IMG/VR virus record: IMGVR_UViG_3300031963_000004
Span: 124,001-188,000 of that record
DNA length: 64,000 nucleotides
Reading direction: 5' to 3' (one strand)
Part shown: positions 1 through 64,000 of the stretch, one piece after another
How the letters are laid out: each line of letters opens with the position of its first letter
Numbering within the stretch: position 1 is the first letter of the stretch
Translations under genes and position numbers: made by a program
Notes under the pieces: model-generated
Told to the model about the DNA's origin: nothing
Databases searched by the model: none
The model's input: only the letters and a program-made list of their open reading frames with translations

Positions 1-1173
1 TGCAAAATGAGGTCCTATATCTGTTGAATACTTTTTATCGTATTCTCCGATATAACCATTGATTCTTTCAATGATAGAATCTTTAAACTCATCTGGTAAA
101 ATATGAACGTGATAATAACTAGGTTGTTCAAGTAGATTAATGAAGAAGTTTTTATACCAAAGCTTTTCTTTAATAACACCCAACTCTAGCAATTTATCAA
201 TTATCTCAGGTAGTCTGAATACGTTCATAGCACCAATAGTTAATCCAGGTCTGACTATAAGATTATCCAATTTAGTCATTGCTATAAGATTTTCTTCTAC
301 TTTAGGCCATATAGTACCGCTGCGAATTAACTCTGCTCTTGCACCTATCTCATCAATACTAGGCCAAATTTCTAACTTACCGTAATCCCATTGACTCCAG
401 TAATCTAACACATTCTTTTTACCATATTCTAATACTGAACAGTTTGTATTATATGAAAGCTTAACGTCGAAACGTTTACCTTCAACTAACATATCAAGTA
501 TCTGCCAATGCTCAGGCATTAACAATGGTTCACCACCTGCAAAGTAAATCTTCTCTACATGTTGAACCTGATCCTGTAAGAAATCATAGTTAGTTTGTTG
601 ACCGACTGCATCAATATTCCAAACTTTTTCCTGATCAGTGTAGCCTAATTTCTTTGCATCAGGTACCCATGCTGAACTATATCTTGGCCCACAGCTACGA
701 CATTTAAAATTACACAGATTACTAAATCTAAAGTCCCAATACTTTAATTTCATTTCATTACAAGTACCATCTTTTTCTGTAATGACTGGAATCTTTTTTA
801 ATACTGATTTGAATTCACGGTTGTGATATATTCTACCACTTTCACCTGTAACTTTTTCTTTGTCGTAACACTTTCTACATATCTCAGGCTCCTCGTTGTT
901 CATCATCTGTACACGGAGATTTTTCATATTGTCGCTGTTCCAAATCTGATCAATTGTTTGATGAGTTAGGTCGCCAGCAAAATAATTATATGTAGAAGTT
1001 AAGCAGCAAGGAACTACTTTACCGTTTGGTTCAAAGTTTAAGTGCATCCACGGGACTGCACATATTTTATTGTCTGTCTCTTTCATTAGCTTTCTGTATC
1101 TCCGTTTAGCATATTTGTACAACTGTGTGTTTAATAAAAATCTTTTAATCTTAACTTTAAGTGGAACTGACAT
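1..1173 (-). CDS. Radical SAM protein with N-terminal Twitch/SPASM-like Fe-S domain (partial, runs off left edge; not in ORF track)
   Basis: Manual translation gives ...KICAVPWMHLNFEPNGKVVPCC...IWNSDNMKNLR...CRKCY...WDFRFSNLCNFKCRSCGPRYSSAW...IYFAGGEPLL, with the CxxxCxxC and GGEP motifs. ATG at 1173 overlaps the upstream stop (TAATG); an alternative in-frame start is at 1086. Confidence 0.9.
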   Translation of the reverse strand, partial: MSVPLKVKIKRFLLNTQLYKYAKRRYRKLMKETDNKICAVPWMHLNFEPNGKVVPCCLTSTYNYFAGDLTHQTIDQIWNSDNMKNLRVQMMNNEEPEICRKCYDKEKVTGESGRIYHNREFKSVLKKIPVITEKDGTCNEMKLKYWDFRFSNLCNFKCRSCGPRYSSAWVPDAKKLGYTDQEKVWNIDAVGQQTNYDFLQDQVQHVEKIYFAGGEPLLMPEHWQILDMLVEGKRFDVKLSYNTNCSVLEYGKKNVLDYWSQWDYGKLEIWPSIDEIGARAELIRSGTIWPKVEENLIAMTKLDNLIVRPGLTIGAMNVFRLPEIIDKLLELGVIKEKLWYKNFFINLLEQPSYYHVHILPDEFKDSIIERINGYIGEYDKKYSTDIGPHFA

Positions 1174-2105
1174 TACCAGCCTTCAATTTTCCGTATAATG
1201 TCCATTTCTCTGACTAAGGGACCTAAATTATATTTATCGGCATTATAGTGTCGTTTGAAGAACTTCGATTGTTCTGCACTTAACGCACACATAGGTAACC
1301 CTAACTTGTCAGACAATAACTCGGCTAATTGTTTAGGTTCATTATGTTCAAATGTGTCCCATAACTTTACTAGTTCATCAAAATCTTGAACTTTGTTATA
1401 GTCCCACTCAGTTAGCATAGTCAAATATGTTCCTAATCTTGCACCATAGATAGCCCATTCACCGTTCTCAACATCCATACCCACATTCTGCCATATAGTA
1501 AGATTATTAAGATTTCTACTCGCTACACTTTCTTTAAATGAACTAATACTTGGTTTATTGCCCACTACTAGGCACATCTTTACACCTTCTCTAAATCCTG
1601 CACGCCAAGCTTGAAATGGTGTATAGTTAGGATACGTGGTTGAATAACAATCATACATGCTCCAGTATATATTGTCACTACTATCTAAACAAAAATCAAC
1701 CGTCGTCGCCGCACCGCCGTCACTATTTTCGTGTGTTCGCATATTCATGACGTAAGTTTTAGTCCAACTACTCATGCCACCATTACCGTAACGTAAACCG
1801 TTAACAGCATTAATTGCTCTCCAACGATATTGTGCGATTTGATAGGTAGGGTGTTTATCAGTGAAATCTAAATCTAAATCAAAGAATGACGGATCAGGCA
1901 TATTGTCACCGTCGATTAATATAAATCTTTCTGTGTCGCTTGCCTCTGCTGCTGCTTTGTGTGCGGCATCACTTCCCTTAACTCCATCTACTCTTTTAGC
2001 CCACGGAACCATGTTTTGAATTTTAACCCAAAATTCTTCTTTTTGTGGTTCATCATAACTAAGGTATATACAATCTAAATCTCTTACGCTTACAATCTCA
2101 GACAT
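1173..2105 (-). CDS. Putative GT-A fold glycosyltransferase
   Basis: Motifs YLSYDEP, GVKGSDAAHKAAA, FILIDGDN (DxD) and AWRAGFREGVKM; lies in a cluster of GT-like genes. Confidence 0.6.
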   Translation of the reverse strand: MSEIVSVRDLDCIYLSYDEPQKEEFWVKIQNMVPWAKRVDGVKGSDAAHKAAAEASDTERFILIDGDNMPDPSFFDLDLDFTDKHPTYQIAQYRWRAINAVNGLRYGNGGMSSWTKTYVMNMRTHENSDGGAATTVDFCLDSSDNIYWSMYDCYSTTYPNYTPFQAWRAGFREGVKMCLVVGNKPSISSFKESVASRNLNNLTIWQNVGMDVENGEWAIYGARLGTYLTMLTEWDYNKVQDFDELVKLWDTFEHNEPKQLAELLSDKLGLPMCALSAEQSKFFKRHYNADKYNLGPLVREMDIIRKIEGW

Positions 2106-2400
2106 TTTTTACGTTCCAAAAATAAGTTTCACCTGTGTAGTTTTCATTAGCTATAATAGTAATATCTTCTACAGGACATTTAGTGCCAGTTGTATCTTTT
2201 GCTAGTTTAAAAATTGTGCTAGTATACTTAATTGGTTCTATTTTACCATCTACAACCTGAACATCAAATCTACCCTCAGCATATGTCATGGCATCTATGA
2301 CCAAATAATCGCCCTCATGCATGTCGCAAGAATAGAACAACACTTTACCAAAAGTGTCATAATATAACTTAAATTCAGGTTCGTTCATAGGCTTGTTCAA
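2098..2400 (-). CDS. Hypothetical protein
   Basis: 100-aa ORF overlapping both neighbours in the operon. Confidence 0.7.
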   Translation of the reverse strand: MNKPMNEPEFKLYYDTFGKVLFYSCDMHEGDYLVIDAMTYAEGRFDVQVVDGKIEPIKYTSTIFKLAKDTTGTKCPVEDITIIANENYTGETYFWNVKNV

Positions 2401-3178
2401 GTTTATCAGAAAATTCTTTGTTATGATAGTGAAATGGATACTTTTGATAAATTGTATTAATTCTTAAACATTCTGGTAGAATTTCATAAACTAATTCGTC
2501 AGTCCAATCTTCTGTTAATAATCCATTAATATCTTTTTTCATATGAACCATTGACATATCTGTAAAGAAAGGCATCGTAGTGTTTTCTACTCCTAGTATA
2601 TGACAAGCTATTGCATATACCCAATCTGTTGTAGCCCTTTCTTTCATATCACATTTAAGTATTGTTTTATATTCTTCCCAGTTATTAAAAATTTCTTTAA
2701 TTAATTCAAAGAATTGTTTAGCGAACTCTGATTTTTTAAAGTATGTTATAGCATTGTAAGTATCAGGTAATTTGTTATCGTATATAAACTTTCTATAAGA
2801 CTTTACCTCACTAATATCACCGGTAAAATCTCGTATGTGAGTAGAAACTACGACATCCTTATGTTTCAATATATCCCACCAATAATCAATTGATCTTGTT
2901 AAACACATATCAGCTTCAAGCTTAATTGTGTAATCGTATGGGCTAGCTTCATAAACTTGCCAATCATTGATTAGTTTCCAAAAACTATTTGGTGCTAAAT
3001 CACCATAAGGTAGTGGAATTATATTATCAAAAATACTGTCTGTGCAGTCATTACTGGTAATCAAACTAACACTTGCATTTGGCATAAAGTTTTTAATACT
3101 CTTTGCTAAAACTCTAGCACATTTTATATAATCTACATTAGCTGTATTTTGGGCGAGTATAACGTAACCACACTTCAT
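2375..3178 (-). CDS. Putative glycosyltransferase (GT8-like GT-A fold)
   Basis: GYVILAQN...A..LAKSIK N-terminus, SPYDYTIKLEADM (DxD variant) and TTDWVYAIA; paralogous to 3175..3975. Confidence 0.65.
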   Translation of the reverse strand: MKCGYVILAQNTANVDYIKCARVLAKSIKNFMPNASVSLITSNDCTDSIFDNIIPLPYGDLAPNSFWKLINDWQVYEASPYDYTIKLEADMCLTRSIDYWWDILKHKDVVVSTHIRDFTGDISEVKSYRKFIYDNKLPDTYNAITYFKKSEFAKQFFELIKEIFNNWEEYKTILKCDMKERATTDWVYAIACHILGVENTTMPFFTDMSMVHMKKDINGLLTEDWTDELVYEILPECLRINTIYQKYPFHYHNKEFSDKLEQAYERT

Positions 3179-3975
3179 ACAACCTCCAAAAAGTTTTTCT
3201 TACTAAGCATATGAAGGTCTGTATCTTTTACCTCTAGATATGTAGTTTTTTCTGGTTCAAAAGGATCAGACATTGTTTTTAAAACCGACACGAATTCTGT
3301 GTTAAATTGCTTATCCGATTTACTAAAAAGTTGTAATTCATTTGACACATGTAGTAAGTCCCATGGAATAAAATTAGATTTATCTCGAATATGACCATTT
3401 AAAGTTCTTGCTGCAATAGTCAATGCATAATCATTTCTATATTGTGTAGAAAAACAATTGTGTAGAGTCACATAATGCGTGTAATTATCTTGCACCATTT
3501 TAATAAAATCAAATAAAAGGTTACTTCTATGTGTCTTTTTAAATACAATTACCGTTGCCCAATAAGTTAAGAATGTGTTAGTTCCTATTAAATCGGAACC
3601 AGCTTCTTTAAACATTAAATATTTGGCATTTTGATGGAAACAAAAATCTTCACAATAATCAAACGCTGATAATAACTTATCCGAGTTTACTAAATAATCC
3701 GTATCTAATAACAATGTTTCATCATATGGACTAAACTGATAGGCTTGATATCTTCCTTTGTTAATCCAAATTTTCTCATCTCTAAAATTACTTAAGTCGC
3801 CGGCTACGTTAATTACTTTATCAAACTGATAATTGTTGTTTGGTGTTGTTTTATCCGTAACTATAGTGACAGGTAAATTTAAAAAATGATTAATTCTTTT
3901 AGCAGTTTTGACTGCCATTGTGTAATAATCAATAGCATCATTGTTAAAAGCAAAGAGTAATGCACCGCGCTTCAT
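3175..3975 (-). CDS. Putative glycosyltransferase (GT8-like GT-A fold)
   Basis: GALLFAFNN, SPYDETLLLDTDY (DxD), YRNDYALTIA and C-terminal HMLSK. Confidence 0.7.
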   Translation of the reverse strand: MKRGALLFAFNNDAIDYYTMAVKTAKRINHFLNLPVTIVTDKTTPNNNYQFDKVINVAGDLSNFRDEKIWINKGRYQAYQFSPYDETLLLDTDYLVNSDKLLSAFDYCEDFCFHQNAKYLMFKEAGSDLIGTNTFLTYWATVIVFKKTHRSNLLFDFIKMVQDNYTHYVTLHNCFSTQYRNDYALTIAARTLNGHIRDKSNFIPWDLLHVSNELQLFSKSDKQFNTEFVSVLKTMSDPFEPEKTTYLEVKDTDLHMLSKKNFLEVV

Positions 3976-4277
3976 CTTTGCTTTCTTAATTTAGACCATT
4001 CTTCATGCCACTCAGTCATAACATCATTGTATGTTTGATGAGCCTTTATACTAAGTAATTCTGTTTCTACTTTAATTGGATTTTCATGTAAGTCTAAAAT
4101 GACTATTTCATCAGTAGTAACAGAGCCAAGAAAACTTAAAAATTCTGGTGTGGCTTTCCACAAACCACCTTGGTCTGCAAAAATTAATTTGCTCTGATAT
4201 TTGTCTTTGAGATAGTCTTTTGCTGCGTTGTGATTAAATTTGGCTTTTGCTTCTTTTAAGAATGAATTGGTGTCCAT
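3972..4277 (-). CDS. Hypothetical protein (~101 aa; start reassigned to ATG 4277)
   Basis: AGGAG RBS and a TATAAATA late promoter lie just upstream of ATG 4277 (MDTNSFLKE...); ATGA overlap with the next gene. Confidence 0.7.
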   Translation of the reverse strand: MDTNSFLKEAKAKFNHNAAKDYLKDKYQSKLIFADQGGLWKATPEFLSFLGSVTTDEIVILDLHENPIKVETELLSIKAHQTYNDVMTEWHEEWSKLRKQR

Positions 4278-4293
4278 TATATACTCCTGAGAG

Positions 4294-4301
4294 TATTTAT
4301 A
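4294..4301 (-). promoter_or_regulatory. T4-type late promoter TATAAATA
   Basis: Exact T4 gp55 late consensus upstream of the GT/radical SAM gene cluster. Confidence 0.7.
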
Positions 4302-4325
4302 ATGAACACCTTTTACCAAATTTTA

Positions 4326-6215
4326 TTAAGTGATGATTGTATCTGTGTTGGTATTTGGGAACGCTCTGTTGATGCCAGAACTACCTGACCAGATGAGTCT
4401 AACAGCTCCATGTCCACCATTACATCCTGGAGTTGTCTTAGCATCATTACTTTGTCCACCGCCACCTCCGCCTGGGAAGCCGCCTGTGTTACTTGCACCA
4501 CCTACTGTGAACAATGGGGAACCGTTGCTGCCATTACTTCCACCTTGACCTGATAAACTTCCTGAATTACCTGAACCTAATAATCCTGTACCGCCACCTG
4601 ATCCTGAAGATCCAGCTGATCCATTTGATCTATCGTGCGCACCACCTGCTGATCCGCCACCTAAACCGCCTGTAAATGATCCACTGTTTTGACTTCCGCC
4701 GCGGCCACCGGTGCCAGAATATCCACCTGCACCACCACCGCCACCAGGATAATCGCTATTACTTGAGCCACCATCACCACCGCGGCCACCGCCGTCACCT
4801 GCAAATGAACCACCAATCCCGCCTGCGTAACTTGTATTTGTGTTACTTGCTGTGCCTATACCCGCGGTTCCACCGAAGCCTGCAACAGTGCTTGAGTTAA
4901 TAAAATAACTGTCACCACCATTAGTACCTTGTCCACCTGCTGCTGCACTAACACCAACACCACCTGCACCAACTACAACAGTGTAGTTATTTCCTGGTAC
5001 TATAGGTATATTATTCTTCCAGCCGAGACCGCCACCGCCGCCACCGCCACCTGCCCAATAAGCTGCGCCGCCAGCGCCACCGCCGCCAACTGCGACAGCA
5101 TGTACACTTGTAACACCAATTGGTGCTCTCCATGTATAGACACCCGGATTAGTAAATAATGCTTCACCTGCACCGCCTGGCAATGTTGTTACTGTGCTTC
5201 CAGTAGTGTATCCTTGATAGTTAGGACTGTTAACTGCCAATACGTTACCTATAATTAATGGATTGCCCCATGTATTTGCGATATACGCGGTACTTGGTGG
5301 CCTTAATGATACTGTCACTGCGCTACCGCTACTTACCATTGATCTGCCGTAACTCAAATAATGTCCATCAGGTACTTGATCAAATTTCGTAACAATGGTG
5401 ATTACATTACCTACGTCACCATTACTACCTCTTGTGCCATTTGTTTTTACGTTTACGCTTATAAAACTCTGTAGATATTTGTAATTACCTTGCGCTGCCT
5501 TTTGCTTAAACACTTCACGATATGTTGTATTAAGATTATAATACCCCATTGATGCAGTTAGTGTAGTAGGTGCGCCAGAGCCGCCTATTCTCGTTACGCC
5601 TGAATAGTCTACACCTGCTATTTTTGTAGTACCGCTAACTGGACTACTGATTACTACAGTTCCACAATCTCTGGTTAAGTTATTCCATAATGTATTGATA
5701 CCAGTACCACTCGGGTGTGTGAAGTTGATAGCGATTTGTCCGCCTGCATTAAAGAAATGTCTTGCAGCGTCTCCGGAATCGAAGGTGATTGTATGACTAA
5801 AGAATACGTGATTATTCCATTGTTCTTGTTTTACTACGGTAGCTGAGATTGTTGCTCCCTGAGCAGCGCAATTATTTCTATTATTATAGATTGAGGTTAA
5901 TGCAGTTTCAAACGCTGAAGTAACGCTATCGTTATCTTCCGCTTCAATAATTTCAGATTCATTTATAGAGATAGTAGGAACAATAGTATTTTGATGCCTA
6001 GAAACACTATTAATGCCAGATATCAAATTATTCCAATTACCCCAAGATACAACTGCGTCTGTAGCTACTAGTGGAAGGGGTATCTGACCATATCCTGATC
6101 TTCCACTTCCCATACCATATACGGTATTGAATCTATTCGGGGCTGCACTGGGATCAGTGCCTACGTAATTATTATAGTCACTTGCTTGTATTAATCCGCC
6201 CGCAATGTAAGCCAT
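4326..6215 (-). CDS. Tail fibre / virion protein with C-terminal glycine-rich domain
   Basis: N-terminal MAY..G.LI.A.DYN and ARHFFNAGG motifs; C-terminal Gly-rich domain (VGGGGAGG...GGHGAVRLIW). Confidence 0.7.
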   Translation of the reverse strand: MAYIAGGLIQASDYNNYVGTDPSAAPNRFNTVYGMGSGRSGYGQIPLPLVATDAVVSWGNWNNLISGINSVSRHQNTIVPTISINESEIIEAEDNDSVTSAFETALTSIYNNRNNCAAQGATISATVVKQEQWNNHVFFSHTITFDSGDAARHFFNAGGQIAINFTHPSGTGINTLWNNLTRDCGTVVISSPVSGTTKIAGVDYSGVTRIGGSGAPTTLTASMGYYNLNTTYREVFKQKAAQGNYKYLQSFISVNVKTNGTRGSNGDVGNVITIVTKFDQVPDGHYLSYGRSMVSSGSAVTVSLRPPSTAYIANTWGNPLIIGNVLAVNSPNYQGYTTGSTVTTLPGGAGEALFTNPGVYTWRAPIGVTSVHAVAVGGGGAGGAAYWAGGGGGGGGLGWKNNIPIVPGNNYTVVVGAGGVGVSAAAGGQGTNGGDSYFINSSTVAGFGGTAGIGTASNTNTSYAGGIGGSFAGDGGGRGGDGGSSNSDYPGGGGGAGGYSGTGGRGGSQNSGSFTGGLGGGSAGGAHDRSNGSAGSSGSGGGTGLLGSGNSGSLSGQGGSNGSNGSPLFTVGGASNTGGFPGGGGGGQSNDAKTTPGCNGGHGAVRLIWSGSSGINRAFPNTNTDTIIT

Positions 6216-6226
6216 TTTACAATTCC

Positions 6227-7441
6227 TTATTTAATTACAACAATGGCTTCAACCGTGCCTGAACCATTCGTAGTTTTGTTAGCAAGACTTCTTCCAATAG
6301 TATTGAATGCGTTTGCTTCGCCTGGTTTAGCTGCTCTTGCATAACCCTTGCCTGCACTTACTAAACGATCACCTTTTTTAACTTTACCATTAACTTTAAC
6401 TTGAACTCTACCGCTAATAGCTACAGGAGGATGAGTATTATCTTCACCTGCACCAGTATTCATCAAGTAAGCGGCAGTGTTACTTACAACTCCGAACACG
6501 CTCTCACTTAACTCATCTCTAACAGCAGTAATTTCTTTTTCACCACCCAACTCAACAACTGTACCTGCATCATATAAGTCGTCTGCTTCAAATCTTTCTG
6601 CTAAGTCAGCATATGTTGCCTGTAATCTTGCGCCGGCTGCTAGTGTCCATATACCTGCGATAACACCGCCGCCGTCTAATCTTGTTGTAGTAACTCTTGT
6701 TGGAGCAATGTTTCCTGTAAATCTTGAAACACCATTAGCGCCAGTTAAGAAAGCAGATACGTTACTGTTAGTGTATGTACCAGCTGGATTAAATGTGACA
6801 CCGTTTGCATACATGTAGTTGTCGCACTTGATACCGTTAACACTGTTGGCTGAGAAAGCTAAGTTACCTGAGTTAACTACTACTGCGTTACCATTTGTTT
6901 GACCATATACTGTCCAAATACCAGTTAGTGTGCCTGAAGTTGTGTTATTTCCTGATGTAATTTGTTGAGTGACTACATTAGCTAAAGTAGCTGTTTGTAT
7001 TGTGCCACGCAATGCGTATAAATCACCAGTTACATTGGCATTCAAAGTAGTAATTGTGTTTCCTACTTGTAAATCAGTTAATGCTTGAATATTATTTGCT
7101 ACTAAATTGCCTGTAACTGCAACGTTTCCAAATGTAGTTGTTCCAGATTCGCCTGTAGCAGCGAGTTCTAACCAGGAATTAGCGGTTACTGTGTTGTCTG
7201 CTGGGCAAACATTTAACGTGCCTCTAGTGGTGTTAAACCAAAGTTGGCCTCTTAGTGGATTAGCAGGTGGACTAGCACTCGCAAAATTCTCTAGTATACG
7301 AACAAAGTTAGTATCAATTGTCTGTCCATATCCTGCGTAACTACGTCCGGGAAGTCCTAAAGACGTACTTGTAGTGTTGATAGTACCGTCCTGAATAGTA
7401 GTTAACGTACTTCCATCACTTCTAATAATCGTATAAGCCAT
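6227..7441 (-). CDS. Tail fibre protein with C-terminal intramolecular chaperone/autocleavage-like domain
   Basis: N-terminal LENFA...P..GQLWFN baseplate-attachment motif; C-terminal ATYADLAERF...GTVV..GG..EIT...GVVS...GRV.VKV.G.V.KGD.LVS. Confidence 0.75.
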   Translation of the reverse strand: MAYTIIRSDGSTLTTIQDGTINTTSTSLGLPGRSYAGYGQTIDTNFVRILENFASASPPANPLRGQLWFNTTRGTLNVCPADNTVTANSWLELAATGESGTTTFGNVAVTGNLVANNIQALTDLQVGNTITTLNANVTGDLYALRGTIQTATLANVVTQQITSGNNTTSGTLTGIWTVYGQTNGNAVVVNSGNLAFSANSVNGIKCDNYMYANGVTFNPAGTYTNSNVSAFLTGANGVSRFTGNIAPTRVTTTRLDGGGVIAGIWTLAAGARLQATYADLAERFEADDLYDAGTVVELGGEKEITAVRDELSESVFGVVSNTAAYLMNTGAGEDNTHPPVAISGRVQVKVNGKVKKGDRLVSAGKGYARAAKPGEANAFNTIGRSLANKTTNGSGTVEAIVVIK

Positions 7442-7463
7442 TGTTTTACTCCGCTATTTTGTA

Positions 7464-7471
7464 TATTTATC
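7464..7471 (-). promoter_or_regulatory. Late promoter (GATAAATA)
   Basis: Recurrent intergenic xxTAAATA motif upstream of structural genes. Confidence 0.55.
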
Positions 7472-8089
7472 TTAAATTGTCACTACATTGGTCAAGCTTT
7501 GGATTCTGACCGTGTAATCAATCTGTATTTGTCTGTTTAAGCTTTTCTGCACAGGGTGAAAAACCACGTGCGTAAGCAGTCTTGTTTGCTCATTTCCTGC
7601 TACATCAGTCCCGTATCCAGCTAAAATGCCCATCTCATCAAAGGTATATAAACTATCCACTTGAGTTCCGTTGTCAAACGCTGTCTGCCCAGCTGGTTCA
7701 CCGAAATCTAATAAGCATTGTATTAGAATGTCTGTGTAGACCTTACCTGGGCTATGAGAAACTAGCATTTTGTTTCTAGCAGGATCTACGTTAAGTATGC
7801 TGGTGTCGTCTACAATTTTGCTATATGTCTGATTGTATAGGCTAGCATTTTGTCCTACTGTATTTGGTGGCAAATATGTGATTATTCCAGTGTCATCGAC
7901 ACTAGAACCACCGTTTCCAAAAGCCATTCTGTACATTGAGCCATACCCTCTATTACTTAATGTGTCGGCTATCGCTTCAGATATGTTTTCGTAGTGTATA
8001 GCATTCTTCTTGTCAACTAACACCTCTCCTGTGTTGGGGTCGGAAATTTTAATAAATCCCTCAATTTTTAGTGTATGTATTAATGACAT
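7472..8089 (-). CDS. Baseplate/virion structural protein
   Basis: FGNGG, FDEMG and LLTHVVFHPVQKSLNR.IQIDYTVRI motifs; lies between the giant wedge gene and the fibre genes. Confidence 0.65.
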   Translation of the reverse strand: MSLIHTLKIEGFIKISDPNTGEVLVDKKNAIHYENISEAIADTLSNRGYGSMYRMAFGNGGSSVDDTGIITYLPPNTVGQNASLYNQTYSKIVDDTSILNVDPARNKMLVSHSPGKVYTDILIQCLLDFGEPAGQTAFDNGTQVDSLYTFDEMGILAGYGTDVAGNEQTRLLTHVVFHPVQKSLNRQIQIDYTVRIQSLTNVVTI

Positions 8090-8235
8090 TAATCGTCACC
8101 CCTTTGCTGTACCAAGACTTCTTTAGTGTTAGGATCAAAGATTTTGAAAGCTGAACTGAAGTAAAACCCGGATGTTTCGTTGGGCCTGTCTTCTTTTTGT
8201 TGGGTTTGGTTCAAATCTTTAGTATTTTCGTTCAT
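8089..8235 (-). CDS. Small 48-aa protein (not in ORF track), similar to the N-terminus of the downstream gene
   Basis: MNENTKDLNQTQQKEDRPNETSGFYFSSAFKIFDPNTKEVLVQQRGDD; TAATG coupling to 7472..8089; late promoter at 8243-8250. Confidence 0.7.
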   Translation of the reverse strand: MNENTKDLNQTQQKEDRPNETSGFYFSSAFKIFDPNTKEVLVQQRGDD

Positions 8236-8242
8236 AATAATT

Positions 8243-8250
8243 TATTTATC
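8243..8250 (-). promoter_or_regulatory. Late promoter (GATAAATA)
   Basis: Recurrent motif, 7 nt upstream of ATG 8235. Confidence 0.5.
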
Positions 8251-8252
8251 AT

Positions 8253-11200
8253 TTATTTTGTACCCTGTTGCAGGAACTTAGCTGGGGCAGAATCGCTTAT
8301 TTGTAATGGATCTCCTGCTGTGTCGTTATAAATTTCACTATTCCAGCTTCTATTATAATAGAAATTAAACAACGTGTTACTTGGAGTAATTCCCACCACC
8401 GAAGAATATTTTAGGTGCATCTTGTTTATAGCAGTGCCCTGAATACCTCGTTTTAAGTTGCTTATGGTATTGTTTTGATAGTCAACTTTTGAGTATCTTA
8501 TCTTTTCTCCGTTAACGTTTATAGTGTCACCTAATCTCATAACAACATTGATTTGATCGCCCTCAGAAACTCCGTTTCTAAAGACAAGATAAGCTACACT
8601 ATTATTTGTTAATAGAGTAAAATCACTAGAATTTAATTTAGAAAGAGTGGTTTCATTATAAACTTCGGTTTCTTTGATTGTTTCTAGGTCATATATAATT
8701 CTGACCAATAATCTGTCACTATCGGCTACTACAATATATGTATCTTCTACAATATCAATTAGCTTAGAAACGTCTTTTACATGAATAACGTCTTGTAGTG
8801 GTTCTAAGTTTTCTGTCAACCAGGTTCTATTACTAGAATTTGCTCTGTAAATAAATTGATCTCCGTTTTTATCAACTTCATTCACATAAATCATTTCATT
8901 TGGTGTTGCGCTGGATACCATACTTGTAATCATTATAACGTCATCTGGTTTAATATCAGCCAAAATGCTTAAATAATTACCGTCATTTAATCTAAGTCCG
9001 TCGCTGCCCAATCTTATTCCATTAACTGAAACGTTTAATCTAGTTTTATCACTAATATCGATGGTTTGAGGTATTACATGTGTATCTTCATACTTCCACA
9101 CGAATCCACCTCCGACATATTCTGACAAGAACCTACTAGTAACTGGTCTACTTAAAGAATCATTAAACCACAATGTGATTGGGTACACATCTTTAGTGTA
9201 AGACGTTTCCGTACCTTCATCATCGTATTCAGTAAATGTTTCACTAAATTTCGTTTCTAACTTCATGTAATACGTATTATTGTTTAATTGGTTAGTACCA
9301 GAAATACCATCTATCTGAATTAAATCACCTGTAGTTAATCCAGGATCTTCGTCTGTTTCTGTTGTTATATACAAATATACCACATCCTTGTCAATCGCAA
9401 CAGCTAATAACGGAGTAACTCTCAATGTAGAAATGCTTTCTTGTAAGAAATACTGCTCTCTAGTGTCATTAAATGTAGTGATACTTATTATATCGCCCTC
9501 GTTCAACGTTGGGATAATTGCCAAAGTAGACACAGGTCCTATTGTAATAGTGTAGTCAGTGATGGGTAGTTCTAATCCATTGACTCTAACAATCCTAGGA
9601 ATATAATCATTTTCATTTTCTATTAATTGATAATCTAACGCTAGACCAGTTTGACCTGTACTGTCAAATTCAAAAACTTGTGTTTCTGGCAATGAATAAC
9701 CATAATTTTGTACCGTGCTACCAAATAATACAAAACTTATGAAATTAACGGTTGTATCATAAACTCTATCAAATAACAGCTTTGTTCTGCCGTTATCAGT
9801 AGAAGCTATTACATAATCATTAGTAAATGTTTTCTTTTCTCCGTTTATGTAAACTGCAGGATCAGCAGTCAATAATTCTTCATATTTTATATTGAATACG
9901 ATTTGGCTATGTCCTGTGGATTCATCTATAGTAACTGGTATATCATCTGACGTTGCTCTTACTAATTGATTACCATTACCGAATTCATAAACTTCAACTA
10001 AAATAATTTCTGTTTCTCTAATCTCTTTGTTTAGTGTGATTTTCTTTTGAATCCAATCAACTGAATATGTGTATTCATTATTGTCAGTTGGTGTAACGTT
10101 TGGATGAATCATTTTACTAAGGTTAGATAACGGATCCATTATAGATAATGCTAATTGTGCTGGTGCTTGTGAGAAATTAGAGAAATCAATTTCTACACCA
10201 TTAGGGGATACTTTGTTACCTATAACTTTATATCCATTATGTTGATATACTTCAGGATTCCATGTACTGCCTGATCTTGTAATTACTGTCATTGAGAATT
10301 GATCAGTAATAGCTCCTGGAACCATTTCTTCAGGACCATATCCAGAAGTGAAAGGATCACCTTTAACTTCATAGAATGTATTTGCACCGCCTATTGCAGA
10401 TACATTTTGCCATACTAATCCTTCCCAACTGCGTAGAATTGTAGCATTGTTACCTACTGCTAAGAAATGTTGTCCATCGTGTGTAACACTATTAAGATTC
10501 TGATTCGTTCCTGAGGTAATCTTAGACCATGACATACCATCATAACTAACTAAGATTAATCCATTCTGTCCTACAAACACAAACGTATTAGCAGCATAAC
10601 AACCAGCTAAAATGTTATCTGTTATAGTATCACCTTCTATTGTTCCTGCAAATATATTCTGCATGTTCGTAGAATACAATACTGTTCCGTTATCGCCACC
10701 TAAAACAATCATTTCAGGTCCACCTACTACTGTGTTCAATCCATTATTAGTTGGGTGTGGATATATTGGTGTCCATGCTCTACCATTTTCACTTAATAAT
10801 ACTCTGCCAATAGTTGTTACTTGCGCTGATACTTCTTCAGTTGGATCTTCAATAACATCTAATCCATATCCAACTGCAATAAAGCCAGCATAGAATTCAC
10901 TGTTAATGTAGTCGATATAATTTGCTCTTGCTTCTGTTCTACTTTGGAAGCTATAAACGCTGTCCCAAGCATATGCGTCTGTACTTGCTACAAGTTGATC
11001 ACCTGCTGCCACATAAAAATCATTATGGCTAGCTACATTATAAAGCCCGCCGCTGGGAGCAGTTAATGATGAGCTATCCCATGCTTCACCGGGCTCGTCA
11101 AAGTCAACTTTATCATAAGGTGTGTAACTACCTAAACCTAACCATGACAACCCGTCGTAACTTATAAAGACAGGATTGCTAGGCTTTCTAGTTGTTAATA

Positions 11201-14200
11201 CATAATGTGTTCCAGAATGTATCACGTCGGAAACTTCTAGTACATCAGCACTTATTCTCTTAATTTGCCAAGTAATACCTTCATCGTAACTCAACAATAT
11301 CATAGAATAATCTCTACCGTCTGCTACAGCAAGATACTTTTCATTATCCCATAATACGGATCTAATCTTTATATCTTTTGGATAGAATGGTTGATCTTTT
11401 AGTTGTGTATCTAAAGTATAATTTTCATCAAACTTATTTGAATAATATGTATTATTAGGGTAATCGACACCTGTTAATAATAATGGTAAGTTTTTACCTG
11501 GCATGTTAGTAGTGGGCTGATAAAAACCCACGATTCTGTCTAATGCATTTAATTCTTCTTTGTTACTATCTAAAACTTGCCATTTGTCAAAATCAAACTC
11601 TGTGTCATTGTTACTAACCAAGCACTTGTACAGTCTGTTGTTTAAGCTTACTATACTACTTGTAGTACGTGAGTATCCTGAAGTTAATTGAACAGGCTCA
11701 GGTAAGTACATATAGCTGTTATTATCAAATGGGAACGGGTTATCTTCTAATCTGACGTAACCTGCAGGATTAAACTCATTTAAATAAACAAATGCAGAGG
11801 CGTTTATAAAGATGTTGCCATTTGCTGTAGCTGTAAATGGTTCAGTACCTGCTAATTCATTTGCGGTGTCGGCTCCGATTACGGTCCAGTCTATTAATCC
11901 AACTGTTTTTACATAATAACTCTTATCTTTTACGATACTTCTTGCACTGACAGTTGTTGGCTCAACATCAGCTATTGCTCTATAGTATTTTCCATTAGCT
12001 AAAACAATGTCACCACGTTTGTAACTCTTGTTGCCTTTCCAAACTTGACTAGCAATTACAGGTCTAACCATTGGGGCATCATGATAAACTTTTAGCTGAG
12101 TTTGATTTATAGGTTTCACATAGTATTGCTTAAAGGCACCTACTGCCAACCCAGACAATTCATATAATTCCATTTTGTTAGCCTGTGTATAGACTACCTT
12201 AATTGTTGCATCATTTGCTCCGCTAACACCACCTAAATAAACACCGTCTACAGTAATTTTATCACCTACATTGTAGATTGTGCCTTTGTTAAACACTTCT
12301 ACAAAATACTCATTGTATACTTTGTTGAAAACAAAGTTAGGTCTGTAGAATTTGATTAGAGCATGGCCCTCTTCTATTGCTTTGCCTGGAGTAGATCCAA
12401 AATTAGATGGTGATAAATCTTCAATCCAAATTCTGTTTCCTACCTGATAAATAATTCCCTCGGTCTGAGCAATTAAATCCCATCTCGTATCTCCTAACTC
12501 GGCAATCACATACCATTTGTCGTACTCTAAGTTATTAGGTGCTAAAAATGCTGTGACAACTCCGGTGCCCATCCCTCTTACTACAGGCTTGATTGAATCT
12601 CCTACGTTATATGTTAAGCCTGTTGTCCCTGCCATAAAGTTCCAATTAGTATCGCCTAAAGATAAAATTTTGTATTGGTTACCTATAATTATATCTTTAA
12701 CTTTAACATGCTGAGGGTACATGTATGTAGGTGGAACTACGTAGAAATACAAAGGTAGACCTTTTAATTGTCCTGGTGATAAACTAGAACCGGTATAATC
12801 AATTGATACTGCAACTTCATTTGTGCCTTCTTCAAGTGTTACTTCTTGTATATCAAACACACGATGCTGTACACTTGATAGTGTTGAACCTGAAGCTGAT
12901 ATTGAGGAAGTACTTGACTCATCTCCTGAGGGAGAGAATTCGCTAGCATAAAATTCACCTGATTTCCATTCCGTAACTTTACTTACGTAGCTTGTTCTGT
13001 CAAACTTAAGTTTAGTAGAAATCTCTCTGGTTGGTGTGTTACTTGCAACTGCAACTGCTCTAGCTGTTAACTCTAGTTTATTATCAGTAGAAGAACCAGT
13101 GTCTATTAAGTCAATTCTATGGTTGTCTAGCTGTGCATTAACTGCTGTGCTATATAAAGCGATTATAGATTTAGCTCCAAACACTTCATCTTTCCAAAGT
13201 ACTCTTACGTGATAATATTTTTTATTTGCAAGACCCTTAATTGGGTTACCTTCACCATGCACGAATCTTACTACGTCGCCTGTGTTTAAATCCACACTAT
13301 CAATATTAATTGAGTTAACTAAAAAGTTTACAACAGAACTATTGAACTTAAATGTTTTTGAAGCTTGGATAATTATTTCAGGTGTTGCTGCGTAACCAGC
13401 ACCTGAATCTACAACTTTCACACCTACTACTTTATCGTCTGCCATAATAGGTTCAAGAACCGCTTCACGTAATGGAGCAGGATATCTAGTTGTGTCAATA
13501 TATGCTATAACAGTCGGTACATCAATGTAGTTTCTACCTGTATTAAGGACTACGACCTCAGGCAAATCTATAATAACTTTGCTATTTGGATTATGATCAG
13601 ACGCCACACTGCCTCGTAAACCCCTGCTTACGAATGTGAGTTTTCCTGCATCTCTATCAACACCTGCGTAGCCAATATATTCATTATTAATTTTGACTAC
13701 TCCGTTTACTGGTAATCCATAAGCATTATCAATATAAATTGTTTCACTAACAGGAGTAATATACTTTGTCAATGAACCTATTGTTACAGACTTTTGTCCA
13801 GTTAAAGATAATCCATAATTATCTAACCAATCAAAATAAATTGATCTGTTCCATATTGCGTCAGTTGGTCCAAATTCTCCTACTGCTGTTACAGGGAAGA
13901 AAGTTAGATTAGGAGTAATAAATTTACCTAAATTAAAATCATATTGCGCCGGTAAATCAAAATCTGTAAGTTGACCATCATATGTATCATTTACTGTATA
14001 CTTTATTGCAAACTCTTTCATAACAACATGATAAGGCTTAATCTCTTTGAGATATCCTTGCAAGAAATCTTGATTATCTGAACGATAATTCAAGTCGGCT
14101 TTCAACTCACGTAGTGTATTAGTTACATCTACTAAACTTGTTTTGTTTAACCATGTTAGGTAACAATTTGTTGATGTAGCTTCACTTATAATGTACTCAA

Positions 14201-17200
14201 ATAGGGTAATTAAACTCTTATTTCTATGAATCAACAATTCGTTTGTAAATATTTCTTCAGTCACGGACCTTACAATATATCTTGTTTCTGTGTGAGGGAA
14301 AACGTCAAAACTATCTGTATCATAGAATGTATTTCCGAATCCCAATCCAAGTATCTCATAGTTCCATAATGATTCTTTTATTTGAATGGTGCCCTGCTCA
14401 AGACCAACTCGTACCCAATCACCATTAGTATAAAGATATACCTCACGTTTGCCATCACTGTTGGTTGTTACACCAGCTAACATGTTTTCAAATGGATTCA
14501 ATGTGGCTAAATCATAATACTTTAACACTTCAACATCAGGCTTTGTATTATTATTGTAGCCGTCTGCCCACCAATATACATGCTCCCAATAATCAGGTGT
14601 GTTGAAAAACTCTCCGCTAGTTGTTAAAAAGCCCGGAGCTCCTTTTGGTACTGACTCTTTGTTAGATTCTCCGATAAAGCTTGGTGTTAAAATTTCTGAT
14701 ATAGGATGCTTGATTAAAACACTGTTTACATACTTGCAGTAATTCTCAAGTGCCTTTAATCTATTACTAAAGAAACTTTGTCTTGGTCTTACTTTAATTC
14801 CTTGCTGTAATAGCTTTGGAAGATGTATGTCAGGGACTAAATTACCTCTCTCGTCTATACCAGATAAGCTATCAAGTAGTTTATCATATAAACTCTCTGG
14901 CATTTCAAATGCAGTATACGCACTAGGTACTCCTGGTAAGAAATCATTAGGATTACCATCTTTGATTAATTTAAATTCATTATAAGAATCATCTTTTTTG
15001 ATTTTATCTGTGAATCCAATATGCAATCCCGTAGACTTACCTTTAATAGAATCTATAGCATTAAATAACCCATACACATTGTTTTGTAGTGCGGCAAAAT
15101 AACCTATACCTGAACTTTGTGGATCAGTAATATATTGTTCTAATATTGAATCAGGTAATGTTTTATCGCTACTCAAAATATTTGTACTACGTACCCAATA
15201 ATAATATTTGTTTGTCAATGCACCCGAGTTGTCAACATTATACAATGAAGTATAATATTCTATATTATATGGGGTACCTGGTCCTTGATAATTTACAGGC
15301 AACACATTGCTTTCTATCCACGTGTAAATTGTGACTGTACTGCCAGGGAATATTTTACCCCAGTTCTGTGCATTATAAAGTACATCTTCTTGATGGTAAT
15401 TTAAAAACTTTGTTGTCGAAGTGTCAAACCATATTTTACCTACAAATGCATCTCCCCAAACTAAATTACCAGTTGTTAATTGAGAGTTATATCCTGCAGG
15501 ATCTTGACTACTGATATAATCAATATTTTCAGTTACGATTCCTAACAATTTACCTTGTAGAGGGTCTATATAATCCAAAGACTCAATTCTTTCATTGTTT
15601 TCGGCATTGAATATTTGAATGTTTTGTAATCTATTAACATCAATAACATCATTAGATTTTCTAAGCACATGCCAGTTTCTTAAGTTTTGTTTGTTTTCAT
15701 AAAATACTATTCTACCATTATCAACACCTGGTTTATAATCAGGACATCCAATGATTAGATTATAATCTTTAAATTCAATAACCTTACCGTAATGCGGGTT
15801 AGCACCAATATCTAATGTTGTATCATTTGCAGCCTGTGAGTAAACAAATTTACCTAATTTGTCTGCGCTTTCATTATGATTAGCCAAATAGTCATAGATA
15901 TAAACTGAGCCGGCTGACCCCAATTCATCAACAAATTTCGTATAGTTGTTGTCAAATATAGTGTCATTAGTTGTGTCTAGATCATCTGTAAAATCGAACG
16001 TGGTTAATGATTTTCTTGTACTAGTTGGTGCTCCAACAGCAAAAGAATTATATTCATTAAACTTGATTGAGAAACCAAATTGTGATGCACCCTCTACGTT
16101 CTCAGGATCAGAGATTCTTTGACTTTCTTGATATTCAAGTATACCAATTTGTTGTAGTGTTGTAGAATTTAGTGCTTGAATTGTTAATTTTTCTTCTATA
16201 GGACCTAAGTTAGGGTCAACTAATCCTATAACAAGTTTATTATCTACTACTCTTGCATAAACATTAGTTATGTTAGCATCATTAATAGCATTTACTGCAC
16301 CTAGTAGATTAGTGGGTAATGTAACTTGATATCCGTTTATTAATATTTTACTTGAGCTAGCAAGTGAATAGTTATTAGTAGCCTGTATTATTCCGTATTT
16401 TTTACCATAGTTAGTATAGCGTACTACTAAGCCTTCTAAATTATTTTCACTTACAAAGAATGGTGCACCAACTAGTAATTCAGATCCATGTCTATTTGTG
16501 TCTAATGCATGACCAAAAGCGTTACCAGGACGAATTTCTGCTAGATTAGTTAATTGAAATTCTTGTGTCTTGAATAAATCAGGATATGATATTTCAATTA
16601 CGTCTCCCGCTTTAAGATCATACAAGAATTGTAGTCCAGCTACTGTAATTTGATATTTTGTATTTTCAATCAGCTTACCATTAACAAAAACATCTAGATA
16701 ATGATCTGTTGTTGGAGCCGAAACTGATAGATTATAATAAACCTCGGTATCCTCAACATAATCACGCTTAACATCAATCTTTTCAATAACTCTGTTTAAA
16801 ACAGCAGCCATACCCACGTTTACTATTTGATTGGGTGATGTACCATAATTCTTTAATGGCGCGCCGATAAACAATTTACTACCGTTGTAGTTTGTAGAAA
16901 GAGTAATCTTAGAAAAGTCCTGTAAGTCTCCGCCTAAGTTATAAGTTTTCACAAACTCATAGGTTTGAGCAGCAGTCTTTTTATATGTTCTTACAAAATT
17001 ACCTGATACTGTGTGAGAAGATGCATATAGCCAATTAGCATCACCCGATAATGCAATTGAATCTCCTACTCGCTGAGAATTAATTGTTATTGCAGGTTTT
17101 TCAACATAATTACCTGTTCGTGTTCGTTTAATTTGATATACATAAATTGTGCTATTTGTTCCTGGTTTAGTCACAATCATAGTATCCTGAGCGATAGCTA

Positions 17201-20200
17201 TTTGTGTACCGAATCCGGCTCCAATGGTCACGCCTAAAAATTTATCTATAACTTCATTGGCTCTGTATTTTGATTTTTCAAAATCATCTGGTTGATATCT
17301 ATAAATTTTACCTTGTGCTGCGTCGGATACAAAATATCCCAATTTAGAGTGATGCGCTATTGCTGATCCAAATGTTCCTGTACTATTTGGTTTTACAATG
17401 TCTTGCTTTATATAATTTATATTTTTTTGATAAACTGCCCAAGTACCATCGGTATCTTCATCTACCCAAACTTTTGCTTTACTAAAGCCACTGTTAATTA
17501 ACTGTAAATTGTTAATGCTGCTTGGGGTAGATACACGTTGATTTTGAAACTTAGCAACAATACCTTCACCTACAATACTTAACACATTGTTAGGCAAAGT
17601 AACTTCAATTACAATAGTATCTAAGGTTGTAACGTTTTTAACTTCATAGTAACCATCAACTCTATAATCAAATTTCAATAAAATGAAATGATTACCTAAA
17701 ACTAAGTTGTGTTGATTTTCAAACCTTAATGTGATTGTTCCGTCTAGATTATTGACAGCTTCAACTACTTTTACTGTAGAATTCTTTTCGCTAATTGAAA
17801 TTGCAGTGTTTACTAACCAGTCATCTTTTTCATCTGCAACCCAAATATAATCATCCATATTAACATCATTTGCTGTTATTGGATTATTTTTTAATGACGA
17901 TATACTGTATCCTGTAACTCTTACATCATCAAAATGCACATAGCCTGCCGATGGTAACTTCTCAATATAATTTGCTTTTATGACAGGTGCGATTTTGTTC
18001 TCACTGAATGGTCTTCCATAATTTATGACAGAATTTAAAGGTATTGACTGCATTACGTTAGGTATAATCATTTTGTCAACGATTCCAACGATTGCAGGAT
18101 TACCTGTTAATTTTGTCTCATCAAATATAAATTCTACAAAGTTTTCATTTTCAACGCCGCCAAATTCGCTAACTTTTAAAGCCCAGTTTTCGTAAACATC
18201 ATAGCTTATTTTACCGGTAGTAAGTGTGATATTTTGAACTGCATCTGCTATTAATCTTGTGCCTTTTTCAGAAATAATGTTCTTATAAACATTAACTTGT
18301 GAGATATCATCTAAGTTACTTGCATTTAAATAATCTCTTGGTCTATAACCAATTAAACCAAACGCTAATAAGTTGGCATCACTTTCTAAATTAGTATTTG
18401 TAGTGTCGTAATATAGTTCACTTTCCAAACTGCGATTACTTGCGTTAGGTAATAAACCTTTTTGAATTTTTTCGTAATCTGTTTTAATCCACTTGGTTTG
18501 ATTAAAGGTTGCTTCGGCAGCTATTCTATCCGCTGCCATCCAATAACTGTTTTTATAGTAAACTATTTCACCCTTAATATATCTCTGATTAGATTGCCAA
18601 TCTTTAATGTTATCTTGATTTAATATAAATCCGTAGGTATCAAGCGTGCCTTTCCACTCAGCAGTTTTTGTACCCTTCATTAATATTCTATGCTGTCTCA
18701 ATCCTGTTATTGGATTATAGATAGTATCATTAAACTGAGTATAATTATCAAACACGATTCCATGCTCAATGGTACTCATATTAGCAGTGAAATAGGATAC
18801 AGAATCTCCTGTATTAAGAGTTTGTAATGTAAATTCTGTGCCTTTTCTAGATATAACTAAATCTTTAAGTTGTATAGGAACAAGGTTTTGATTCAGTGCA
18901 TAGTTTTGTTGGAATAGTGTAAGTGGTTGAACTATAGCATTTTCTTTATCAATGACTAAACCATTTGCACTTGGGTTGATATTAATTGTACTGCCTGCTT
19001 CCCATCCAGTTAAATTCCAATATATTAATTCGGCAATCATTTGCTGCCAATTAATTTCTATACCTTCTTCAATGTTCGTAAACTTCATACCCTGATCTTC
19101 AAGGTATCTGCCATAGTTAATAATAAATTCTGATAATGCTTCTAATGAAACGAACTCACTTCCATAAGGAACAATTATTTCATTTTTATAAAAGTTTTCC
19201 GAAACATATATTGTTGTTTCAAGTACAGTTATATTCTTATATCTACCATTGTAATTAGGCGTGTATTGTACGAAGTAAGACTTGTTTTGGCTATTACCGT
19301 ATACTTTGAATCCTTTATTAGTCTTTTGAACAATCACGCTACTATAAATTACTCTGTCATACGGTTCATTTTCGTATAACATCAAAGCAAAGCTACCATC
19401 TGGTATTAATAATGAATTGCTTTTTGAGCCAGCAGAACTTTTTTCTAAGTAAAATTTTAGTAAATCTTTATCACTAAAACCAGCCATGCGATATACTAAT
19501 CTAACATCTAAATTATTTAAAAGCTCTTTAAATGTTGCGTTTCCGTTTAGACCAAAGCTTTGAACATAATCTACAATCCAATTTATATATCCATGCTGTG
19601 CTTTTCCAGAACCATAATCTACGAAACTCGTTGTTATTCTGCTTCTGTCGTTAATTAACCACTGATTAAATTCAGCATTTTTATTGTATGCATCTAAATT
19701 TTGGGTTAGAGCAAAAAATTTAGCTGGTCTAGCTATGGCTAATATTTTAATTAAATCAAATGGATAGGTACTGCTTTTACAATATGAAAATTCTTGCGGA
19801 CCATAATCACCTGCATTCCAACCTCTGTCATATGTAGGTTGGTCTGTTCCAATAGTTAGAAAATCTAATGGATTTCTTAAATTACCTCTACTATCAACTG
19901 GAATGATTTTACTTAAACCTGGTCTCTTTCTTGTTGGTATAGTATAACTGTCACCGTCATTGTAGACGACTCCATTTTCTAAATCTTCCCATAAAATCTT
20001 GTTATCGTATGTATATGGTGCTGCACCATATCGTTCGTCCCACCATGATGGTTTTGAAACGAAGCCTAACATTTCCCATGGGGATTTGTGCGGAGTTGTA
20101 GTATCATATAGATGTAGATATATACCTCTCCAATTTCCTTGCTTAAACCCTTCACCGTCTAATTTGAACTTACACTGATCAAAATTATAGGTAAATTGAT

Positions 20201-23200
20201 TGTCTGGCAAGAAATATTGAGTTTTATAATCCACTCTGTGTTGACCTATCCAGTTTAAGAAATATGTCGTATATAAATTTTTTGTAAATTCATATGTAAA
20301 ATCAGTTTTTCTAAAATAACCGGATAGAACATCATCGTTGGATACAAAAGTGTTTACATTTAACTTAACATTATTATAAACTCTGCATTCAAATTCAAAT
20401 AATACTCTGTCTCTAAAATCTAATAAAGTACCTTCTTTTGATACTTTACCATATATTCTAGTATATGAGCCATCATGACCTTGTATGAAGTATGCAGGGA
20501 AAACGTATGTATCATCGTAAACCACTTTTGGTTCGAATAAAGGATATAAACCTAACTTGGTTGGAGTATTTGGTACGAAGCTACCATAAGTTTGATTATA
20601 CTCTTTTATTGTAATCTTATCACCAGGTTCTAAATCTAATGTAATAATAACTTTTGGTTCGTCTTGGCTAATTGTATAATCACGATTTCTTAATAGCTGC
20701 GTTATTCGTGTCTCACTCTCTGTTTCTTTAGTTAGGTATATCAAAATTCCATCATAGCTTGCTTTACTAAAATCGTAAATCTTGCTTAATGGAAAGAAAC
20801 TTGTATCTATAAATGCGTTGAATGCGTAGGTATTTGCAGCGAAAGGTGCTCTGCTAGGTATCATGTCACTCCAAAAGAATGAAGTGTTTTGATCCTTATA
20901 GCTTGCGATTTGTTGTAGTGCTAAATCTAATAAATCAGATGCACTCTCTCCGCTATATTCTACTGTTTCAATAATACTTGTAATTAATAATTTAAAATTA
21001 ACATATTCATTTGCACTATAAGTTAATGAATCAAATAAATTAAAATTTTTGTTTCTTAGACATGCCGCAGCATAAATTAATGGGGCACTGTTTTGAATAA
21101 TTTTATCACCATACGTGATTAAATTACCCGCATCTCTGTAATTGTTTGATCCAAAAACTTGTCCTGTCAGTTGTTGACTATTAACAAAAATAGTTTGATA
21201 GTGATTTCTTATATCACCTAAACTTAATGACGCTATCGGTGTGTTAAATGGGTTGCTGCTTAAGTTAATAGGGATAGTATAGTATGCCCCCTCACCCAAT
21301 GGTCCCTCACTGTGTATAAGTACCTCAACAGGGGACTCAGTTACAGGAGGATTTAGTAGTGTAACAATTGTTTCTTTATCAGTTTTAGTAACTGTGTACT
21401 GATCACTGGTTAATATATTTTCATTTACACTGACCTTAATGACTGGCCATGGGCTATCGTTCTGATCTATAGCGACTGCATTACATGTAAATGAATTTTG
21501 TCTTAGTATAGGATTATATGTAAAATTATATGCTTGATACTGAAAGCTTTCACCAACTGTTTTTACCCAACCCAATTCTCTCGTAAATTCATATCTATCC
21601 GTATAGCGATGAGGATAACCTATGCTAACTTTTTCTGTTACAGGTCCTGTCATTAAAGAATATTTGAATACATCTTCATTCAATGATATTCTAAAACTGA
21701 TATCTCCAATATTGGCTACTGAACTGTATGCTAATGGAAACCCTAATACTGGGTCATTTTCGCCCACACCAGGTTTAAATTCAAACAACGTGCAACCTAT
21801 AAAATTACTGCCTGGATAAAAATCTTTATCGGCTAAACTTATATTGTTTTTATCAAAAATATCAAATAATGGTGGTTGATTTACATATGTTTTTTGTTGT
21901 GCTTGATTCCAATATCCTTTATCAAAATAAAAACTCTTTCCACTGTTTGCTGTCCCAAAGTTAACATAAACTTGATCTAGGTCTTGTATGTCGCCATCTG
22001 CTGCCTTTGTAAGAACAATGGTTGGTTCTTGTGTTTCGTTTATTGATGCAAAGTTAATAATGAAAATTTTATTTCTTACATTTGGATCACTGTCGTTTGC
22101 AAAAATAACTCTACTACCTTGAATAGCTTTATACTGATTCCCATCAGGATAATATTCTGTTCTGCCAACTACCCCTATAGTTGGATTACTATTCATTACG
22201 TCAGTTGTAGTATTATCGATAAAGTCTACGTAGCCCTTACCAATGGTTCCTGAATCAAATAATTTTAGCTCAGGATAAAATTCTAAGATAGGTCTATTTG
22301 CTCTGTTTTCTCTATTATTAAGTGCGGCTAAAACTACATCACCCGAAGTGTATTCTGCTGTTGCCTTAAGAACATCTATATGAAACCAACGATTGCTGCG
22401 ACTCCATGCATTTTTATTGATTGCGCTACGATTAATTGTAATATAATCTTTTTGTGCTGGCATTGAAGTTCTGCCACCGTATCTTAGTGTATCGAATCCT
22501 TCATTATCATAGATTGTGTAAATTAGTTGCCCAAATGGTTCTACAATATTTAAATCTTCTGCTTTAATTAATTTTATACTTGTCCCTACTCCTTCAACAT
22601 AATAACTACCTGTTTTATATGGAGCTGGAATAATATTACCAACAAATTTAACTTTTAACCCGTTTGTAAATTGTACACCATTAGGACCTGTATAATTTTT
22701 CTTCCCTAATACATCAGTTTCAATATTAATAGCATTGTTAACTTTGGCATCTAGTAATTTAATTGTTCCTACTTTATTAGGTGTGCTTTCATCTTGATAA
22801 TACAGAGTATCTAATGGGGCAGTTATAATAGGTATTTTTGCTATTTCACCTACAGGCAATCTGACAAACTCTTGACTAACGTATTTTCTCCCGTTCGTTG
22901 CTATAATCTTTTCTGCTATAGGAAGTTCACCATCTTCATCTACGCTTATTATAAAATCATTGTCTAGTTGTAAAAATCTAATTTTATAATAATTATTATT
23001 TGGAATAGTTTTTGGAGCATCATCAAACTCTTTTTCTTCTAGTGAATAGAGATCGTACGGAGTCGGTAGTTCAACTGATTGACCTGGTTTGTAATTTAAA
23101 AATATAACTCTTTTTTCACGGATTTGATTAATACCGTCAATTAATCCCTTAGGATACTTAGATAAAACTTCACTTAACTTTTTACCATGTAATTCACTTA

Positions 23201-23993
23201 TCGGTGTATCAGAAATTAAGTCAACATAATTTTCACCAGAAAAAATCCACTCATCCTGATCAGATGCTTGTGGCACAGTGAATTCGATTATACCGGCATT
23301 TGCACCATTATTTTCAACACCATAAATTTCTCTAGATGTTACATTAGGTCTAATAGGATTTTTACCATTTATACCAGGATCAGTCTGTATCCAAAAGTTA
23401 CTATTTTGATTTACTATAAACTTGTATGTGCCGCCACGAACTAATTTTAGTGTAGGATTACTTTGAGGTATTCTTTTAAAATTTTCTCTTACGGCATAAA
23501 CTGATGAATCTGATATGATTGTAAAGTCGGCTTCACTGTTTACTGTTTCTGTTGTGACTGGTACCTGATCAGGACCGTCAGGTAACCAATAATACTGACT
23601 AAAATTTACAACCTTATCTAAGTCTACAAAACTATCCCAACTATAAAATTCATTTCTAAATAATAAAGAATGGTTATCAGTAATACCATTTTGTGTTTTG
23701 ATAGCATCAATTAATCCAGGGTAGCTTATAAAATCTTTTGCTACAGAAGTCTCTGGTTTAGTAAAGACAACTCCGGGTTCTAATTGATAATTCTGTCTTG
23801 TTGAATTAGGTTCTTTAACATATACGGCATTGGGATCAATACCATATTCAAACTTTCTTCCAATATATCCTTCGACACGTTGTGTGTTAGGTGTCTGAAC
23901 CAATTGGTCTAATGTCGCGCCTAAAAATTCTTCATTAGGCTTGGTTCTAAAAATCTCAGGAAGAAAATCTAAAGTTCTTACTTTATTAACCAT
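8253..23993 (-). CDS. Giant (5246 aa) baseplate wedge protein, gp7-like, with beta-propeller and carbohydrate-binding-like modules
   Basis: Follows gp6; N-terminal LDFLPEIFRT; IKPYH motif; FG-GAP-like repeats (FGHALD..LLVGAP, FAVGAP); S.DG..W propeller repeats; W...Y..GD.V...G..Y.A modules. Confidence 0.75.
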   Translation of the reverse strand: MVNKVRTLDFLPEIFRTKPNEEFLGATLDQLVQTPNTQRVEGYIGRKFEYGIDPNAVYVKEPNSTRQNYQLEPGVVFTKPETSVAKDFISYPGLIDAIKTQNGITDNHSLLFRNEFYSWDSFVDLDKVVNFSQYYWLPDGPDQVPVTTETVNSEADFTIISDSSVYAVRENFKRIPQSNPTLKLVRGGTYKFIVNQNSNFWIQTDPGINGKNPIRPNVTSREIYGVENNGANAGIIEFTVPQASDQDEWIFSGENYVDLISDTPISELHGKKLSEVLSKYPKGLIDGINQIREKRVIFLNYKPGQSVELPTPYDLYSLEEKEFDDAPKTIPNNNYYKIRFLQLDNDFIISVDEDGELPIAEKIIATNGRKYVSQEFVRLPVGEIAKIPIITAPLDTLYYQDESTPNKVGTIKLLDAKVNNAINIETDVLGKKNYTGPNGVQFTNGLKVKFVGNIIPAPYKTGSYYVEGVGTSIKLIKAEDLNIVEPFGQLIYTIYDNEGFDTLRYGGRTSMPAQKDYITINRSAINKNAWSRSNRWFHIDVLKATAEYTSGDVVLAALNNRENRANRPILEFYPELKLFDSGTIGKGYVDFIDNTTTDVMNSNPTIGVVGRTEYYPDGNQYKAIQGSRVIFANDSDPNVRNKIFIINFASINETQEPTIVLTKAADGDIQDLDQVYVNFGTANSGKSFYFDKGYWNQAQQKTYVNQPPLFDIFDKNNISLADKDFYPGSNFIGCTLFEFKPGVGENDPVLGFPLAYSSVANIGDISFRISLNEDVFKYSLMTGPVTEKVSIGYPHRYTDRYEFTRELGWVKTVGESFQYQAYNFTYNPILRQNSFTCNAVAIDQNDSPWPVIKVSVNENILTSDQYTVTKTDKETIVTLLNPPVTESPVEVLIHSEGPLGEGAYYTIPINLSSNPFNTPIASLSLGDIRNHYQTIFVNSQQLTGQVFGSNNYRDAGNLITYGDKIIQNSAPLIYAAACLRNKNFNLFDSLTYSANEYVNFKLLITSIIETVEYSGESASDLLDLALQQIASYKDQNTSFFWSDMIPSRAPFAANTYAFNAFIDTSFFPLSKIYDFSKASYDGILIYLTKETESETRITQLLRNRDYTISQDEPKVIITLDLEPGDKITIKEYNQTYGSFVPNTPTKLGLYPLFEPKVVYDDTYVFPAYFIQGHDGSYTRIYGKVSKEGTLLDFRDRVLFEFECRVYNNVKLNVNTFVSNDDVLSGYFRKTDFTYEFTKNLYTTYFLNWIGQHRVDYKTQYFLPDNQFTYNFDQCKFKLDGEGFKQGNWRGIYLHLYDTTTPHKSPWEMLGFVSKPSWWDERYGAAPYTYDNKILWEDLENGVVYNDGDSYTIPTRKRPGLSKIIPVDSRGNLRNPLDFLTIGTDQPTYDRGWNAGDYGPQEFSYCKSSTYPFDLIKILAIARPAKFFALTQNLDAYNKNAEFNQWLINDRSRITTSFVDYGSGKAQHGYINWIVDYVQSFGLNGNATFKELLNNLDVRLVYRMAGFSDKDLLKFYLEKSSAGSKSNSLLIPDGSFALMLYENEPYDRVIYSSVIVQKTNKGFKVYGNSQNKSYFVQYTPNYNGRYKNITVLETTIYVSENFYKNEIIVPYGSEFVSLEALSEFIINYGRYLEDQGMKFTNIEEGIEINWQQMIAELIYWNLTGWEAGSTININPSANGLVIDKENAIVQPLTLFQQNYALNQNLVPIQLKDLVISRKGTEFTLQTLNTGDSVSYFTANMSTIEHGIVFDNYTQFNDTIYNPITGLRQHRILMKGTKTAEWKGTLDTYGFILNQDNIKDWQSNQRYIKGEIVYYKNSYWMAADRIAAEATFNQTKWIKTDYEKIQKGLLPNASNRSLESELYYDTTNTNLESDANLLAFGLIGYRPRDYLNASNLDDISQVNVYKNIISEKGTRLIADAVQNITLTTGKISYDVYENWALKVSEFGGVENENFVEFIFDETKLTGNPAIVGIVDKMIIPNVMQSIPLNSVINYGRPFSENKIAPVIKANYIEKLPSAGYVHFDDVRVTGYSISSLKNNPITANDVNMDDYIWVADEKDDWLVNTAISISEKNSTVKVVEAVNNLDGTITLRFENQHNLVLGNHFILLKFDYRVDGYYEVKNVTTLDTIVIEVTLPNNVLSIVGEGIVAKFQNQRVSTPSSINNLQLINSGFSKAKVWVDEDTDGTWAVYQKNINYIKQDIVKPNSTGTFGSAIAHHSKLGYFVSDAAQGKIYRYQPDDFEKSKYRANEVIDKFLGVTIGAGFGTQIAIAQDTMIVTKPGTNSTIYVYQIKRTRTGNYVEKPAITINSQRVGDSIALSGDANWLYASSHTVSGNFVRTYKKTAAQTYEFVKTYNLGGDLQDFSKITLSTNYNGSKLFIGAPLKNYGTSPNQIVNVGMAAVLNRVIEKIDVKRDYVEDTEVYYNLSVSAPTTDHYLDVFVNGKLIENTKYQITVAGLQFLYDLKAGDVIEISYPDLFKTQEFQLTNLAEIRPGNAFGHALDTNRHGSELLVGAPFFVSENNLEGLVVRYTNYGKKYGIIQATNNYSLASSSKILINGYQVTLPTNLLGAVNAINDANITNVYARVVDNKLVIGLVDPNLGPIEEKLTIQALNSTTLQQIGILEYQESQRISDPENVEGASQFGFSIKFNEYNSFAVGAPTSTRKSLTTFDFTDDLDTTNDTIFDNNYTKFVDELGSAGSVYIYDYLANHNESADKLGKFVYSQAANDTTLDIGANPHYGKVIEFKDYNLIIGCPDYKPGVDNGRIVFYENKQNLRNWHVLRKSNDVIDVNRLQNIQIFNAENNERIESLDYIDPLQGKLLGIVTENIDYISSQDPAGYNSQLTTGNLVWGDAFVGKIWFDTSTTKFLNYHQEDVLYNAQNWGKIFPGSTVTIYTWIESNVLPVNYQGPGTPYNIEYYTSLYNVDNSGALTNKYYYWVRSTNILSSDKTLPDSILEQYITDPQSSGIGYFAALQNNVYGLFNAIDSIKGKSTGLHIGFTDKIKKDDSYNEFKLIKDGNPNDFLPGVPSAYTAFEMPESLYDKLLDSLSGIDERGNLVPDIHLPKLLQQGIKVRPRQSFFSNRLKALENYCKYVNSVLIKHPISEILTPSFIGESNKESVPKGAPGFLTTSGEFFNTPDYWEHVYWWADGYNNNTKPDVEVLKYYDLATLNPFENMLAGVTTNSDGKREVYLYTNGDWVRVGLEQGTIQIKESLWNYEILGLGFGNTFYDTDSFDVFPHTETRYIVRSVTEEIFTNELLIHRNKSLITLFEYIISEATSTNCYLTWLNKTSLVDVTNTLRELKADLNYRSDNQDFLQGYLKEIKPYHVVMKEFAIKYTVNDTYDGQLTDFDLPAQYDFNLGKFITPNLTFFPVTAVGEFGPTDAIWNRSIYFDWLDNYGLSLTGQKSVTIGSLTKYITPVSETIYIDNAYGLPVNGVVKINNEYIGYAGVDRDAGKLTFVSRGLRGSVASDHNPNSKVIIDLPEVVVLNTGRNYIDVPTVIAYIDTTRYPAPLREAVLEPIMADDKVVGVKVVDSGAGYAATPEIIIQASKTFKFNSSVVNFLVNSINIDSVDLNTGDVVRFVHGEGNPIKGLANKKYYHVRVLWKDEVFGAKSIIALYSTAVNAQLDNHRIDLIDTGSSTDNKLELTARAVAVASNTPTREISTKLKFDRTSYVSKVTEWKSGEFYASEFSPSGDESSTSSISASGSTLSSVQHRVFDIQEVTLEEGTNEVAVSIDYTGSSLSPGQLKGLPLYFYVVPPTYMYPQHVKVKDIIIGNQYKILSLGDTNWNFMAGTTGLTYNVGDSIKPVVRGMGTGVVTAFLAPNNLEYDKWYVIAELGDTRWDLIAQTEGIIYQVGNRIWIEDLSPSNFGSTPGKAIEEGHALIKFYRPNFVFNKVYNEYFVEVFNKGTIYNVGDKITVDGVYLGGVSGANDATIKVVYTQANKMELYELSGLAVGAFKQYYVKPINQTQLKVYHDAPMVRPVIASQVWKGNKSYKRGDIVLANGKYYRAIADVEPTTVSARSIVKDKSYYVKTVGLIDWTVIGADTANELAGTEPFTATANGNIFINASAFVYLNEFNPAGYVRLEDNPFPFDNNSYMYLPEPVQLTSGYSRTTSSIVSLNNRLYKCLVSNNDTEFDFDKWQVLDSNKEELNALDRIVGFYQPTTNMPGKNLPLLLTGVDYPNNTYYSNKFDENYTLDTQLKDQPFYPKDIKIRSVLWDNEKYLAVADGRDYSMILLSYDEGITWQIKRISADVLEVSDVIHSGTHYVLTTRKPSNPVFISYDGLSWLGLGSYTPYDKVDFDEPGEAWDSSSLTAPSGGLYNVASHNDFYVAAGDQLVASTDAYAWDSVYSFQSRTEARANYIDYINSEFYAGFIAVGYGLDVIEDPTEEVSAQVTTIGRVLLSENGRAWTPIYPHPTNNGLNTVVGGPEMIVLGGDNGTVLYSTNMQNIFAGTIEGDTITDNILAGCYAANTFVFVGQNGLILVSYDGMSWSKITSGTNQNLNSVTHDGQHFLAVGNNATILRSWEGLVWQNVSAIGGANTFYEVKGDPFTSGYGPEEMVPGAITDQFSMTVITRSGSTWNPEVYQHNGYKVIGNKVSPNGVEIDFSNFSQAPAQLALSIMDPLSNLSKMIHPNVTPTDNNEYTYSVDWIQKKITLNKEIRETEIILVEVYEFGNGNQLVRATSDDIPVTIDESTGHSQIVFNIKYEELLTADPAVYINGEKKTFTNDYVIASTDNGRTKLLFDRVYDTTVNFISFVLFGSTVQNYGYSLPETQVFEFDSTGQTGLALDYQLIENENDYIPRIVRVNGLELPITDYTITIGPVSTLAIIPTLNEGDIISITTFNDTREQYFLQESISTLRVTPLLAVAIDKDVVYLYITTETDEDPGLTTGDLIQIDGISGTNQLNNNTYYMKLETKFSETFTEYDDEGTETSYTKDVYPITLWFNDSLSRPVTSRFLSEYVGGGFVWKYEDTHVIPQTIDISDKTRLNVSVNGIRLGSDGLRLNDGNYLSILADIKPDDVIMITSMVSSATPNEMIYVNEVDKNGDQFIYRANSSNRTWLTENLEPLQDVIHVKDVSKLIDIVEDTYIVVADSDRLLVRIIYDLETIKETEVYNETTLSKLNSSDFTLLTNNSVAYLVFRNGVSEGDQINVVMRLGDTINVNGEKIRYSKVDYQNNTISNLKRGIQGTAINKMHLKYSSVVGITPSNTLFNFYYNRSWNSEIYNDTAGDPLQISDSAPAKFLQQGTK

Positions 23994-24007
23994 TTAATTA
24001 TCCGTAC

Positions 24008-27000
24008 TTAATTAATCTGTGTAAGGGCTGAAATTACCACTACATCTGTTGCTTGTGCTGCGTTGACAAATATCTCATATGGAGCTGAACGAATTTCATA
24101 CAAAGTACCAAACGTAGCATTAGGGTCGTTAGGTGTCAATACTATTGAGCTTATTAATGTACCTAACCTTCTATGTAAATACGCACTTAATTCGCTGAAG
24201 TAAAATGTATCTCCAAAATTCCAATTAGCTATATCAAAATAAGTATTAATTTCATTAATTACAGCTATTCTTATTTCACTATCACTTGCTGATGCATTAC
24301 TATTTTTAATTACTTTAAATGTTGCCTGTAAATTAGATGGTGCTTTGTCACCAAATAATGGTTTAAACTTAACGCTATTTAGAACCACAGTATCGCTCAA
24401 CATTTTATAATCATCAATTTTGCTATATGATTGTTTAAGTTCTACAATACTTGGCATTGACGGTTCTTTGATTGTGCCAGTTGAATCTTTAATCCAATTC
24501 TGATATCTTGTATAATAGCTGTTAGTTACCAAATATAAATCAATTATATTTGTAGTTGCTGGATTAATTCTTGTTGTGTTGCTACTATTATGTCTGTAAT
24601 GAAAGTATAATCCTTGACGACCATCATAAGCTTTGTAATTAGTAACCTGTGCAAGTAATAATATATTAGCAGAGGTTGTATCTTCTATCGTTTTGAAAAA
24701 TTTATTTTCACCGTATGCGTAGAACATTTGTCCTACTGGGTATTCATACTTTACTACAGCAATTTGATTTTCCGTAGGATAAGCATAGACGATGTCCTTA
24801 CTTGCAACTAATTCAAACTTACTCAATAAGTTAACATCTATAATTTGTCTAGTAAACACGAACTTATCTGTGTTGTTAACTCCAACTTGATAACCTGTAA
24901 TATTAGTAAAGAAGTCAGGATCTGCTAATAATCTACTGCTCGTTGGGTCAAAACTACATACTTCAACACTATAATCGTTAGGATATCCGTCTGTCTCAAT
25001 AGTCTGACCAACAACTGCCAATGCAATATCTTCTGCCATTGAATAGTTGTTGTTAGGTAGTGAATTAGCCTTTAATACTTTAATCATATCATATAACAGT
25101 TTACCTGTTAATGGGTCATAGATTACTTTGGTTCTGTCGTAAGTAAATCTTGTGTCCTTTACACTACCAAAATAATATGACAATGCTTTGTTTGTGACTT
25201 CATACTTACCCTCACCCAAACTTTTAAATTTAACAAAAGCGTTCGCATTGTCAAAATTTCTAATGAACCAACGACTTACATTAGACGTAAGGCTATTGTC
25301 AAAAACCAAACTGAAACTTTGTCCGATGTTTACTCTAGCAATTGCGCTTTGTATAACATCGTTTGGTACCATATTATCAAACGCTGGTATAATTTCTTCT
25401 AATAATGCCCCATTGGGTATATGTTCGTTTAAAGTTACAGGACCTAAACCATTATACAAATCACCTTTACCACCATTATATCCATCGTCTACGACATTTA
25501 ATACTGTAGTCCAAATATGTGTTTTGCTGCTAGGTGTCGCTAATCCTGCTACTAATCTACCTTCATCAAAGAAATATCCTGCAGGTGGAACAAACTTAAC
25601 GTATGCACCAGTTGTGAAGTATTTTAAGTTATCACTTGTGAATACACCAACTGGAACTGGTTCATTATCTACTGTAAAATGTCCAGTTATCTTTGAACCC
25701 TTATAAGACGTTAACTTCCAAATTGGCTTTAATACAACAGGTGATCCACCTATTATTCTATTAAAAATAACTTTGTATTTAGGATAATTTGTAATATAAT
25801 ATTGTATCGCCCTATTACTTGATAATACTTTTAGAATTTTGTTTGTTAAAAAGGCTACTAATGTGCCTGCACCTCTTTCAACAGTGAATTCACTAAAGTC
25901 ATCTTTTTCGACTTTATATAGAGCGCCATCGTGACTAAAACTACTTGTGCTACTATACTTTCCTGTAGGATCAAGTAAGTCTAAGTTTCTGCTTGTACCA
26001 ATACTGCTTCTGTTTAATGCTTTACTTTTAATAATAGAGTTATACAATGTAAATGGGAAAACATTATAATCTTCCCCATTAACCATACGATTTTGTGTAT
26101 AATAGCGTGTTGGTGCTTTTAGTTTAATATCTTCTAATGTTTCTCTTGATTGAGCATTTGAAATGGTTGATGTTAATGTTAACACCATAGTCATAGTTTC
26201 GTTTCTACCTAACTTACTAACATAGGTAAATGAAATTTGAACATTTTGCATTTCACTAGGATCAATCGTATATGTTAAAGCATTACTTGAACGAATAAAT
26301 GCTTTGAAGTTTCCTAATGGAATTTCACCAAATACACCGTCACCAAAAGTATATGTTACTTGGTCGTTGAATCTAGATTTTACGCTAAAAAATTTTCTAT
26401 CTTCGGAATTATAATTGCTGTACGCACTTGCATACACACTTTCTACTTGCTTCCACTCACTTAATTCTAATGTAGTTGGATCCACTTTAAACAACCAAGT
26501 ATCAGTTTCATTTATACCCTGTATGTCGATATCGACCGCTTGGTTAGCTATCTGTTGATCCGTTGTAAAATCAAATGTTTGAAGGGTGCCCTGCTTAAAG
26601 TATATAAAGAAGCCTGTGTTTGCGCTTCCATAGCCCAAATTATCATTGCGATATATTATGTTAAATTTGCCTGCTGGGTTAGGAGTTTGTTCATAGATAT
26701 ATTCTTGTCCCAAACTTGTGACATTAACCGCTTCAAAGTTCATGTTGGTACTTTGAACTCTGGCAGTAAATGGTATTACTGGAACGGCTGTAGTTGGAAT
26801 TTGTACCGTATATTCTTGCGTATCTATACCTAAAATAGTCTGTCTGTTGCCGGGACGACCAATTTTTTGAGTTCCACGCAATGAAGCATTGACTACTGTA
26901 TTGAACTGTTCTTGCCAATTGGTATTAGCCGGATCATTCCAAATAACAGGAATACCAGCTAAGTTAAATCCATTAATATCAGATATATTTTCTGTGGTCT

Positions 27001-27370
27001 GTACGCTGGTAACTTTTAAATACCCTTGAGCCGGCGTATTTCTTTTAGGATTATATCCAACTAGATTAGCTAATTTAATAATACTATCTCTGCGTTCAGC
27101 AGTATCGATAAAGTTTTCTCTAGTATTTAGGTCGTTTCTAAACGCTAATGCTTGCCCCATAAAGGCAATAACGTCAAGCAAAGCGATGTATTCTGAGCTT
27201 TCTGTATAATCGTTGAAGGTTTCAGGATACTGTGTTCTAAGGTAGTCTACGAAACTCTTTCTTAATGTTTCGTAATCATAACTTTGAAAGTCTGCCTGAC
27301 TAAAGGTTTGGTATACTGCTTTCCAATCGTTAGCACCAAAGATAGCGGTTTGTCTAGAACTTGTGGCCAT
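24008..27370 (-). CDS. gp6: Baseplate wedge protein, T4 gp6-like
   Basis: SYDYETLR...FNDY.ESSE..ALLD...RENFIDTAERRDSI..LA..VGYNPKR; FGDGVFG; ETLEDIK..AP..Y.TQNRMV..EDY. Confidence 0.85.
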   Translation of the reverse strand: MATSSRQTAIFGANDWKAVYQTFSQADFQSYDYETLRKSFVDYLRTQYPETFNDYTESSEYIALLDVIAFMGQALAFRNDLNTRENFIDTAERRDSIIKLANLVGYNPKRNTPAQGYLKVTSVQTTENISDINGFNLAGIPVIWNDPANTNWQEQFNTVVNASLRGTQKIGRPGNRQTILGIDTQEYTVQIPTTAVPVIPFTARVQSTNMNFEAVNVTSLGQEYIYEQTPNPAGKFNIIYRNDNLGYGSANTGFFIYFKQGTLQTFDFTTDQQIANQAVDIDIQGINETDTWLFKVDPTTLELSEWKQVESVYASAYSNYNSEDRKFFSVKSRFNDQVTYTFGDGVFGEIPLGNFKAFIRSSNALTYTIDPSEMQNVQISFTYVSKLGRNETMTMVLTLTSTISNAQSRETLEDIKLKAPTRYYTQNRMVNGEDYNVFPFTLYNSIIKSKALNRSSIGTSRNLDLLDPTGKYSSTSSFSHDGALYKVEKDDFSEFTVERGAGTLVAFLTNKILKVLSSNRAIQYYITNYPKYKVIFNRIIGGSPVVLKPIWKLTSYKGSKITGHFTVDNEPVPVGVFTSDNLKYFTTGAYVKFVPPAGYFFDEGRLVAGLATPSSKTHIWTTVLNVVDDGYNGGKGDLYNGLGPVTLNEHIPNGALLEEIIPAFDNMVPNDVIQSAIARVNIGQSFSLVFDNSLTSNVSRWFIRNFDNANAFVKFKSLGEGKYEVTNKALSYYFGSVKDTRFTYDRTKVIYDPLTGKLLYDMIKVLKANSLPNNNYSMAEDIALAVVGQTIETDGYPNDYSVEVCSFDPTSSRLLADPDFFTNITGYQVGVNNTDKFVFTRQIIDVNLLSKFELVASKDIVYAYPTENQIAVVKYEYPVGQMFYAYGENKFFKTIEDTTSANILLLAQVTNYKAYDGRQGLYFHYRHNSSNTTRINPATTNIIDLYLVTNSYYTRYQNWIKDSTGTIKEPSMPSIVELKQSYSKIDDYKMLSDTVVLNSVKFKPLFGDKAPSNLQATFKVIKNSNASASDSEIRIAVINEINTYFDIANWNFGDTFYFSELSAYLHRRLGTLISSIVLTPNDPNATFGTLYEIRSAPYEIFVNAAQATDVVVISALTQIN

Positions 27371-27394
27371 ATGTATTTCTTCTGTTTATCAATA

Positions 27395-27402
27395 TATTTA
27401 TC
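27395..27402 (-). promoter_or_regulatory. Late promoter (GATAAATA)
   Basis: Recurrent motif upstream of gp6. Confidence 0.5.
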
Positions 27403-27422
27403 TATGCTGAAAACCCGCATTT

Positions 27423-27878
27423 TTACAGCATTATTGCGGTTGTGCTTCTCTCGTCAAATTGAATTGTTAGTATTTCTACCATATTTTGAGGTCTAATTGC
27501 TATCTCTGCTTCTACGATAATTATATTTTCTCCTGAACTTGAACTAACTTCAACTCTGTTTACTGCAACTCTAGGATCCTGTTCAATAATTCTGCGAACT
27601 TCATATTCCACCTGTGCTTGTACATCAGCAGTGTTTGGTTCGTAAATCATATTATAAATTGCTGTGCCGTATTCAGGTCTACCTGGCTTAGATCCTTGAG
27701 GGATATTAAAAGCATTCAATAAGTCTCTTTTTACTAGATCATTATCAGTAAGCCTAAATTTGTTAGACGCAGGCGCTACTGGCCTACGCAAACCCATATC
27801 CTCAGTGACCCCTGTGGGTATATTTACATCTCTAGGTTTATTTGTATGTTGCGTTGAAAATCCTACGTAGTAAGCCAT
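27423..27878 (-). CDS. gp25: Baseplate wedge subunit, T4 gp25-like
   Basis: LVKRDLLNAFNIPQGSKPGRPEYGTAIYNMIYEP...IIEQDPRV (gp25/GPW family pattern). Confidence 0.85.
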   Translation of the reverse strand: MAYYVGFSTQHTNKPRDVNIPTGVTEDMGLRRPVAPASNKFRLTDNDLVKRDLLNAFNIPQGSKPGRPEYGTAIYNMIYEPNTADVQAQVEYEVRRIIEQDPRVAVNRVEVSSSSGENIIIVEAEIAIRPQNMVEILTIQFDERSTTAIML

Positions 27879-27882
27879 AATT

Positions 27883-30687
27883 TTATCCTTTTAACTTATA
27901 AATTTCTGTGTTGATACTGTCTAATTTGTTTAACAGAGTTTTGTAATTTTCTTCCGCATTTTTAGCATCAGTACTATCAGGACCATATTTCTTTCGGGCT
28001 TCTAAGTAAGTTTGGTATGATTGATTCTTTTGCGGCAGATAAGCGTCACGCTCTTGTTGCAATTCTTCTAATCTTGTGATTTGATTATTTGGATCAAGAG
28101 ATGATGTACCCGTAAATGAACTTGCTGATACTGGTACTCCGGATCCTAATAATGTTTTTACCTTTTCATTAATTTCAGTACGGTCGAAAGTATCTACACC
28201 TACAGCAGGCAGTCGGGCATCGTTAAGGTTAGATGTGTTTAAAGAACCAAATAGATTATTTAAATTTTTCTTTTTTTCTGCATCGGCTTCAAAATATGCT
28301 GCTGACTTAAGACTAATCTTTTTGTTCTGCATTAGTGTTTTCATTTTCTCAGGATCTAATACTGGAAAACTAAAGGATGAAAATCTTCTTTCGTTACTAA
28401 AACTGAAGTCAGTAATTTTGTTTGTTGCAAGATTTAAAGGTCCTGTTCCCAACGGGGCGTATGACTTTTTAATTTTTTCAAACAAACTATTACTAGAACC
28501 TCTATTATCATTATTTGTAGAATCGTCATCTGTTGAATCTGATAACTTGCCGGCTGCGCTTAATTTTTTATCTGCTATTATAGCTGCATAGTTACCTGAA
28601 GCATAAGTTTTAACAATAGGATCAAATCGATTATTGTTGCTTGGGTCGTTGACAAATTGAATTGTTTTGTCAGAGCCAAACTTAGCACTAGTTAATGCTA
28701 ATCCTCCCAATTGATCTGAGCTTTCTTTACCTGATATAATACCTTTTCTATATAGGTCTGTCATTCCTTTTGTAATTAAAGTTTGTTCAGCTTTTATTTG
28801 AATCTTTTTATTAGACAAATATTCATTTACAGAATTTATGTTATCTTTTCCTGTGAATAACCTATTAGGCATTGCAGCAGATAATGCACTACCCGAAGAA
28901 ATTAACTTTTCGGCTAATAGTCCACTTCCTGGCTTTAAATAACCTGCTCTTTCTAGTTGAGTTGGTGTGTGCCCAAACTTACCAATAACAGCAAATTTAT
29001 TCCCACTAGAATCTGTTGTAATACCGTTCACTGCTCTCTTATTAAGTTCATCACTTTCGGCGTTTGTTGCTGATTGTGCTATTAGTGTTGCAGTTGTTGT
29101 TTTATCGAAAATAACTGGATTAACTTGTATTTCTTCTGATTCCGGCACCGTGTCCTTTACCGGCGGTTTTACTGGATTAGAACAGCTTGATCCAACCGAA
29201 CCATTGCATGATGATACCTTACCACTACAACCAGATGATTGTTTTGCGCTAGCATTGCAACTACCTTTACAGCAAACACCTTTATTATGATCTGGCCAAG
29301 GTGTATGTGTAGGGCATCGTGTTGTTATACTTTTTAGTTTACCAGGACATGGTGTCCAACCTTTTGTTTTGTCAAACAATGTTTCAGCGTAGCAAGATGG
29401 AACGAAAGGTTTTAATGTAGCTGGTTTAAGTGATGTAGAGCCTGTATTTAAATTTACTTTAGCTCCGTTAACAAATGAGGTAGCTGCGCTAGCCATACTC
29501 GCATCACCTGCACTATCAAAACTCATTTTTTTGTCAACTTTAAGAGTATGGTCTCCTACTGTGTGTTGTTTAAATTCTGTGCCTACTCTAATGCTAGTGT
29601 CTTTGGAACTTTCTACTGTGATTTTTTCTGTAAATAAATTAACTTCTTTACCTGCATGAAAATTAATTTTTCTATCAGCATGAAAATTTAAATCACCTTG
29701 TGTTCTTATGTTAACGCTGTTGGTAGCAAACACATCAACCGTGCCTTCTTTTCCTAATTCAACGTAACTTTGTCCATTGCTATGAATTACGAAGATAGTT
29801 TGACCGTCATCACTCATTGTAATTTGATGACCTGCTGAGGTTCTAACTCTTACTAAATTATTTTTTCCATCAAAATCACCGTCATCCATAACAAGTGAAT
29901 GACCACCTCTACGACCTATAATCTTTAAATCTTCATCATTTGCGTTTGGTATTTTCGCTGCTATTTCTTCATCGGTACCTTCAAATCCGCCCTTATATAA
30001 AGGTCTGCCTGGGGTGCTTATACCAAACACTCTTGAGGGACTCTCACGCATACTTGAGCTTGTGATTACTCCTCTAACTTTATCTTTTATTAAACCTTGT
30101 TCAAATAATTGTGTGGCTACTCTTTTATGCGTTGGTCTAACTGTAGCATACGGATTTCGGCTATTTGCTAAGGCTTTATTGTAGGGCTGCATTTCAACTA
30201 CAGGCAGTACACTAGCACCGCCGTATGCAGTTGATTCATCAGAATCTAATACAACAAAATTCGTTGATCCAACAGCAGGAACCATGTGCGTAAGTCCTGG
30301 CGCCGGAACACATCCTATATAAAATCCAAAGTCTTTTTTACCATTTAAAAATAAACAAACTACTTCTGATTCAACATCAGGTGGTTGCGCCCAAAATCCA
30401 TATGCATGTGGATTCTCTTTATATTTGCCATATTCAGAAGTTTCTTTGTCAATTGTTCCTGTAGTTCCACCAAAGAAAGGAGGTAAGAAACTAACTGGTA
30501 TCCATTGGTCAGCATTGTCAGGATCAAGACCACTAAAAGCTTCAATATAAACACGAATTCTTCCTGTTCTTGCAGCGTCAATGTTGTCTTTAACTATACC
30601 TTTTACAGGATAGGGAATTTCTACTTGTCCACCAGGATTAGGTTTATACGACCCGGTAGTACCTCTTACTTTAGTTACGTCATCCAT
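27883..30687 (-). CDS. gp5: Baseplate central spike, T4 gp5/VgrG-like, with C-terminal extension
   Basis: N-terminal OB-fold (GIVKDNID..RTGRIRVYI...W...PPD....V...F.NG); beta-helix motifs (GHSLVMDD, RTSAGHQITMSDD); PTH.PW..H motif. Confidence 0.8.
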   Translation of the reverse strand: MDDVTKVRGTTGSYKPNPGGQVEIPYPVKGIVKDNIDAARTGRIRVYIEAFSGLDPDNADQWIPVSFLPPFFGGTTGTIDKETSEYGKYKENPHAYGFWAQPPDVESEVVCLFLNGKKDFGFYIGCVPAPGLTHMVPAVGSTNFVVLDSDESTAYGGASVLPVVEMQPYNKALANSRNPYATVRPTHKRVATQLFEQGLIKDKVRGVITSSSMRESPSRVFGISTPGRPLYKGGFEGTDEEIAAKIPNANDEDLKIIGRRGGHSLVMDDGDFDGKNNLVRVRTSAGHQITMSDDGQTIFVIHSNGQSYVELGKEGTVDVFATNSVNIRTQGDLNFHADRKINFHAGKEVNLFTEKITVESSKDTSIRVGTEFKQHTVGDHTLKVDKKMSFDSAGDASMASAATSFVNGAKVNLNTGSTSLKPATLKPFVPSCYAETLFDKTKGWTPCPGKLKSITTRCPTHTPWPDHNKGVCCKGSCNASAKQSSGCSGKVSSCNGSVGSSCSNPVKPPVKDTVPESEEIQVNPVIFDKTTTATLIAQSATNAESDELNKRAVNGITTDSSGNKFAVIGKFGHTPTQLERAGYLKPGSGLLAEKLISSGSALSAAMPNRLFTGKDNINSVNEYLSNKKIQIKAEQTLITKGMTDLYRKGIISGKESSDQLGGLALTSAKFGSDKTIQFVNDPSNNNRFDPIVKTYASGNYAAIIADKKLSAAGKLSDSTDDDSTNNDNRGSSNSLFEKIKKSYAPLGTGPLNLATNKITDFSFSNERRFSSFSFPVLDPEKMKTLMQNKKISLKSAAYFEADAEKKKNLNNLFGSLNTSNLNDARLPAVGVDTFDRTEINEKVKTLLGSGVPVSASSFTGTSSLDPNNQITRLEELQQERDAYLPQKNQSYQTYLEARKKYGPDSTDAKNAEENYKTLLNKLDSINTEIYKLKG

Positions 30688-30698
30688 AGTTTAATACC

Positions 30699-33350
30699 TT
30701 AAAAATAACTTCTGCTCTTAATCCAATCCATGTCCTTAGATGATTGACTATTATCATCATCAATGGCTTGATTGGGTTTTGGGTTTGTGGGACTTCTGAT
30801 GGCACCTACAATGCTAGCATTTGTTCGTTGATTAAATTGATTAGCTGCTATTATACCGGCTGGATCAGGACCTTGTCGTGCAGTTGCTACTTGCGGCATA
30901 CCAGTTGGTTGTTTACCTTGATAAGTTGTTGGGGAGGCTGCTTCAGCAGACGAACGCTGTGCTTCCCCATAACTTACTGATTGTGCGTACCCGCCTGGAT
31001 TAGTTGGTCCTGAATAGTAACTACTACTAGTATTATTAACAGAAGTTTGACTAGCGGTTGTATTACTTGATTTAGTTGCACTTGCACCATTATTCCATGG
31101 TGGGCTCCACAATATTAAATTTAAATCTTGTGTAAATCTGCCTCTACTAAAAGTTGATGTTACATCTACCACCATATAAGAAATTGCACCGTTCAAAACT
31201 TTTTCAAGTTCAGGGGGGTATTTATAAACTTCAATATTTTCACTTGGAGTCATTAATCCAGTATTGTTATCATAATCAATTGCTTCATTAAATTTAATTT
31301 CAATAAACACTTGACCATCATGTGCGTCTACACTATTATCTGGTCCATATCGCTTTGGATACAAATCATATCGCATACCTGAAGTGGCTATTAAGAAATC
31401 TGGATCGCCCAATATTGAAATTTTTGCCGAAGCCTTATCACCGGGGCTATACAAACTAGTTCTAATACTTGCTGCTGCTTGACCTGCTTTACCAAATGCT
31501 CCGGAGTCTGACTCATTCTGTTTGGTCATCATATTAACTTCAACAGGAGGACTTGTATTGGGCGGAGATTGTTGTAAACTGTTCATGTAATACAAGGCAT
31601 TATAACTTTGTTCATAACTTAAAATTTCATTATTAAGACCTGTATAGATATAGTTATACCTTTTATGTGGACCGGGGTAAGAACTTGTTTTGTTAATGAA
31701 TGCTGAACGTAGATATGGTATTTTATAATTATTAATTAAGTAGGTCGTGTCATAGACATGACCCTTTCTTATGTTATCGTATCCGGTACGCTTCACTACC
31801 GGAGTCACAGTAAACCACATAAACTCTTTTTTCTCACCACCGCCTGCACTTTCATCAATGTCTGGTTCTGGATCTTCCTTGTACTGTTTGTTAAGTGCCT
31901 CTCTTACATAACTACTTTGTCCTATTATGGTATCTATAGCTTGTGCTATAGTGGTTCCAGAGTCAATACCAAATGTTCTATTTTTTCTATCGAAACTTGC
32001 AGTGGCTATTTGACTATTTTTATCATTCGATTCACTTGTTTTTTTAATGTTTGTTGATGTATTGGCTTTATAGTTTTTAATTTCATTATCAGTTTCATCA
32101 ACTAATAACGAACTTTTTATTGATCCGTTATCTATAAATTTAATTTGATAAGTGTTTTTTAATTCTGCTGCTTGAATTTTGTTAGTGCCACCTGTAATCA
32201 AATCATCTTCAAATTTGTTCAGTGATGTGATAAGACTATCTGTAGGATGCGTTGATAAAATTTCTTCAACTGTTTTACCACAAAGGGTAAGTTGATTTTT
32301 AATTATTCCCCTTTTAGTTCCGAATCCTGCCTGTACTGACGTATTTTGTGCTTTAATACTATAAGTAGTTGCTTTGCCGTCTAATTTGAATGATATACCT
32401 GTTAGTGTTAGGGGAAAATATCTTGGGAACAAACTGAATTGATCTGTCCCTCCACCTTTAACTGGATTGCCTTCACTGTCATATCCATAAAATTTGATAC
32501 CCAATATATACAATTGTTGCATATGATGGTTTGCCATATTCCCATTTGGAATTTTTTCTTGTGATGATACTCTAAGTGCAGCAGTTTTAAGTTCACTTAA
32601 AAATTTAAATCCATATGGTTCATAGATTTTGAACTCAAATGCTGTACTATCAACAGTTGGGCCGTCAGTTGATTTTGTATTAACAAATGTTTTAAAATTT
32701 AAATCATCAATATAATAATCACGTTCAAATAAAGCCTTACCTCCTGAACCACTGCGGTTAGTTCCGCCCGATTCAGCAACTACATACATACCTTCTAAAG
32801 ATGTTTCACCTGTTTCTATAAAATCATTATAAATTTCACTAGTACACATATACAAACTTAAATTGTAAGTATAGCTTATCATAGTTGATAGTGGGTTGTG
32901 TAGGCGAGGACCTGTTGCTGTTGCAACACTTGATGGCGTAACCGGAGGCTTAAATGCGACATCGTTTCCTGTATTAGATACGACTGCTGATTGTGCATAT
33001 CCACCGGGATTAGTTGGTCCTGAATAATAACTGCTACTTGAATTGTTGGTAGGCACAATAGTGTCTGTGAAATTATTTGCCGATTGTGCATATCCACCGG
33101 GATTAGTTGGTCCTGAATAATAACTTGATGTGCTTATTGTGCTTGTGCCATTAGCGTTTATCTGTCTACCAAAAGCAGCGGCATTTCTATCATCAGGATT
33201 TATAGCGGTTATAGGAGTCGTAGAAGTTGTCGGAGTCGCAGGAGTCGTATTTTGTTTTGTGACGGCAGCCACAAAGTCTGCATTTGTTTTTTGATTAAAT
33301 TGATTTGCAGAAATTACACCGCCTATATTATTCAGTGTTGGGAAAGTCAT
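30699..33350 (-). CDS. Baseplate hub protein (gp27-like) with low-complexity repeat-bearing termini
   Basis: Position between gp53 and gp5; NPL....SYTY..SLY, F.I.EPYG..F, ILGDPDFL and F..G.FTQ.L motifs. Confidence 0.6.
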   Translation of the reverse strand: MTFPTLNNIGGVISANQFNQKTNADFVAAVTKQNTTPATPTTSTTPITAINPDDRNAAAFGRQINANGTSTISTSSYYSGPTNPGGYAQSANNFTDTIVPTNNSSSSYYSGPTNPGGYAQSAVVSNTGNDVAFKPPVTPSSVATATGPRLHNPLSTMISYTYNLSLYMCTSEIYNDFIETGETSLEGMYVVAESGGTNRSGSGGKALFERDYYIDDLNFKTFVNTKSTDGPTVDSTAFEFKIYEPYGFKFLSELKTAALRVSSQEKIPNGNMANHHMQQLYILGIKFYGYDSEGNPVKGGGTDQFSLFPRYFPLTLTGISFKLDGKATTYSIKAQNTSVQAGFGTKRGIIKNQLTLCGKTVEEILSTHPTDSLITSLNKFEDDLITGGTNKIQAAELKNTYQIKFIDNGSIKSSLLVDETDNEIKNYKANTSTNIKKTSESNDKNSQIATASFDRKNRTFGIDSGTTIAQAIDTIIGQSSYVREALNKQYKEDPEPDIDESAGGGEKKEFMWFTVTPVVKRTGYDNIRKGHVYDTTYLINNYKIPYLRSAFINKTSSYPGPHKRYNYIYTGLNNEILSYEQSYNALYYMNSLQQSPPNTSPPVEVNMMTKQNESDSGAFGKAGQAAASIRTSLYSPGDKASAKISILGDPDFLIATSGMRYDLYPKRYGPDNSVDAHDGQVFIEIKFNEAIDYDNNTGLMTPSENIEVYKYPPELEKVLNGAISYMVVDVTSTFSRGRFTQDLNLILWSPPWNNGASATKSSNTTASQTSVNNTSSSYYSGPTNPGGYAQSVSYGEAQRSSAEAASPTTYQGKQPTGMPQVATARQGPDPAGIIAANQFNQRTNASIVGAIRSPTNPKPNQAIDDDNSQSSKDMDWIKSRSYF
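32989..33125. repeat. Two identical 44-nt direct repeats (32989-33032 and 33082-33125) encoding SYYSGPTNPGGYAQS; third copy with synonymous changes at ~30978-31029
   Basis: gattgtgcatatccaccgggattagttggtcctgaataataact read twice directly in the sequence. Confidence 0.9.
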
Positions 33351-33351
33351 A

Positions 33352-33654
33352 TTATAGTCCTAAAATTTCTTTTATTGCAGTTGCTTGTGGCAAGTAAATT
33401 GAGGTGCCTGAAACAAAATCGAATAAAGGATCTTTTAGTTTATTAGGATTTCTAGCAGCAAAGACCCACCATAAATTTGCGTCATCATATAAGTCATATG
33501 CCAATAAATCAGGTCGTAAATTATATGTTACATTTATTGTCCAATTTATATCTTGTGGATTTTTAGGTATATACCTATTTTCCATAATATCTAAAAACTG
33601 TTTATTAACAAGTTTAGTAGTAAAATATGGACTAGTTTGTTTATATGCAGCCAT
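33352..33654 (-). CDS. gp53: Baseplate wedge protein, T4 gp53-like (LysM-like)
   Basis: RPDLLAYDLY....LWWVF..RN....DP.FDF..G..IYLP; start probably ATG 33654 (TAATG coupling). Confidence 0.85.
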   Translation of the reverse strand: MAAYKQTSPYFTTKLVNKQFLDIMENRYIPKNPQDINWTINVTYNLRPDLLAYDLYDDANLWWVFAARNPNKLKDPLFDFVSGTSIYLPQATAIKEILGL

Positions 33655-34934
33655 TACCAAATACCTTTCTTGATTAGATCACCTTTAGCATAATCTTTAA
33701 CAGAGAACTTGTTACTAGAATCATATCTACTAATCATTGGGCTTGCACCTAATTGAATAGTAAGTTTAGTCGGTACGTATGTAGCCTCTTTAGAATGTTC
33801 GTTACGAAACATAGGTCTGTCAGGTTCGGCCCCTGCAGGTATTTGTGCTGATTCTCTGCGAAGTACTTTTGATATGATCGTATTAAAAATTCCCCCTACA
33901 CCGGATCTACCTCCGCCGGCAGCAGATTTAGTTACAGGACTATATGAGCCTAAATTTTGTCCGCCAGTGTTGGCGGGCAAACTTGCTCTTATATAATCAA
34001 CATCATTTGGAAGAGAATAGGTAAAGTTAGTTATCACTAATGGATGTTTAGAAAATTGATATTGTCCGTATCCAGACAAATAGCATAATGGCGGGGGAGT
34101 CCCTTTCATGGGATCCTTATCCATACCATAAAACATTTTTGTCACTGATTTAAAGAAATGAATTACTGCAAGTAAATATCTTGCTTCATTGGTATCTTGT
34201 GCAGTAAATTCTGCTGAAATTTGTATCTCACCTACATTACTGTTTCTATATTGATAAAATTTATAATTTGTATGAGTTAAATCAACAGGATCATAACTTG
34301 CTTGATAACTTAAGTTTATTATAGGAGTATACGGGAATATAACGCCGTTAGTTTGTCTTAAAGGATATAAAACATGACTATCATCTCTTGCATCCATATA
34401 CAAATAATTTGCGTTTGGTGCTAATTGTAACCTTACTCTCCAGTCATTTTCATTGATATTAAATCCTCTAGAGGGTTGAGCAGGAGGCATTGTTGGGTTA
34501 GCGAATATACCTTTTTTAAGTGGTTCCGCACTAAATGTAGTAGGTGCGGCTCCGGTGCTATTTGTAGCTGAAGCTGCATACCCTCCTCCCGATGTAGGTC
34601 CTGAATAATAGCTTGAGCTAGTATTAAAGTTTTCAGGCTTAAAATTAGTCGCAGACTGTGCATATCCACCCATACTAGTTGGTCCCGGAGAATAACTACT
34701 AGTCACTGGTCCTGAATAGCTGATTGGTGAATCTTTAAAATTGCTAGCAGATTGTGCGTAGCCACCAATATTAGTTTGTCCTGAAAAATAACCACTGCCA
34801 CTGTTACCTACTGTTGGTTGTGGACTGTTATTCCTAGTGATAGCAGCTACTACACTTGCGTTGGTATTTTGATTGAATTGATTAGCTGCAATTATACCAG
34901 CTGCGTCCGGAACTGTTGGGGTTGGGAATGCCAT
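33654..34934 (-). CDS. Baseplate tail-tube initiator/cap, gp48/gp54-like, with repeat-bearing N-terminal extension
   Basis: DWRVRL, GVIFPYTP, H.NY....Y.NS, FTAQ...EA.YLLA..HF.KSVTKMFYG and PPP...LSGYG; position beside gp53. Confidence 0.65.
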   Translation of the reverse strand: MAFPTPTVPDAAGIIAANQFNQNTNASVVAAITRNNSPQPTVGNSGSGYFSGQTNIGGYAQSASNFKDSPISYSGPVTSSYSPGPTSMGGYAQSATNFKPENFNTSSSYYSGPTSGGGYAASATNSTGAAPTTFSAEPLKKGIFANPTMPPAQPSRGFNINENDWRVRLQLAPNANYLYMDARDDSHVLYPLRQTNGVIFPYTPIINLSYQASYDPVDLTHTNYKFYQYRNSNVGEIQISAEFTAQDTNEARYLLAVIHFFKSVTKMFYGMDKDPMKGTPPPLCYLSGYGQYQFSKHPLVITNFTYSLPNDVDYIRASLPANTGGQNLGSYSPVTKSAAGGGRSGVGGIFNTIISKVLRRESAQIPAGAEPDRPMFRNEHSKEATYVPTKLTIQLGASPMISRYDSSNKFSVKDYAKGDLIKKGIW

Positions 34935-34951
34935 AATTGTATCCTTTTTGA

Positions 34952-34967
34952 TATTTATCGCTAAATA
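34952..34967. promoter_or_regulatory. Back-to-back late promoters (GATAAATA on -, CTAAATA on +) at the strand switch
   Basis: tatttatc g ctaaata in the divergent intergenic region. Confidence 0.55.
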
Positions 34968-35001
34968 ATATCACTATTTTTACCTTTTCCTAAAAAAATA
35001 C

Positions 35002-35030
35002 TTAACTTTCTTGTATTTTTATGTTACAAT
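35002..35030 (+). promoter_or_regulatory. Sigma70-like promoter for the gp55 gene
   Basis: TTAACT-17 nt-TACAAT with an extended TGn -10. Confidence 0.5.
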
Positions 35031-35054
35031 ACATGTAACTTTACACACTAACCT

Positions 35055-35951
35055 ATGACAATACCAACAAAAAAACCAGTAAATTACCTAAACAACAAAG
35101 ACATTCTCAAAGAAATACATGCAAGTAAAAACACATTTTGTACATATCTAGATCCAAAAAACGATCACAAGTATGATTTTATTGTGGATATGCCACATGC
35201 TAGTATTGAAGATAGTCTAAAATACGCAGCAAAACCAAAGATAATCAAAGAAGCTAAAGCTAATCGTGCAGCTAGATTATCTGTAGAAACAGGAACTACG
35301 GTTGATCCTAAGAAAGTACCAAACACAGATTTAGTGTTTAGAGTAATGACTTGGGATCATGTTCCGGTTGCCCCTAAGCAACCCAGAAAGATTGATAAGA
35401 AGAAAAGTGCAAAAGACATTTTTGAGTTTGAAGAAATCGTTGACGAGGCGTTTGTTGATCTAGAGGATCCAACTACAGCGGGAGAAGTTGATGATATGGT
35501 TCATATCAAAGTTAACTTTCCTCCTTTCCAACATTTTCGGATGGATGAAAACAAGTCGTTCCAATGCATAGGAAAAAGCCATTGGGAGGGTGACTTAACA
35601 ACAGGCACCTTTAATAAAGATCACGGCAACATAACCAATAAGCTAGCCCGTATGTATATTATGTTATGTGAAAAATACGCTATGAAATATAATTGGCGTG
35701 GATATACGTACAATGATGAGATGCGTAATAGTGCCATTTTACAGTTAACCTATGTTGGGTTAAGATTCAATGAGGCAAAGTCGGCTAACCCATTCGCATA
35801 TTATACTGCCGCAATCACTAATAGTTTTTGTAGAGTGTTGAATTCAGAAAAACGAAATCAAAACATTCGTGACGATATCTTAGAGATGAATGGACTAAAT
35901 CCAAGTTGGAGTAGACAAGGGGCCGAAGGCTCAACCGTTTACGAAGAATAA
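35055..35951 (+). CDS. gp55: Late-transcription sigma factor, T4 gp55-like
   Basis: YLNNKDILKEI...NWRGYTYNDEM...LRFNEAKSANPFAYYTAAITNSF.RVLN.EKRNQ; precedes gp47/gp46 as in T4. Confidence 0.85.
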   Translation: MTIPTKKPVNYLNNKDILKEIHASKNTFCTYLDPKNDHKYDFIVDMPHASIEDSLKYAAKPKIIKEAKANRAARLSVETGTTVDPKKVPNTDLVFRVMTWDHVPVAPKQPRKIDKKKSAKDIFEFEEIVDEAFVDLEDPTTAGEVDDMVHIKVNFPPFQHFRMDENKSFQCIGKSHWEGDLTTGTFNKDHGNITNKLARMYIMLCEKYAMKYNWRGYTYNDEMRNSAILQLTYVGLRFNEAKSANPFAYYTAAITNSFCRVLNSEKRNQNIRDDILEMNGLNPSWSRQGAEGSTVYEE

Positions 35952-35960
35952 CCAATGTAG

Positions 35961-35989
35961 TTGATTTGTTGTGCTAAAGTTGTTAATAT
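35961..35989 (+). promoter_or_regulatory. Sigma70-like promoter directly before gp47 (probably leaderless mRNA)
   Basis: TTGATT-17 nt-TAATAT with TGn; ATG 6 nt after the -10 and no SD. Confidence 0.4.
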
Positions 35990-35995
35990 ATCCTT

Positions 35996-37009
35996 ATGGC
36001 AAATTTATTTAATAAAGCAGCAGTATTCACAGATATACATTTTGGTTTAAAGTCAAATAGCTTACAGCACAATCAAGATTGTGAAAAGTTTGTAGATTGG
36101 TTTATCTCCCAAGCAAAGAAAGAAGGGTGTGAGACTTGTTTCTTCTTGGGAGATTATAACCATCACCGTGCTAGTATAAACATTCAGACCATGCAATATG
36201 GTTTAAGAGCATTGGAAAAACTTAATGATAATTTCAGTAGCGTCTATTTTATCCCCGGTAATCATGATTTGTATTATAGGGATCGTCGTGATATACATTC
36301 AGTAGAGTGGGCTAAACATTTACCAAATGTAAAAATTATCAATGATTGGTTCGTAACAAACGATGTAGTCATTGCTCCATGGCTTGTACAAGAAGACTGG
36401 AAGCGTTTACAAAAGATGGGCGGCAAGTATCTATTCGGTCATTTTGAATTGCCTAGATTCTATATGAATGCTATGGTAGAGATGCCTGATCATGGTGAGC
36501 TTAATGATACGCATATGGTTGGCTTTGAAAAAGTATTCAGTGGTCATTTTCATAAACGTCAAGCACGTAGTAATGTATGGTATATTGGTAACGCATTCCC
36601 GCATAACTATGCTGACGCAGGCGATGACGCTAGAGGCATGATGATACTTGAATGGGGAAGTGAGCCAGAGTTTGTTAGTTGGCCAGATCAACCTAAATAT
36701 CGTGTTTATAAACTAAGTGAAATTTTAGAAAATCCAGAAGGATTATTACTAAAAGATTCTCATGTAAGAGTTCATTTAGATATAGATATAAGTTACGAAG
36801 AGGCTAATTTCATTCGTGAGACACTAATACCACAACATAGTTTACGTGAAATGGCATTGATACCAATGAAACTAGATACTATGGCAACTGATTACACAGG
36901 CGAATTAAAGTTTGAGTCAGTTGACCAAATTATACTTGATCAAATAAGTTCTATTGAAAGTGAATTTTATGATCAAAAGTTGTTGCTGGACATATATAGA
37001 AATCTATGA
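35996..37009 (+). CDS. gp47: Recombination endonuclease subunit (gp47/Mre11/SbcD-like)
   Basis: Metallophosphoesterase motifs FTDIHFG, LGD, GNHD, GHFE and SGHFH. Confidence 0.92.
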   Translation: MANLFNKAAVFTDIHFGLKSNSLQHNQDCEKFVDWFISQAKKEGCETCFFLGDYNHHRASINIQTMQYGLRALEKLNDNFSSVYFIPGNHDLYYRDRRDIHSVEWAKHLPNVKIINDWFVTNDVVIAPWLVQEDWKRLQKMGGKYLFGHFELPRFYMNAMVEMPDHGELNDTHMVGFEKVFSGHFHKRQARSNVWYIGNAFPHNYADAGDDARGMMILEWGSEPEFVSWPDQPKYRVYKLSEILENPEGLLLKDSHVRVHLDIDISYEEANFIRETLIPQHSLREMALIPMKLDTMATDYTGELKFESVDQIILDQISSIESEFYDQKLLLDIYRNL

Positions 37010-38766
37010 TTTTATTAAAAAATATTACATTACGAAACTTTCTAAGTATCGGAGCAGTAACACAAGCAGTTGATTTTAACAGATCGGATTTAACTCTTAT
37101 CTTAGGTGAAAACTTAGACCTAGGTGGCGACGGTGCCCGTAACGGTACGGGTAAAACCACATTGATTCAGGGACTCTGTTATGCGTTGTTCGGTAATCCA
37201 ATCAATAACATTCGCAAAGATAATCTAGTAAATCGAACAAACGGTAAGGGTATGTTAGTTACCCTAGAGTTTGAGGTTAACGGTGTTTCTTATAAAATAG
37301 AAAGAGGTCGTAAGCCGAATATACTTAGATTCTATGCAAACAATGAGCAAACATCTAAAGATGATGCGCAGGGTGAAAATAAAGAAACGCAAGCTGAGAT
37401 AGAAAAAGTCATTCACATGAGTTTGGATATGTTCAAGCATATCGTTGCGTTGAACACGTACTCTGAACCGTTCTTAGCTATGAAGGCTAACGACCAAAGA
37501 AACATCATTGAGCAATTACTTGGCATTACATTGTTAAGTGAGAAAGCAGAAGTAATTAAGGGCTTAATTAAAGATAGCAAAGATAATATTCAACAAGAGG
37601 AATTTAAAATAAAAGCTATTGAAGAAGCAAATAAAAGAGTTAAGGAGCAGATTGATTCATTAAGACGCAGACAGACGCTTTGGAAGCAAAAGCATGAAAC
37701 GGATTTGTCTGCTTTAGTTACAAAATATGATGAGTTGTCAAAGCTTGACATTGCGATAGAGTTGAAGGCGCACAAAGACTTGGCAGCTTATAATGAGAAG
37801 GTTAAAGATAAGACCGAAAAACAAAAATGGTTGACAAGTGCTGAGCTTTCGTTAGCCAAAGAAAACAAGTTGTTAGAAAAGCTTAATCTTGAGGTTGAGA
37901 AATTAAGAAAACATGAATGTTATGCTTGTGGTCAAACAATGCATGACGCTAAGCATGAAGAGGTTCTTGCTAGCAAAGAAAAGCAGTTACAGGAAACTGC
38001 GTTGCAAGTTTTATCTACCTCAGGTCAAATAGATGAATTAATAACACAAATTGCAGACATAGGCGACGTGGGTTCTATGCCTAAATGTTTCTATGATACT
38101 GAACAGTTGGCGTTCGAACACGCAGGTAAGATAACTAGCCTAGAAGAACAGATTGCTAAAAAATCAGAAGAAACTGATCCATATGCAGAACAAATCACTG
38201 ATATGGAAAATCAAGCATTACAAACTATAGACTTTGATGCAATCAATAAGATTACTAGGGTTATGGAGCATCAAAAGTTCCTATTAGATTTGTTAACAAG
38301 CAAAGATAGTTTTGTTCGTAAAAAGATTATTGATCAGAACCTAAGTTATTTGAACGCAAGATTGACACACTATCTTGACAAGATTGGACTACCCCATCAA
38401 GTTATATTCTTAAATGATCTAACCGTAGAAATTACAGAGTTGGGTCGTGAATTAGACTTTGATAACTTGTCTAGAGGTGAGCGTAATAGATTGATACTAG
38501 GATTAAGTTTTGCTTTTCGTGACGTGTGGGAGAACTTGTACACCCCAATCAATGCATTGTTTATTGACGAATTAATTGACAGTGGTCTCGATACTATGGG
38601 CGTTGAAAATAGTATTGCGATTTTAAAAGATATGTCACGTAGACGACAAAAATCTATTTGGTTAGTATCACATAGAGAAGAATTAGCAGGAAGGGTGCCT
38701 AGTGTCTTGAAGGTTATAAAAGAGGGTGGATTTACCTCATACTCATCCGCAGCCGAAATAGGATAA
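37006..38766 (+). CDS. gp46: Recombination ATPase subunit (gp46/Rad50/SbcC-like)
   Basis: Walker A NGTGKTT, coiled coil with CYACG zinc hook, LSRGE signature, Walker B FIDE and VSH. Confidence 0.95.
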   Translation: MILLKNITLRNFLSIGAVTQAVDFNRSDLTLILGENLDLGGDGARNGTGKTTLIQGLCYALFGNPINNIRKDNLVNRTNGKGMLVTLEFEVNGVSYKIERGRKPNILRFYANNEQTSKDDAQGENKETQAEIEKVIHMSLDMFKHIVALNTYSEPFLAMKANDQRNIIEQLLGITLLSEKAEVIKGLIKDSKDNIQQEEFKIKAIEEANKRVKEQIDSLRRRQTLWKQKHETDLSALVTKYDELSKLDIAIELKAHKDLAAYNEKVKDKTEKQKWLTSAELSLAKENKLLEKLNLEVEKLRKHECYACGQTMHDAKHEEVLASKEKQLQETALQVLSTSGQIDELITQIADIGDVGSMPKCFYDTEQLAFEHAGKITSLEEQIAKKSEETDPYAEQITDMENQALQTIDFDAINKITRVMEHQKFLLDLLTSKDSFVRKKIIDQNLSYLNARLTHYLDKIGLPHQVIFLNDLTVEITELGRELDFDNLSRGERNRLILGLSFAFRDVWENLYTPINALFIDELIDSGLDTMGVENSIAILKDMSRRRQKSIWLVSHREELAGRVPSVLKVIKEGGFTSYSSAAEIG

Positions 38767-38780
38767 TTTTATGCAAATTT

Positions 38781-38788
38781 GATAAATA
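38781..38788 (+). promoter_or_regulatory. Late promoter (GATAAATA) for the HNH gene
   Basis: Motif followed by AGGAG RBS and ATG 38815. Confidence 0.5.
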
Positions 38789-38814
38789 AGAAGTGAATCC
38801 AAACAGGAGAACTT

Positions 38815-39462
38815 ATGTTTATCAAAAACGAATCATATATTAGATACTATGAAATAATTGAAAATGCAAATAAAATTTGCCCAAGAACTATAAAAAAGAC
38901 TGAAGCAATGGAAATTAGAGGGTACATTGAAGATCATCACATCATACCTAAATGTTTAGGTGGAAAAGATGTTCTTTCTAACAAAGTATGGTTAACCGCA
39001 GAAGAACATTTCATATGTCATAAACTACTCACAGAAATGACGGTTGACACTGCTAATGGTAAAATGTGGAGTGCATTGTGGCGAATGATGAATAAACAAA
39101 GCAAAAATCAATCACGTGATTATCAAATAGATGCAAAAGAATATGCAATAGCTAGAGAACAAAATGCAAAAAATCATAGCATTAGGATGCAAGGTAGTTT
39201 GAACCCGTTTCATAATAAAAAACATTCTGATTCTACTAAAGAAGTTATGTCTGCTAAGAAAAAAGGTAAATCATACGAAGAAATTTTTGGTGCGACTAAG
39301 GCAAAAGAAATGCGACTCCGCAGAAGTAAAGAATCATTAGGAAAATTAAAAGGTCCTCAACAAAAAATTAAATGTTTGCATTGCGGGTCTGAAGGTGGGT
39401 TAGGGATTATGAAACGGTGGCACGGTGATAGATGTAAAAATTTAAATAACATACTAAAATGA
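38815..39462 (+). mobile_element. Free-standing HNH homing endonuclease with NUMOD3-like DNA-binding motif
   Basis: EDHHIIPKCLGG...N.V.LTAEEHFICHKLL; NPFHNKKHS..TK..MS; C-terminal C..C...RWH...C. Confidence 0.85.
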
Positions 39463-39944
39463 AATCGACATTATATCTAGATATGGACGGGGTCGTAGCT
39501 GACTTCAACAAATATGCGTATGACGTATTACGTGCGCCACCAACTGAGGGAGTTTACCCTAATGAGAAGTGGGTTAAGTTGCGTGATAATGAAAGATTGT
39601 ACAGAGATTTAGATAAAACTTCTTATGCGGATGAACTTATTGAGTTTTGTAGAGAGTTCGCATGGAACAAGTACAATTTAATATTTTTAACTGCTGTACC
39701 AAAAAACAATGACATGCATTGGTCATTCTACGATAAGGTAATGTGGGCGCACAAACATTTTCCAAACATACCTGTTCACTTTGGTCCGTTTAGTAAAGAT
39801 AAACATGTCCATTGTGTAATGGGAGACATATTAATTGATGACAGAACCAGCAACATAGAAGAATGGCGTAGTGCTGGTGGCATTGGAATACATCATAAAA
39901 CATTTAAAGATACAATTGAACAACTAAAAAATCTGCAGGATTAA
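39459..39944 (+). CDS. HAD-family 5'(3')-deoxyribonucleotidase-like protein
   Basis: LYLDMDGVVADF, LTAVP, K..W and ILIDDR..NI.EW...GG.GI. Confidence 0.85.
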   Translation: MKSTLYLDMDGVVADFNKYAYDVLRAPPTEGVYPNEKWVKLRDNERLYRDLDKTSYADELIEFCREFAWNKYNLIFLTAVPKNNDMHWSFYDKVMWAHKHFPNIPVHFGPFSKDKHVHCVMGDILIDDRTSNIEEWRSAGGIGIHHKTFKDTIEQLKNLQD

Positions 39945-39964
39945 GGAACTAGATAAGTAGACTC

Positions 39965-40525
39965 ATGCCATCACCACAGAAAGCTAAAGGATCAGGATTT
40001 GAGCGAGAAATTGCTAAGTATCTCAGTGAAACATACGGAGAGAGCTTTATTCGTGCGCCCGGATCCGGTGCTTATATAGGTGGCAAAAATCAGAATCGCA
40101 CTCAGATATTACATGAGGGCCAGATTCGCAGTTTCAAAGGGGATATTGTTCCCGGAGAAAGTTTTCCAAAATTCAATGCAGAATGTAAGTTCTATAGTGA
40201 CTTTGCATTTCATTTGTTGCTAACAGGTGAACATAAGGTTTTAGATGGTTGGATACAACAATTACTTGATGTAGCTGACCCGGGTGATTGCAACATACTT
40301 TTTATGAAGTTTAATAGAATAGGAAGATATGTAGCAGTGCAATGTCACTTAACATGGATCATTGATAATTTTACTTTTTATGCAAGTAAAAAAGTTGGTG
40401 ATTGGTATATAATAGAATTTGATCATTTTATGGCTCACAATAAAAATTTACTCAAGGCATATTCAGGCAACACAGGCACATCAGACACCAAGTCAAGCAC
40501 TTCATTACTTACAATAGACATTTAA
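39965..40525 (+). CDS. Putative Holliday junction resolvase (PD-(D/E)xK, Hjc-like)
   Basis: KAKGSGFEREIA..L...F.R.PGSGA...GDI...AECK. Confidence 0.75.
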   Translation: MPSPQKAKGSGFEREIAKYLSETYGESFIRAPGSGAYIGGKNQNRTQILHEGQIRSFKGDIVPGESFPKFNAECKFYSDFAFHLLLTGEHKVLDGWIQQLLDVADPGDCNILFMKFNRIGRYVAVQCHLTWIIDNFTFYASKKVGDWYIIEFDHFMAHNKNLLKAYSGNTGTSDTKSSTSLLTIDI

Positions 40526-40983
40526 TACAATTCGACGGTCAAGTTGTTGACCCTCCTTGAGGACGTACAGGTAGTGCTGTGCTGACGGATCTGGAGTACG
40601 CCTAAGATTAATCTTAGGGAACACCGACAGGGCAATCGTGTGGAGCGAACCCTGAATGAGTACATAGTTAACTTTGTCTTGCGACTATGTAACATGCGTT
40701 GCTGAGGCGTTATTTATAAGAAATAATAGTCTCACTACAGTCCCAATAAACTTTACAGAGCAACCGGTGGCGATTGACAGCGAAAAGGGCTAGTTAGTCG
40801 GGGAATAGACAACATGGGTGACGGTCATGGCAAGTAACCTTTACCAATGGTAGTGCTGAATAGCACTACCATGGATTCAAATCGGCAATTAGTTAATATA
40901 ATCCTATAATAAGAATAAGTCCGAACAAACGAATGAGCGATAGCGAATGAGTGTGAAGGACTTAGATTAGCGAAGCTAATCTC
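40526..40983 (+). ncRNA. Unclassified ~460-nt highly structured non-coding element (putative RNA)
   Basis: No ORF of 60 aa or more; GC-richer than the flanks; at least 10 helices, including nested CACCG/CGGTG and GTTGCT/AGCAAC pairings; G-U wobbles work only on the + strand. Confidence 0.65.
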
Positions 40984-41160
40984 TTAAAAGAATGGCATCT
41001 GAGATTTTTTTGTGGTTTCTAGGTTTTCTTCAATAATTTCGTTTAATGATTGGAGTTCTTCCGGGCTCATGTTTAATACATCTTCATAGGATACAGCTCC
41101 GCGCATATACCAGGCTATACGTTGTGCATTTTTCTTAATAGCCTTAACGTCTTTCTCCAT
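40984..41160 (-). CDS. gp51-like baseplate/tail assembly chaperone (58 aa from ATG; probably expressed as a -1 frameshift extension of the upstream gene)
   Basis: MEKDVKAIKKNAQRIAWYMRGAVSYEDVLNMSPEELQSLNEIIEENLETTKKSQMPFF; the frame stays open back to the slippery site at 41214-41220. Confidence 0.75.
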   Translation of the reverse strand: MEKDVKAIKKNAQRIAWYMRGAVSYEDVLNMSPEELQSLNEIIEENLETTKKSQMPFF

Positions 41161-41169
41161 GCCTTCTAT

Positions 41170-41220
41170 AAGCTTCCCGATACCCTCGGAGTCGAGGTAT
41201 AGAAGCTTTATTCGAAAAAA
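41170..41220 (-). promoter_or_regulatory. -1 programmed ribosomal frameshift signal (U UUU UUC, 5-nt spacer, stem-loop)
   Basis: mRNA reads GAU UUU UUC GAA UA AAGCUUC U AUACCUCG ACUC CGAGG G UAU CGG GAAGCUU. Confidence 0.75.
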
Positions 41221-42041
41221 TCGCTGATGTTCAACGTGAATGGTTGATCATATTCATGCTTACAATGTGTACATGCAATATGTAATGGTTTAATTTGTGT
41301 GGTTTCTCTTAATTTAATGCTGGTTTCACGAATCATTTCAAAGGTTTTCTTATCGGTATTATTGAGAAAATCTTTAATATAAGCCTTTTCAGATACTACT
41401 GCTTCAGGTGTAGCTATGTATTCTATAACATTAACTAATACATCAATTGTGCTGTCCCCGATTATTTTGAGAATTTCGGTACTTCTAGCCTCACGTTCTG
41501 GGCCTTCTTCCATAGAGTTTAGAGTGATAAATGCTCTTTGAATTTCTAATTGCCTTGCAGTGCTATTAGTAAGTTCTTTGTACATTAATGGTCTAAATTT
41601 AATACGTAAATTATCAATCATTAATGGTCTATCATAATCACCCGGGGCGAAGTTATTAAGTACAAAACTTAAATTTAATCCAAACTTACTATCTTCATTA
41701 CAATTTGGACATGTAGTATCTAAATCCATATCATTACCATTAGTCGCTATTTTAATAGCAACTAATATAGCATCCAAATCAACACTGCTTATAGCCCATG
41801 GGTCTTTAATACTAGGTACACAACTGCGTATTATCTCAGCCACCGCTGATCCATTGTATAATGCATCAGGTGTTTTACTGGTTATCTCATCAATAGCAGT
41901 CATAGGATAAACTGGTAGTTCACCAGTTTCTGTCATAACCAAAACATCAGGACCATATCCTTTCCCTTGAGTTGGTAATTTTAAATAGATTCCTGGTCTG
42001 CGAAAGTATTGCTTAAGTGGGTTATGTTCGATACTGCTCAT
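41208..42041 (-). CDS. Baseplate hub/tail assembly chaperone, T4 gp26-like
   Basis: NPLKQYFRRP.IY.KLP..G, PMTA.DE..KTPDAL.NG, D.DAIL.AI.IAT.G, two CxxC motifs (CPNC, CTHC) and C-terminal DFF. Confidence 0.75.
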   Translation of the reverse strand: MSSIEHNPLKQYFRRPGIYLKLPTQGKGYGPDVLVMTETGELPVYPMTAIDEITSKTPDALYNGSAVAEIIRSCVPSIKDPWAISSVDLDAILVAIKIATNGNDMDLDTTCPNCNEDSKFGLNLSFVLNNFAPGDYDRPLMIDNLRIKFRPLMYKELTNSTARQLEIQRAFITLNSMEEGPEREARSTEILKIIGDSTIDVLVNVIEYIATPEAVVSEKAYIKDFLNNTDKKTFEMIRETSIKLRETTQIKPLHIACTHCKHEYDQPFTLNISDFFE

Positions 42042-42070
42042 TCTATCTCCTAAAACGGTAATTTTTTGCG

Positions 42071-42097
42071 ACTAAATATAATAGTCAAATATTTAGT
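42071..42097. promoter_or_regulatory. Inverted pair of late promoters (ACTAAATAT...ATATTTAGT) serving the divergent gp26-like and tape-measure-like genes
   Basis: Perfect 9-bp inverted repeat in which each arm contains CTAAATA. Confidence 0.55.
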
Positions 42098-42109
42098 GGC
42101 AAAAAACAC

Positions 42110-44539
42110 ATGGCTGATATTCCTGATGACTTAAGAGATACAAGCGAAGATGCTTCCAGAGCGGCTAGGGAAGCTGCCAACGCCCTACGTAGGGCAGTAG
42201 AAGCAGAAGCAGAAAAAAGAGAAAGAATAGAAAGAGCTAAAGCCGGAGTTGAGCAGTTAGCCGGAAGTGCCATATCCTTTTCAAGAACTTTAACTGAAAA
42301 TTCGGGGAGTATGGGAAAATACGGATCTGCTATCGATCAAGCAGCTTCAGGGGTAGGTGATTTAGTAAGCTTGTTAGGACCTTTTGGTATAGTCGCAGGT
42401 TTATTAATAAAAGTTGTAGGTAAACTTGTAGGACAGGTTTTAAAAACAGACGATACTCTTATTCAGGGGTATGACAAATTAGCAGAGATGGGAGGTGCTA
42501 CTGCATTTAGCACCGACGGCTTAAGAGATTTAGCACTTGAAATGAAGTGGACTGTTAGCGACGGTGCATTTACGCAACTAGTAGATGTGGTCGCTGAATT
42601 TGGTAACAACGTAACAGGATTGGGCACAACAGCTGGCGTTGGTATTAAAAACTTCATGAAAATTGTCGAGATGGAACCTGTTGTTAGGGAAGAATTCACA
42701 CGCTTAGGTATAGGACAAAAAAAGGTAGCGCAATTACAAGCTTCATATCTTGCTAATGAAATAAAATTAGGTGGCCGTAGATACAAAGATAATGAAACTT
42801 TAAGAAAAGAATCATTATCTTATATAAGAAATTTAGTTGAGTTAAGTGCCTTAACTGGTGAAAATATTGATGAGATTAAGAAAAGGCAAGAAAACGATTT
42901 AAAAGACATTGGATATAATCTAGCGTTGCAAGAAAGAATGCAACAAAAGAATGGTCAACAACTTAAGTTGAATATTCAAAGAGGTGTTGAACTAGCAGGC
43001 CAAGTTGATGAAGGCTCACGTAAAGCAGTTATGGAAGTTGTTGCTAAGGGATCTGCCGTTGGTCCTGCCGCTGCTGCGCTACAGCAACGATTTAGTATGG
43101 CTGGTTTAGATTTTGTAGAAACAGTGCAATCATTCGAAAAGGGAATGATTAAAGAAGATGAGTTTAGAAGAAGATTTCAACAAGCTAATAAGGCTACATT
43201 TGAAAAATTAGGAAAAGGATTCCAACTAGATGCGCAAGGTTTAAGCAATGTTTATGCGATTTCTGCAAAAACAATGGAATTCCAATCTAAAACGATTGGT
43301 GAAAACACATCGCAGCAAGTAAAAGACGATGTTAAAAATGTCAAAGATAGAAAAGACGAAATAAAAGATGGTCAAGTTGCGATTCAAGATGCAACTACTC
43401 AATTAACCAGAGCGTTTGATGAATTTATAAAATTAATTTCTGGACCTGTACATGCTGCATTCAAAGGATTAATTTATTCATTGCAGGCATTAACTAAAGG
43501 TATAACGAAGTTTGTAAATTTTATTGGCTTAGCTAAAAATTTCGGTGATAAGTCTAAAGTAGATCCTACTATGCCATTTGCGTTTGATTCTATTGAAGAA
43601 TTACTTGATCAACAGATCGAATCAAATAAAGAAATGATTCGAATAGAAAAATTATTTAAAGAAAAAGGAACATCACCTAAATCAAAATTTGAAGATCCAA
43701 ATTCTGTAAAGGCCCTACTTAAGAATCCATCTTTAGTTAAAGAAAGATACAACTATCTTGAAGCAGAAGAAACATACAGGGGAACAACCCAACAATTAGA
43801 AAAACTTTTAGGTACTGAAGGATATAAAAAAGCATTAGAAGAAAGAGAGAAAAATTTAAGAGAAGGTAAAACAAAAGAAGAAGCGGCAAATAAGGAAGCA
43901 GCGAAGAATCAGCAACCAAAAGAATCAGCTACCGCAAATACTGTTGGACCACCTCAAACTCCTACAAGTACAACTACTGCGACGGTAAATACTAACGAAC
44001 AACCAAGAACAAGTACATCTGCTCCTAGCAATGGTCAACAACCAACACAAAAATTTATGCGAGGTGGTATCGCTAGGAATCCAAATCAAGCTAATAGCCT
44101 TGTTTCACATTTAGGTGGAAATGCCAAAATACCTTTACCGAATGGTATTAATTTACCAGCTGATGTTTCTTTATCTGAAGATTTACTATCAAAATTAATG
44201 TCAGCACAACCCGGTGCTAGTAATAACACTGACATTTTTGCATCACTTCAAAATGCTATGCAAAATATGAAAATAGATGCCGTACCTGCTAATTTTGAAA
44301 TGAATAGTAAAAATATATTGAGAGATACGGATAATATGGATAGTATTACAGGTAACTATGCAGAAACACTTAAAAAATCAATTGATAATACTATTAAGAT
44401 GCCCGAAAAATCTCAAATGAAATCTAATAATGTTAATGATATTTTATCTGTTATAGTTGAAAAAATGGATGTTTTAGCTAGTAAGATGAATGAAAACGTA
44501 GATAATCAATATACTACTTTACTAAAGAGTAGAAGATAA
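42110..44539 (+). CDS. Tape-measure-like protein 1
   Basis: Long Ala/Gly/Lys-rich helical protein with a hydrophobic segment (LLGPFGIVAGLLI); paralogous to the next gene; next to the chaperone gene. Confidence 0.6.
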   Translation: MADIPDDLRDTSEDASRAAREAANALRRAVEAEAEKRERIERAKAGVEQLAGSAISFSRTLTENSGSMGKYGSAIDQAASGVGDLVSLLGPFGIVAGLLIKVVGKLVGQVLKTDDTLIQGYDKLAEMGGATAFSTDGLRDLALEMKWTVSDGAFTQLVDVVAEFGNNVTGLGTTAGVGIKNFMKIVEMEPVVREEFTRLGIGQKKVAQLQASYLANEIKLGGRRYKDNETLRKESLSYIRNLVELSALTGENIDEIKKRQENDLKDIGYNLALQERMQQKNGQQLKLNIQRGVELAGQVDEGSRKAVMEVVAKGSAVGPAAAALQQRFSMAGLDFVETVQSFEKGMIKEDEFRRRFQQANKATFEKLGKGFQLDAQGLSNVYAISAKTMEFQSKTIGENTSQQVKDDVKNVKDRKDEIKDGQVAIQDATTQLTRAFDEFIKLISGPVHAAFKGLIYSLQALTKGITKFVNFIGLAKNFGDKSKVDPTMPFAFDSIEELLDQQIESNKEMIRIEKLFKEKGTSPKSKFEDPNSVKALLKNPSLVKERYNYLEAEETYRGTTQQLEKLLGTEGYKKALEEREKNLREGKTKEEAANKEAAKNQQPKESATANTVGPPQTPTSTTTATVNTNEQPRTSTSAPSNGQQPTQKFMRGGIARNPNQANSLVSHLGGNAKIPLPNGINLPADVSLSEDLLSKLMSAQPGASNNTDIFASLQNAMQNMKIDAVPANFEMNSKNILRDTDNMDSITGNYAETLKKSIDNTIKMPEKSQMKSNNVNDILSVIVEKMDVLASKMNENVDNQYTTLLKSRR

Positions 44540-44542
44540 TAC

Positions 44543-47305
44543 ATGGCAACTCCAGAAGAAATTAACAGAGAATTATCTAACCTAGCTAGATCGTTAGGTT
44601 CTGCCAGCGCAGATATTGCATCTGCTTCTAAAACTGCTGCAACAGGAGCAAATGCAGTAAAACTATCTTTACAAACATTTGCCACTACTCTTAAATCAAC
44701 TGCTTCTAGTATAAGTGATATAAACAGCGATTTTCAAAAATTTGATGGTGCAATTACTGCCACCTCAAATTCCATACAAAGATTTAGCGTATTTTTTGGA
44801 AAATATGGAATAGCATTTAAGGGAGTAATAAAAGGCTTTGAAGCAAGCTTAAAGTCAGTGACTCAGTTTGGTGAAAGCTTAACTCAATTTTATGATAGTG
44901 TATCGGCATTAGGAGTAACAGCAAGTAGAACTACAGATCAAATTCTTGATTTAATGCACCAAGCAGGATATACACTTGCTAATTCAAAAGAGTTTTATAA
45001 GCTAGTCAAAGATTCGGGAACAACTCTTACCTCATTAGGAGAAACATCGGCTAAAGGTTTAGATAGATTAGCAAGTGTTTTTAACGTTACCCAACTAGAA
45101 GGGGCGCAGGAAAGCTTTTTAAAGTTGGGTTTGGGTCCAAAAGAACTAAACAAACTTCAATTAGAATATATTAAAAGTCAAGCTACAGTAGGATTAAAAC
45201 TTACATCAAATGATAATCTATTGCGTGAAAGCTCATTAGAGTACGCAAAATCTTTAACTAAGTTAAGTGCATTAACAGGTGAATCAAGAGATAAAGTTGC
45301 TCAAGAAATTGCTAAGAATCGCAAAGATATTAGGTACGCATTAAAAATTCAAGAACTTACAGCCAAAGGTAATCAAAAAGCTATTGATGCATTTGATAAG
45401 GCAGGAGCCATTGTTGGATTAAATTTAGGTGATGATTATAGTTCGGGATTAAGAGATTTCGTAGCTAATGGTACAGCTACTACCAAAGAAGGTGAAATGC
45501 TATTGTATAAAACTCAAGGACAAATTGCAAAATGGGTTCGTGATGTTGAAGCAGGAACAATGGATGAGGTTGAACTCGCAAGAAAAATAGCAAAAGCAGA
45601 ACAACAATTTACGCAGGGCAATAGAGAAGCTTTAACCTTCAGTGATGAATTTAGAGAAAGAATGTCATCATCAGGTGATACTATCGCAGGCGCAACTAGA
45701 TTATTAGAAATTAGAAGTAAAGAAGATGTTGATAAAATGGTAGAGGCTGCTGCTAAACGGGAGGATGCTAGAAAATCAAATCAAAGTGAAACAATAAATT
45801 TAGAGAGAAAAGCCAGTCATTTAAATGATAAACTAAGTCAAATGTTGTTTGGAACCGGCGTAGATGTTATACTTGGATTAATAGAAATTGTAAAGCAGAC
45901 AGCAAGAGGTACTATTAAATTAGCACTTATGTTACCAATTGACGGGAAATTAGAAGAATCATTAAAAGAATTAGAAACTATTTTAAGTAGTAAGGATGGA
46001 TTAGGAGAAACTAAAAAAGAACTAGATGGAAAAATTGATGAGATATCCAAACAAATAAAAGATAGAGAAAATATAGCTAAATCAATTAAACTCTCTGAAT
46101 CGGAATTAAAAGAAGCACAAGAAAGAAAAACAAAATTAGATGCAGACGTTCAAAAAGATCCAACAAGCGACCTAGCTAAAGAAACACAAAGAAATAACGA
46201 AATATTGATTGAGCGTAAACAAAGAGAAATTGAAATATTAAAACGTAAAGAAAAAGAATTAGAAGAAAAAAGAACCAAACAAGAACTTGAAAGAGATAGA
46301 AAAAAACTACTTGATCAAAGTCGTAGGGTAGAAAAAGAACGCAAGCAAACAACTAAAGCGGATCAAACAGTTCCGCCCGTAAGAACAGACAAAAAAGATG
46401 ATGGGAAAAGAAGACCATATAAGCCGCCTAAGATGGAGAGCGGTGAAGATGATGATAGAACAATATACCCTGAGCTAGCACCTGTCAAAGGAAAGTTTAG
46501 TAACATAGATTATGTAGATGCTAGATTCCAAAAACAATTTCAAGGATTGATTGATGAAATGGAAGAAAGGGGCTATAAGGTAAAAACACTAAGCGGTTAT
46601 AGAAAACATAATACGGTTCGTGGAGGTCCTTATAGCGCACATGCCTTTGGTATAGCCATTGATGTTAATGCTAAAGAAAACTGGGGTAACATGGATACTG
46701 GAGGTGAAGGACCAGTTAAAACTGACATGCCAGCATATTTTTCTCAATTAGCGAAAAAATATGGCTTAGGATGGGGTAAGGATTGGGGAGGTAAGTGGAA
46801 GGATCCTATGCATTTTAGCGGCATGCCTAAAGAGGGTGGTAGTTTAGTTAAGGGAACAAAACACATTTATCCTCAGTTTAAAAGAGGTGGCGTAGGTCAA
46901 GGTCCAGAATCTGGTTATGATGTTACACTACATGGTAGAGAGGCAATCGTCCCATTCAATGGAAAACCAATTCAAGTAAAGATTAATGACAAAAATCTTA
47001 AGATTGACCATAAGAAAAAGTTTAATGAATTAGCTGAAAGAGCTAATGAAATGCGTCAAAAACTACAAGAAAAGACCAACAAAGTTGATCTAAAAGCTAA
47101 AGATACTACAGTAGATTTTACTGAGATAACCAATAATATTAAGGCAAAAATAGTAAACTTAAATCAATTTTACCAAGAAAATCAAGAGGATACAGTAGAT
47201 ACATCATTAGCAGATGCGTTAGTTAATAAGCTTGAAAATATGATTTCTAGTGTGGATCGCAGCAATTCCATACACAACGATCTAAAAATGTATCTACGCA
47301 ATTAA
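44543..47305 (+). CDS. Tape-measure-like protein 2 with M15 peptidoglycan peptidase domain
   Basis: Helical N-terminal part; SGYR...SAHAFGIAID...WGKDW...DPMHF (M15 Zn-peptidase); GG...GP.SGY...LHG.EA.VP motif. Confidence 0.7.
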   Translation: MATPEEINRELSNLARSLGSASADIASASKTAATGANAVKLSLQTFATTLKSTASSISDINSDFQKFDGAITATSNSIQRFSVFFGKYGIAFKGVIKGFEASLKSVTQFGESLTQFYDSVSALGVTASRTTDQILDLMHQAGYTLANSKEFYKLVKDSGTTLTSLGETSAKGLDRLASVFNVTQLEGAQESFLKLGLGPKELNKLQLEYIKSQATVGLKLTSNDNLLRESSLEYAKSLTKLSALTGESRDKVAQEIAKNRKDIRYALKIQELTAKGNQKAIDAFDKAGAIVGLNLGDDYSSGLRDFVANGTATTKEGEMLLYKTQGQIAKWVRDVEAGTMDEVELARKIAKAEQQFTQGNREALTFSDEFRERMSSSGDTIAGATRLLEIRSKEDVDKMVEAAAKREDARKSNQSETINLERKASHLNDKLSQMLFGTGVDVILGLIEIVKQTARGTIKLALMLPIDGKLEESLKELETILSSKDGLGETKKELDGKIDEISKQIKDRENIAKSIKLSESELKEAQERKTKLDADVQKDPTSDLAKETQRNNEILIERKQREIEILKRKEKELEEKRTKQELERDRKKLLDQSRRVEKERKQTTKADQTVPPVRTDKKDDGKRRPYKPPKMESGEDDDRTIYPELAPVKGKFSNIDYVDARFQKQFQGLIDEMEERGYKVKTLSGYRKHNTVRGGPYSAHAFGIAIDVNAKENWGNMDTGGEGPVKTDMPAYFSQLAKKYGLGWGKDWGGKWKDPMHFSGMPKEGGSLVKGTKHIYPQFKRGGVGQGPESGYDVTLHGREAIVPFNGKPIQVKINDKNLKIDHKKKFNELAERANEMRQKLQEKTNKVDLKAKDTTVDFTEITNNIKAKIVNLNQFYQENQEDTVDTSLADALVNKLENMISSVDRSNSIHNDLKMYLRN

Positions 47306-47320
47306 ACAATAAATACAAGT

Positions 47321-49075
47321 ATGAAATATAAAAAGCGTTTTACGGCTGTTAATACTACAGGGGCACTAAGCCCCATTTCTGGTTTTAACAGTAATTCCGA
47401 TAATTGGAACAGCCCAACTGGTGGTTGGAACAATCAAGAATTTGGATACAAGAATTATCTAAGCAGATTGCCAGAAGTTTATACTGGACATCCTAATCGT
47501 ATTGAAAGATATAACCAATACGAAATGATGGATGTAGATGCCGAAGTCAATGCTTGTTTAGACATTATCGCTGAGTTCAGTACACAACTAAACGAACAAA
47601 ATAGCACACCTTTTCACATTGATTTTAAAGAAGATCCTACTGAACACGAAGTAGAACTAATTAAAAAGCAACTACAACAATGGTGCAAACTCAATGAGTT
47701 TGACAACCGTATGTTTAAAATCTTCAGAAACACTATAAAGTACGGTGATCAAGTCTTTATCCGTGACCCTGAGAATTTTAAGTTATATTGGGTAGACATG
47801 ACTAAAGTTGGCAAAGTAATTGTCAATGAAAGTACAGGTAAAGAACCTGAGCAGTATGTCATCAAAGACATTAACGTAAATTTACAGAATCTTTCAGTTG
47901 CAGCAAAGACTACAACAGATTTTCAAGCGCAACCCCCAACAGCAGGATATAGCGCGCCATATAGTTACACAGTTCCGAATGAGCCTTACGGTACCACAGG
48001 AAGTAGATTTAGTTTAGGACAAAATGAATCCGCAATAGATGCTAAACATATTGTTCATCTAAGTTTAACAGAGGGGTTAGACAGATATTGGCCTTTTGGT
48101 CAAAGTATTTTAGAGAATATATTTAAAGTATACAAACAAAAAGAATTGCTGGAAGATGCTATTCTTATCTACCGTATTTCACGTGCTCCAGAGCGCAGAA
48201 TGTTTAAGATTGATGTTGGTAATATGCCAAGTCATATGGCTATGGCTTTCGTTGACCGTGTTAAGAATGAGATTCATCAGCGTAGAATCCCAACAGTAGG
48301 TGGCGGTGGCGGCACAATGGATGCTACATATAATCCACTAAGTATCAATGAAGATTACTTCTTTCCTGTTACTGCTGACGGTCGTGGATCAAGCGTAGAA
48401 ATACTACAGGGCGGTCAAAACTTAGGTGAGATTGATGACCTAAAATACTTCAATAATAGATTAGCACGTGGTCTACGTGTTCCAAGTAGTTACTTACCTA
48501 CTGGACCTGATGATGGTCAAACACCATTAAATGATGGTCGTGTAGGTACTGCAATGATTCAGGAATTTAGATTTAATGAATATTGCAAGAGATTACAAAA
48601 GTCTGTCAGTCAACAAATAGATAATGAATTCAAGCTTTTCCTACGTTGGAGAGGGTTTAACATTGATTCTAGTTTGTTTGACTTACGATTCAATGAACCA
48701 CAGAACTTTGCAGCATATCGCCAAAGTGAACTTGACACAGCAAGAGTAACAACATTTGCTAGTATGGAAGCCTTCCCCTACATTAGTAAACGATTCGCAC
48801 TCAAACGTTTCTTAGGATTGACTGAAGAAGAACTCAAAGAAAACGAAAAAATGTGGGAAGAAGAAAGAGAAAAGCCTGATGATATGGAACCACAAGGCGG
48901 AGACCTACGTAACATCGGAGTTAGTGCAGGTGACATAGACACTGACTTAGAAAGTGCAGAAGGTATGGAACAAGGTCAAGATATGGGCCAACCTCCTGAA
49001 GTAGCCCCAGGTGTTATGGGTCCTGAATCAGCGCCCGCAATGGCACCACCAATGGCTCCACCGGGCGCTATGTAA
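47321..49075 (+). CDS. gp20: Portal protein, T4 gp20-like
   Basis: Y..M..D.EV...LD.IA; LLEDAILIYRISRAPERR.FKIDVGNMP; EDYFFP...GRGS.VE.L.GGQNLGEIDD..YF. Confidence 0.95.
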   Translation: MKYKKRFTAVNTTGALSPISGFNSNSDNWNSPTGGWNNQEFGYKNYLSRLPEVYTGHPNRIERYNQYEMMDVDAEVNACLDIIAEFSTQLNEQNSTPFHIDFKEDPTEHEVELIKKQLQQWCKLNEFDNRMFKIFRNTIKYGDQVFIRDPENFKLYWVDMTKVGKVIVNESTGKEPEQYVIKDINVNLQNLSVAAKTTTDFQAQPPTAGYSAPYSYTVPNEPYGTTGSRFSLGQNESAIDAKHIVHLSLTEGLDRYWPFGQSILENIFKVYKQKELLEDAILIYRISRAPERRMFKIDVGNMPSHMAMAFVDRVKNEIHQRRIPTVGGGGGTMDATYNPLSINEDYFFPVTADGRGSSVEILQGGQNLGEIDDLKYFNNRLARGLRVPSSYLPTGPDDGQTPLNDGRVGTAMIQEFRFNEYCKRLQKSVSQQIDNEFKLFLRWRGFNIDSSLFDLRFNEPQNFAAYRQSELDTARVTTFASMEAFPYISKRFALKRFLGLTEEELKENEKMWEEEREKPDDMEPQGGDLRNIGVSAGDIDTDLESAEGMEQGQDMGQPPEVAPGVMGPESAPAMAPPMAPPGAM

Positions 49076-49088
49076 GATAAATAATAGT

Positions 49089-49313
49089 ATGAAACTTTTC
49101 GAAATGTTTGACAAAGCAGTACCAGGTTATCAGGATGAAAAAGACGATAACAGCAAACCACGTTGGAAAGAAAGTCGCAAAACTAAACTCACATTACGCC
49201 AAATTCGTAAACTACGTAAGATGAATGATGTAAGAAATTACGAAAGGGCACAAAAACTCAAAAAAATACGTAATCAATATAAACCAGCTGAACAGGCTGC
49301 GGCACCAATTTAA
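49089..49313 (+). CDS. Small basic prohead-associated protein (74 aa; start reassigned to ATG 49089)
   Basis: MKLFEMFD...RKTKLTLRQIRKLRKM; late promoter GATAAATA at 49076-49083 immediately upstream. Confidence 0.7.
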   Translation: MKLFEMFDKAVPGYQDEKDDNSKPRWKESRKTKLTLRQIRKLRKMNDVRNYERAQKLKKIRNQYKPAEQAAAPI

Positions 49314-49417
49314 TCCAAAATTTTTCAAAAAACGTAAAAAAATAGCACATTTTGAGCTGTTTTTAGTACTACTCGCTAAATAAATTTACAAAGCCATTTC
49401 TATAGGAGAATTGAATA

Positions 49418-50287
49418 ATGGATAACAGAAAATTTGAACAACTTATTGATATGATTATCAATGAGGAAGAAGATAAAGCACGTGCGTTATTTCACGATAT
49501 CGTAGTAGAAAAAAGTCGTGAAATATATGAGTCCATGATGTACGCAGAAGGCGATATGCCCCATGGTGAAGTAGGTGATCTATTAGGTGAAATCGGAGCC
49601 GAAGTTGAGAGAGAAGAATCAGGCATGACCGAAGAAGATGATGAGTTTGCCGACATTGACGTTGATGACGAAGATGGTATGGGCGATGAGTCAGACATGG
49701 ATATGGATATGGGCGACGGTGAAGAAGAATTAGAGGACCGTGTTGTTGATCTAGAAGATAAACTAGATATGCTAATGGCTGAGTTCGAAGAACTAATGGG
49801 CCAAGAAGGCGACATGGGCGATGAAGAAATGGGCGACATGGGCGATGAAGAACAGTTTATGGAAGGCTCTCGTGACCCAGAAGGAGAAGAAGCAGTTGAA
49901 GAATCAGAAGCACTAGATGAAGAAGAAAATCTAGAAGAATCTGTTCAATTGAAAAAAGTTCCTGGCCTATATGACAGCAAAATAGGTGGTGATGACGGTC
50001 AGAACACAAAGAGTGTTGCACTAAGCAAGCCAAAAGTCACACAAACTGGCGCTAAAGCAGTTAACTTCTCAGGTGAGTCAAGTTCAGGTGGTACACAAGG
50101 TGGTGTATTAAACCCAAGTCCAAAGACAATTCCAGGTAGTTACAAGAACGCACCAGGTGGTAAGAACTTTAGTGAAAAGGGCGAAGCAGCTCCTAAGCCA
50201 AAGCACGGTGAAGGAAGCCAAGGACAAAACAACAAGAGTATCGTTGGTGAGTCCAAGAAGTCCGTTAAGAAAATTATTAAGAAGTAA
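49418..50287 (+). CDS. Acidic prohead core protein (gp67/68-like)
   Basis: Very Asp/Glu-rich; between portal and protease; A..LFHDIVVEKSR.IYE; GGAG RBS and late promoter at 49375-49382. Confidence 0.65.
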   Translation: MDNRKFEQLIDMIINEEEDKARALFHDIVVEKSREIYESMMYAEGDMPHGEVGDLLGEIGAEVEREESGMTEEDDEFADIDVDDEDGMGDESDMDMDMGDGEEELEDRVVDLEDKLDMLMAEFEELMGQEGDMGDEEMGDMGDEEQFMEGSRDPEGEEAVEESEALDEEENLEESVQLKKVPGLYDSKIGGDDGQNTKSVALSKPKVTQTGAKAVNFSGESSSGGTQGGVLNPSPKTIPGSYKNAPGGKNFSEKGEAAPKPKHGEGSQGQNNKSIVGESKKSVKKIIKK

Positions 50288-50302
50288 GGAACTCTAAAAC
50301 AA

Positions 50303-50938
50303 ATGGCTTTGTATCTTAGAGAAAACTTAACATTCGACCGTGCTAACATGGTCGTTGAAAGTATAGCAGATGGAGAGAACAAAAAGTCTCTCTATATGAA
50401 GGGTATTTTCATTCAGGGCGGGGTAAAGAACGCAAATGAGCGTGTTTACCCTGTTAATGAAATTGAAAATGCTGTGCAAACTCTAAATGAACAAATTCTT
50501 GAAGGCAACAGCGTTTTAGGCGAGGTTGACCACCCAGATGATTTAAAAATCAATTTAGACCGTGTGTCACACATGATTACTAATATGTGGATGGACGGTC
50601 CTAATGGTTTCGGTAAATTGAAAATATTACCAACTCCAATGGGACAACTTATTTCAAGTATGTTAGAAGCTGGAGTGAAGTTAGGTGTTAGTAGTAGAGG
50701 AAGCGGCAACGTGGATGATACTACAGGTAAGGTTAGTGACTTTGAAATAGTCACTGTGGATATTGTCGCACAGCCTAGTGCGCCTAATGCTTATCCAAAA
50801 GCAATTTATGAAGGCATGATGAATATGAAGCATGGTCATAAGTTACTAGAAATAGCAAAAGACGCACAAAACGACAAGAAAGTACAGAGATACCTGAAAG
50901 ACGAAGTGGTTCGTCTTATCAAGGACCTCAAGATATAA
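50303..50938 (+). CDS. gp21: Prohead protease, T4 gp21-like
   Basis: GIFIQ..VKNAN.RVYP, GEVDHP, RVSH, GVSSRGSG and DIVAQPSAPNAYP. Confidence 0.95.
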   Translation: MALYLRENLTFDRANMVVESIADGENKKSLYMKGIFIQGGVKNANERVYPVNEIENAVQTLNEQILEGNSVLGEVDHPDDLKINLDRVSHMITNMWMDGPNGFGKLKILPTPMGQLISSMLEAGVKLGVSSRGSGNVDDTTGKVSDFEIVTVDIVAQPSAPNAYPKAIYEGMMNMKHGHKLLEIAKDAQNDKKVQRYLKDEVVRLIKDLKI

Positions 50939-50950
50939 GGGAGTTTAAGC

Positions 50951-52051
50951 ATGTTAGATGCTATCAAACCATTACTTGAGAGTGGTATCATTAACGAAGA
51001 AACCAGCCAAGCTATAAACGAGGCATGGGAATATAAGTTACATGAAGCCAAAGAACAAGTCCGTGCAGAACTACGTGAGGAATTCGCACAAAGATATGAA
51101 CATGACAAGAATGTAATGGTGGAAGCCCTTGACAACATGATGACAGAGAGTTTATCACAAGAAATTGCAGAATTTCACAATGATAGACAAGCAATGAACG
51201 AAGACCGCGTTAAGGCACAATTAAAACTACGTGAAAACGCAAGTAAGTTCAATGATTTTATGGTAACAAAATTAGCAGAAGAAATCAAAGAACTACGTAG
51301 TGATCGCCAAATACAAAAAGAAAGTCAACAAAAGCTAGAGCAATTTATTGTTCATGCACTTGCACGTGAAATTAAAGAATTCGCACAAGACAAGCAAGCA
51401 GTTGTTGAAGCTAAGGTTAAGTTGGTTGCTGAAGGACGCAAGCAATTAGTGGCATTGAAGCAAAAGTTCGTTGCCGAAAGCGCAAAGCGTATCAACAGTG
51501 CTGTTACATCACAACTTAAGGGTGAAATTGGTCAGTTGAAGGAAGATATCCAACTTGCACGTGAAAATGCATTTGGACGTAAAATCTTTGAAGCATATGC
51601 AAGCGAGTTTAGCGTAACTCATTTAAATGAGAAAGCGGAAACACGTAAGTTAATTAATGCATTAGAAGAAAAAGACCAACAACTAGCCGAGTCCATCGAC
51701 CAAATCAACAGAGCGAGAGTTCTAGTTGAGAGTAAAGAACGTGAAGTTCGTGTAATTAAGGAAAGCAACCTTCGTGAAAAGACTATGGCAGATTTGCTAG
51801 GTCCATTAAACGAAGAAAAGGCTTCATTAATGAAGAACTTACTAGAAAGCGTCCAAACACATCGTTTACAGGCCGCTTTTGATAAGTATCTACCAGCAGT
51901 TCTTAATAACGGAACAGAAAAAACAACAAGTAGAAAACCTGTTTTAACTGAATCAGTTAAGGAAGTTACTGGTGATAAAGCTGCAATCAAACCTAAAGTC
52001 GAAGAATCACGTGACAACGTGATCGACATTAAGCGTTTGGCAGGGCTTTAA
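50951..52051 (+). CDS. gp22: Prohead scaffold protein, T4 gp22-like
   Basis: Coiled-coil Glu/Lys/Ala-rich protein between protease and capsid; FGRKIFEA.A.E. Confidence 0.8.
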   Translation: MLDAIKPLLESGIINEETSQAINEAWEYKLHEAKEQVRAELREEFAQRYEHDKNVMVEALDNMMTESLSQEIAEFHNDRQAMNEDRVKAQLKLRENASKFNDFMVTKLAEEIKELRSDRQIQKESQQKLEQFIVHALAREIKEFAQDKQAVVEAKVKLVAEGRKQLVALKQKFVAESAKRINSAVTSQLKGEIGQLKEDIQLARENAFGRKIFEAYASEFSVTHLNEKAETRKLINALEEKDQQLAESIDQINRARVLVESKEREVRVIKESNLREKTMADLLGPLNEEKASLMKNLLESVQTHRLQAAFDKYLPAVLNNGTEKTTSRKPVLTESVKEVTGDKAAIKPKVEESRDNVIDIKRLAGL

Positions 52052-52080
52052 TTAGACATACGAATTAGGAGAAATATATT

Positions 52081-53277
52081 ATGTCACAAGTACTCTTAGA
52101 AAGCCGTTGGGACGAGACCAAAGAAGCTCTGTTAGAAGGCTTAAAGGCAAATCGTCGTTCAACAATGGGTGTTCTTTTAGAAAACACTCGCAAGCAACTA
52201 CTTGCTGAAAGTTCAGCAGGTACAACAACAGCTGGTAACATCGCTACATTAAACCGTGTAATTCTACCGGTTATCCGTCGTGTGATGCCTACTGTTATCG
52301 CTAATGAACTAGTCGGCGTTCAGCCAATGACTGGTCCAGTAGGCCAAATTCATACACTACGTGTACGTTATGCAAACAGCTTAACAGACAACAGCGCAGC
52401 AGGTACAAGCGTTGTTGCAGGTGAAGAAGCACTATCACCATTCAAGATTGCTCAAGCATATTCACGTGCTAAGTCAGGTGATTCATCAACAAGTGGTTAC
52501 ACTGGTAACGATACTGCTGCTTTAGAAGGTAACGGCGGTAAGCAAATCAGCGTACAAATCTTACGTCAGGCTGTTGAAGCTAAGTCACGTAAGCTACAAG
52601 CTCGTTGGACATTCGAAGCTGCACAAGACGCTCAAAGCCAGCATGGTATTGACGTTGAAGCAGAAATTATGGCAGCGTTAGCACAAGAAATTACTGCTGA
52701 AATCGATCAGGAAATCTTGCTATCACTACGTACATTAGCAACAACTGAATTTACATTCAACCAAGCTACAGTAAGCGGTACAGCTACTTATGTTGGTGAC
52801 GAACACGCTGCATTAGCTGTTCTAATCAACCGTGTTGCTAACTTAATCGCTCAGCGTACACGTCGTGGCGCTGGTAACTGGGCAGTTGTTAGCTCAGCAG
52901 CATTGACTGTTCTACAGTCAGCTACAACTTCAGCATTTGCACGTACAACAGAAGGTACATTCGAAGCTCCTACAAACACTAAGTTTGTTGGTACATTGAA
53001 TGGTGCTATGCGTGTGTTTGTTGATAGCTATGCTCCTGACACAACTCCAGTACTAGTTGGTTACAAAGGATCAAGCGAAACTGACGCAGCAGCATTCTAT
53101 TGCCCATACATTCCATTGATGAGCAGTGGTGTTGTTCTAGATCCATCAACATTTGAGCCAGTAGTTAGCTTCATGACTCGTTATGGTTATATTGAGTTAA
53201 CTAACACTGCATCAAGCTTCGGTAACGCGGCTGACTATGTTGGTGAAATCGCAGTAAGCAACCTAACATTCCAATAA
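52081..53277 (+). CDS. gp23: Major capsid protein, T4 gp23-like
   Basis: LPVIRRVMP..IANELVGVQPMTGP.GQI, AKSRKL.A.W..EAAQD...HG.D.E.E, EIDQEI, FYCPYIPL and FMTRYG; strongly biased codon usage. Confidence 0.97.
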   Translation: MSQVLLESRWDETKEALLEGLKANRRSTMGVLLENTRKQLLAESSAGTTTAGNIATLNRVILPVIRRVMPTVIANELVGVQPMTGPVGQIHTLRVRYANSLTDNSAAGTSVVAGEEALSPFKIAQAYSRAKSGDSSTSGYTGNDTAALEGNGGKQISVQILRQAVEAKSRKLQARWTFEAAQDAQSQHGIDVEAEIMAALAQEITAEIDQEILLSLRTLATTEFTFNQATVSGTATYVGDEHAALAVLINRVANLIAQRTRRGAGNWAVVSSAALTVLQSATTSAFARTTEGTFEAPTNTKFVGTLNGAMRVFVDSYAPDTTPVLVGYKGSSETDAAAFYCPYIPLMSSGVVLDPSTFEPVVSFMTRYGYIELTNTASSFGNAADYVGEIAVSNLTFQ

Positions 53278-53311
53278 TCTTTTATTCTCAATCGGGATGG
53301 GAAGAACAAGG

Positions 53312-53335
53312 AAGCGCACTTCGGTGCGCTTTTTT
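53312..53335 (+). terminator. Rho-independent terminator after the major capsid gene
   Basis: AAGCGCAC-TTCG-GTGCGCTT followed by a T run (cUUCGg tetraloop). Confidence 0.9.
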
Positions 53336-53368
53336 GTTATGTTGCGTAACATATAAAGCCAAAATAGA

Positions 53369-53376
53369 GATAAATA
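53369..53376 (+). promoter_or_regulatory. Late promoter (GATAAATA) for the fibre gene cluster
   Basis: Recurrent motif just after the terminator. Confidence 0.55.
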
Positions 53377-53409
53377 AAGTATATTACTATATTTTTTACG
53401 GAAGAATTC

Positions 53410-54093
53410 ATGGCAGCAGAACCATTTAACTCAGCAGGCGGTTATACATATGGTATACCTCCTCAACCACTCATAACATCAAACGGTAATCTTAGTGCAA
53501 TAAACGCAACCTTTGCAAATGTTAACGTGTCTGGTAATCTTATCACTAGTGGAACAATAAGTGCGGATAATTTTATTGGAAACGTTCAAGGAAATATTAC
53601 TGGTGATTTTGCAGTTGTGGGTCCGGACAAAGGTATTGTATATAATAAAGCTGGGATAATTTTTTCAGACGATAATTTTAAGTTTGACTATGCAAATGCT
53701 ACTTTAAATTTAAATGGTAATCTAGTAACAAATAGTATTACGTTGGGGGTAGGACCTCTTGAATTTAGCAAAGCCATAGTGTTTAACGCAACAACAAACA
53801 GTAGCACACCAGAACAGCCCCTACATACAATAGCTGCTAACACAGTATCTTCAATTGACTATGTTGTTGTTGCAACTGATGCAACTGCTAACACAAGACA
53901 AACTAGTAAATTAATTGCAGGTGTTTTAGGTGACACCGTTGAGTATTTTGAATACGGTACAATTGATATAAACGGTGGAGTATGCGATGTTAGAATCAAA
54001 AACGAAACAGGTAACGTCATACTGACTGTAAGCCCAATGACTTCTAATCAGATCACCTATAAGATTATGGTGACTACAGTTAAAGAAGGATAA
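53410..54093 (+). CDS. Virion fibre/decoration protein
   Basis: N-terminal FNSAGGY, Asn-rich beta repeats, and a C-terminal domain resembling those of 54103.. and 61583.. Confidence 0.6.
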   Translation: MAAEPFNSAGGYTYGIPPQPLITSNGNLSAINATFANVNVSGNLITSGTISADNFIGNVQGNITGDFAVVGPDKGIVYNKAGIIFSDDNFKFDYANATLNLNGNLVTNSITLGVGPLEFSKAIVFNATTNSSTPEQPLHTIAANTVSSIDYVVVATDATANTRQTSKLIAGVLGDTVEYFEYGTIDINGGVCDVRIKNETGNVILTVSPMTSNQITYKIMVTTVKEG

Positions 54094-54102
54094 CAAAAAG
54101 AA

Positions 54103-56394
54103 ATGTCAATTAAAGCCCTTAACTCGGTTGCAGGTTTTTCGGTAGGGGAAAATCCAACAGAAGTTATTTTAGCGAATGGCGATATTACCACAGGTAATGC
54201 TTTATTGTCAGGCAATGTTGTAACAGGTTCTATATTCACAGATGACTATCGCTATGCTAATGGAGCTCCCGTCGATTTCGCACAGCCTGCAGGAAACACA
54301 TATCAGTTACAATATAATCTTAACGGTGACTTTGGAGCCACAGATTCACTTACTTTTAATCCAATATCGAATACATTAAACGTTGCTAATGCAATTATAG
54401 CCGGAAACATAACATCAATTGGTAATGTTTCAGCACAATACTTTTTTGGCAACGTTATAGGTAATATCGCAGGTAACTTAACAGTTCCTGGAATCAATAC
54501 CTCTGTTATTTTTAATACTACTGGAACAGCAGATGCTACTGATGCGTTTACATTTAATAAAAATTTAAATGTATTAGACGTAAGAGGAACCATTCAATCA
54601 CAAAATATAAGTGCAACACAGTCTATTGCTACAGAAAATATAATAGGCACATTACAAACTCCTAATCAGCCTAATATTATACAATTAGGTAATTTAGGTA
54701 ATTTAACTGTTAACACGTTTATAAACACTGATAGTATTACAGGTAATACTGCAAATTTTGCCAACGTTAATAGCAACAATATAACCAGTAATTCAATAAC
54801 TAGTAATACAATTAATTCTGCTAATTTAAATGTTAGTCAAAATATAAGTGGTTTAAATCAAGAGTTGACTGGTAATCTATCTGTTTTAGGTAATGTAGCT
54901 GCTAATAACTATTCTGGAAATAATTTAAACATAAGCAATAACATTGCTGCGAACACCGGATCTTTTACAGGTAATCTATCAGCGGGAGAAACTTCAGTTA
55001 CAGGAAATTTAACTACTACCGGTAACGTAACTGCTGATATCATAACTGCAAATCAAATTGTTTTAACAAGTAACTTATCAGTTGGTGCATCATTATCTGC
55101 AAGCGACTTATCAGTTTCGGGTAACTTACAGGTAGGTAATTTAAGTATTACCAGTACGATAAGTTCTAATTTAATACCTAATGTTAGTAACACCTATGTC
55201 ATAGGTAATCAAGAAAATCGTTGGAGTAATTTATGGTTATCTAATGACGGTGTATATTTAGGTGATCTGCCTATCAAAAACGATAGCGATACCTTAGTTA
55301 CTAATAATATCAGATCAAATGGTAACGTAACAACAACTAATTTAAATGTCACTGGCGCAACAACTGCTACAGGTGATGTTAATATTACAGGAAATCTTAC
55401 TGTTAACGGTAATACAAAATATGTGAATGTAGACACTGTTGCTATTAAAGATCCTATAATACCAATTGGTGGTAGTACGAATGGTGCTAACGCAGAAGGG
55501 TATGACGGTAAAGATAGAGGTTTACTATTACAAAACTACACATCTGACGGAACAGCCCCAGAAAATCAGTTCTTTGGTTGGAAAACTCAGGATCAAGAAT
55601 TTATAGCAGTTTCAAATGTAGGAAGCTCACTAAACGAACTTATCATACCTAATCATTTAGGTAACATTAGAGCAAACGTTTTCAAAGGTAATATTGAGGG
55701 CAGAGTTTTAACTGGTACTCAACCTAACATTACAAGTTTAGGTAACTTGACCGGACTAAATGTTAATGGTAATTTAAATGTAACTGGTGTAGCAAATACT
55801 ACAGCATTAAGAATAGCAAATACATTATATCCAACGACACCTGGCACAGATGGTCAGGTATTAACAACAAATGGTGCTGGTTCAATATATTACACAACAC
55901 CGATTACAGACGAATTATTTAACGGTACCAGTAACGTAAAAGTCAACGAAAACAGTAATGTAACCATAAGTGTTAATGGAAACGCTAATGTACTTACAGT
56001 CACATCAAACACTGCGGAAGTTAATGGCACATTATTAGCAAATACAATATCAGGTTCTGAGTTTGTATTAGGTATTACTAAAGTTGGACACGCAACTGTT
56101 ACAACTTCATCAACTGCGCTTAATCAAGTAATCGCTAGTATACCAATAGCTGATATCAGAGGGGCAGAATTTTTCATAAAAGGTGAAGAAAATTCGGGTG
56201 CTAAATATAGCGTTGAGTCTATATCTGCCGTACACAATGGTACTTCTGTAGAATTTTCAAAATACGGAGCTGTTAATTTAGGTGGGGCAACAGGTGCATT
56301 AAGTGTTAGATTAGCAGCAGGATTTTTACAATTAATAGTTACACCAAGCAGTAGTAACTCTACTAATTGGACTACACAATATAGGACAATTTAA
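54103..56394 (+). CDS. Asn-rich virion fibre protein
   Basis: LNSVAGFSVG N-terminus, GNL/GNV beta-helix-like repeats, KDPII module and QPNITSLG. Confidence 0.65.
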   Translation: MSIKALNSVAGFSVGENPTEVILANGDITTGNALLSGNVVTGSIFTDDYRYANGAPVDFAQPAGNTYQLQYNLNGDFGATDSLTFNPISNTLNVANAIIAGNITSIGNVSAQYFFGNVIGNIAGNLTVPGINTSVIFNTTGTADATDAFTFNKNLNVLDVRGTIQSQNISATQSIATENIIGTLQTPNQPNIIQLGNLGNLTVNTFINTDSITGNTANFANVNSNNITSNSITSNTINSANLNVSQNISGLNQELTGNLSVLGNVAANNYSGNNLNISNNIAANTGSFTGNLSAGETSVTGNLTTTGNVTADIITANQIVLTSNLSVGASLSASDLSVSGNLQVGNLSITSTISSNLIPNVSNTYVIGNQENRWSNLWLSNDGVYLGDLPIKNDSDTLVTNNIRSNGNVTTTNLNVTGATTATGDVNITGNLTVNGNTKYVNVDTVAIKDPIIPIGGSTNGANAEGYDGKDRGLLLQNYTSDGTAPENQFFGWKTQDQEFIAVSNVGSSLNELIIPNHLGNIRANVFKGNIEGRVLTGTQPNITSLGNLTGLNVNGNLNVTGVANTTALRIANTLYPTTPGTDGQVLTTNGAGSIYYTTPITDELFNGTSNVKVNENSNVTISVNGNANVLTVTSNTAEVNGTLLANTISGSEFVLGITKVGHATVTTSSTALNQVIASIPIADIRGAEFFIKGEENSGAKYSVESISAVHNGTSVEFSKYGAVNLGGATGALSVRLAAGFLQLIVTPSSSNSTNWTTQYRTI

Positions 56395-56400
56395 AATTAA

Positions 56401-59400
56401 ATGGCATTAACTAAATTTAATTCAGAAGCAGGTTTTTCAGTAGGAGCATATCCTGCTATAGACGTTATTGATCGTAATGCTAATATTACGGCTAACAGCC
56501 TGCAGGCTACTGGTGCTGTTGATTTAGGTATAATCGGCAACTTAACTATTACTGGTGGTAACGCAGGTCAATATCTGCAAACTGATGGATCAGGAACATT
56601 AGTTTTTGCTAATGTTGATTTACCTTATGCAAGAGGTCCAAATCTTGCAGTACAATATAACAACACTTCTGCATTCAGCGGTGACAATAACTTTACATAC
56701 GATCCTACAACAGGTACAGTAAACGCTATCGCATTTGCGGGAGATGGTAGTAAACTTTCAGGTATAACAGGAGCAAACGTTGTTGGTGTAGTTGCAAATG
56801 CAAACTACGCAGCATTTGCAAACGTTACACTAAACTCATTAGCAGCTAACACAACTCAATTCGTTATTGGTAACAGTCAACCAAATATTACCAACGTTGG
56901 TAATTTAGAGCAGCTTAATGTTACAGGTAATCTTTTAGCAGAGGCTTTGGTAGCGAATTCATCATTACTAGTTCAAGGCGATGCAACAATTAACGGTAAT
57001 CTAGTTGTTCAAGGTACCGCAATATATTCAAACGTACAAACATTAAATGTTAAAGATCCTATACTAGAATTAGGTGGTGATCCATTTGGTGGCGCATTAG
57101 TAGCAAATGATTATATCAACCGCGGTATATTAGTTCATTACTATGATGGTATCCCCCTTAAAGGTTTTATGGGTTGGGACAGTAATGCTAATGGGTATAC
57201 TTTTGCCAGTAATATATCGCTAACTAATAATGAAGTAATCATTCATAATTTAGGTAACATTACAGCCCAAAACTTTATAGGTAACGGTGTAGGTATTACT
57301 GAGATAGAAGGCGGTAACGTTACAGGAATCGTAGCGAATGCTAACTTTGCTCAATACGGAAATTACGCAAGCTTTGCAGGAAATGTAACTGCATCAAATC
57401 AACCAAATATTACTACAGTTGGTAGTTTAGGTAATCTAACAGTTTTAGGTACAAGTAATTTAGGAAACGCTGCTGTTGCTAATTTTTTAGTAGGAGACGG
57501 CGGTTATCTATCAAATATTAAAGGACCTAATGTTGTAGGCACAGTTGCAAATGCTAACTATGCTCTTTATACAAACTACGCTAATACAGCAGAAACAGTA
57601 ACAATAGGGGCACAGCCAAATATTACAAGTGTTGGCACATTAACAGGATTAAATGTTGATGGTATAATAACTGGTGATGAAGCAACCTTTGTTGATGACG
57701 TAACAGCAGCATATTTTATAGGTGATGGTTATCAACTATCAAACATCACAGGTGCTAATGTTACTGGCACGGTAGCAAATGCATCAAATGCTAATTCATC
57801 TCATTACGCTACACATGTATTAGGTGCAGAACAACCAAATATTACAAGCGTTGGCACATTAACAAGTTTAGCAGTCACAGGTAATATTTCAGGTAATGTA
57901 ATTACTGGTAATTTATTTGTAGGTAACGGATCACACTTATCTAATATAACAGGCGCGAACGTAAGCGAAGTTCCAAATGCTAACTTTGCTACCTATTCAG
58001 GTCAGGCTAACAACGCAAACTTTGCAGGAAATGTCACAGTAGCAGATCAACCTAATATTACAAGTTTAGGTACATTAGTAAGATTAGACATAACAGGTAA
58101 CCTAACAGCAGGTAATGCTAATTTAGGTAACATGGTTAAGGCTAACTTTATAGACGCAAATGGTTATTTCTTAACATATACAGCAGGGCCAAATGTTGTC
58201 GGTTTAGTTGCCAACGCTAATCACTCATGGCATTCAAATGCTGCTAACTTTGCTAATTTAGCCAGTTTTGCAAATACAGTTGTATTCGCTAATCAACCTA
58301 ATATTACAAGTGTTGGTACACTAACTAATCTATCCGTATCCGGTAATATTATATCCGGTAATGCTAGCCTAGGTAATTTTGTACAAGCTAATTTTTTCTC
58401 AGGCAATGGTTATTATCTAACAGATTTACAGGCAGCTAATATAGTAGGTACTGTAGCAAACGCCAACTACGCAAATTTTGCAGGCAATGCTACACAAGCA
58501 AATCACGCTAATACAGCAAATACAGTTACCAATGCAGCACAACCTAATATTACAAGTGTTGGCACATTAACTTCACTAACAGTATCAGGGAATGTTTCAG
58601 CACAAAATGCTAATTTAGGTAATATTGCTGTAGCAAACTTCTTTGTTGGTGACGGAAGTAATCTATCTTTAATAAATGGTGCGAACGTAAGTGAAGTACC
58701 TAACGCTAATTTTGCAAGCTATTCTGAGCAAGCTAATAATGCTAATTATGCTACATCAGCGGTAACTGCGGGTACTGTAACAACAGCAGCACAGCCAAAT
58801 ATTACATCGGTCGGCACATTAACTGATTTAACCGTAACTGGTAATATAACAACAGGTAATCTAGTAAGCTTGCTTGATGTTACAGCAGTAAACTATTTTG
58901 GTAATGCGTATAATTTATTTGATATAAATGGTGCAAATGTAAGTGAAGTTCCGAATGCTAACTTTGCTACTTACTCAGGTCAAGCAGACAATGCAAACAC
59001 TGCGGTTAAAGTTACATCAAGCAGTCAACCTAATATTACTAGCGTAGGTTCACTTGTTGACCTAGATGTTATTGGAAACATTTCTGTAGGTAATATTAAT
59101 GATGCAGAAACAATAACAGCAACATTCTTTGTCGGTAGTGGCGCAAGTTTAAGTGATATCAACGGAGCAAACGTAAGCGAAGTAGCAAATGCAAATTACG
59201 CTACGTATTCAGGTCAAGCAGATAACGCAAATACTGCCGGAACAATAACAGCAAGTAGTCAACCTAATATTACCAGTGTCGGCACGTTAACTAGCTTATC
59301 GGTAACAGGTAATGTTAGTGCAGGAAATGTATTAGGTGGTAACGCAGTAAGTGCTAATTATTTTGTCGGTAACGGAGCATTTTTAACAGGTGTTATTACA

Positions 59401-61581
59401 GGAATTGATGATACTATTGCAAATGGTAATAGTAACATAACAATATTTGAAACAAGCGTAGGACTTTCAGCTAACGGCGTAGCGAATGTAATGCTCATCG
59501 GTAAAGATACCGTTGACGTAATTGGATCAATAACAGCCACTGGTGATATAACAGTAGACAATGTTATTTCAAATCTAATCACAGGTACATTAACAACTTC
59601 TGCGCAACCAAACATTACTACTGTAGGTACACTAGATGAATTAACTGTAGACGGTAATGTAACAGCAAATTACTTTATAGGTAATGTAGTTGGTAATATA
59701 CAAGGTACATTACAAGCACCTGGTGGCAATACACAAATACCATTTAATCAAAATGGTAATTTAGGTGCGACAGATAAACTTCAGTTCAATTACGCTACAA
59801 ACACATTATCTGTAATAGGAAACATATCCACATCTAATAATCTTACTAGAGATAGCAAGGTCGTTACTACATTCGTATCACAACCAACTGCCCCTACTAA
59901 TGCTAAAATGGGTGATCAGTGGTATGACACTGATAACGATGTCATTTACCAGTACATATATAATGGCACAACATTTGCATGGATTGATATTAGCTCTGGC
60001 TTCACAAGTTCAGATGCGAATGCTATCCCACAAACATTAGCCTTAAGAGATGATGAAGCTAATCTAAAAGCTAATGGTTTTGTTGGTAACACAATACAAG
60101 TAACTGATGCAGTTGTTACTGGAAACTTGACAGTAAGCGGCAACATAACCTATGTAAGCACAACTAATATTGATGTAAAAGATCCTATTATAGAATTAGG
60201 CGGCGGACCTAATGGCGCAGCATTAACTCAAAATGACGGTTACGATAGAGGTAGCCTACTACATTTATATCAGGGCAGCAATACAGTTGACGCATTTATG
60301 GGTTGGGACAACTCAAATGCAGAATTTACACTAGCGAGTAACGTAACATTAGATAACAATGTAGTAACTATAAATCAGTTAGGCAATATCAGAGCGGCCT
60401 ACTTTATTGGTGATGGTAGTCAATTAGCAAACATTCCTGCATCAGCGGTTCAAGGTGGAGTTGCTAGCGTAGATGCTAATATTACTTCAATTGTACCTGG
60501 TTCAGCTATTGGAGTATCTATGGATTATTCTGATCCATTATTTCCAGCAGGTAAGTTTATGATATATCAGTTAGGACCAGTTAGTTTGACAGTTACAAAT
60601 AATTGGCAATCTAGTAGTTTGTCAAGTAAAAATGCATATGCTAATTTCTTAGCAAGCTCAATTAATACATCAAATGTTAGAATGACATTCTCATTGGCGA
60701 ACGCGGTGTTTAATGTACAAAGCACCGATACAATTACGATCGGGGGTAGTGTGGTAACAGGAGCTAATTTATTAGCAATAGGAATAACAGGAAATAGCGG
60801 TACCTATACTATTCCTAGCGACTATTTCGCAGCAAGCGTACAAACAAATGCTACTAGTACAGTCAGTGCAAACTTAACTACATCTAGAGGTGTTTATACA
60901 GGAAGTGGCACTACACTTACTACAGCACAACCTGTGGCATACAATGTTAACAGTATAACTGGTAGCTTCCCAGTAAGTTCTGTTCCTTATTGGAACTTGA
61001 ATCAATCATTCAATTGGAGCGTAAGCGTTACAGGAACGACAGCTAGCGGTAATTTAACATACAGCGGTGGCGTAGTAACTACAACTTCACTTTCTTCTAC
61101 TGGTCAAACAAGTGGAACAAGTGGAAGTATTAACAGTACTAGCAGCTATACTATTACAACAAATGATTACACAGGAGCAGGCTTGAACGGGTATGGAACT
61201 AGAACGATCCCTAATACAGTTAATGGTACAGTAAACGCAGCTACCAAATACTATCCGTTGTTCTGGAAAATTACAGCGAATAGTACATTGCCTACATTTA
61301 CTGTAACTGATAGTAGAAATAATAATAATTTTGCAATCAACCAAAGCGCAAATACAAGTACGACAGTTTCAGATTATTTATGGATGGCAGTACCTAATTC
61401 GGGAAATGCAGCCACATTACAAAGTAGAACATTTAAACACATATTTGGAGGATTCGATATTATAGATACGCCTACTGTTACAGGCACACAAACAATTTCT
61501 GCTAACGGAGAAAGCTATAATTATTCAATTTATGGTTTCTCAGGATTCAGCCAAACATCATCTATAATAGTGACATCATAA
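56401..61581 (+). CDS. Large Asn-rich repeat fibre protein (11 QPNIT[S/T/N]xG motifs)
   Basis: Mostly ~70-85-aa repeats QPNITSVGTL...GN...ANFFVGDGS.LS.I.GANV; duplicated VKDPI.ELGG...FMGWD module. Confidence 0.75.
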   Translation: MALTKFNSEAGFSVGAYPAIDVIDRNANITANSLQATGAVDLGIIGNLTITGGNAGQYLQTDGSGTLVFANVDLPYARGPNLAVQYNNTSAFSGDNNFTYDPTTGTVNAIAFAGDGSKLSGITGANVVGVVANANYAAFANVTLNSLAANTTQFVIGNSQPNITNVGNLEQLNVTGNLLAEALVANSSLLVQGDATINGNLVVQGTAIYSNVQTLNVKDPILELGGDPFGGALVANDYINRGILVHYYDGIPLKGFMGWDSNANGYTFASNISLTNNEVIIHNLGNITAQNFIGNGVGITEIEGGNVTGIVANANFAQYGNYASFAGNVTASNQPNITTVGSLGNLTVLGTSNLGNAAVANFLVGDGGYLSNIKGPNVVGTVANANYALYTNYANTAETVTIGAQPNITSVGTLTGLNVDGIITGDEATFVDDVTAAYFIGDGYQLSNITGANVTGTVANASNANSSHYATHVLGAEQPNITSVGTLTSLAVTGNISGNVITGNLFVGNGSHLSNITGANVSEVPNANFATYSGQANNANFAGNVTVADQPNITSLGTLVRLDITGNLTAGNANLGNMVKANFIDANGYFLTYTAGPNVVGLVANANHSWHSNAANFANLASFANTVVFANQPNITSVGTLTNLSVSGNIISGNASLGNFVQANFFSGNGYYLTDLQAANIVGTVANANYANFAGNATQANHANTANTVTNAAQPNITSVGTLTSLTVSGNVSAQNANLGNIAVANFFVGDGSNLSLINGANVSEVPNANFASYSEQANNANYATSAVTAGTVTTAAQPNITSVGTLTDLTVTGNITTGNLVSLLDVTAVNYFGNAYNLFDINGANVSEVPNANFATYSGQADNANTAVKVTSSSQPNITSVGSLVDLDVIGNISVGNINDAETITATFFVGSGASLSDINGANVSEVANANYATYSGQADNANTAGTITASSQPNITSVGTLTSLSVTGNVSAGNVLGGNAVSANYFVGNGAFLTGVITGIDDTIANGNSNITIFETSVGLSANGVANVMLIGKDTVDVIGSITATGDITVDNVISNLITGTLTTSAQPNITTVGTLDELTVDGNVTANYFIGNVVGNIQGTLQAPGGNTQIPFNQNGNLGATDKLQFNYATNTLSVIGNISTSNNLTRDSKVVTTFVSQPTAPTNAKMGDQWYDTDNDVIYQYIYNGTTFAWIDISSGFTSSDANAIPQTLALRDDEANLKANGFVGNTIQVTDAVVTGNLTVSGNITYVSTTNIDVKDPIIELGGGPNGAALTQNDGYDRGSLLHLYQGSNTVDAFMGWDNSNAEFTLASNVTLDNNVVTINQLGNIRAAYFIGDGSQLANIPASAVQGGVASVDANITSIVPGSAIGVSMDYSDPLFPAGKFMIYQLGPVSLTVTNNWQSSSLSSKNAYANFLASSINTSNVRMTFSLANAVFNVQSTDTITIGGSVVTGANLLAIGITGNSGTYTIPSDYFAASVQTNATSTVSANLTTSRGVYTGSGTTLTTAQPVAYNVNSITGSFPVSSVPYWNLNQSFNWSVSVTGTTASGNLTYSGGVVTTTSLSSTGQTSGTSGSINSTSSYTITTNDYTGAGLNGYGTRTIPNTVNGTVNAATKYYPLFWKITANSTLPTFTVTDSRNNNNFAINQSANTSTTVSDYLWMAVPNSGNAATLQSRTFKHIFGGFDIIDTPTVTGTQTISANGESYNYSIYGFSGFSQTSSIIVTS

Positions 61582-61582
61582 A

Positions 61583-62644
61583 ATGGCAGCGGCAACACTT
61601 ACCTTCCCCTCAGCAACGCTACTTAAAAATGTTGTAGATCCAGTAGATTTACAGGACGCTGCTACCAAAAATTATGTTAATCAAGCACTTGGTGCTGGTG
61701 GTGCAAGCATAGGTGCTGCGGGCAGTAATACACAAATACAATTCAATAATGCAGGTACATTAGGAGCAAGTGCTAACCTAACATTTGATGGTAATTTACT
61801 AACAATTACAGGTAATATAAGTTCACTAAATGCTAATTTAGGAAACTTAACTATCAGTAATTACTTTAGAGGCGTATTCGATGCTCAATCATCAAGTCAG
61901 CCCAACATTACCAGTTTAGGAACATTAACTGGATTAAATGTTGCAGGTAATGTTGATGTTGGAAACTTAAATGTTACTGGTTCTATTTCAGGTAACGTCA
62001 GTGGATCCTTTACTGGTACAGTCAGTGCTCCGGGTGCAAATACTCAAATCGTATTTAATGATGATGGCACATCCAATGCTACGTCAGGACTTACTTTTGA
62101 TAAATCTACGAATTTAATTACAGTAGCAGGAAATGCTAATGTTCAGGGTGGACTAGTTACTATTGGCGGCGCAACTATTGCAGCTAATGTTTCTACAGGT
62201 AACGCAGCTATATTCCCAATAGCTATTTCTAATTTAACAGTAGGTGCTTTAGCAGGTAATATTACTATTGGATCAACCGGTGGCACTGTAACAGCAAGAG
62301 GCACACTTGTAGCTAATACTATTGTTGGTTCTAATGTAATAAGTAATAGTTCAAACATAGCAGTTACAACAGACACCGTAGTAGACCAGTTCAATCCAGC
62401 ACTTTACAGAACCGCTAAATACTTAATCAAAGCTGGAAATGATGATGGATTCCAGTCAATTGAAGTGCTTTTGGTACACGACAATACAGACAGCTATATC
62501 ACCATATATGGTGCAGTAAGTTCTACTGAATTTGACATTGTAGACTTGTCAAGTAATATTTCAGCAGGAAACGTAAAACTGTATGCGACCGGAAGCAACG
62601 CTAACACTGTGGTAAACATACTAAGCACATACGTTAAAGATTAA
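61583..62644 (+). CDS. Virion fibre protein
   Basis: DP...QDAATKNYV, G.NTQIQFN, QPNITSLG and the C-terminal YRTAKYLI...EVLLVHD domain. Confidence 0.65.
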   Translation: MAAATLTFPSATLLKNVVDPVDLQDAATKNYVNQALGAGGASIGAAGSNTQIQFNNAGTLGASANLTFDGNLLTITGNISSLNANLGNLTISNYFRGVFDAQSSSQPNITSLGTLTGLNVAGNVDVGNLNVTGSISGNVSGSFTGTVSAPGANTQIVFNDDGTSNATSGLTFDKSTNLITVAGNANVQGGLVTIGGATIAANVSTGNAAIFPIAISNLTVGALAGNITIGSTGGTVTARGTLVANTIVGSNVISNSSNIAVTTDTVVDQFNPALYRTAKYLIKAGNDDGFQSIEVLLVHDNTDSYITIYGAVSSTEFDIVDLSSNISAGNVKLYATGSNANTVVNILSTYVKD

Positions 62645-62646
62645 CA

Positions 62647-63459
62647 ATGACAACTAAGAATTTTAATGTAAAAAAGGGAATAACTACCGGTAACGTTAGG
62701 TTAGACGCCAACACTGGTAACATTGTAGGATCAAACGTAAATGCATCAAGTTTAGTTACAACATTAGACCTAGAAGTAACAGGGAATCTTAGATCAAATC
62801 TACGCCCAAACGCTAATGGTGTATTATCTTTGGGCAACTCTAGTGCAAGATATAAAGACCTGTATCTTTCAAACGTAGTTTATATAAACGATCAAAGTAT
62901 TAGTGCAAATGCCACTACAACGACAATATCTGGTAACCTACAATTAACAGATGCAAATATTGGAAATGTCGCAGTAGCAAATGCTAACATAGCATATCTT
63001 GAAACCGCAAATATTGTCGGAAATATTGCAAGCTTTAGCAACGTCACAATAGTAACTTTTGCTGCGAATCAAGCTAATGTTAATATATTAGCAGCTAACG
63101 TGATTACCGCAAATACAGGAAATATCACAAATCTGAATGTTTCTAATACAATTGTAGCAAACAAAATTGAAGTTGATTTGGTTGAGGGCAATATATTCCG
63201 CGCAAATTCTGCGAATATAAAGACCATAATTAGTGATCAAATCACGGTAAATAATCAGATTATCATAAATAGTACTACACAAGCTACCTCAACGACCACG
63301 GGAAGTTTCGTAACGGCGGGTGGTGCAGCAATTGGTAAAGATTTATATGTTGGTGGTTCCATACATTTAGCTAACGGAAACGGTGGCACAACAAGTAAGG
63401 GAATCATCAATTATAACGATGGAGTCAATAGCATTGACTTTGGATTTAACAACACTTAA
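62647..63459 (+). CDS. Asn-rich virion fibre protein
   Basis: KNFNVKKG N-terminus, LG.SSARYKDLY and ATSTTTGS....GG..IGKDLYVGG motif. Confidence 0.6.
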   Translation: MTTKNFNVKKGITTGNVRLDANTGNIVGSNVNASSLVTTLDLEVTGNLRSNLRPNANGVLSLGNSSARYKDLYLSNVVYINDQSISANATTTTISGNLQLTDANIGNVAVANANIAYLETANIVGNIASFSNVTIVTFAANQANVNILAANVITANTGNITNLNVSNTIVANKIEVDLVEGNIFRANSANIKTIISDQITVNNQIIINSTTQATSTTTGSFVTAGGAAIGKDLYVGGSIHLANGNGGTTSKGIINYNDGVNSIDFGFNNT

Positions 63460-63472
63460 TGGATAGACAAAT

Positions 63473-64000
63473 ATGCCTACAGTAGGAGCAAGACTAAAAA
63501 ATGACGGAACTCTGCTTACAGCAGGGGAGTTTGAGGAAAATGGCATCAGCGGTGTTTCCCAAAGAGCATCTGGTCACGGAATAACCGTTGCAAATGTTTT
63601 TGCAGATGAGTTTGACGAAATTACACTTGGTGAAGGTGAACCTTCCGGTGGTTCAATAAAGCTCAATGGAACAACACAAAAAATAGACATTGCAGGTTCT
63701 GGAGATCTTCAGTTCGGCACCGGAGACTTTTGTGTAGAAGGTTGGTTCTATCTAAGATCAACTGGATATACAAGACTTTGGTGTTTTCCTGACGGAGACA
63801 ATGTTGAAGTAAACGGGACTAATGTATACTATTGGAACGGCGGCGGTAGTGTTGTAGCAAGTGGCAACAACACTGTACAACCATTTTCATGGTTCCACAT
63901 TGCATTAGTTAAAAGTAGCGGAACCGTTACAGTTTACGTAAATGGTGTTTCAAAAATTACAGACAACAGCCCATTTAATTCACAGACATCACGTGCATTG
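63473..64000 (+). CDS. Virion protein with LamG/ConA-like lectin domain (partial, runs off right edge; not in ORF track)
   Basis: MPTVGARLKNDGTL...FDE...FGTGDFCVEGWFY...WFHIALVKSSGTVTVYVNGV. Confidence 0.75.
   Translation, partial: MPTVGARLKNDGTLLTAGEFEENGISGVSQRASGHGITVANVFADEFDEITLGEGEPSGGSIKLNGTTQKIDIAGSGDLQFGTGDFCVEGWFYLRSTGYTRLWCFPDGDNVEVNGTNVYYWNGGGSVVASGNNTVQPFSWFHIALVKSSGTVTVYVNGVSKITDNSPFNSQTSRAL

What the first reader, a model, noticed from the sequence alone, without database searches (positions are those of the whole stretch)
1..4301. Late-promoter-driven glycosyltransferase and radical SAM cluster attached to the tail operon: candidate virion modification system
Seen: an exact TATAAATA late promoter (4294-4301) heads a tightly coupled run of overlapping genes (hypothetical, GT, GT, hypothetical, GT-like, Twitch radical SAM) directly after the tail fibre genes. 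Established: T4-type DNA glucosylation genes act before or during replication, while chloroviruses and some actinophages glycosylate virion proteins with their own GTs. Inference: late timing and position favour modification of virion proteins or the host surface over DNA, with the radical SAM enzyme tailoring a sugar or peptide.
Basis: partly seen in the sequence, partly recalled or inferred. Interest (0 to 1): 0.7.

Follow-up and report, generated by a model that had tools for sequence, protein, structure and literature searches.

The report
Phage tail-fibre-linked glycosyltransferase and radical SAM module
An uncultured freshwater jumbo phage carries, right after its tail-fibre genes, a conserved late-promoter-driven set of three sugar-transferring enzymes plus radical SAM and carbamoyl-transfer enzymes. 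It most likely decorates a phage protein with a tailored sugar chain, but this has never been tested experimentally.

Summary
TATAAATA at 4294-4301 (minus strand) lies 16 nt before the ATG of a 101-aa gene that heads a run of overlapping genes: A101, two GT-A enzymes (B266, C267), D100, a third unnamed GT-A enzyme (E310), and an N-terminal-twitch radical SAM.

The exact 8-mer is rare in this genome. The real late motif is NATAAATA with G preferred: 39 of 62 sites lie within 60 nt upstream of a gene start.

The operon continues about 7.9 kb past the window's left edge: a second radical SAM, a GDS-motif protein, a carbamoyltransferase and a 1220-aa protein.

Genes A to E follow the fibre genes in 80 of 80 related viral contigs and in Ralstonia phage RsoM2USA. 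The radical SAM part varies.

In bacteria, the E310 domain is fused to GT-B enzymes beside leader-peptide genes and C39 exporters, once with a homologous radical SAM. This points to a peptide or protein acceptor. Complete relatives lack any hydroxymethyl-pyrimidine enzyme, which argues against DNA glycosylation.

Virion glycosylation is the best reading (about 0.45) but is unproven. More distant relatives drive the module from a sigma-70-like promoter behind a terminator, so late timing is not conserved.

The parts
4294..4301 (-). Late-promoter-like element TATAAATA. It is a T variant of this genome's NATAAATA motif and lies 16 nt upstream of the A101 start, with AGGAG at 4288-4284.
   Evidence: The position is conserved as (T)CTAAATAC in 16 of 16 closest relatives.
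3972..4277 (-). A101, a 101-aa helical protein and the first gene of the module. Its function is unknown. There is a structural lead to DUF4376 / tail-fibre-assembly proteins.
   Evidence: No Pfam or PHROG hit. Atlas structure TM 0.76 / 0.65 to DUF4376 / Caudo_TAP clusters. The DUF4376 HMM finds nothing in the genome. Present in 80 of 80 related loci. 32% identical to RsoM2USA ORF354.
3175..3975 (-). B266, a GT-A fold glycosyltransferase of the retaining GT6/GT8-like type. Its DTD motif (D91, D93) is invariant.
   Evidence: Model pLDDT 90.1. Foldseek PDB E about 1e-6, TM 0.43-0.50 to alpha-1,3-GalT, glycogenin, GlyE and Skp1 GalT. Alignment invariants. No Pfam hit.
2375..3178 (-). C267, a paralogue of B266. 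It is GT-A and has EAD in place of DXD.
   Evidence: BLASTP B against C: 25% identity, E 4e-12. phrog_1903 E 6e-9. Atlas neighbours are named nucleotide-diphospho-sugar transferase.
2098..2388 (-). D100, 96 aa counted from ATG 2388. It is a small conserved protein with an RLYYD motif and a nearly invariant Cys71. It overlaps both neighbouring genes. It may be an accessory subunit or the acceptor.
   Evidence: tblastn detects it in 68 of 80 loci. Complex prediction with E310 gave no answer.
1173..2105 (-). E310, an unnamed GT-A-fold family with an IDGDN (DXD) motif and a C-terminal helical domain. It is the most conserved gene of the module.
   Evidence: Model pLDDT 91.5. GT-A matches: VIA Z 9.8 to B4GALNT1, 8.7 ThuS, 8.2 SunS, 8.0 PBCV-1 A64R. 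More than 8000 clusters at 90% identity and 1192 at 50%. Found fused to GT-B enzymes in bacteria.
1231..1238 (-). GATAAATA inside the 3' end of E310, 57 nt upstream of the radical SAM start. It is a possible internal late promoter and is unverified.
1..1173 (-). F443, an N-terminal-twitch radical SAM, residues 1-391 of 443. The gene ends 158 nt beyond the window. CX3CX2C at residues 154-161. Auxiliary-cluster cysteines at 38, 56, 57, 99 and 102.
   Evidence: NF033640 E 1.9e-106, 356 bits against cut-off 170. SPASM at residues 38-103 followed by Radical_SAM at 150-249..
4326..6215 (-). p629, a glycine-rich fibre-like protein directly upstream of the module. It is context and a candidate acceptor.
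   Evidence: PF21722 Gly_rich_2, 33.7 bits against cut-off 24.3. phrog_4474 E 7e-35. phrog_863 E 8e-14. 21% Gly.
6227..7441 (-). p404, a fibre or spike-like protein with a C-terminal intramolecular-chaperone-like domain. It has its own GATAAATA at 7464-7471. It is context.
   Evidence: Peptidase_G2 IMC domain E 3.5e-5, just under the cut-off. phrog_14394 virion structural protein.

Best explanation
This is a phage-encoded, cytoplasmic glycosylation module that acts on a protein.

Three soluble GT-A glycosyltransferases (B266, C267, E310) build a short glycan. Two small conserved proteins (A101, D100) are encoded with them.

Downstream tailoring enzymes differ between related phages. Here they are an N-twitch radical SAM, a second radical SAM, a GDS-motif protein, an O-carbamoyltransferase-family enzyme, and a 1220-aa protein with a degenerate E310-like domain. 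These would diversify the glycan or its attachment site.

In this phage the genes are transcribed late from a gp55-type NATAAATA promoter, and probably also by read-through from the fibre genes. The most likely acceptor is a virion protein of the distal tail: the adjacent fibre proteins p404 and p629, or the module's own small protein D100.

Shown here: the promoter motif class, gene coupling, the folds, family memberships, the synteny and the bacterial contexts.

Inferred: that transfer is to protein, which protein it is, and what the radical SAM enzymes do.
For: 1. The late motif is real in this genome and the site fits it. A gp55-like sigma factor is present. The closest relatives keep a CTAAATAC element at the same place.
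2. B266 and E310 model confidently as GT-A enzymes with conserved DXD motifs, and C267 is a paralogue of B266.
3. The order fibre genes, A, B, C, D, E is kept on one strand in 80 of 80 IMG/VR loci. It is also kept in phage-like contigs down to about 43% E310 identity, and in the cultured jumbo phage RsoM2USA, behind proteins found in its virions.
4. In bacteria the E310 domain is fused to GT-B glycosyltransferases. These sit beside Peptidase_C39 ABC exporters, HlyD adaptors and small ORFs with double-glycine leaders (for L133). One such cluster also holds a radical SAM homologous to F443 over its full length, E 2.5e-40.
5. E310-like genes and N-twitch radical SAMs are also neighbours in Bdellovibrionia chromosomes.
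6. None of the ten proteins has a transmembrane segment.
7. The contig has a true ThyA (359 bits). Two relatives at 92% or more completeness carry the module and have no thymidylate-synthase-family gene.
8. The phage also encodes a sugar-nucleotide epimerase/dehydratase and an aminotransferase elsewhere.
9. Virions of XacN1, the sister phage of RsoM2USA, contain at least two glycoproteins (PMC5852040).
Against: - No glycoprotein has been shown for this phage or for any phage carrying the module.
- Adjacency to the fibre genes could simply be inherited synteny.
- In 20 of 22 more distant relatives the module is separated from the fibre gene by a terminator and has a sigma-70-like promoter, so late co-expression with the fibres is not conserved.
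- The phage has no leader-peptide gene or exporter. The bacterial analogy rests on domains that are 33-41% identical.
- The GT-A fold does not identify the acceptor. E310 also matches wall-teichoic-acid glycosyltransferases (TarP, TarS, RmlT) and nucleotidyltransferases at similar scores.
- XacN1 itself lacks E310.
- The resemblance of A101 to tail-fibre assembly proteins is only a structural lead.
Confidence: 0.45

Rival explanations
1. Host-envelope remodelling. The glycosyltransferases and tailoring enzymes alter a host surface polysaccharide (LPS, capsule or a similar glycan) during infection. This could block superinfection or stop progeny from re-adsorbing to debris.
For: E310 resembles the phage-encoded and bacterial wall-teichoic-acid glycosyltransferases TarP, TarS and RmlT about as well as it resembles protein glycosyltransferases. 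The region next to the operon is a variable block of host-type genes: PstS, a phosphate porin, and GT2 in relatives. A sigma-70-like promoter in more distant relatives would fit earlier expression. Carbamoyltransferases of this family act on sugars (established knowledge of NodU/NolO/TobZ).
Against: No protein of the operon has a membrane segment or signal peptide. There is no flippase, polymerase or lipid-carrier transferase. The five core genes are as conserved as structural genes and are fixed behind the fibre genes in 80 of 80 loci, unlike host-range-specific accessory genes. The bacterial contexts of E310 point to peptides.
Confidence: 0.2
2. A phage-made glycosylated peptide or small molecule that is not part of the virion. 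This would be a RiPP-like or aminoglycoside-like product released or used inside the cell, for example against competitors or host defences.
For: The E310 and N-twitch radical SAM pair occurs in bacterial clusters with exported leader peptides. The enzyme set (glycosyltransferases, twitch radical SAM, carbamoyltransferase, with an aminotransferase and epimerase elsewhere) resembles natural-product tailoring sets. The tailoring part is highly variable between phages.
Against: No double-glycine leader peptide, exporter or protease lies in or near the phage operon. The module's fixed position in the late structural block is not explained. No scaffold-forming enzyme for a small molecule was seen.
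Confidence: 0.15
3. DNA hypermodification. The glycosyltransferases glycosylate modified bases in phage DNA and the radical SAM and carbamoyl enzymes tailor the adduct, protecting the genome from restriction.
For: Phage glycosyltransferases classically act on hydroxymethyl-cytosine DNA, and radical SAM enzymes take part in some thymidine hypermodification pathways (established knowledge). The fold alone does not exclude a DNA acceptor.
Against: The contig has a bona fide ThyA at 359 bits and no second thymidylate-synthase-family gene. G003 (100% complete, terminal repeats) and G002 (92% complete) both carry the module and have no thymidylate-synthase-family gene at all. The enzymes are GT-A, unlike the GT-B T4 enzymes. 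The module is late-promoter driven here and sits in the structural block.
Confidence: 0.07

Closest known systems
Virus-encoded virion glycosylation: chlorovirus PBCV-1 A64R and capsid glycans, and the mycobacteriophage and Gordonia phage glycosyltransferases next to structural genes
   Same: The glycosyltransferases are virus-encoded, soluble, GT-A and sit beside structural genes. E310 matches A64R (Foldseek E 3e-4, VIA Z 8.0) and weakly matches Che8 and Gordonia phage glycosyltransferases.
   Different: There is no sequence-level relationship. The matches cover only the nucleotide-binding core, with TM 0.3-0.4. Here the glycosyltransferases are coupled to radical SAM and carbamoyltransferase genes and to two small proteins. 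No glycoprotein has been shown.
Glycocin biosynthesis: SunS/ThuS S- and O-glycosyltransferases with a double-glycine leader peptide and a C39 ABC exporter
   Same: Bacterial homologues of E310 sit in clusters with double-glycine leader peptides, C39 exporters and HlyD adaptors. The E310 core aligns to ThuS and SunS at Z 8.7 and 8.2.
   Different: The phage operon has no leader peptide, protease or exporter. E310 is not a Pfam GT2 member. The bacterial enzymes are GT-B-E310 fusions and partner with an N-twitch radical SAM, which known glycocin clusters lack as far as I know.
T4 late transcription: gp55-dependent TATAAATA promoters
   Same: A gp55-type sigma factor is encoded. An ATAAATA core sits 15-25 nt upstream of the starts of structural genes.
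   Different: The first base is G in 24 of 39 sites and T in only 2. The closest relatives use CTAAATA. More distant relatives drive this module from a sigma-70-like promoter after a terminator. That arrangement resembles the PeSL promoter-terminator cassettes of T4-type phages (PMC2839356, PMC4122927).
T4 DNA glucosylation: alpha- and beta-glucosyltransferases acting on hydroxymethyl-cytosine
   Same: The sugar transferases are phage-encoded.
   Different: The T4 enzymes are GT-B and are made early, and they need dCMP hydroxymethylase. Here the enzymes are GT-A and late, and carriers of the module lack any thymidylate-synthase-family hydroxymethylase.
NodU/NolO/CmcH/TobZ O-carbamoyltransferases
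   Same: The 496-aa protein downstream has both family domains (PF02543 E 1.8e-38, PF16861 E 4.6e-50, phrog_1601 E 3e-99).
   Different: Its substrate is unknown. It is present in only 10 of 80 related loci, so it is an optional tailoring step.

Membership tests
T4-type late promoter (gp55-dependent) | The phage encodes a gp55-family late sigma factor. | tested here: met
   Window 35055-35948 (+): phrog_12791 E 3.5e-70, phrog_234 E 3.9e-22.
T4-type late promoter (gp55-dependent) | A TATAAATA-like -10 element recurs just upstream of late or structural genes, more often than chance. | tested here: met
   Of 62 ATAAATA sites, 39 lie within 60 nt upstream of same-strand starts. The consensus is NATAAATA with G preferred. 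The exact TATAAATA is rare.
T4-type late promoter (gp55-dependent) | Transcripts start a few nt downstream of the element late in infection. | not testable with these tools
   No RNA run holding the sequence was listed. Three metatranscriptomes from the same study gave no reads.
GT-A fold glycosyltransferase | A Rossmann-like GT-A fold with a conserved DXD metal and nucleotide-sugar motif. | tested here: met
   B266: pLDDT 90, GT6/GT8 matches at E 1e-6, invariant D91 and D93. E310: pLDDT 91.5, Z up to 9.8, D65 and D67 at least 90% conserved. C267 is a paralogue with EAD. Nucleotidyltransferases share the fold and score similarly for E310.
GT-A fold glycosyltransferase | Measured transfer of a sugar from a nucleotide sugar to an acceptor. 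| not testable with these tools
   This needs an enzyme assay.
NF033640 N-terminal-twitch radical SAM | A full-length match above the curated cut-off, a CX3CX2C motif, and an N-terminal SPASM/twitch cysteine cluster. | tested here: met
   356.5 bits against cut-off 170, model positions 2-395 of 398. SPASM at residues 38-103 lies before Radical_SAM at 150-249. CNFKCRSC at residues 154-161.
Glycocin / RiPP biosynthetic cluster | A precursor peptide with a leader, and a leader-cleaving exporter, next to the modifying enzymes. | tested here: not met
   The phage operon has no such genes. The bacterial clusters holding E310 homologues do have them.
Virion protein glycosylation system | The glycosyltransferase genes lie within or adjoin the structural gene block. 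| tested here: met
   The module follows the fibre-like genes in 80 of 80 loci and in RsoM2USA.
Virion protein glycosylation system | A glycan is detected on a virion protein and depends on the phage glycosyltransferases. | not testable with these tools
   The only indirect precedent is glycoproteins in XacN1 virions, and XacN1 lacks E310.
T4-type DNA glycosylation | A hydroxymethyl-pyrimidine pathway (a dCMP or dUMP hydroxymethylase of the thymidylate synthase family) that supplies the acceptor base. | tested here: not met
   This contig has only a ThyA-grade protein (359 bits). Complete or near-complete carriers G003 and G002 have none.
Tail-fibre assembly protein (DUF4376 / Caudo_TAP), for A101 | A sequence or profile match to the family. 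| tested here: inconclusive
   Atlas structural TM is 0.57-0.76 to DUF4376 / Caudo_TAP clusters. There is no Pfam hit, the PF14301 search of the genome found nothing at E up to 10, and no homologue carries the family.

The most novel reading that the evidence does not exclude
The module is a phage-domesticated relative of an undescribed bacterial RiPP pathway, consisting of the E310-type glycosyltransferase and an N-twitch radical SAM. It post-translationally glycosylates a phage protein and tailors it by radical chemistry. The target would be the module's own small protein D100, at its nearly invariant cysteine, or the glycine-rich fibre tip. Swapping the tailoring genes would then give the tail a hypervariable, enzyme-written surface. 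This would be the first radical-SAM-dependent modification of a virion protein. It would also assign a function to a very abundant protein family that has no Pfam or NCBIfam match, with more than 8000 sequence clusters.
Probability: 0.2. Interest if true: 0.85.

Novelty: new variant of a known kind. Interest (0 to 1): 0.6.

Why it matters
Virus-encoded glycosylation of virions is well documented only for chloroviruses and some actinophages. If it holds here, it would add several points.

- It would be a core trait of a large and environmentally abundant clade of T4-related jumbo phages. This phage recurs nearly identically in at least 20 lake and other freshwater metagenome runs from 2019 to 2025.
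- It would be carried out by enzyme families with no current annotation.
- It would be coupled to radical SAM chemistry.
- It would point to fibre glycans as a possible determinant of host recognition or of evasion of host defences.
- It would give a function to the N-twitch radical SAM family.
- It would flag a new type of bacterial glycosylated-peptide gene cluster.

One cultured phage, RsoM2USA, carries the module, so the idea can be tested directly.

Tried and rejected
- **DNA search of 1-4400 against cultured phages:** no match.
- **Family searches:** Pfam, PHROG and NCBIfam name none of A101, B266, D100 or E310. PDB profile searches gave only chance-level hits: GmaR at E 0.18 for E310 and nothing for B266. 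phmmer of the two radical SAMs, H271 and the 1220-aa protein against PDB gave nothing useful.
- **T4 consensus:** I first took the rarity of exact TATAAATA as evidence against a promoter. I dropped that reading after the de novo motif analysis.
- **A101 as a tail-fibre assembly protein:** this remains a structural lead only. In more distant relatives a terminator separates A101 from the fibre gene, so it belongs with the glycosyltransferases.
- **E310 with D100 complex prediction:** no answer, so it is not evidence either way.
- **Shared acceptor motif:** the PYG motif of the bacterial core peptides was not found in the phage fibre proteins.
- **Leader peptides:** the small ORFs at the operon's end are small hydrophobic proteins, not leader peptides.
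- **RNA evidence:** none was listed and none was laid.
- **Literature:** searches for the NCBIfam accession, and for twitch radical SAM together with phage glycosyltransferase, found nothing.
- **Rhodobacterales E310 homologues:** their context (a GT1 neighbour and caspase/Sel1 proteins) said nothing about the acceptor.


Full report
**What is there.** All genes of the finding are on the minus strand. TATAAATA is at 4294-4301, AGGAG at 4288-4284, and the ATG of a 101-aa gene (A101) at 4277. The run then continues:
- B266 (3975-3175)
- C267 (3178-2375)
- D100 (2388-2098)
- E310 (2105-1173)
- a radical SAM gene that starts at 1173 and runs off the window

Successive genes overlap by 4, 4, 14, 8 and 1 nt. 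The window is bases 124001-188000 of a single 223,151-bp viral contig with 36.5% GC. IMG/VR and CheckV rate the contig linear and about 63% complete. Near-identical sequence is held by at least 20 lake and other freshwater metagenome runs from 2019 to 2025.

**Is the promoter more than chance?** The exact 8-mer is under-represented. The window has 3 copies against 11.9 expected, and the contig has 9 against about 46.

A de novo count of words in 75 upstream regions gave ATAAATA in 27 of them against 0.7 expected, and GATAAATA in 16 against 0.3. Genome-wide there are 62 ATAAATA sites, and 39 of them lie within 60 nt upstream of a same-strand start, mostly at 15-25 nt. The preceding base is G in 24, C in 7, A in 6 and T in 2.

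The phage encodes a gp55-type late sigma factor at 35055-35948, along with T4-like baseplate, portal and gp46/47 genes. Its portal is closest to the jumbo phages PA5oct, Atu_ph07 and Phosso, at 50-55% identity.

The site at 4294-4301 is therefore a credible late promoter of this phage's own NATAAATA class, in an uncommon T variant. A second element, GATAAATA at 1231-1238, lies inside E310, 57 nt before the radical SAM start. I could not verify that one.

**The proteins.** Pfam, PHROG and NCBIfam name none of A101, B266, D100 or E310.
- **B266** models at pLDDT 90.1. It matches retaining GT-A enzymes (alpha-1,3-galactosyltransferase, glycogenin, GlyE, Skp1 galactosyltransferase) at Foldseek E about 1e-6 and TM 0.43-0.50. 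Its DTD motif is invariant among 42 homologues.
- **C267** is a paralogue of B266, at 25% identity and E 4e-12. Its Atlas neighbours are called nucleotide-diphospho-sugar transferases.
- **E310** models at pLDDT 91.5 as a GT-A core plus a helical C-terminal domain. Matches are moderate: PBCV-1 A64R, RmlT, TarP, TarS and BcsA by Foldseek, and Z 9.8 to B4GALNT1, 8.7 to ThuS, 8.2 to SunS and 8.0 to A64R by VIA. Nucleotidyltransferases score similarly. D65 and D67 of its IDGDN motif are at least 90% conserved.
- **The radical SAM** (443 aa) matches NF033640, the N-terminal-twitch family, at 356 bits against a cut-off of 170.
- **Membrane segments.** No protein of the operon has one.

**Beyond the window.** The operon continues leftwards for about 7.9 kb:
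- a 313-aa radical SAM
- a 271-aa protein with only a GDS motif
- a 496-aa carbamoyltransferase (PF02543 and PF16861; phrog_1601 E 3e-99)
- a 1220-aa protein

The last 230 residues of the 1220-aa protein resemble E310 but have lost the DXD motif. The operon ends near a palindromic terminator at genome position about 116,100. It faces a block of host-type genes: PstS, a phosphate porin and a BPL_N/GATase protein.

**Conservation.** E310 has more than 8000 homologous clusters at 90% identity, and the top 120 are 74-90% identical to it. At 50% identity it has 1192 clusters.

In 80 of 80 IMG/VR loci the order is kept on one strand: giant protein, p48, p205, p404, p629-like fibre, A, B, C, D, E. 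E310 is 57-76% identical across these loci, the fibre only 27-47%.

Downstream, radical SAM genes are nearly always present (75 of 80) but are different ones, at 19-36% identity and variable distance. Some relatives have B12-binding and SPASM radical SAMs in the opposite orientation. The carbamoyltransferase is present in 10 of 80.

Among about 50,700 cultured phage genomes, only Ralstonia phage RsoM2USA has the module. Its ORF354-349 follow the same order. They sit behind a fibre-like ORF355 and behind ORF356, 359 and 361, which were detected in its virions (PMC8504454).

**What the bacterial relatives say.** The E310 domain is the C-terminal half of bacterial proteins of about 740 aa whose N-terminal half is a GT-B (MGT/MurG-like) glycosyltransferase. 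I examined four such genes by context, plus a Paraburkholderia MAG locus, L133, that came up in the panel search.
- Three of the four genes (P0180, P0197, P0247) and L133 lie beside a Peptidase_C39 ABC exporter.
- The P0180 and P0197 clusters (L093, L096) also have a HlyD adaptor.
- Three contigs (L093, L097, L098) carry small ORFs with double-glycine leaders followed by Ser/Thr/Gly/Tyr/Cys-rich cores.
- The contig of the fourth gene (P0205, L098) is short and shows only the leader peptide.

One cluster (L096) also has a 409-aa radical SAM that aligns with the phage enzyme over its full length, at 29% identity and E 2.5e-40. In Bdellovibrionia chromosomes, tandem E310-like genes are followed by an N-twitch radical SAM.

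The glycosyltransferase and the radical SAM are therefore a recurrent pair. Where the context can be read, the substrate is a ribosomal peptide.

**Testing the DNA alternative.** The contig has one thymidylate-synthase-family gene, and at 359 bits it is a genuine ThyA. Three large relatives carry the module:
- G001 (100% complete) has one ThyA.
- G003 (100% complete, with terminal repeats) has no thymidylate-synthase-family gene.
- G002 (92% complete) has none either.

The module therefore does not travel with a hydroxymethyl-pyrimidine pathway.

**Timing is not conserved.** The 16 closest relatives I checked keep (T)CTAAATAC about 22 nt before the A101 start, and another copy before p404. This supports the late promoter by conservation of position.

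In contrast, 20 of 22 more distant relatives have a GC-rich terminator hairpin before A101, followed by TTTACYTTT, a spacer and TGTATAAT. This resembles the promoter-terminator (PeSL) cassettes of T4-type phages (PMC2839356, PMC4122927). This phage's own early promoters are of the sigma-70 type, TTGACAnTAAATC-N-TATAAT, at genome positions 80-101 kb.

Two consequences follow. A101 belongs to the glycosyltransferase module rather than to the fibre operon. And the argument from late timing applies to this phage and its close relatives only.

**Most likely mechanism and rivals.** I favour a soluble protein-glycosylation module whose core glycan is built by B266, C267 and E310 and then diversified by exchangeable tailoring enzymes. 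It would act on a distal-tail protein or on D100, whose Cys71 is nearly invariant. I put this at about 0.45.

The rivals are host-envelope glycan remodelling (0.2), a non-virion glycosylated peptide or small molecule (0.15), and DNA hypermodification (0.07). What the radical SAM enzymes do, on the sugar or on the peptide, is open.

**Comparison and novelty.** The module works like known virus-encoded virion glycosylation (PBCV-1, actinophages). However, it shares only the GT-A core with those enzymes. It adds a radical SAM partner and is a fixed part of the tail block in a very abundant clade.

It is not a glycocin cluster, because it has no precursor or exporter. It is not a T4-type DNA glucosylation system either.

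XacN1, the sister phage of RsoM2USA, has at least two virion glycoproteins (PMC5852040) but lacks E310. That is a precedent only.

**Dead ends.**
- The complex prediction for E310 with D100 gave no answer.
- No RNA run held the sequence.
- The DUF4376 profile did not match A101.
- PDB sequence searches were uninformative.

Noticed in passing
window 8253-23993 (-): A single 5246-aa ORF lies between the baseplate-wedge gene and the fibre genes. Relatives have 4400-5500-aa versions, and RsoM2USA has a 2541-aa virion protein at the same place.
   Followed up: partly
L037-L085, about 35 nt upstream of the A101 homologue (for example L043:7762-7790): More distant relatives have a terminator hairpin plus the sigma-70-like promoter TTTACYTTT-N-TGTATAAT before the module. 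The arrangement is PeSL-like. The strict pattern occurs only once in each of two genomes of about 330 kb.
   Followed up: partly
L093:8915-16383, L096:1-9250, L097:4876-11984, L098:581-3463 (bacterial contigs): Apparently undescribed bacterial gene clusters: a double-glycine leader peptide, a GT-B-E310 fusion glycosyltransferase, HlyD, a C39 ABC exporter and a small GT-like protein. In L096 there is also an N-twitch radical SAM and a second fusion glycosyltransferase.
   Followed up: partly
L001:8838-12503 (-), genome 116835-120497: The 1220-aa last gene of the operon holds about four internal repeats with an FGTQW...GGP motif. Its C-terminal E310-like domain has lost the DXD motif.
   Followed up: partly
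L001:4508-7678 (+), genome 112514-115678: Host-type genes face the operon: PstS, a phosphate-selective porin O/P, and a BPL_N/GATase-like protein. Relatives have a similar but not identical set, which adds GT2 and a metallophosphatase.
   Followed up: no
genome 80573-100668 (-), outside the window: A family of near-identical sigma-70-type promoters, TTGACA(A/G)TAAATC-N-TATAAT, precedes small non-structural genes. They lie in the block that also holds a MoxR-like AAA ATPase and a VWA/DUF2201 metallopeptidase-like gene. These are probably the phage's early promoters.
   Followed up: partly
L092:8747-10796 (-), genome 92744-94796: A sugar-nucleotide epimerase/dehydratase lies next to ThyA. A class-V aminotransferase and a methyltransferase are nearby. 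They could supply unusual sugars to the module.
   Followed up: no
window 35055-35951 (+): The gp55-like late sigma factor is 298 aa. The match to the general late-sigma family covers only residues 188-289, so it carries a long N-terminal extension.
   Followed up: no
window 31219-31226 (-) and 40711-40718 (-): These are the other two exact TATAAATA copies in the window. Neither lies within 60 nt upstream of an ORF of 60 aa or more in my gene list. The first is inside the 883-aa gene.
   Followed up: no
L099, L100, L101-L106 and others (genome contigs): Several MAGs labelled as Haliscomenobacter, Polynucleobacter, Fischerella, Legionellales, Rickettsiales and others contain contigs with the full phage fibre-plus-module arrangement. 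These are probably phage contigs binned into bacterial genomes.
   Followed up: no

What the first reader, a model, noticed from the sequence alone, without database searches (positions are those of the whole stretch)
30795..34910. Second shared motif G(I/V)I(A/S)ANQFNQxTNAxxVxA(I/V) at the termini of the same two proteins
Seen: the 426-aa N-terminus reads MAFPT...AGIIAANQFNQNTNASVVAAI, the 883-aa N-terminus reads MTFPT...GGVISANQFNQKTNADFVAAV, and the 883-aa C-terminus reads AGIIAANQFNQRTNASIVGAI. Both proteins begin MxFPT. This motif always lies on the terminal side of the YYSGP repeats, giving a leader-plus-cores layout at the N-termini and a mirrored layout at the C-terminus. Inference: a recognition or assembly helix shared between otherwise dissimilar structural proteins, perhaps packing together in the tail lumen or recruiting a modifying enzyme, and spread by intergenic recombination.
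Basis: partly seen in the sequence, partly recalled or inferred. Interest (0 to 1): 0.65.

Follow-up and report, generated by a model that had tools for sequence, protein, structure and literature searches.

The report
Shared docking motif on baseplate tails
Two stacked proteins at the tip of a freshwater jumbo phage's tail tube, the hub and the tube initiator, carry the same short, strongly conserved peptide motif inside otherwise fast-changing floppy tails; it most likely fastens both tails to a common partner, though that partner was not identified.

Summary
A 22-residue motif (core F-x3-T-N-A-x-[IV]-[ILV]-[GAS]-[AT]-I) occurs three times, at 34836-34901, 33258-33323 and 30795-30860 (minus strand). 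It occurs nowhere else in the 223-kb phage record.

The two carriers are not unrelated proteins. By predicted fold, the 426-aa protein is a baseplate tube initiator (T4 gp48 / Afp7 / A-1(L) gp18 class). The 883-aa protein is a gp27-like central hub. They sit in the order initiator, gp53-like, hub, gp5-like spike.

All three copies lie in predicted-disordered, low-complexity terminal extensions. Kin such as RaK2 and XaC1 lack these extensions.

The motif is conserved in many uncultured freshwater relatives, in one to four copies per tail. It evolves under strong purifying selection (pN/pS 0.12) while flanking linkers drift (about 1.0). A profile search of 1.84 billion proteins found it only in these two families.

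I read it as a tethered short linear docking motif of the tube-tip proteins. The partner is unknown: one complex prediction gave no answer. The leader-plus-cores (RiPP-like) reading is not supported. This is a new variant of a known kind, of moderate interest.

The parts
34836..34901 (-). Motif copy 1: residues 12-33 of the 426-aa tube-initiator protein (N-terminal extension)
   Evidence: E 2.6e-15
33258..33323 (-). Motif copy 2: residues 10-31 of the 883-aa hub protein (N-terminal extension)
   Evidence: E 2.0e-14
30795..30860 (-). Motif copy 3: residues 831-852 of the hub protein (C-terminal tail). This is the most deeply conserved copy.
   Evidence: E 5.5e-18; pN/pS 0.12 against L007
30702..30794 (-). 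Conserved end of the hub C-tail after the motif: a Pro-rich stretch, an invariant acidic DDD-x-S block and an aromatic terminus
   Evidence: invariant D125-D127, S129, D134; acidic block in 42 of 97 hub tails
34449..34934 (-). Disordered low-complexity N-terminal extension (residues 1-162) of the tube initiator. It has a conserved head with the motif, a swappable middle cassette and a conserved pre-domain linker.
   Evidence: pLDDT <50; 78% S/T/G/P/N/Q/A/Y
33657..34448 (-). Folded tube-initiator domain (residues 163-426)
   Evidence: Foldseek (A-1(L) baseplate initiators 8kea_P, E 2e-4); VIA (Z 9-10 to P1, PVC, AFP, A-1(L) and T4 5iv5_BE initiator chains, against about 6 for plain tube proteins)
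33352..33660 (-). gp53-like small baseplate wedge protein between the two motif-bearing genes. The likely true start is the ATG at 33654, giving 100 aa as in relatives.
   Evidence: phrog_7145, E 4.5e-23; PF11246, weak; synteny
32913..33350 (-). Disordered N-terminal extension of the hub (residues 1-146)
   Evidence: pLDDT about 30
31089..32912 (-). Folded gp27-like hub core (residues 147-754)
   Evidence: pLDDT 80-94; T4 gp27 1k28_D E 1.9e-8; VgrG 4mtk_A 9e-9; Mu gp44 1wru 2.9e-8; AlgoCIS 7aef_q 1.4e-9
30702..31088 (-). Disordered C-terminal tail of the hub (residues 755-883), a string of short conserved motifs separated by variable linkers
30977..31037 (-). Tyr/Gly/Ser/Pro cassette (YYSGP...GGYAQS type) in the hub C-tail. 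Five further copies lie at 32987-33047, 33080-33140, 34568-34628, 34652-34712 and 34748-34808.
   Evidence: family D1, 6 copies
27883..30687 (-). gp5-like central spike gene directly downstream of the hub (context)
   Evidence: phrog_13211, E 2.4e-40; OB domain PF04717, weak

Best explanation
The element is a short linear motif of about 20 residues with an invariant Thr-Asn and near-invariant Phe, Ala and Ile. [quoted passage not shown] These are the trimeric gp27-like hub (883 aa) and the hexameric tube initiator (426 aa) that stacks on it.

Shown:
- the identity of the two carriers, by predicted fold and gene order;
- predicted disorder of the extensions;
- restriction of the motif to these extensions in these two families;
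- strong purifying selection on the motif while the linkers drift;
- variable copy number (1-4) and cassette shuffling.

Inferred: the motif is a tethered docking peptide. The flexible tails let several copies reach and bind one common site on a partner in the baseplate core or channel, or bind each other. This would tie hub, initiator and that partner together during assembly or hold them until firing. The way it works resembles the terminal tails of the LysM protein gp16 of cyanophage A-1(L), which insert into the hub barrel, the tube initiator and the wedge. The partner and the location (lumen or hub-wedge gap) are not determined.
For: Carriers. The initiator model matches baseplate tube-initiator chains. 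The hub model matches gp27, VgrG and Mu gp44. The gene order gp55-like, initiator, gp53-like, hub, gp5-like, gp25-like, gp6-like is shared with RaK2, XaC1 and 10 metagenomic loci.

Disorder. pLDDT is below 50 over residues 1-160 of the initiator and over 1-146 and 755-883 of the hub. Only short low-confidence helices lie on the motifs.

Conservation. The strict motif is present in all nearest kin. The core is present in lineages with only 43-50% identical domains.

Selection. For the hub C-motif, window against L007, pN/pS is 0.12. It is 1.00 in the adjacent linker and 0.33 in the folded core. Paralogous copies have pS 0.35-0.67 with pN 0.12-0.21.

Specificity.
- No core-motif hit in any other of 607 six-frame ORFs of the window and 11 loci.
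- No fourth copy in the 223-kb record.
- Core present in 26 of 116 initiator N-extensions but in 0 folded domains, and in 15 of 97 hub C-tails but in 0 cores.
- Only 4 significant hits among 1.84e9 representatives, all from these two families.

Lineage-specific variants appear in both proteins of one genome: I-V/I-I in the window clade, I-L/V-L in L008, L009 and L011.

Precedent for docking tails in baseplate cores: PMC10966104 and PMC13433997.
Against: No partner was found. The single complex prediction gave no answer (score 0.19, mark 0.34), which counts neither for nor against. It used the hub C-tail against the initiator domain, the gp53-like protein and the gp25-like protein.

AF2 did not dock the motifs in cis on their own folded domains.

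Copy number varies among relatives (totals of roughly 12-18 per virion if hub = 3 and initiator = 6). This speaks against one fixed stoichiometric site.

RaK2 and XaC1 build the same module without the tails, so the motif is not essential to the basic architecture.

Linkers of about 100 residues are longer than contact between neighbouring rings would need.
Confidence: 0.5

Rival explanations
1. The motif acts after contraction. Hub and initiator ride on the tube tip into the cell envelope. [quoted passage not shown]
For: The motif is confined to exactly the two channel proteins reported to stay on the tube tip (PMC13433997, citing T4 gp27 and the tape measure protein). Hub proteins elsewhere carry envelope-acting accessory domains. 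In other lineages the same N-terminal position holds a LysM domain (P0108, P0132-P0135). Variable copy number fits avidity binding better than a fixed structural site.
Against: The motif is conserved across lineages whose other host-facing parts differ. No membrane-like hydrophobicity is seen. LysM domains in baseplates are usually structural. No host is known and nothing was tested.
Confidence: 0.2
2. The copies bind each other (helical bundle or cross-beta zipper). Together with the Tyr/Gly/Ser-rich low-complexity cassettes they would form a cohesive mesh or plug in or under the channel.
For: Self-association would explain why both proteins must carry the same sequence and why their variants track each other within a genome. 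The tails are 74-78% S/T/G/P/N/Q/A/Y and 6-14% charged. From my own knowledge, not tested here, this composition recalls cohesive low-complexity domains. Tandem copies occur (up to 4 in P0130).
Against: Many motif-bearing tails lack the Tyr/Gly cassettes (L004, L007, L008). Within-genome similarity is equally explained by cassette exchange or a shared partner.
Confidence: 0.12
3. The motif is a recognition (leader-like) sequence that recruits a modifying enzyme acting on the adjacent Tyr-rich repeats.
For: The layout in this genome has the motif terminal to the repeats. Two radical SAM proteins, one with an N-terminal twitch/SPASM-type domain (NF033640, E 5e-99), lie about 31-33 kb away on the same strand.
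Against: Motif and repeats occur independently in relatives. The radical SAM gene is found in IMG/VR contigs whose initiators have different, motif-free extensions. It sits with a carbamoyltransferase and a DxD-like protein, which suggests small-molecule or glycan chemistry. The carriers are large virion proteins, not short precursors.
Confidence: 0.04
4. The motif has no function of its own. It would be a by-product of low-complexity sequence or a remnant of recombination.
For: The surrounding sequence is low-complexity and recombinogenic.
Against: pN/pS is 0.12 against 1.0 in flanks. There are invariant residues across 28 copies from distant lineages. Synonymous sites are saturated between copies that keep the peptide.
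Confidence: 0.03

Closest known systems
Terminal docking tails of the LysM baseplate protein gp16 of cyanophage A-1(L) (PMC10966104), and the C-terminal 'handle' of tube initiators in phage 812, pyocin R2, E217 and Pam3 (PMC13433997)
   Same: These are short terminal peptides of baseplate-core proteins that reach over and insert into the hub, tube initiator or wedge, bridging threefold and sixfold parts. The protein neighbourhood is the same: hub, initiator and a small LysM-type protein.
   Different: Here the tails are on the hub and the initiator themselves. They are about 130-160 residues long and disordered, and carry one shared sequence motif in 1-4 copies. Binding to any partner has not been shown.
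T4 gp27 hub and gp48/gp54 tube initiators; the syntenic RaK2 ORF079/ORF081 and XaC1 gp317/gp319
   Same: Same folds and same gene order next to gp53-like and gp5-like genes. PHROG families phrog_11190 and phrog_12050 match.
   Different: The RaK2 and XaC1 proteins start and end at the folded domains (243-292 aa and 711-777 aa). They have neither the extensions nor the motif.
Short linear motifs in disordered regions (general concept)
   Same: A short conserved island in rapidly evolving disordered sequence, with variable copy number and position and modular gain and loss.
   Different: To my knowledge, and in the papers I searched, this is not a described motif class. Pfam has no model for it.
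RiPP leader-core precursors with radical SAM/SPASM maturases
   Same: There is a superficial layout of one recognition-like segment followed by repeated Tyr-containing units, and a radical SAM gene in the same genome.
   Different: The carriers are large structural proteins. Motif and repeats are separable. The enzyme is neither adjacent nor co-distributed.

Membership tests
Baseplate tube initiator (T4 gp48/gp54, Afp7/Pvc7, A-1(L) gp18) - the 426-aa protein | Tube-type beta-barrel domain, closer to initiator chains than to plain tube proteins | tested here: met
   Foldseek E 2e-4 to 8kea_P/R, prob 1.00. VIA Z 8.9-10.1 to P1, PVC, AFP, A-1(L) and T4 5iv5_BE chains, against about 6 for tube or Hcp proteins.
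Baseplate tube initiator - the 426-aa protein | Gene in the baseplate-core cluster beside hub and spike | tested here: met
   Order initiator, gp53-like, hub, gp5-like, gp25-like, gp6-like. The same order is seen in 10 related loci.
Baseplate tube initiator - the 426-aa protein | Forms a hexameric ring between hub and first tube ring | not testable with these tools
   Needs cryo-EM or an oligomer model. No coordinates or oligomer job were available.
gp27-like central hub - the 883-aa protein | gp27/VgrG-type multi-domain hub fold | tested here: met
   Foldseek prob 1.00 to 1k28_D (1.9e-8), 4mtk_A, 1wru and 7aef_q over about 570-625 columns. Core pLDDT is 80-94.
gp27-like central hub - the 883-aa protein | Encoded directly upstream of a gp5-like spike with an OB domain | tested here: met
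   The ORF at 27883-30687 matches phrog_13211 (E 2.4e-40) and PF04717 weakly.
gp27-like central hub - the 883-aa protein | Sequence-level membership in a curated hub family | tested here: not met
   No Pfam family at E<=0.1. No PDB sequence match with either a single sequence or a profile. Assignment rests on fold and synteny.
Short linear docking motif | Lies in disordered sequence and is more conserved than its flanks | tested here: met
   pLDDT <50. pN/pS 0.12 against 1.00 in the flank. Never found inside folded domains.
Short linear docking motif | Binds a defined partner surface | tested here: inconclusive
   One complex job against three candidate partners scored 0.19, under the mark of 0.34: no verdict.
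RiPP-like leader with repeated cores | Leader always accompanies the core repeats | tested here: not met
   L004 and L007 initiators have the motif without repeats. P0025 has five repeats without the motif.
RiPP-like leader with repeated cores | Co-occurring dedicated maturase | tested here: not met
   The radical SAM gene (NF033640) is about 31 kb away and is also present in contigs with motif-free initiators.

The most novel reading that the evidence does not exclude
The long, nearly uncharged Tyr/Gly/Ser/Asn-rich tails of hub and initiator would form a cohesive, multivalent mesh. This would be a gel-like plug or 'velcro' at the mouth of the tail channel, nucleated or anchored by the shared motif. 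It would gate DNA or tape-measure exit, or glue the tube tip to the host envelope. That would be a phase-separation-like or nucleoporin-like principle inside a virion.
Probability: 0.08. Interest if true: 0.8.

Novelty: new variant of a known kind. Interest (0 to 1): 0.45.

Why it matters
Baseplate cores are usually described as rigid assemblies of folded domains. Here a large, environmentally abundant group of T4-superfamily freshwater phages has long disordered tails on the two proteins that form the tube tip. More than 6,400 initiator homologues were found, and this phage's 4.2-kb stretch occurs nearly unchanged in runs from 17 freshwater or lake studies. Those tails hold a peptide that is better conserved than the folded hub core. 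If it is a docking motif, it marks an unrecognised contact in baseplate assembly or in the first steps of envelope penetration. It also gives a simple handle for finding the partner: a 20-mer peptide, with point mutants at the invariant Phe, Thr and Asn.

Tried and rejected
1. Near-identity DNA search against cultured phages: no match. Protein-level kin are RaK2/XaC1-type jumbo phages, and only over the folded domain.
2. Pfam on both proteins: no family.
3. PDB sequence searches with single sequences and profiles: nothing, apart from a low-complexity hit to TBP that I discard.
4. Complex prediction with the hub C-tail (822-883) against the initiator domain, the gp53-like protein and the gp25-like protein: score 0.19 and 0.15, under the mark. 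This is no verdict and is not evidence either way (earlier attempts did not complete).
5. ESM Atlas look-alikes of the N-extension: scores <=0.82 and TM <=0.35, so no lead.
6. Link to the radical SAM gene: rejected as specific to the motif, because the enzyme occurs with motif-free initiators. Contigs are fragments, so a looser link is not excluded.
7. A T4-type late promoter TATAAATA as an explanation of the upstream sequence: only a one-mismatch version precedes the initiator gene. The exact octamer is rare in the window, 3 against 11.9 expected. Not pursued.
8. Lumen or outside location: could not be decided. No model coordinates were available, and the papers read do not settle where N-termini of initiator barrels point.
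9. Read laying was not used. No alternative genetic code was needed.
Full report
**Observation.** The two ORFs are as described: 33654-34934(-) encodes 426 aa and 30699-33350(-) encodes 883 aa.
- A six-frame scan finds the hexapeptide ANQFNQ three times only. The sites are residues 17-22 of the 426-aa protein and residues 15-20 and 836-841 of the 883-aa protein. MxFPT occurs only at their two starts.
- The full motif spans about 22 residues: 34836-34901, 33258-33323 and 30795-30860.
- At DNA level the copies are 70-77% identical over 77 nt.
- The window is bases 124001-188000 of a 223,151-bp virus record (CheckV 63% complete). A profile of 28 motif copies finds only these three sites in it.

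**What the carriers are.** The region is a T4-superfamily baseplate module.
- On the minus strand the order is: 426-aa protein, a 100-aa gp53-like wedge protein (phrog_7145, E 4.5e-23), 883-aa protein, gp5-like spike (phrog_13211, E 2.4e-40), gp25-like, gp6-like, then a 5,246-aa ORF.
- Divergently transcribed are genes syntenic with the annotated gp55, gp47 and gp46 of RaK2 and XaC1.
- An AF2 model of the 426-aa protein folds only from residue 163 onward.
  - That domain matches baseplate tube-initiator chains. Foldseek gives E 2e-4 to the cyanophage A-1(L) initiators.
  - VIA gives Z 8.9-10.1 to P1, PVC, AFP, A-1(L) and T4 5iv5_BE, against about 6 for ordinary tube or Hcp proteins.
- The 883-aa model has a confident core at 147-754. 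It matches T4 gp27, Mu gp44, VgrG and eCIS hubs with E 1e-9 to 1e-7.
- So the motif sits on the hub and on the ring that stacks on it. These are neighbours in the central channel, not unrelated proteins.

**Where the motif sits.** All three copies lie in extensions predicted as disordered: pLDDT is about 30-50 over initiator 1-160 and hub 1-146 and 755-883. Only short low-confidence helices overlap the motifs. The extensions are 74-78% S/T/G/P/N/Q/A/Y and 6-14% charged, against about 52% and about 20% in the folded parts. RaK2 and XaC1 homologues (243-292 aa and 711-777 aa) lack the extensions altogether.

**Relatives.** The initiator family is very large, with more than 6,400 hits. It has a nearly invariant folded domain and hypervariable N-extensions of 6-441 residues, which include coiled coils, LysM domains and low-complexity sequence.
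- The nearest kin (56-75% identity) all keep the strict motif, often twice.
- Their hubs keep the C-terminal copy. The N-terminal copy is present in some (one to three copies in P0127, P0129 and P0130) and absent in others (P0128, P0131).
- A looser core recurs in lineages with only 43-50% identical domains, in both proteins. T and N are invariant across 28 aligned copies; F, A and I are nearly so.
- The hub C-tail aligns as a chain of conserved islands separated by variable linkers. These are a degenerate first motif copy, a YQGK-G-[MF]-P island, the motif, a Pro-rich stretch, an invariant DDD-x-S block and an aromatic end.

**Selection.** Between window and L007 the hub C-motif has pS 0.73 and pN 0.09 (ratio 0.12). 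The adjoining linker gives 1.00 and the folded core 0.33. Between the paralogous copies in the window, pS is 0.35-0.67 and pN is 0.12-0.21. The copies are therefore old and the peptide is maintained.

**Specificity.**
- The core pattern hits no other ORF among 607 six-frame ORFs of the window and 11 related loci.
- It occurs in 26 of 116 initiator N-extensions, 15 of 97 hub C-tails and 4 of 97 hub N-extensions. It never occurs in a folded domain.
- A profile search of 1.84 billion representative proteins returned four significant hits: three initiator N-extensions and one hub. A 35-position profile needs about 41 bits there, so distant copies in other families would be missed.

**Shuffling.** The window's initiator extension has three parts: a conserved head with the motif, a middle cassette of three Tyr/Gly units, and a conserved pre-domain linker. 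In L004 the middle cassette is replaced by a second motif copy. Another relative, P0025, has five Tyr/Gly units and no motif. The hub N-extension differs less at synonymous sites from L004 (pS 0.22-0.29) than the hub core does (0.52), as expected after exchange. So the motif and the Tyr/Gly cassette are separate, mobile modules.

**Mechanism.** I commit to a tethered docking motif, with the partner inferred rather than shown.
- The precedent is the baseplate core itself. In A-1(L) the tails of the LysM protein insert into the hub barrel, the initiator and the wedge (PMC10966104). Initiator 'handles' run along the hub in phage 812 and others (PMC13433997).
- Lineage-specific motif variants appear in both proteins of the same genome. 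This fits a shared partner, mutual binding or cassette exchange.
- One complex prediction against three plausible neighbours gave no verdict.
- The main rival is a role after contraction. Hub and initiator are the parts reported to stay on the tube tip in the envelope. Variable copy number also suits avidity better than a fixed site.
- A self-associating mesh and an enzyme-recognition role are less likely.
- The only candidate enzyme is an N-terminal-twitch radical SAM protein at the window's left edge (NF033640, E 5e-99). It also occurs in contigs whose initiators carry unrelated extensions.

**Novelty and verdict.** Docking tails in baseplates are known, and so are the two protein families. 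A shared, selected motif on long disordered tails of hub and initiator has not been described in the sources I could search. I file it as a new variant of a known kind and rate interest as moderate. The phage is from freshwater: the 4.2-kb stretch is held nearly unchanged in runs from 17 studies dated 2017-2025. Several of those runs may be the source sample.

Noticed in passing
window 1-1173 (-), continuing left to G000:C1:123842; L018:4835-13173: A 443-aa radical SAM protein with an N-terminal twitch/SPASM-type domain (NF033640, E 5e-99). On the same strand it is followed by a second radical SAM protein (313 aa), a 271-aa unknown, a carbamoyltransferase (496 aa) and a 1,222-aa unknown. It is preceded by a 310-aa DxD-like protein (window 1173-2105). 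Homologues are rare in cultured phages (3 records) but occur in 34 IMG/VR loci.
   Followed up: partly
L018:508-3678 (G000:C1:112508-115678), left of the window: Host-like phosphate-uptake genes in the phage record: a PstS-type phosphate-binding protein (PF12849, E 1.6e-36) and a phosphate-selective porin O/P (PF07396, E 1.7e-54), followed by a glutamine-amidotransferase-like protein.
   Followed up: no
window 8253-23993 (-): A single 5,246-aa ORF directly downstream of the gp6-like wedge gene. Relatives have 4,275- and 5,509-aa counterparts. It is presumably a giant baseplate or fibre protein.
   Followed up: no
window 42110-44539 (+) and 44543-47305 (+): Two adjacent, mutually similar, largely helical tape-measure-like proteins (809 and 920 aa). 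The second has an M15 peptidase domain at residues 697-759 (PF13539, E 4e-11).
   Followed up: partly
window 30702-30794 (-) and hub homologues: The hub C-tail ends in a widely conserved acidic DDD-x-S block plus an aromatic or GR-type terminus, found in 42 of 97 hub homologues. Many of these lack the TNA motif, so this is a second, older tail motif.
   Followed up: partly
P0108; P0132-P0135; L008:10613-13246: In other lineages a LysM domain occupies the N-terminal extension of the initiator or the hub, although a separate gp53-like gene is also present.
   Followed up: no
window 34935-34975 and the whole window: The initiator gene is preceded by GATAAATAT about 20 nt before its ATG. Homologues read TATAAATA there. 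The exact octamer TATAAATA is under-represented in the window (3 against 11.9 expected).
   Followed up: partly
window 27883-30687 (-): The gp5-like spike has no detectable lysozyme domain. It carries a Cys-rich stretch in the middle and a coiled-coil-like C-terminus.
   Followed up: no
L058, L059 (IMG/VR contigs G003, G005): More distant initiator homologues (30-40% identity) also have N-extensions of about 170 residues, but of a different Gly/Ser/Ala/Leu-rich type. A long floppy N-extension therefore seems a general feature of this initiator family.
   Followed up: no

What the first reader, a model, noticed from the sequence alone, without database searches (positions are those of the whole stretch)
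30978..34800. Peptide motif SSYYSGPTNPGGYAQSA repeated about six times across two different baseplate proteins
Seen: the 883-aa hub-like protein has three copies, two near the N-terminus (identical 44-nt DNA) and one near the C-terminus at ~30978-31029 with synonymous codon changes. The 426-aa gp48/54-like protein has three variants in its N-terminal extension: GYFSGQTNIGGYAQSA, SYSPGPTSMGGYAQSA and SYYSGPTSGGGYAASA. All sit in low-complexity Ser/Thr/Pro tails outside the recognisable folded domains. Synonymous divergence indicates selection on the peptide. Inference: a portable short linear tag, such as a docking site for a shared partner, a cleavage site, or a RiPP-like core modified by phage enzymes. 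Tyr/Gly motifs could be radical SAM substrates and Ser/Thr glycosylation sites, and such enzymes are encoded further along the same strand.
Basis: partly seen in the sequence, partly recalled or inferred. Interest (0 to 1): 0.75.

Follow-up and report, generated by a model that had tools for sequence, protein, structure and literature searches.

The report
Shared peptide motifs on phage baseplate tails
Two neighbouring core baseplate proteins of an uncultivated jumbo phage carry long floppy tails studded with the same short peptides, kept by natural selection and swapped between the two genes, most likely as docking pegs for a shared partner inside the baseplate; it is real and unreported, but its function is still inferred.

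Summary
SSYYSGPTNPGGYAQSA (M1) occurs exactly six times in the 223-kb phage contig: three in the 883-aa protein and three variants in the 426-aa protein.

Fold searches identify the 883-aa protein as a gp27/VgrG-type hub and the 426-aa protein as a tail-tube initiator. All nine motif copies lie in nearly uncharged tails that AlphaFold2 predicts as disordered.

Selection acts on the peptide. Nine M1 copies in three related phages are nine different DNA sequences encoding one peptide. Against the 81%-identical relative, M1 shows 0 nonsynonymous and 15 synonymous codon changes; the linkers show 38 and 46.

M1 is rare and lineage-restricted. M1 and M2 replace each other at equivalent tail positions. 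An M2-like core (TN-x-S-[IV]-L-x-A-I) recurs in tube-initiator N-extensions and hub C-tails across a wide jumbo-phage clade.

Best reading: these are multivalent docking motifs on flexible tethers that bind a shared inner-baseplate partner. That is inferred, not shown.

The RiPP/glycosylation idea is weak. Radical SAM genes do lie about 30 kb away on the same strand, but the family also occurs in four sampled relatives whose tail pairs share no peptide. No glycosyltransferase domain was detected.

The parts
33654..34934 (-). 426-aa tail-tube initiator. Folded core is residues 161-426; residues 1-160 form a disordered N-terminal extension.
   Evidence: phrog_12050 virion protein. The AF2 core matches the cyanophage A-1(L) baseplate initiator 8kea_P and Afp7/Pvc7. 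Homologue PA5oct gp347 is annotated as MS-detected in virions.
34455..34934 (-). Disordered N-terminal extension of the tube initiator, carrying M2 once and M1 three times.
   Evidence: pLDDT <50 except the M2 helix at residues 14-34. Composition: 78% S/T/N/Q/G/P/A/Y and 6% charged residues.
34839..34901 (-). M2 copy T (AGIIAANQFNQNTNASVVAAI), residues 12-32.
34746..34796 (-). M1 copy T1 (SGYFSGQTNIGGYAQSA), residues 47-63.
34650..34700 (-). M1 copy T2 (SSYSPGPTSMGGYAQSA), residues 79-95.
34566..34616 (-). M1 copy T3 (SSYYSGPTSGGGYAASA), residues 107-123.
34482..34520 (-). Conserved peptide LKKGIFANPTMPP just before the folded core. It is a third conserved island of the extension.
   Evidence: Seen in WIN, P0121-128 and L011/L013/L014.
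33352..33660 (-). 102-aa gp53-like (LysM-type) baseplate protein, encoded between the two motif-bearing genes. It is a candidate shared partner.
   Evidence: PF11246 (below its cut-off) and phrog_7145 at 3e-23. It is conserved at this position in all relatives examined.
30699..33350 (-). 883-aa gp27/VgrG-type baseplate hub. Folded core is residues 146-755, with disordered tails at both ends.
   Evidence: Foldseek matches eCIS/PVC VgrG, Mu gp44 (1wru) and T4 gp27 (1k28_D) at E 5e-10 to 4e-8. phrog_11190.
33261..33323 (-). M2 copy HN (GGVISANQFNQKTNADFVAAV), hub residues 10-30.
33153..33212 (-). Linker segment ITAINPDDRNAAAFGRQINA. It reappears in the tube-initiator extension of relative P0127, which is evidence of module exchange between the two genes.
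33078..33128 (-). M1 copy H1, hub residues 75-91.
32985..33035 (-). M1 copy H2, hub residues 106-122.
30975..31025 (-). M1 copy H3 (ends in V), hub residues 776-792.
30798..30860 (-). M2 copy HC (AGIIAANQFNQRTNASIVGAI), hub residues 831-851. This is the ancestral, most conserved copy.
30702..30794 (-). Conserved hub C-terminus SPTNPKP..DDDNSQSSKD..WI. The DDD motif is kept across the family.
27883..30687 (-). 934-aa gp5-like spike protein (context only; carries no motif).
   Evidence: phrog_13211 at 2e-40 and Phage_base_V OB domain. No M1 or M2 hit.
1..1173 (-). 3' part of a 443-aa N-terminal-twitch/SPASM radical SAM gene.
   Evidence: NF033640 at 356 bits against a cut-off of 170; SPASM and Radical_SAM domains.

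Best explanation
M1 and M2 are short linear motifs embedded in long, nearly uncharged, intrinsically disordered tails. The tails sit on two proteins that stack on each other at the centre of the baseplate: the trimeric gp27-type hub (both ends) and the hexameric tube initiator (N-terminus).

Shown: the motifs are conserved islands under purifying selection at the peptide level, while the linkers drift. Motif copies are duplicated, exchanged between the two adjacent genes and between phages, and can replace one another at equivalent positions.

Inferred: they act as multivalent docking pegs on flexible tethers. Through them, the hub and the tube initiator grip one shared partner inside the inner baseplate during assembly and channel sealing. 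The likeliest partners are the end of the tape measure protein together with the spike N-terminus in the channel, or the small gp53-like LysM clamp encoded between the two genes. M2 is a short predicted helix, old and widespread, and is probably the primary peg. M1 is a Tyr/Gly/Pro-rich, non-helical motif and looks like a recent lineage-specific sticker that displaced surplus M2 copies.
For: 1. Location. All nine motifs lie in segments with pLDDT <50, and short helices are predicted only at M2. The tails are 74-78% S/T/N/Q/G/P/A/Y and 6-14% charged, against about 20% charged in the cores.

2. Selection. Against the 81%-identical orthologue, the three M1 copies show 0 nonsynonymous and 15 synonymous codon changes. 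Linkers show 38 and 46 (Fisher p=4e-4) and the folded core 117 and 217 (p=0.003). M2-C shows 1 and 11. Nine M1 copies in three genomes are nine distinct DNA sequences, 2-10 nt apart, all encoding the same 16 residues.

3. Modularity. Hub relatives at 89% and 81% identity keep 3 M1 copies, yet their tube initiators have 2 M2 and no M1. A 67%-identical hub has no M1 and 4 M2. The site of hub M1-c holds an M2-like peptide (EETNRSIVxTIT) in relatives. A hub linker segment reappears in another phage's tube initiator.

4. Breadth. The M2 core occurs in 38 of 171 tube-initiator extensions and 26 of 172 hub C-tails. It occurs in 0 reversed tails, about 0.3 shuffled tails per set on average, and 2 of 240 cores. 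It is present in both tails of the same genome in the subclade with at least 45% hub identity.

5. Precedent. In cyanophage A-1(L), the tails of the LysM protein gp16 dock into the hub and the tube initiator to bridge the trimer-hexamer mismatch (PMC10966104). In phage Mu, the flexible hub C-terminus contacts the tape-measure C-terminus and the spike N-terminus to seal the channel (PMC11915804).

6. Restriction. Neither motif occurs in any other protein of the 223-kb contig.
Against: No partner has been identified and no complex could be modelled here. The tape measure gene was not located in the 63%-complete contig.

With canonical stoichiometry, the tails add about 1,780 disordered residues per baseplate (27 M1 and 12 M2 copies). 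That is a lot for simple docking tails.

M1 and M2 are chemically unlike, so M1 replacing M2 does not fit one fixed binding site.

Most distant relatives show no detectable shared peptide between the two tails. PA5oct-type phages lack the extensions altogether, so the tails are dispensable for the basic architecture.

The M2-core regular expression was derived after seeing instances. Its controls are clean but the test is not blind.
Confidence: 0.4

Rival explanations
1. The tails act at infection rather than in assembly. They are stored in the hub cavity or the first part of the tube lumen. On contraction they are expelled or exposed at the tube tip, where the motifs engage a host envelope component such as peptidoglycan, a periplasmic protein or the inner membrane.
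For: In relatives the same hub N-terminal slot holds LysM domains (P0006-14, P0022) or long coiled coils, and one tube-initiator relative also carries LysM. The relatives with a LysM hub still have the separate gp53-like protein, so their LysM is an addition. About 1,780 nearly uncharged disordered residues per baseplate fit a lumen or cavity cargo better than a compact interface. The Mu tube initiator is reported to enter the cell with the DNA (PMC11915804). Rapid lineage-specific turnover of M1 would suit adaptation to the host.
Against: M2 is conserved across a wide clade that presumably infects diverse hosts, which suits an internal phage partner better. LysM domains in solved baseplates are structural clamps. 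The tails match no host-binding domain family even at Pfam E<=10.
Confidence: 0.22
2. The motifs are substrates for phage-encoded modifying enzymes. One option is Tyr/Gly cross-linking by the twitch/SPASM radical SAM enzymes (RiPP-like chemistry on a structural protein). The other is O-glycosylation of the Ser/Thr-rich tails.
For: A 443-aa N-terminal-twitch rSAM (NF033640, 356 bits) and a 313-aa rSAM lie on the same strand about 30 kb downstream, inside the late structural block. Next to them, window 2375-3975 encodes two unannotated proteins with weak GT-A-like leads: a related Atlas cluster partly carries Mannosyl_trans3, and DxD-like motifs are visible by eye. M1 contains aromatic-x-x triplets, which rSAM cyclophane-forming enzymes use (own knowledge, not tested).
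Against: The rSAM family is present, in arrays of up to 16, in the large relatives sampled (L071, L033, L042; one copy in L048). Their tube-initiator and hub tails share no peptide, so they carry no shared M1. There is no adjacency, leader peptide or small precursor. GT1, GT2 and GT2_3 domains are absent from the 223 kb. The three unannotated proteins get no significant Pfam, NCBIfam or PDB-sequence hit. The rSAM co-occurrence test could not be run in the closest M1-bearing relatives because their contigs are too short.
Confidence: 0.1
3. The repeats are functionless low-complexity expansions, kept alike by replication slippage and gene conversion between two neighbouring genes.
For: The two tandem hub copies share an identical 44-nt stretch. 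The tails vary greatly in length and content across the family.
Against: The copies differ mainly at synonymous sites. Nine DNA versions encode one peptide. M1 shows no nonsynonymous change while the adjacent linkers show 38 of 84 changed codons as nonsynonymous. The orthologous copies keep copy-specific first codons, which argues against homogenisation.
Confidence: 0.04
4. The motifs mark proteolytic maturation sites where the tails are clipped off during assembly.
For: None directly. Disordered terminal extensions are typical protease substrates.
Against: Three to four dissimilar sites per tail make poor cleavage logic. Conservation covers the whole 17-21 residues rather than a scissile pair. 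No protease is linked to the locus. The homologues annotated as MS-detected in PA5oct virions lack the tails, so they give no information.
Confidence: 0.04

Closest known systems
Docking tails of inner-baseplate adaptor proteins (cyanophage A-1(L) gp16 LysM protein; T4 gp53 class)
   Same: Short terminal tails of small inner-baseplate proteins insert into the hub and the tube initiator and bridge the trimer-to-hexamer mismatch (PMC10966104). The three-gene neighbourhood is the same: tube initiator, LysM protein, hub.
   Different: Here the tails are on the hub and the tube initiator themselves. They are 130-160 residues long, disordered, and carry repeated, exchangeable motifs. No structure shows them docked.
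Flexible C-terminus of the phage Mu hub gp44, contacting the tape measure C-terminus and the spike N-terminus
   Same: A gp27-type hub with a flexible C-terminal region that points into the channel and helps seal it (PMC11915804). The hub C-tail here carries the most conserved motif (M2-C) and a conserved acidic end.
   Different: The Mu segment is short and unrepeated. No motif is known to be shared with Mu's tube initiator.
Eukaryotic-type short linear motifs in disordered regions, including multivalent 'sticker-spacer' tails (own knowledge)
   Same: Conserved islands of 17-21 residues within fast-evolving disordered sequence; multiple copies; positional flexibility; gain and loss by duplication.
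   Different: The context is a virion baseplate. The partner is unknown and binding is untested.
RiPP precursors with repeated core motifs modified by rSAM/SPASM enzymes (own knowledge)
   Same: A repeated short Tyr-containing motif, with an rSAM/SPASM-type gene in the same genome and on the same strand.
   Different: The carriers are 426- and 883-aa structural proteins, not small precursors. The enzyme lies about 30 kb away. No leader peptide is present. The enzyme family also occurs in the four sampled relatives, whose tails carry no shared M1.
O-glycosylated Ser/Thr-rich terminal extensions of mycobacteriophage capsid and tail-tube proteins (own knowledge)
   Same: Ser/Thr/Gly/Pro-rich terminal extensions on virion proteins.
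   Different: No recognisable glycosyltransferase domain was found in the contig. The carriers are internal baseplate proteins rather than surface-exposed ones.

Membership tests
gp27 / VgrG / Mu gp44 baseplate hub (883-aa protein) | Hub fold of the core | tested here: met
   The AF2 core (residues 146-755, pLDDT mostly 80-94) matches eCIS/PVC VgrG, VgrG1, Mu gp44 (1wru) and T4 gp27 (1k28_D) at E 5e-10 to 4e-8, probability 1.00.
gp27 / VgrG / Mu gp44 baseplate hub (883-aa protein) | Gene position between the tube initiator/LysM protein and the gp5-like spike, gp25 and gp6 | tested here: met
   Gene order is 426 aa, 102 aa, 883 aa, 934 aa (gp5-like), gp25, gp6. PA5oct gp347-354 are syntenic.
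gp27 / VgrG / Mu gp44 baseplate hub (883-aa protein) | Trimer in the virion that binds the spike | not testable with these tools
   Only indirect support: PA5oct homologue gp349 is annotated as found in virions by ESI-MS/MS.
Tail-tube initiator (T4 gp48/gp54, Afp7/Pvc7, A-1(L) gp18) (426-aa protein) | Tube-like beta-barrel plus alpha/beta domain fold | tested here: met
   The core (residues 161-426) matches 8kea_P/R at 2e-5, and 6j0n_b, 6rao_G and 9qgl_7A at about 3e-4, probability 1.00. The TM-scores are modest because 160 residues are disordered.
Short linear motif in a disordered region | Lies in intrinsically disordered sequence | tested here: met
   pLDDT <50 across the tails. Composition is polar and uncharged.
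Short linear motif in a disordered region | Conserved island flanked by fast-evolving sequence | tested here: met
   M1 shows 0 of 15 changed codons nonsynonymous, against 38 of 84 in the linkers (p=4e-4). M2-C shows 1 of 12.
Short linear motif in a disordered region | Binds a defined partner domain | not testable with these tools
   No multimer modelling or binding assay was available.
RiPP-like precursor/maturase system | The maturase gene is adjacent to, and co-occurs with, the motif-bearing precursor | tested here: not met
   The rSAM genes are about 30 kb away. NF033640 paralogues are abundant in three of the four sampled relatives, none of which has a shared M1 in its tails.
RiPP-like precursor/maturase system | Small precursor with a leader or recognition sequence and a core | tested here: not met
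   The motifs sit in 426- and 883-aa structural proteins at both termini and in varying order.
RiPP-like precursor/maturase system | The peptide is chemically modified | not testable with these tools
   Needs mass spectrometry.
Glycosylated virion-protein tails | A phage-encoded glycosyltransferase is present | tested here: inconclusive
   PF00535, PF00534 and PF13641 are absent from the 223 kb. The contig is only 63% complete. Two unannotated proteins (window 2375-3975) have a weak GT-A lead only.
Peptidoglycan-binding repeat (PG_binding_1) as the origin of M1 | A profile match to the family | tested here: not met
   The only lead is a phmmer hit to a PG_binding_1-like repeat protein at 5e-7, summed over 8 repeats. 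A Pfam scan of all the tails at E<=10 returns nothing.

The most novel reading that the evidence does not exclude
With canonical stoichiometry, the baseplate centre holds about 1,780 residues of nearly uncharged Tyr/Gly/Ser/Asn/Gln-rich disordered chain, carrying 27 M1 and 12 M2 stickers. In the most novel reading not excluded, this chain forms a cohesive gel-like plug in the hub cavity and proximal tube lumen, comparable to FG-nucleoporin or FUS-type material. The plug would seal the DNA conduit and be expelled on contraction, possibly after Tyr cross-linking by the phage's twitch-domain radical SAM enzymes.
Probability: 0.07. Interest if true: 0.85.

Novelty: new variant of a known kind. Interest (0 to 1): 0.45.

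Why it matters
Structural work on contractile tails has concentrated on the ordered parts of the baseplate. This locus shows that, in a large clade of uncultivated jumbo phages, the hub and the tube initiator carry long disordered tails. The only constrained parts of those tails are short motifs shared between the two proteins.

If the motifs are docking pegs, they give a simple sequence-readable handle on three questions: how a trimeric hub, a hexameric tube initiator and the tape measure or clamp are tied together; how that tie is rewired by module exchange; and which partner co-evolves with it. The work also shows that one conspicuous repeat (M1) was the visible tip of an older, widespread motif (M2).

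The practical consequences are modest. The phage is uncultivated and the function is inferred.

Tried and rejected
1. Does every relative have its own shared repeat? I extracted 56 non-redundant IMG/VR loci with both genes. Local-alignment scores between tails of one genome are mostly no higher than between genomes. Only about 6 of 56 share at least 8 of 10 identical residues (YYENDGTASS in L019, NTG[QH]QGQSTI in L013, EPATQAS in L023/L078, plus M2 lineages), against 4 of 1200 cross-genome comparisons. So sharing recurs but is not general.

2. An iterative HMM search with the strict 21-residue M2 did not expand beyond relatives with at least 59% hub identity. Only a core pattern derived after the fact reaches further.

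3. Origin of M1 from a peptidoglycan-binding domain: there is one weak phmmer hit and no Pfam support at E<=10. Rejected.

4. A language-model/structure atlas search of the extension gave scores <=0.82 and was uninformative.

5. Other carriers of M1: phmmer against 1.84 billion representatives, and a word search of 5.8 billion proteins restricted to the M1 array, found only a fragment of a close relative (P0241) and P0139.

6. Glycosyltransferase domains (GT1, GT2, GT2_3): none found. Pfam, NCBIfam, PHROG and PDB-sequence scans of the unannotated - strand ORFs near the rSAM genes gave no significant hit.

7. A literature string search for the motif peptides found no papers.

8. I asked whether the hub LysM in relatives replaces the separate gp53-like protein, which would have placed the hub N-tail at the clamp site. 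It does not: both are present.

Full report
**Observation.** The window is bases 124,001-188,000 of a 223,151-bp IMG/VR viral contig estimated to be 63% complete. GC content is about 35%. All genes of interest are on the - strand.

A six-frame scan finds SSYYSGPTNPGGYAQSA (M1) or close variants exactly six times in the window, and nowhere else in the contig.
- Three copies are in the 426-aa protein, at 34746-96, 34650-700 and 34566-616.
- Three copies are in the 883-aa protein, at 33078-128, 32985-33035 and 30975-31025.

A profile of M1 scores these six at i-E 1e-8 to 4e-6, and the next hit is at E 0.4. The repeat finder recovers the same family from DNA alone.

M2 (AGIIAANQFNQxTNASxVxAI) has three copies:
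- at the N-terminus of the 426-aa protein (34839-34901);
- at the N-terminus of the 883-aa protein (33261-33323);
- near the C-terminus of the 883-aa protein (30798-30860).

**What the proteins are.** The gene order is:
- 426 aa;
- 102 aa (gp53-like; PF11246 just below cut-off, phrog_7145 at 3e-23);
- 883 aa;
- 934 aa (gp5-like OB domain; phrog_13211);
- gp25 (PF04965);
- gp6-like, 1120 aa.

On the opposite strand upstream lie a late sigma factor and SbcCD-type genes. This arrangement is syntenic with Pseudomonas jumbo phage PA5oct gp344-354, where the two homologues are annotated as detected in virions by MS.

AlphaFold2 models built on 63 and 78 homologues give well-folded cores.
- Residues 161-426 of the 426-aa protein match tail-tube initiators: A-1(L) 8kea_P/R, and Afp7/Pvc7-type chains.
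- Residues 146-755 of the 883-aa protein match gp27/VgrG/Mu gp44 hubs.

The remaining parts are predicted disordered (pLDDT <50): residues 1-160 of the initiator, and residues 1-145 and 756-883 of the hub. Short helices are predicted only at the M2 positions and at the extreme hub C-terminus. These tails are 74-78% S/T/N/Q/G/P/A/Y and only 6-14% charged, against about 20% charged in the cores.

**Selection.** Within the genome, the two N-terminal hub copies share 44 identical nucleotides. The C-terminal copy differs from them by 6-7 synonymous codons and 1 nonsynonymous codon. M2 in the initiator differs from the hub C-terminal M2 by 8 synonymous and 3 nonsynonymous codons.

I fetched the orthologous loci of the 89%- and 81%-identical hubs. 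Against the 81% relative, the codon changes are as follows.

| Region | Nonsynonymous | Synonymous | Fisher p vs M1 |
|---|---|---|---|
| M1 (three copies) | 0 | 15 | - |
| Tail linkers | 38 | 46 | 4e-4 |
| Folded core | 117 | 217 | 0.003 |
| M2-C | 1 | 11 | - |

The nine M1 copies of the three genomes are nine different DNA sequences, 2-10 nt apart, encoding one 16-residue peptide. They keep copy-specific first codons, so they are orthologous copies held by peptide-level selection rather than homogenised by gene conversion.

**Distribution and modularity.** Database searches gave 152 hub relatives and more than 6,000 initiator relatives. M1 is confined to a very small group:
- the hubs at 89% and 81% identity, each with three invariant copies;
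- a fragment of a close initiator relative (P0241) with the same M2 plus 3 M1 layout;
- one 48%-identical initiator (P0139) with five M1-like copies, whose hub has none.

The initiators paired with the 89% and 81% hubs have two M2 copies and no M1. The 67%-identical hub has no M1 and four M2 copies. In hubs of 59-67% identity, the site of the C-terminal M1 holds an M2-like peptide (EETNRSIVxTIT). A hub linker segment (ITAINPDDRNAAAFGRQINA) reappears in the initiator extension of another relative.

So M1 and M2 behave as interchangeable modules that move between the three tails and between phages.

**The wider clade.** The strict M2 profile does not reach beyond about 59% hub identity. A core pattern does: T[NQ]-x-[SGNA]-[IVMF]-[LIVR]-x-[ATSK]-[IVLMQ], usually preceded by F/Y-x3. 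Its occurrence is shown below.

| Sequence set | With pattern |
|---|---|
| Initiator extensions | 38 of 171 |
| Hub C-tails | 26 of 172 |
| Hub N-tails | 2 of 166 |
| Reversed tails | 0 |
| Shuffled tails (mean per set) | about 0.3 |
| Folded cores | 2 of 240 |

The pattern was written after seeing examples, so the test is not blind. In 46 paired genomes, both tails carry it in the subclade with at least 45% hub identity. The odds ratio is 11, but this is confounded by relatedness.

Other lineages have their own shared peptides:
- YYENDGT[PSA]SS, three copies in the hub N-tail and one in the initiator (L019);
- NTG[QH]QGQSTI (L013);
- EPATQAS (L023, L078).

Most relatives show none above background. 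In other relatives the hub N-terminal slot holds LysM domains or long coiled coils. Those phages keep the separate gp53-like protein. PA5oct-type phages lack the extensions.

**The enzyme claim.** A Radical_SAM search of the contig finds two genes on the same strand.
- A 443-aa protein with an N-terminal SPASM/twitch domain (NF033640, 356 bits against a cut-off of 170). Its 3' part is window 1-1173.
- A 313-aa generic rSAM just outside the window.

They lie about 30 kb downstream of the hub, beyond a 5,246-aa ORF and fibre-like genes.

The same family is present in four large relatives, as tandem arrays of 16, 11 and 7 matches in three of them and a single copy in the fourth. In all four, the tube-initiator and hub tails share no peptide. 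PA5oct has no copy above the family cut-off. There is therefore no specific association with M1.

GT1, GT2 and GT2_3 domains are absent from the contig. Two unannotated ORFs (window 2375-3975) have only a weak GT-A-like lead.

**Mechanism.** What is shown:
- short conserved peptides sit in disordered tails of two stacked inner-baseplate proteins;
- they are under purifying selection;
- they are exchanged as modules.

The function is inferred. In A-1(L), the tails of the LysM protein gp16 dock into the hub and the tube initiator and bridge the trimer-hexamer mismatch (PMC10966104). In Mu, the flexible hub C-terminus contacts the tape measure C-terminus and the spike N-terminus to seal the channel (PMC11915804).

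By analogy, the best reading is that M2, and secondarily M1, are docking pegs. Through them, the hub and the initiator hold a common partner that touches both rings. That partner would be the tape measure/spike end in the channel, or the gp53-like clamp encoded between the two genes.

Assuming a hub trimer and an initiator hexamer, a baseplate would carry 27 M1 copies, 12 M2 copies and about 1,780 disordered residues. That bulk, the LysM alternatives and the low charge keep an infection-phase role (lumen or cavity cargo) as a serious rival. The modification, neutral-repeat and cleavage readings are weaker, for the reasons given under the rival explanations.

**Novelty and limits.** No paper in the searchable library contains the motif strings. 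Docking tails and flexible hub termini are known in baseplates. Repeated, exchangeable linear motifs shared between the hub and the tube initiator are not, to my knowledge. I therefore rate this a new variant of a known kind with moderate interest.

Limits:
- no multimer modelling was possible;
- the tape measure gene was not located;
- the contig is incomplete;
- the contigs of the closest relatives are too short to test co-occurrence with enzymes or partners;
- the phage is uncultivated.

Noticed in passing
window 1-1173 (-), plus G000:C1:122904-123845; relatives G001 (record of L071) 56-76 kb, G002 (L033) 108-124 kb, G003 (L042) 121-128 kb: Related jumbo phages carry large tandem arrays of N-terminal-twitch radical SAM paralogues (NF033640). 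A complete 352-kb genome has 16 matches; two others have 11 and 7; L048's record has 1. This genome has one copy plus a generic rSAM neighbour. PA5oct has no copy above the family cut-off. Substrates are unknown. A marine T4-like genome with 12 rSAM genes was noted in PMC5332604.
   Followed up: partly
window 8253-23993 (-): A single 5,246-aa ORF directly downstream of the gp6-like wedge gene, presumably a giant baseplate or fibre protein. It was not analysed.
   Followed up: no
window 27883-30687 (-): The gp5-like spike protein (934 aa) has a Cys-rich stretch at about residues 430-500 (CPGK...CCKGSC...CSNP), followed by a C-terminal extension of about 430 aa with no family match.
   Followed up: no
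window 1173-3975 (-): Three unannotated ORFs (310, 267 and 266 aa) lie between the rSAM genes and the fibre-like genes. DxD-like motifs are visible, and a related Atlas cluster partly carries Mannosyl_trans3, so they may be GT-A-type transferases. There is no significant Pfam, NCBIfam or PDB-sequence hit.
   Followed up: partly
P0006-P0014, P0022 (hub relatives); L095:4001-6634; L096:873-3377: In some relatives the hub N-terminal extension is a LysM domain (PF01476) rather than motif repeats. In others it is a coiled coil of 100-200 residues. The slot is a hot spot for accessory modules.
   Followed up: partly
L023:1582-4074 and L078:1588-4098 (tube-initiator relatives): Tube-initiator N-extensions of up to about 580 aa contain four repeats of about 45 residues (PYDDxGNLNPGWG...PVWV), plus a long Ala/Gln-rich helical segment.
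   Followed up: no
L019 (tube initiator 2683-4437, hub 4749-7256): An independent example of motif sharing. YYENDGT[PSA]SS occurs three times in the hub N-tail and once, with 10 of 10 residues identical, in the tube-initiator extension of the same phage.
   Followed up: partly
window 41208-42041 (-): An isolated - strand gene matching PF12322 (T4_baseplate, 3.7e-18) sits among + strand genes. It is a further hub-assembly component, located away from the main baseplate block.
   Followed up: no
window 34482-34520 (-): The peptide K-x-IFANPT[YM]P in the initiator extension is conserved down to relatives of about 45% identity (L011, L013, L014). It is a third constrained island besides M1 and M2.
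   Followed up: partly
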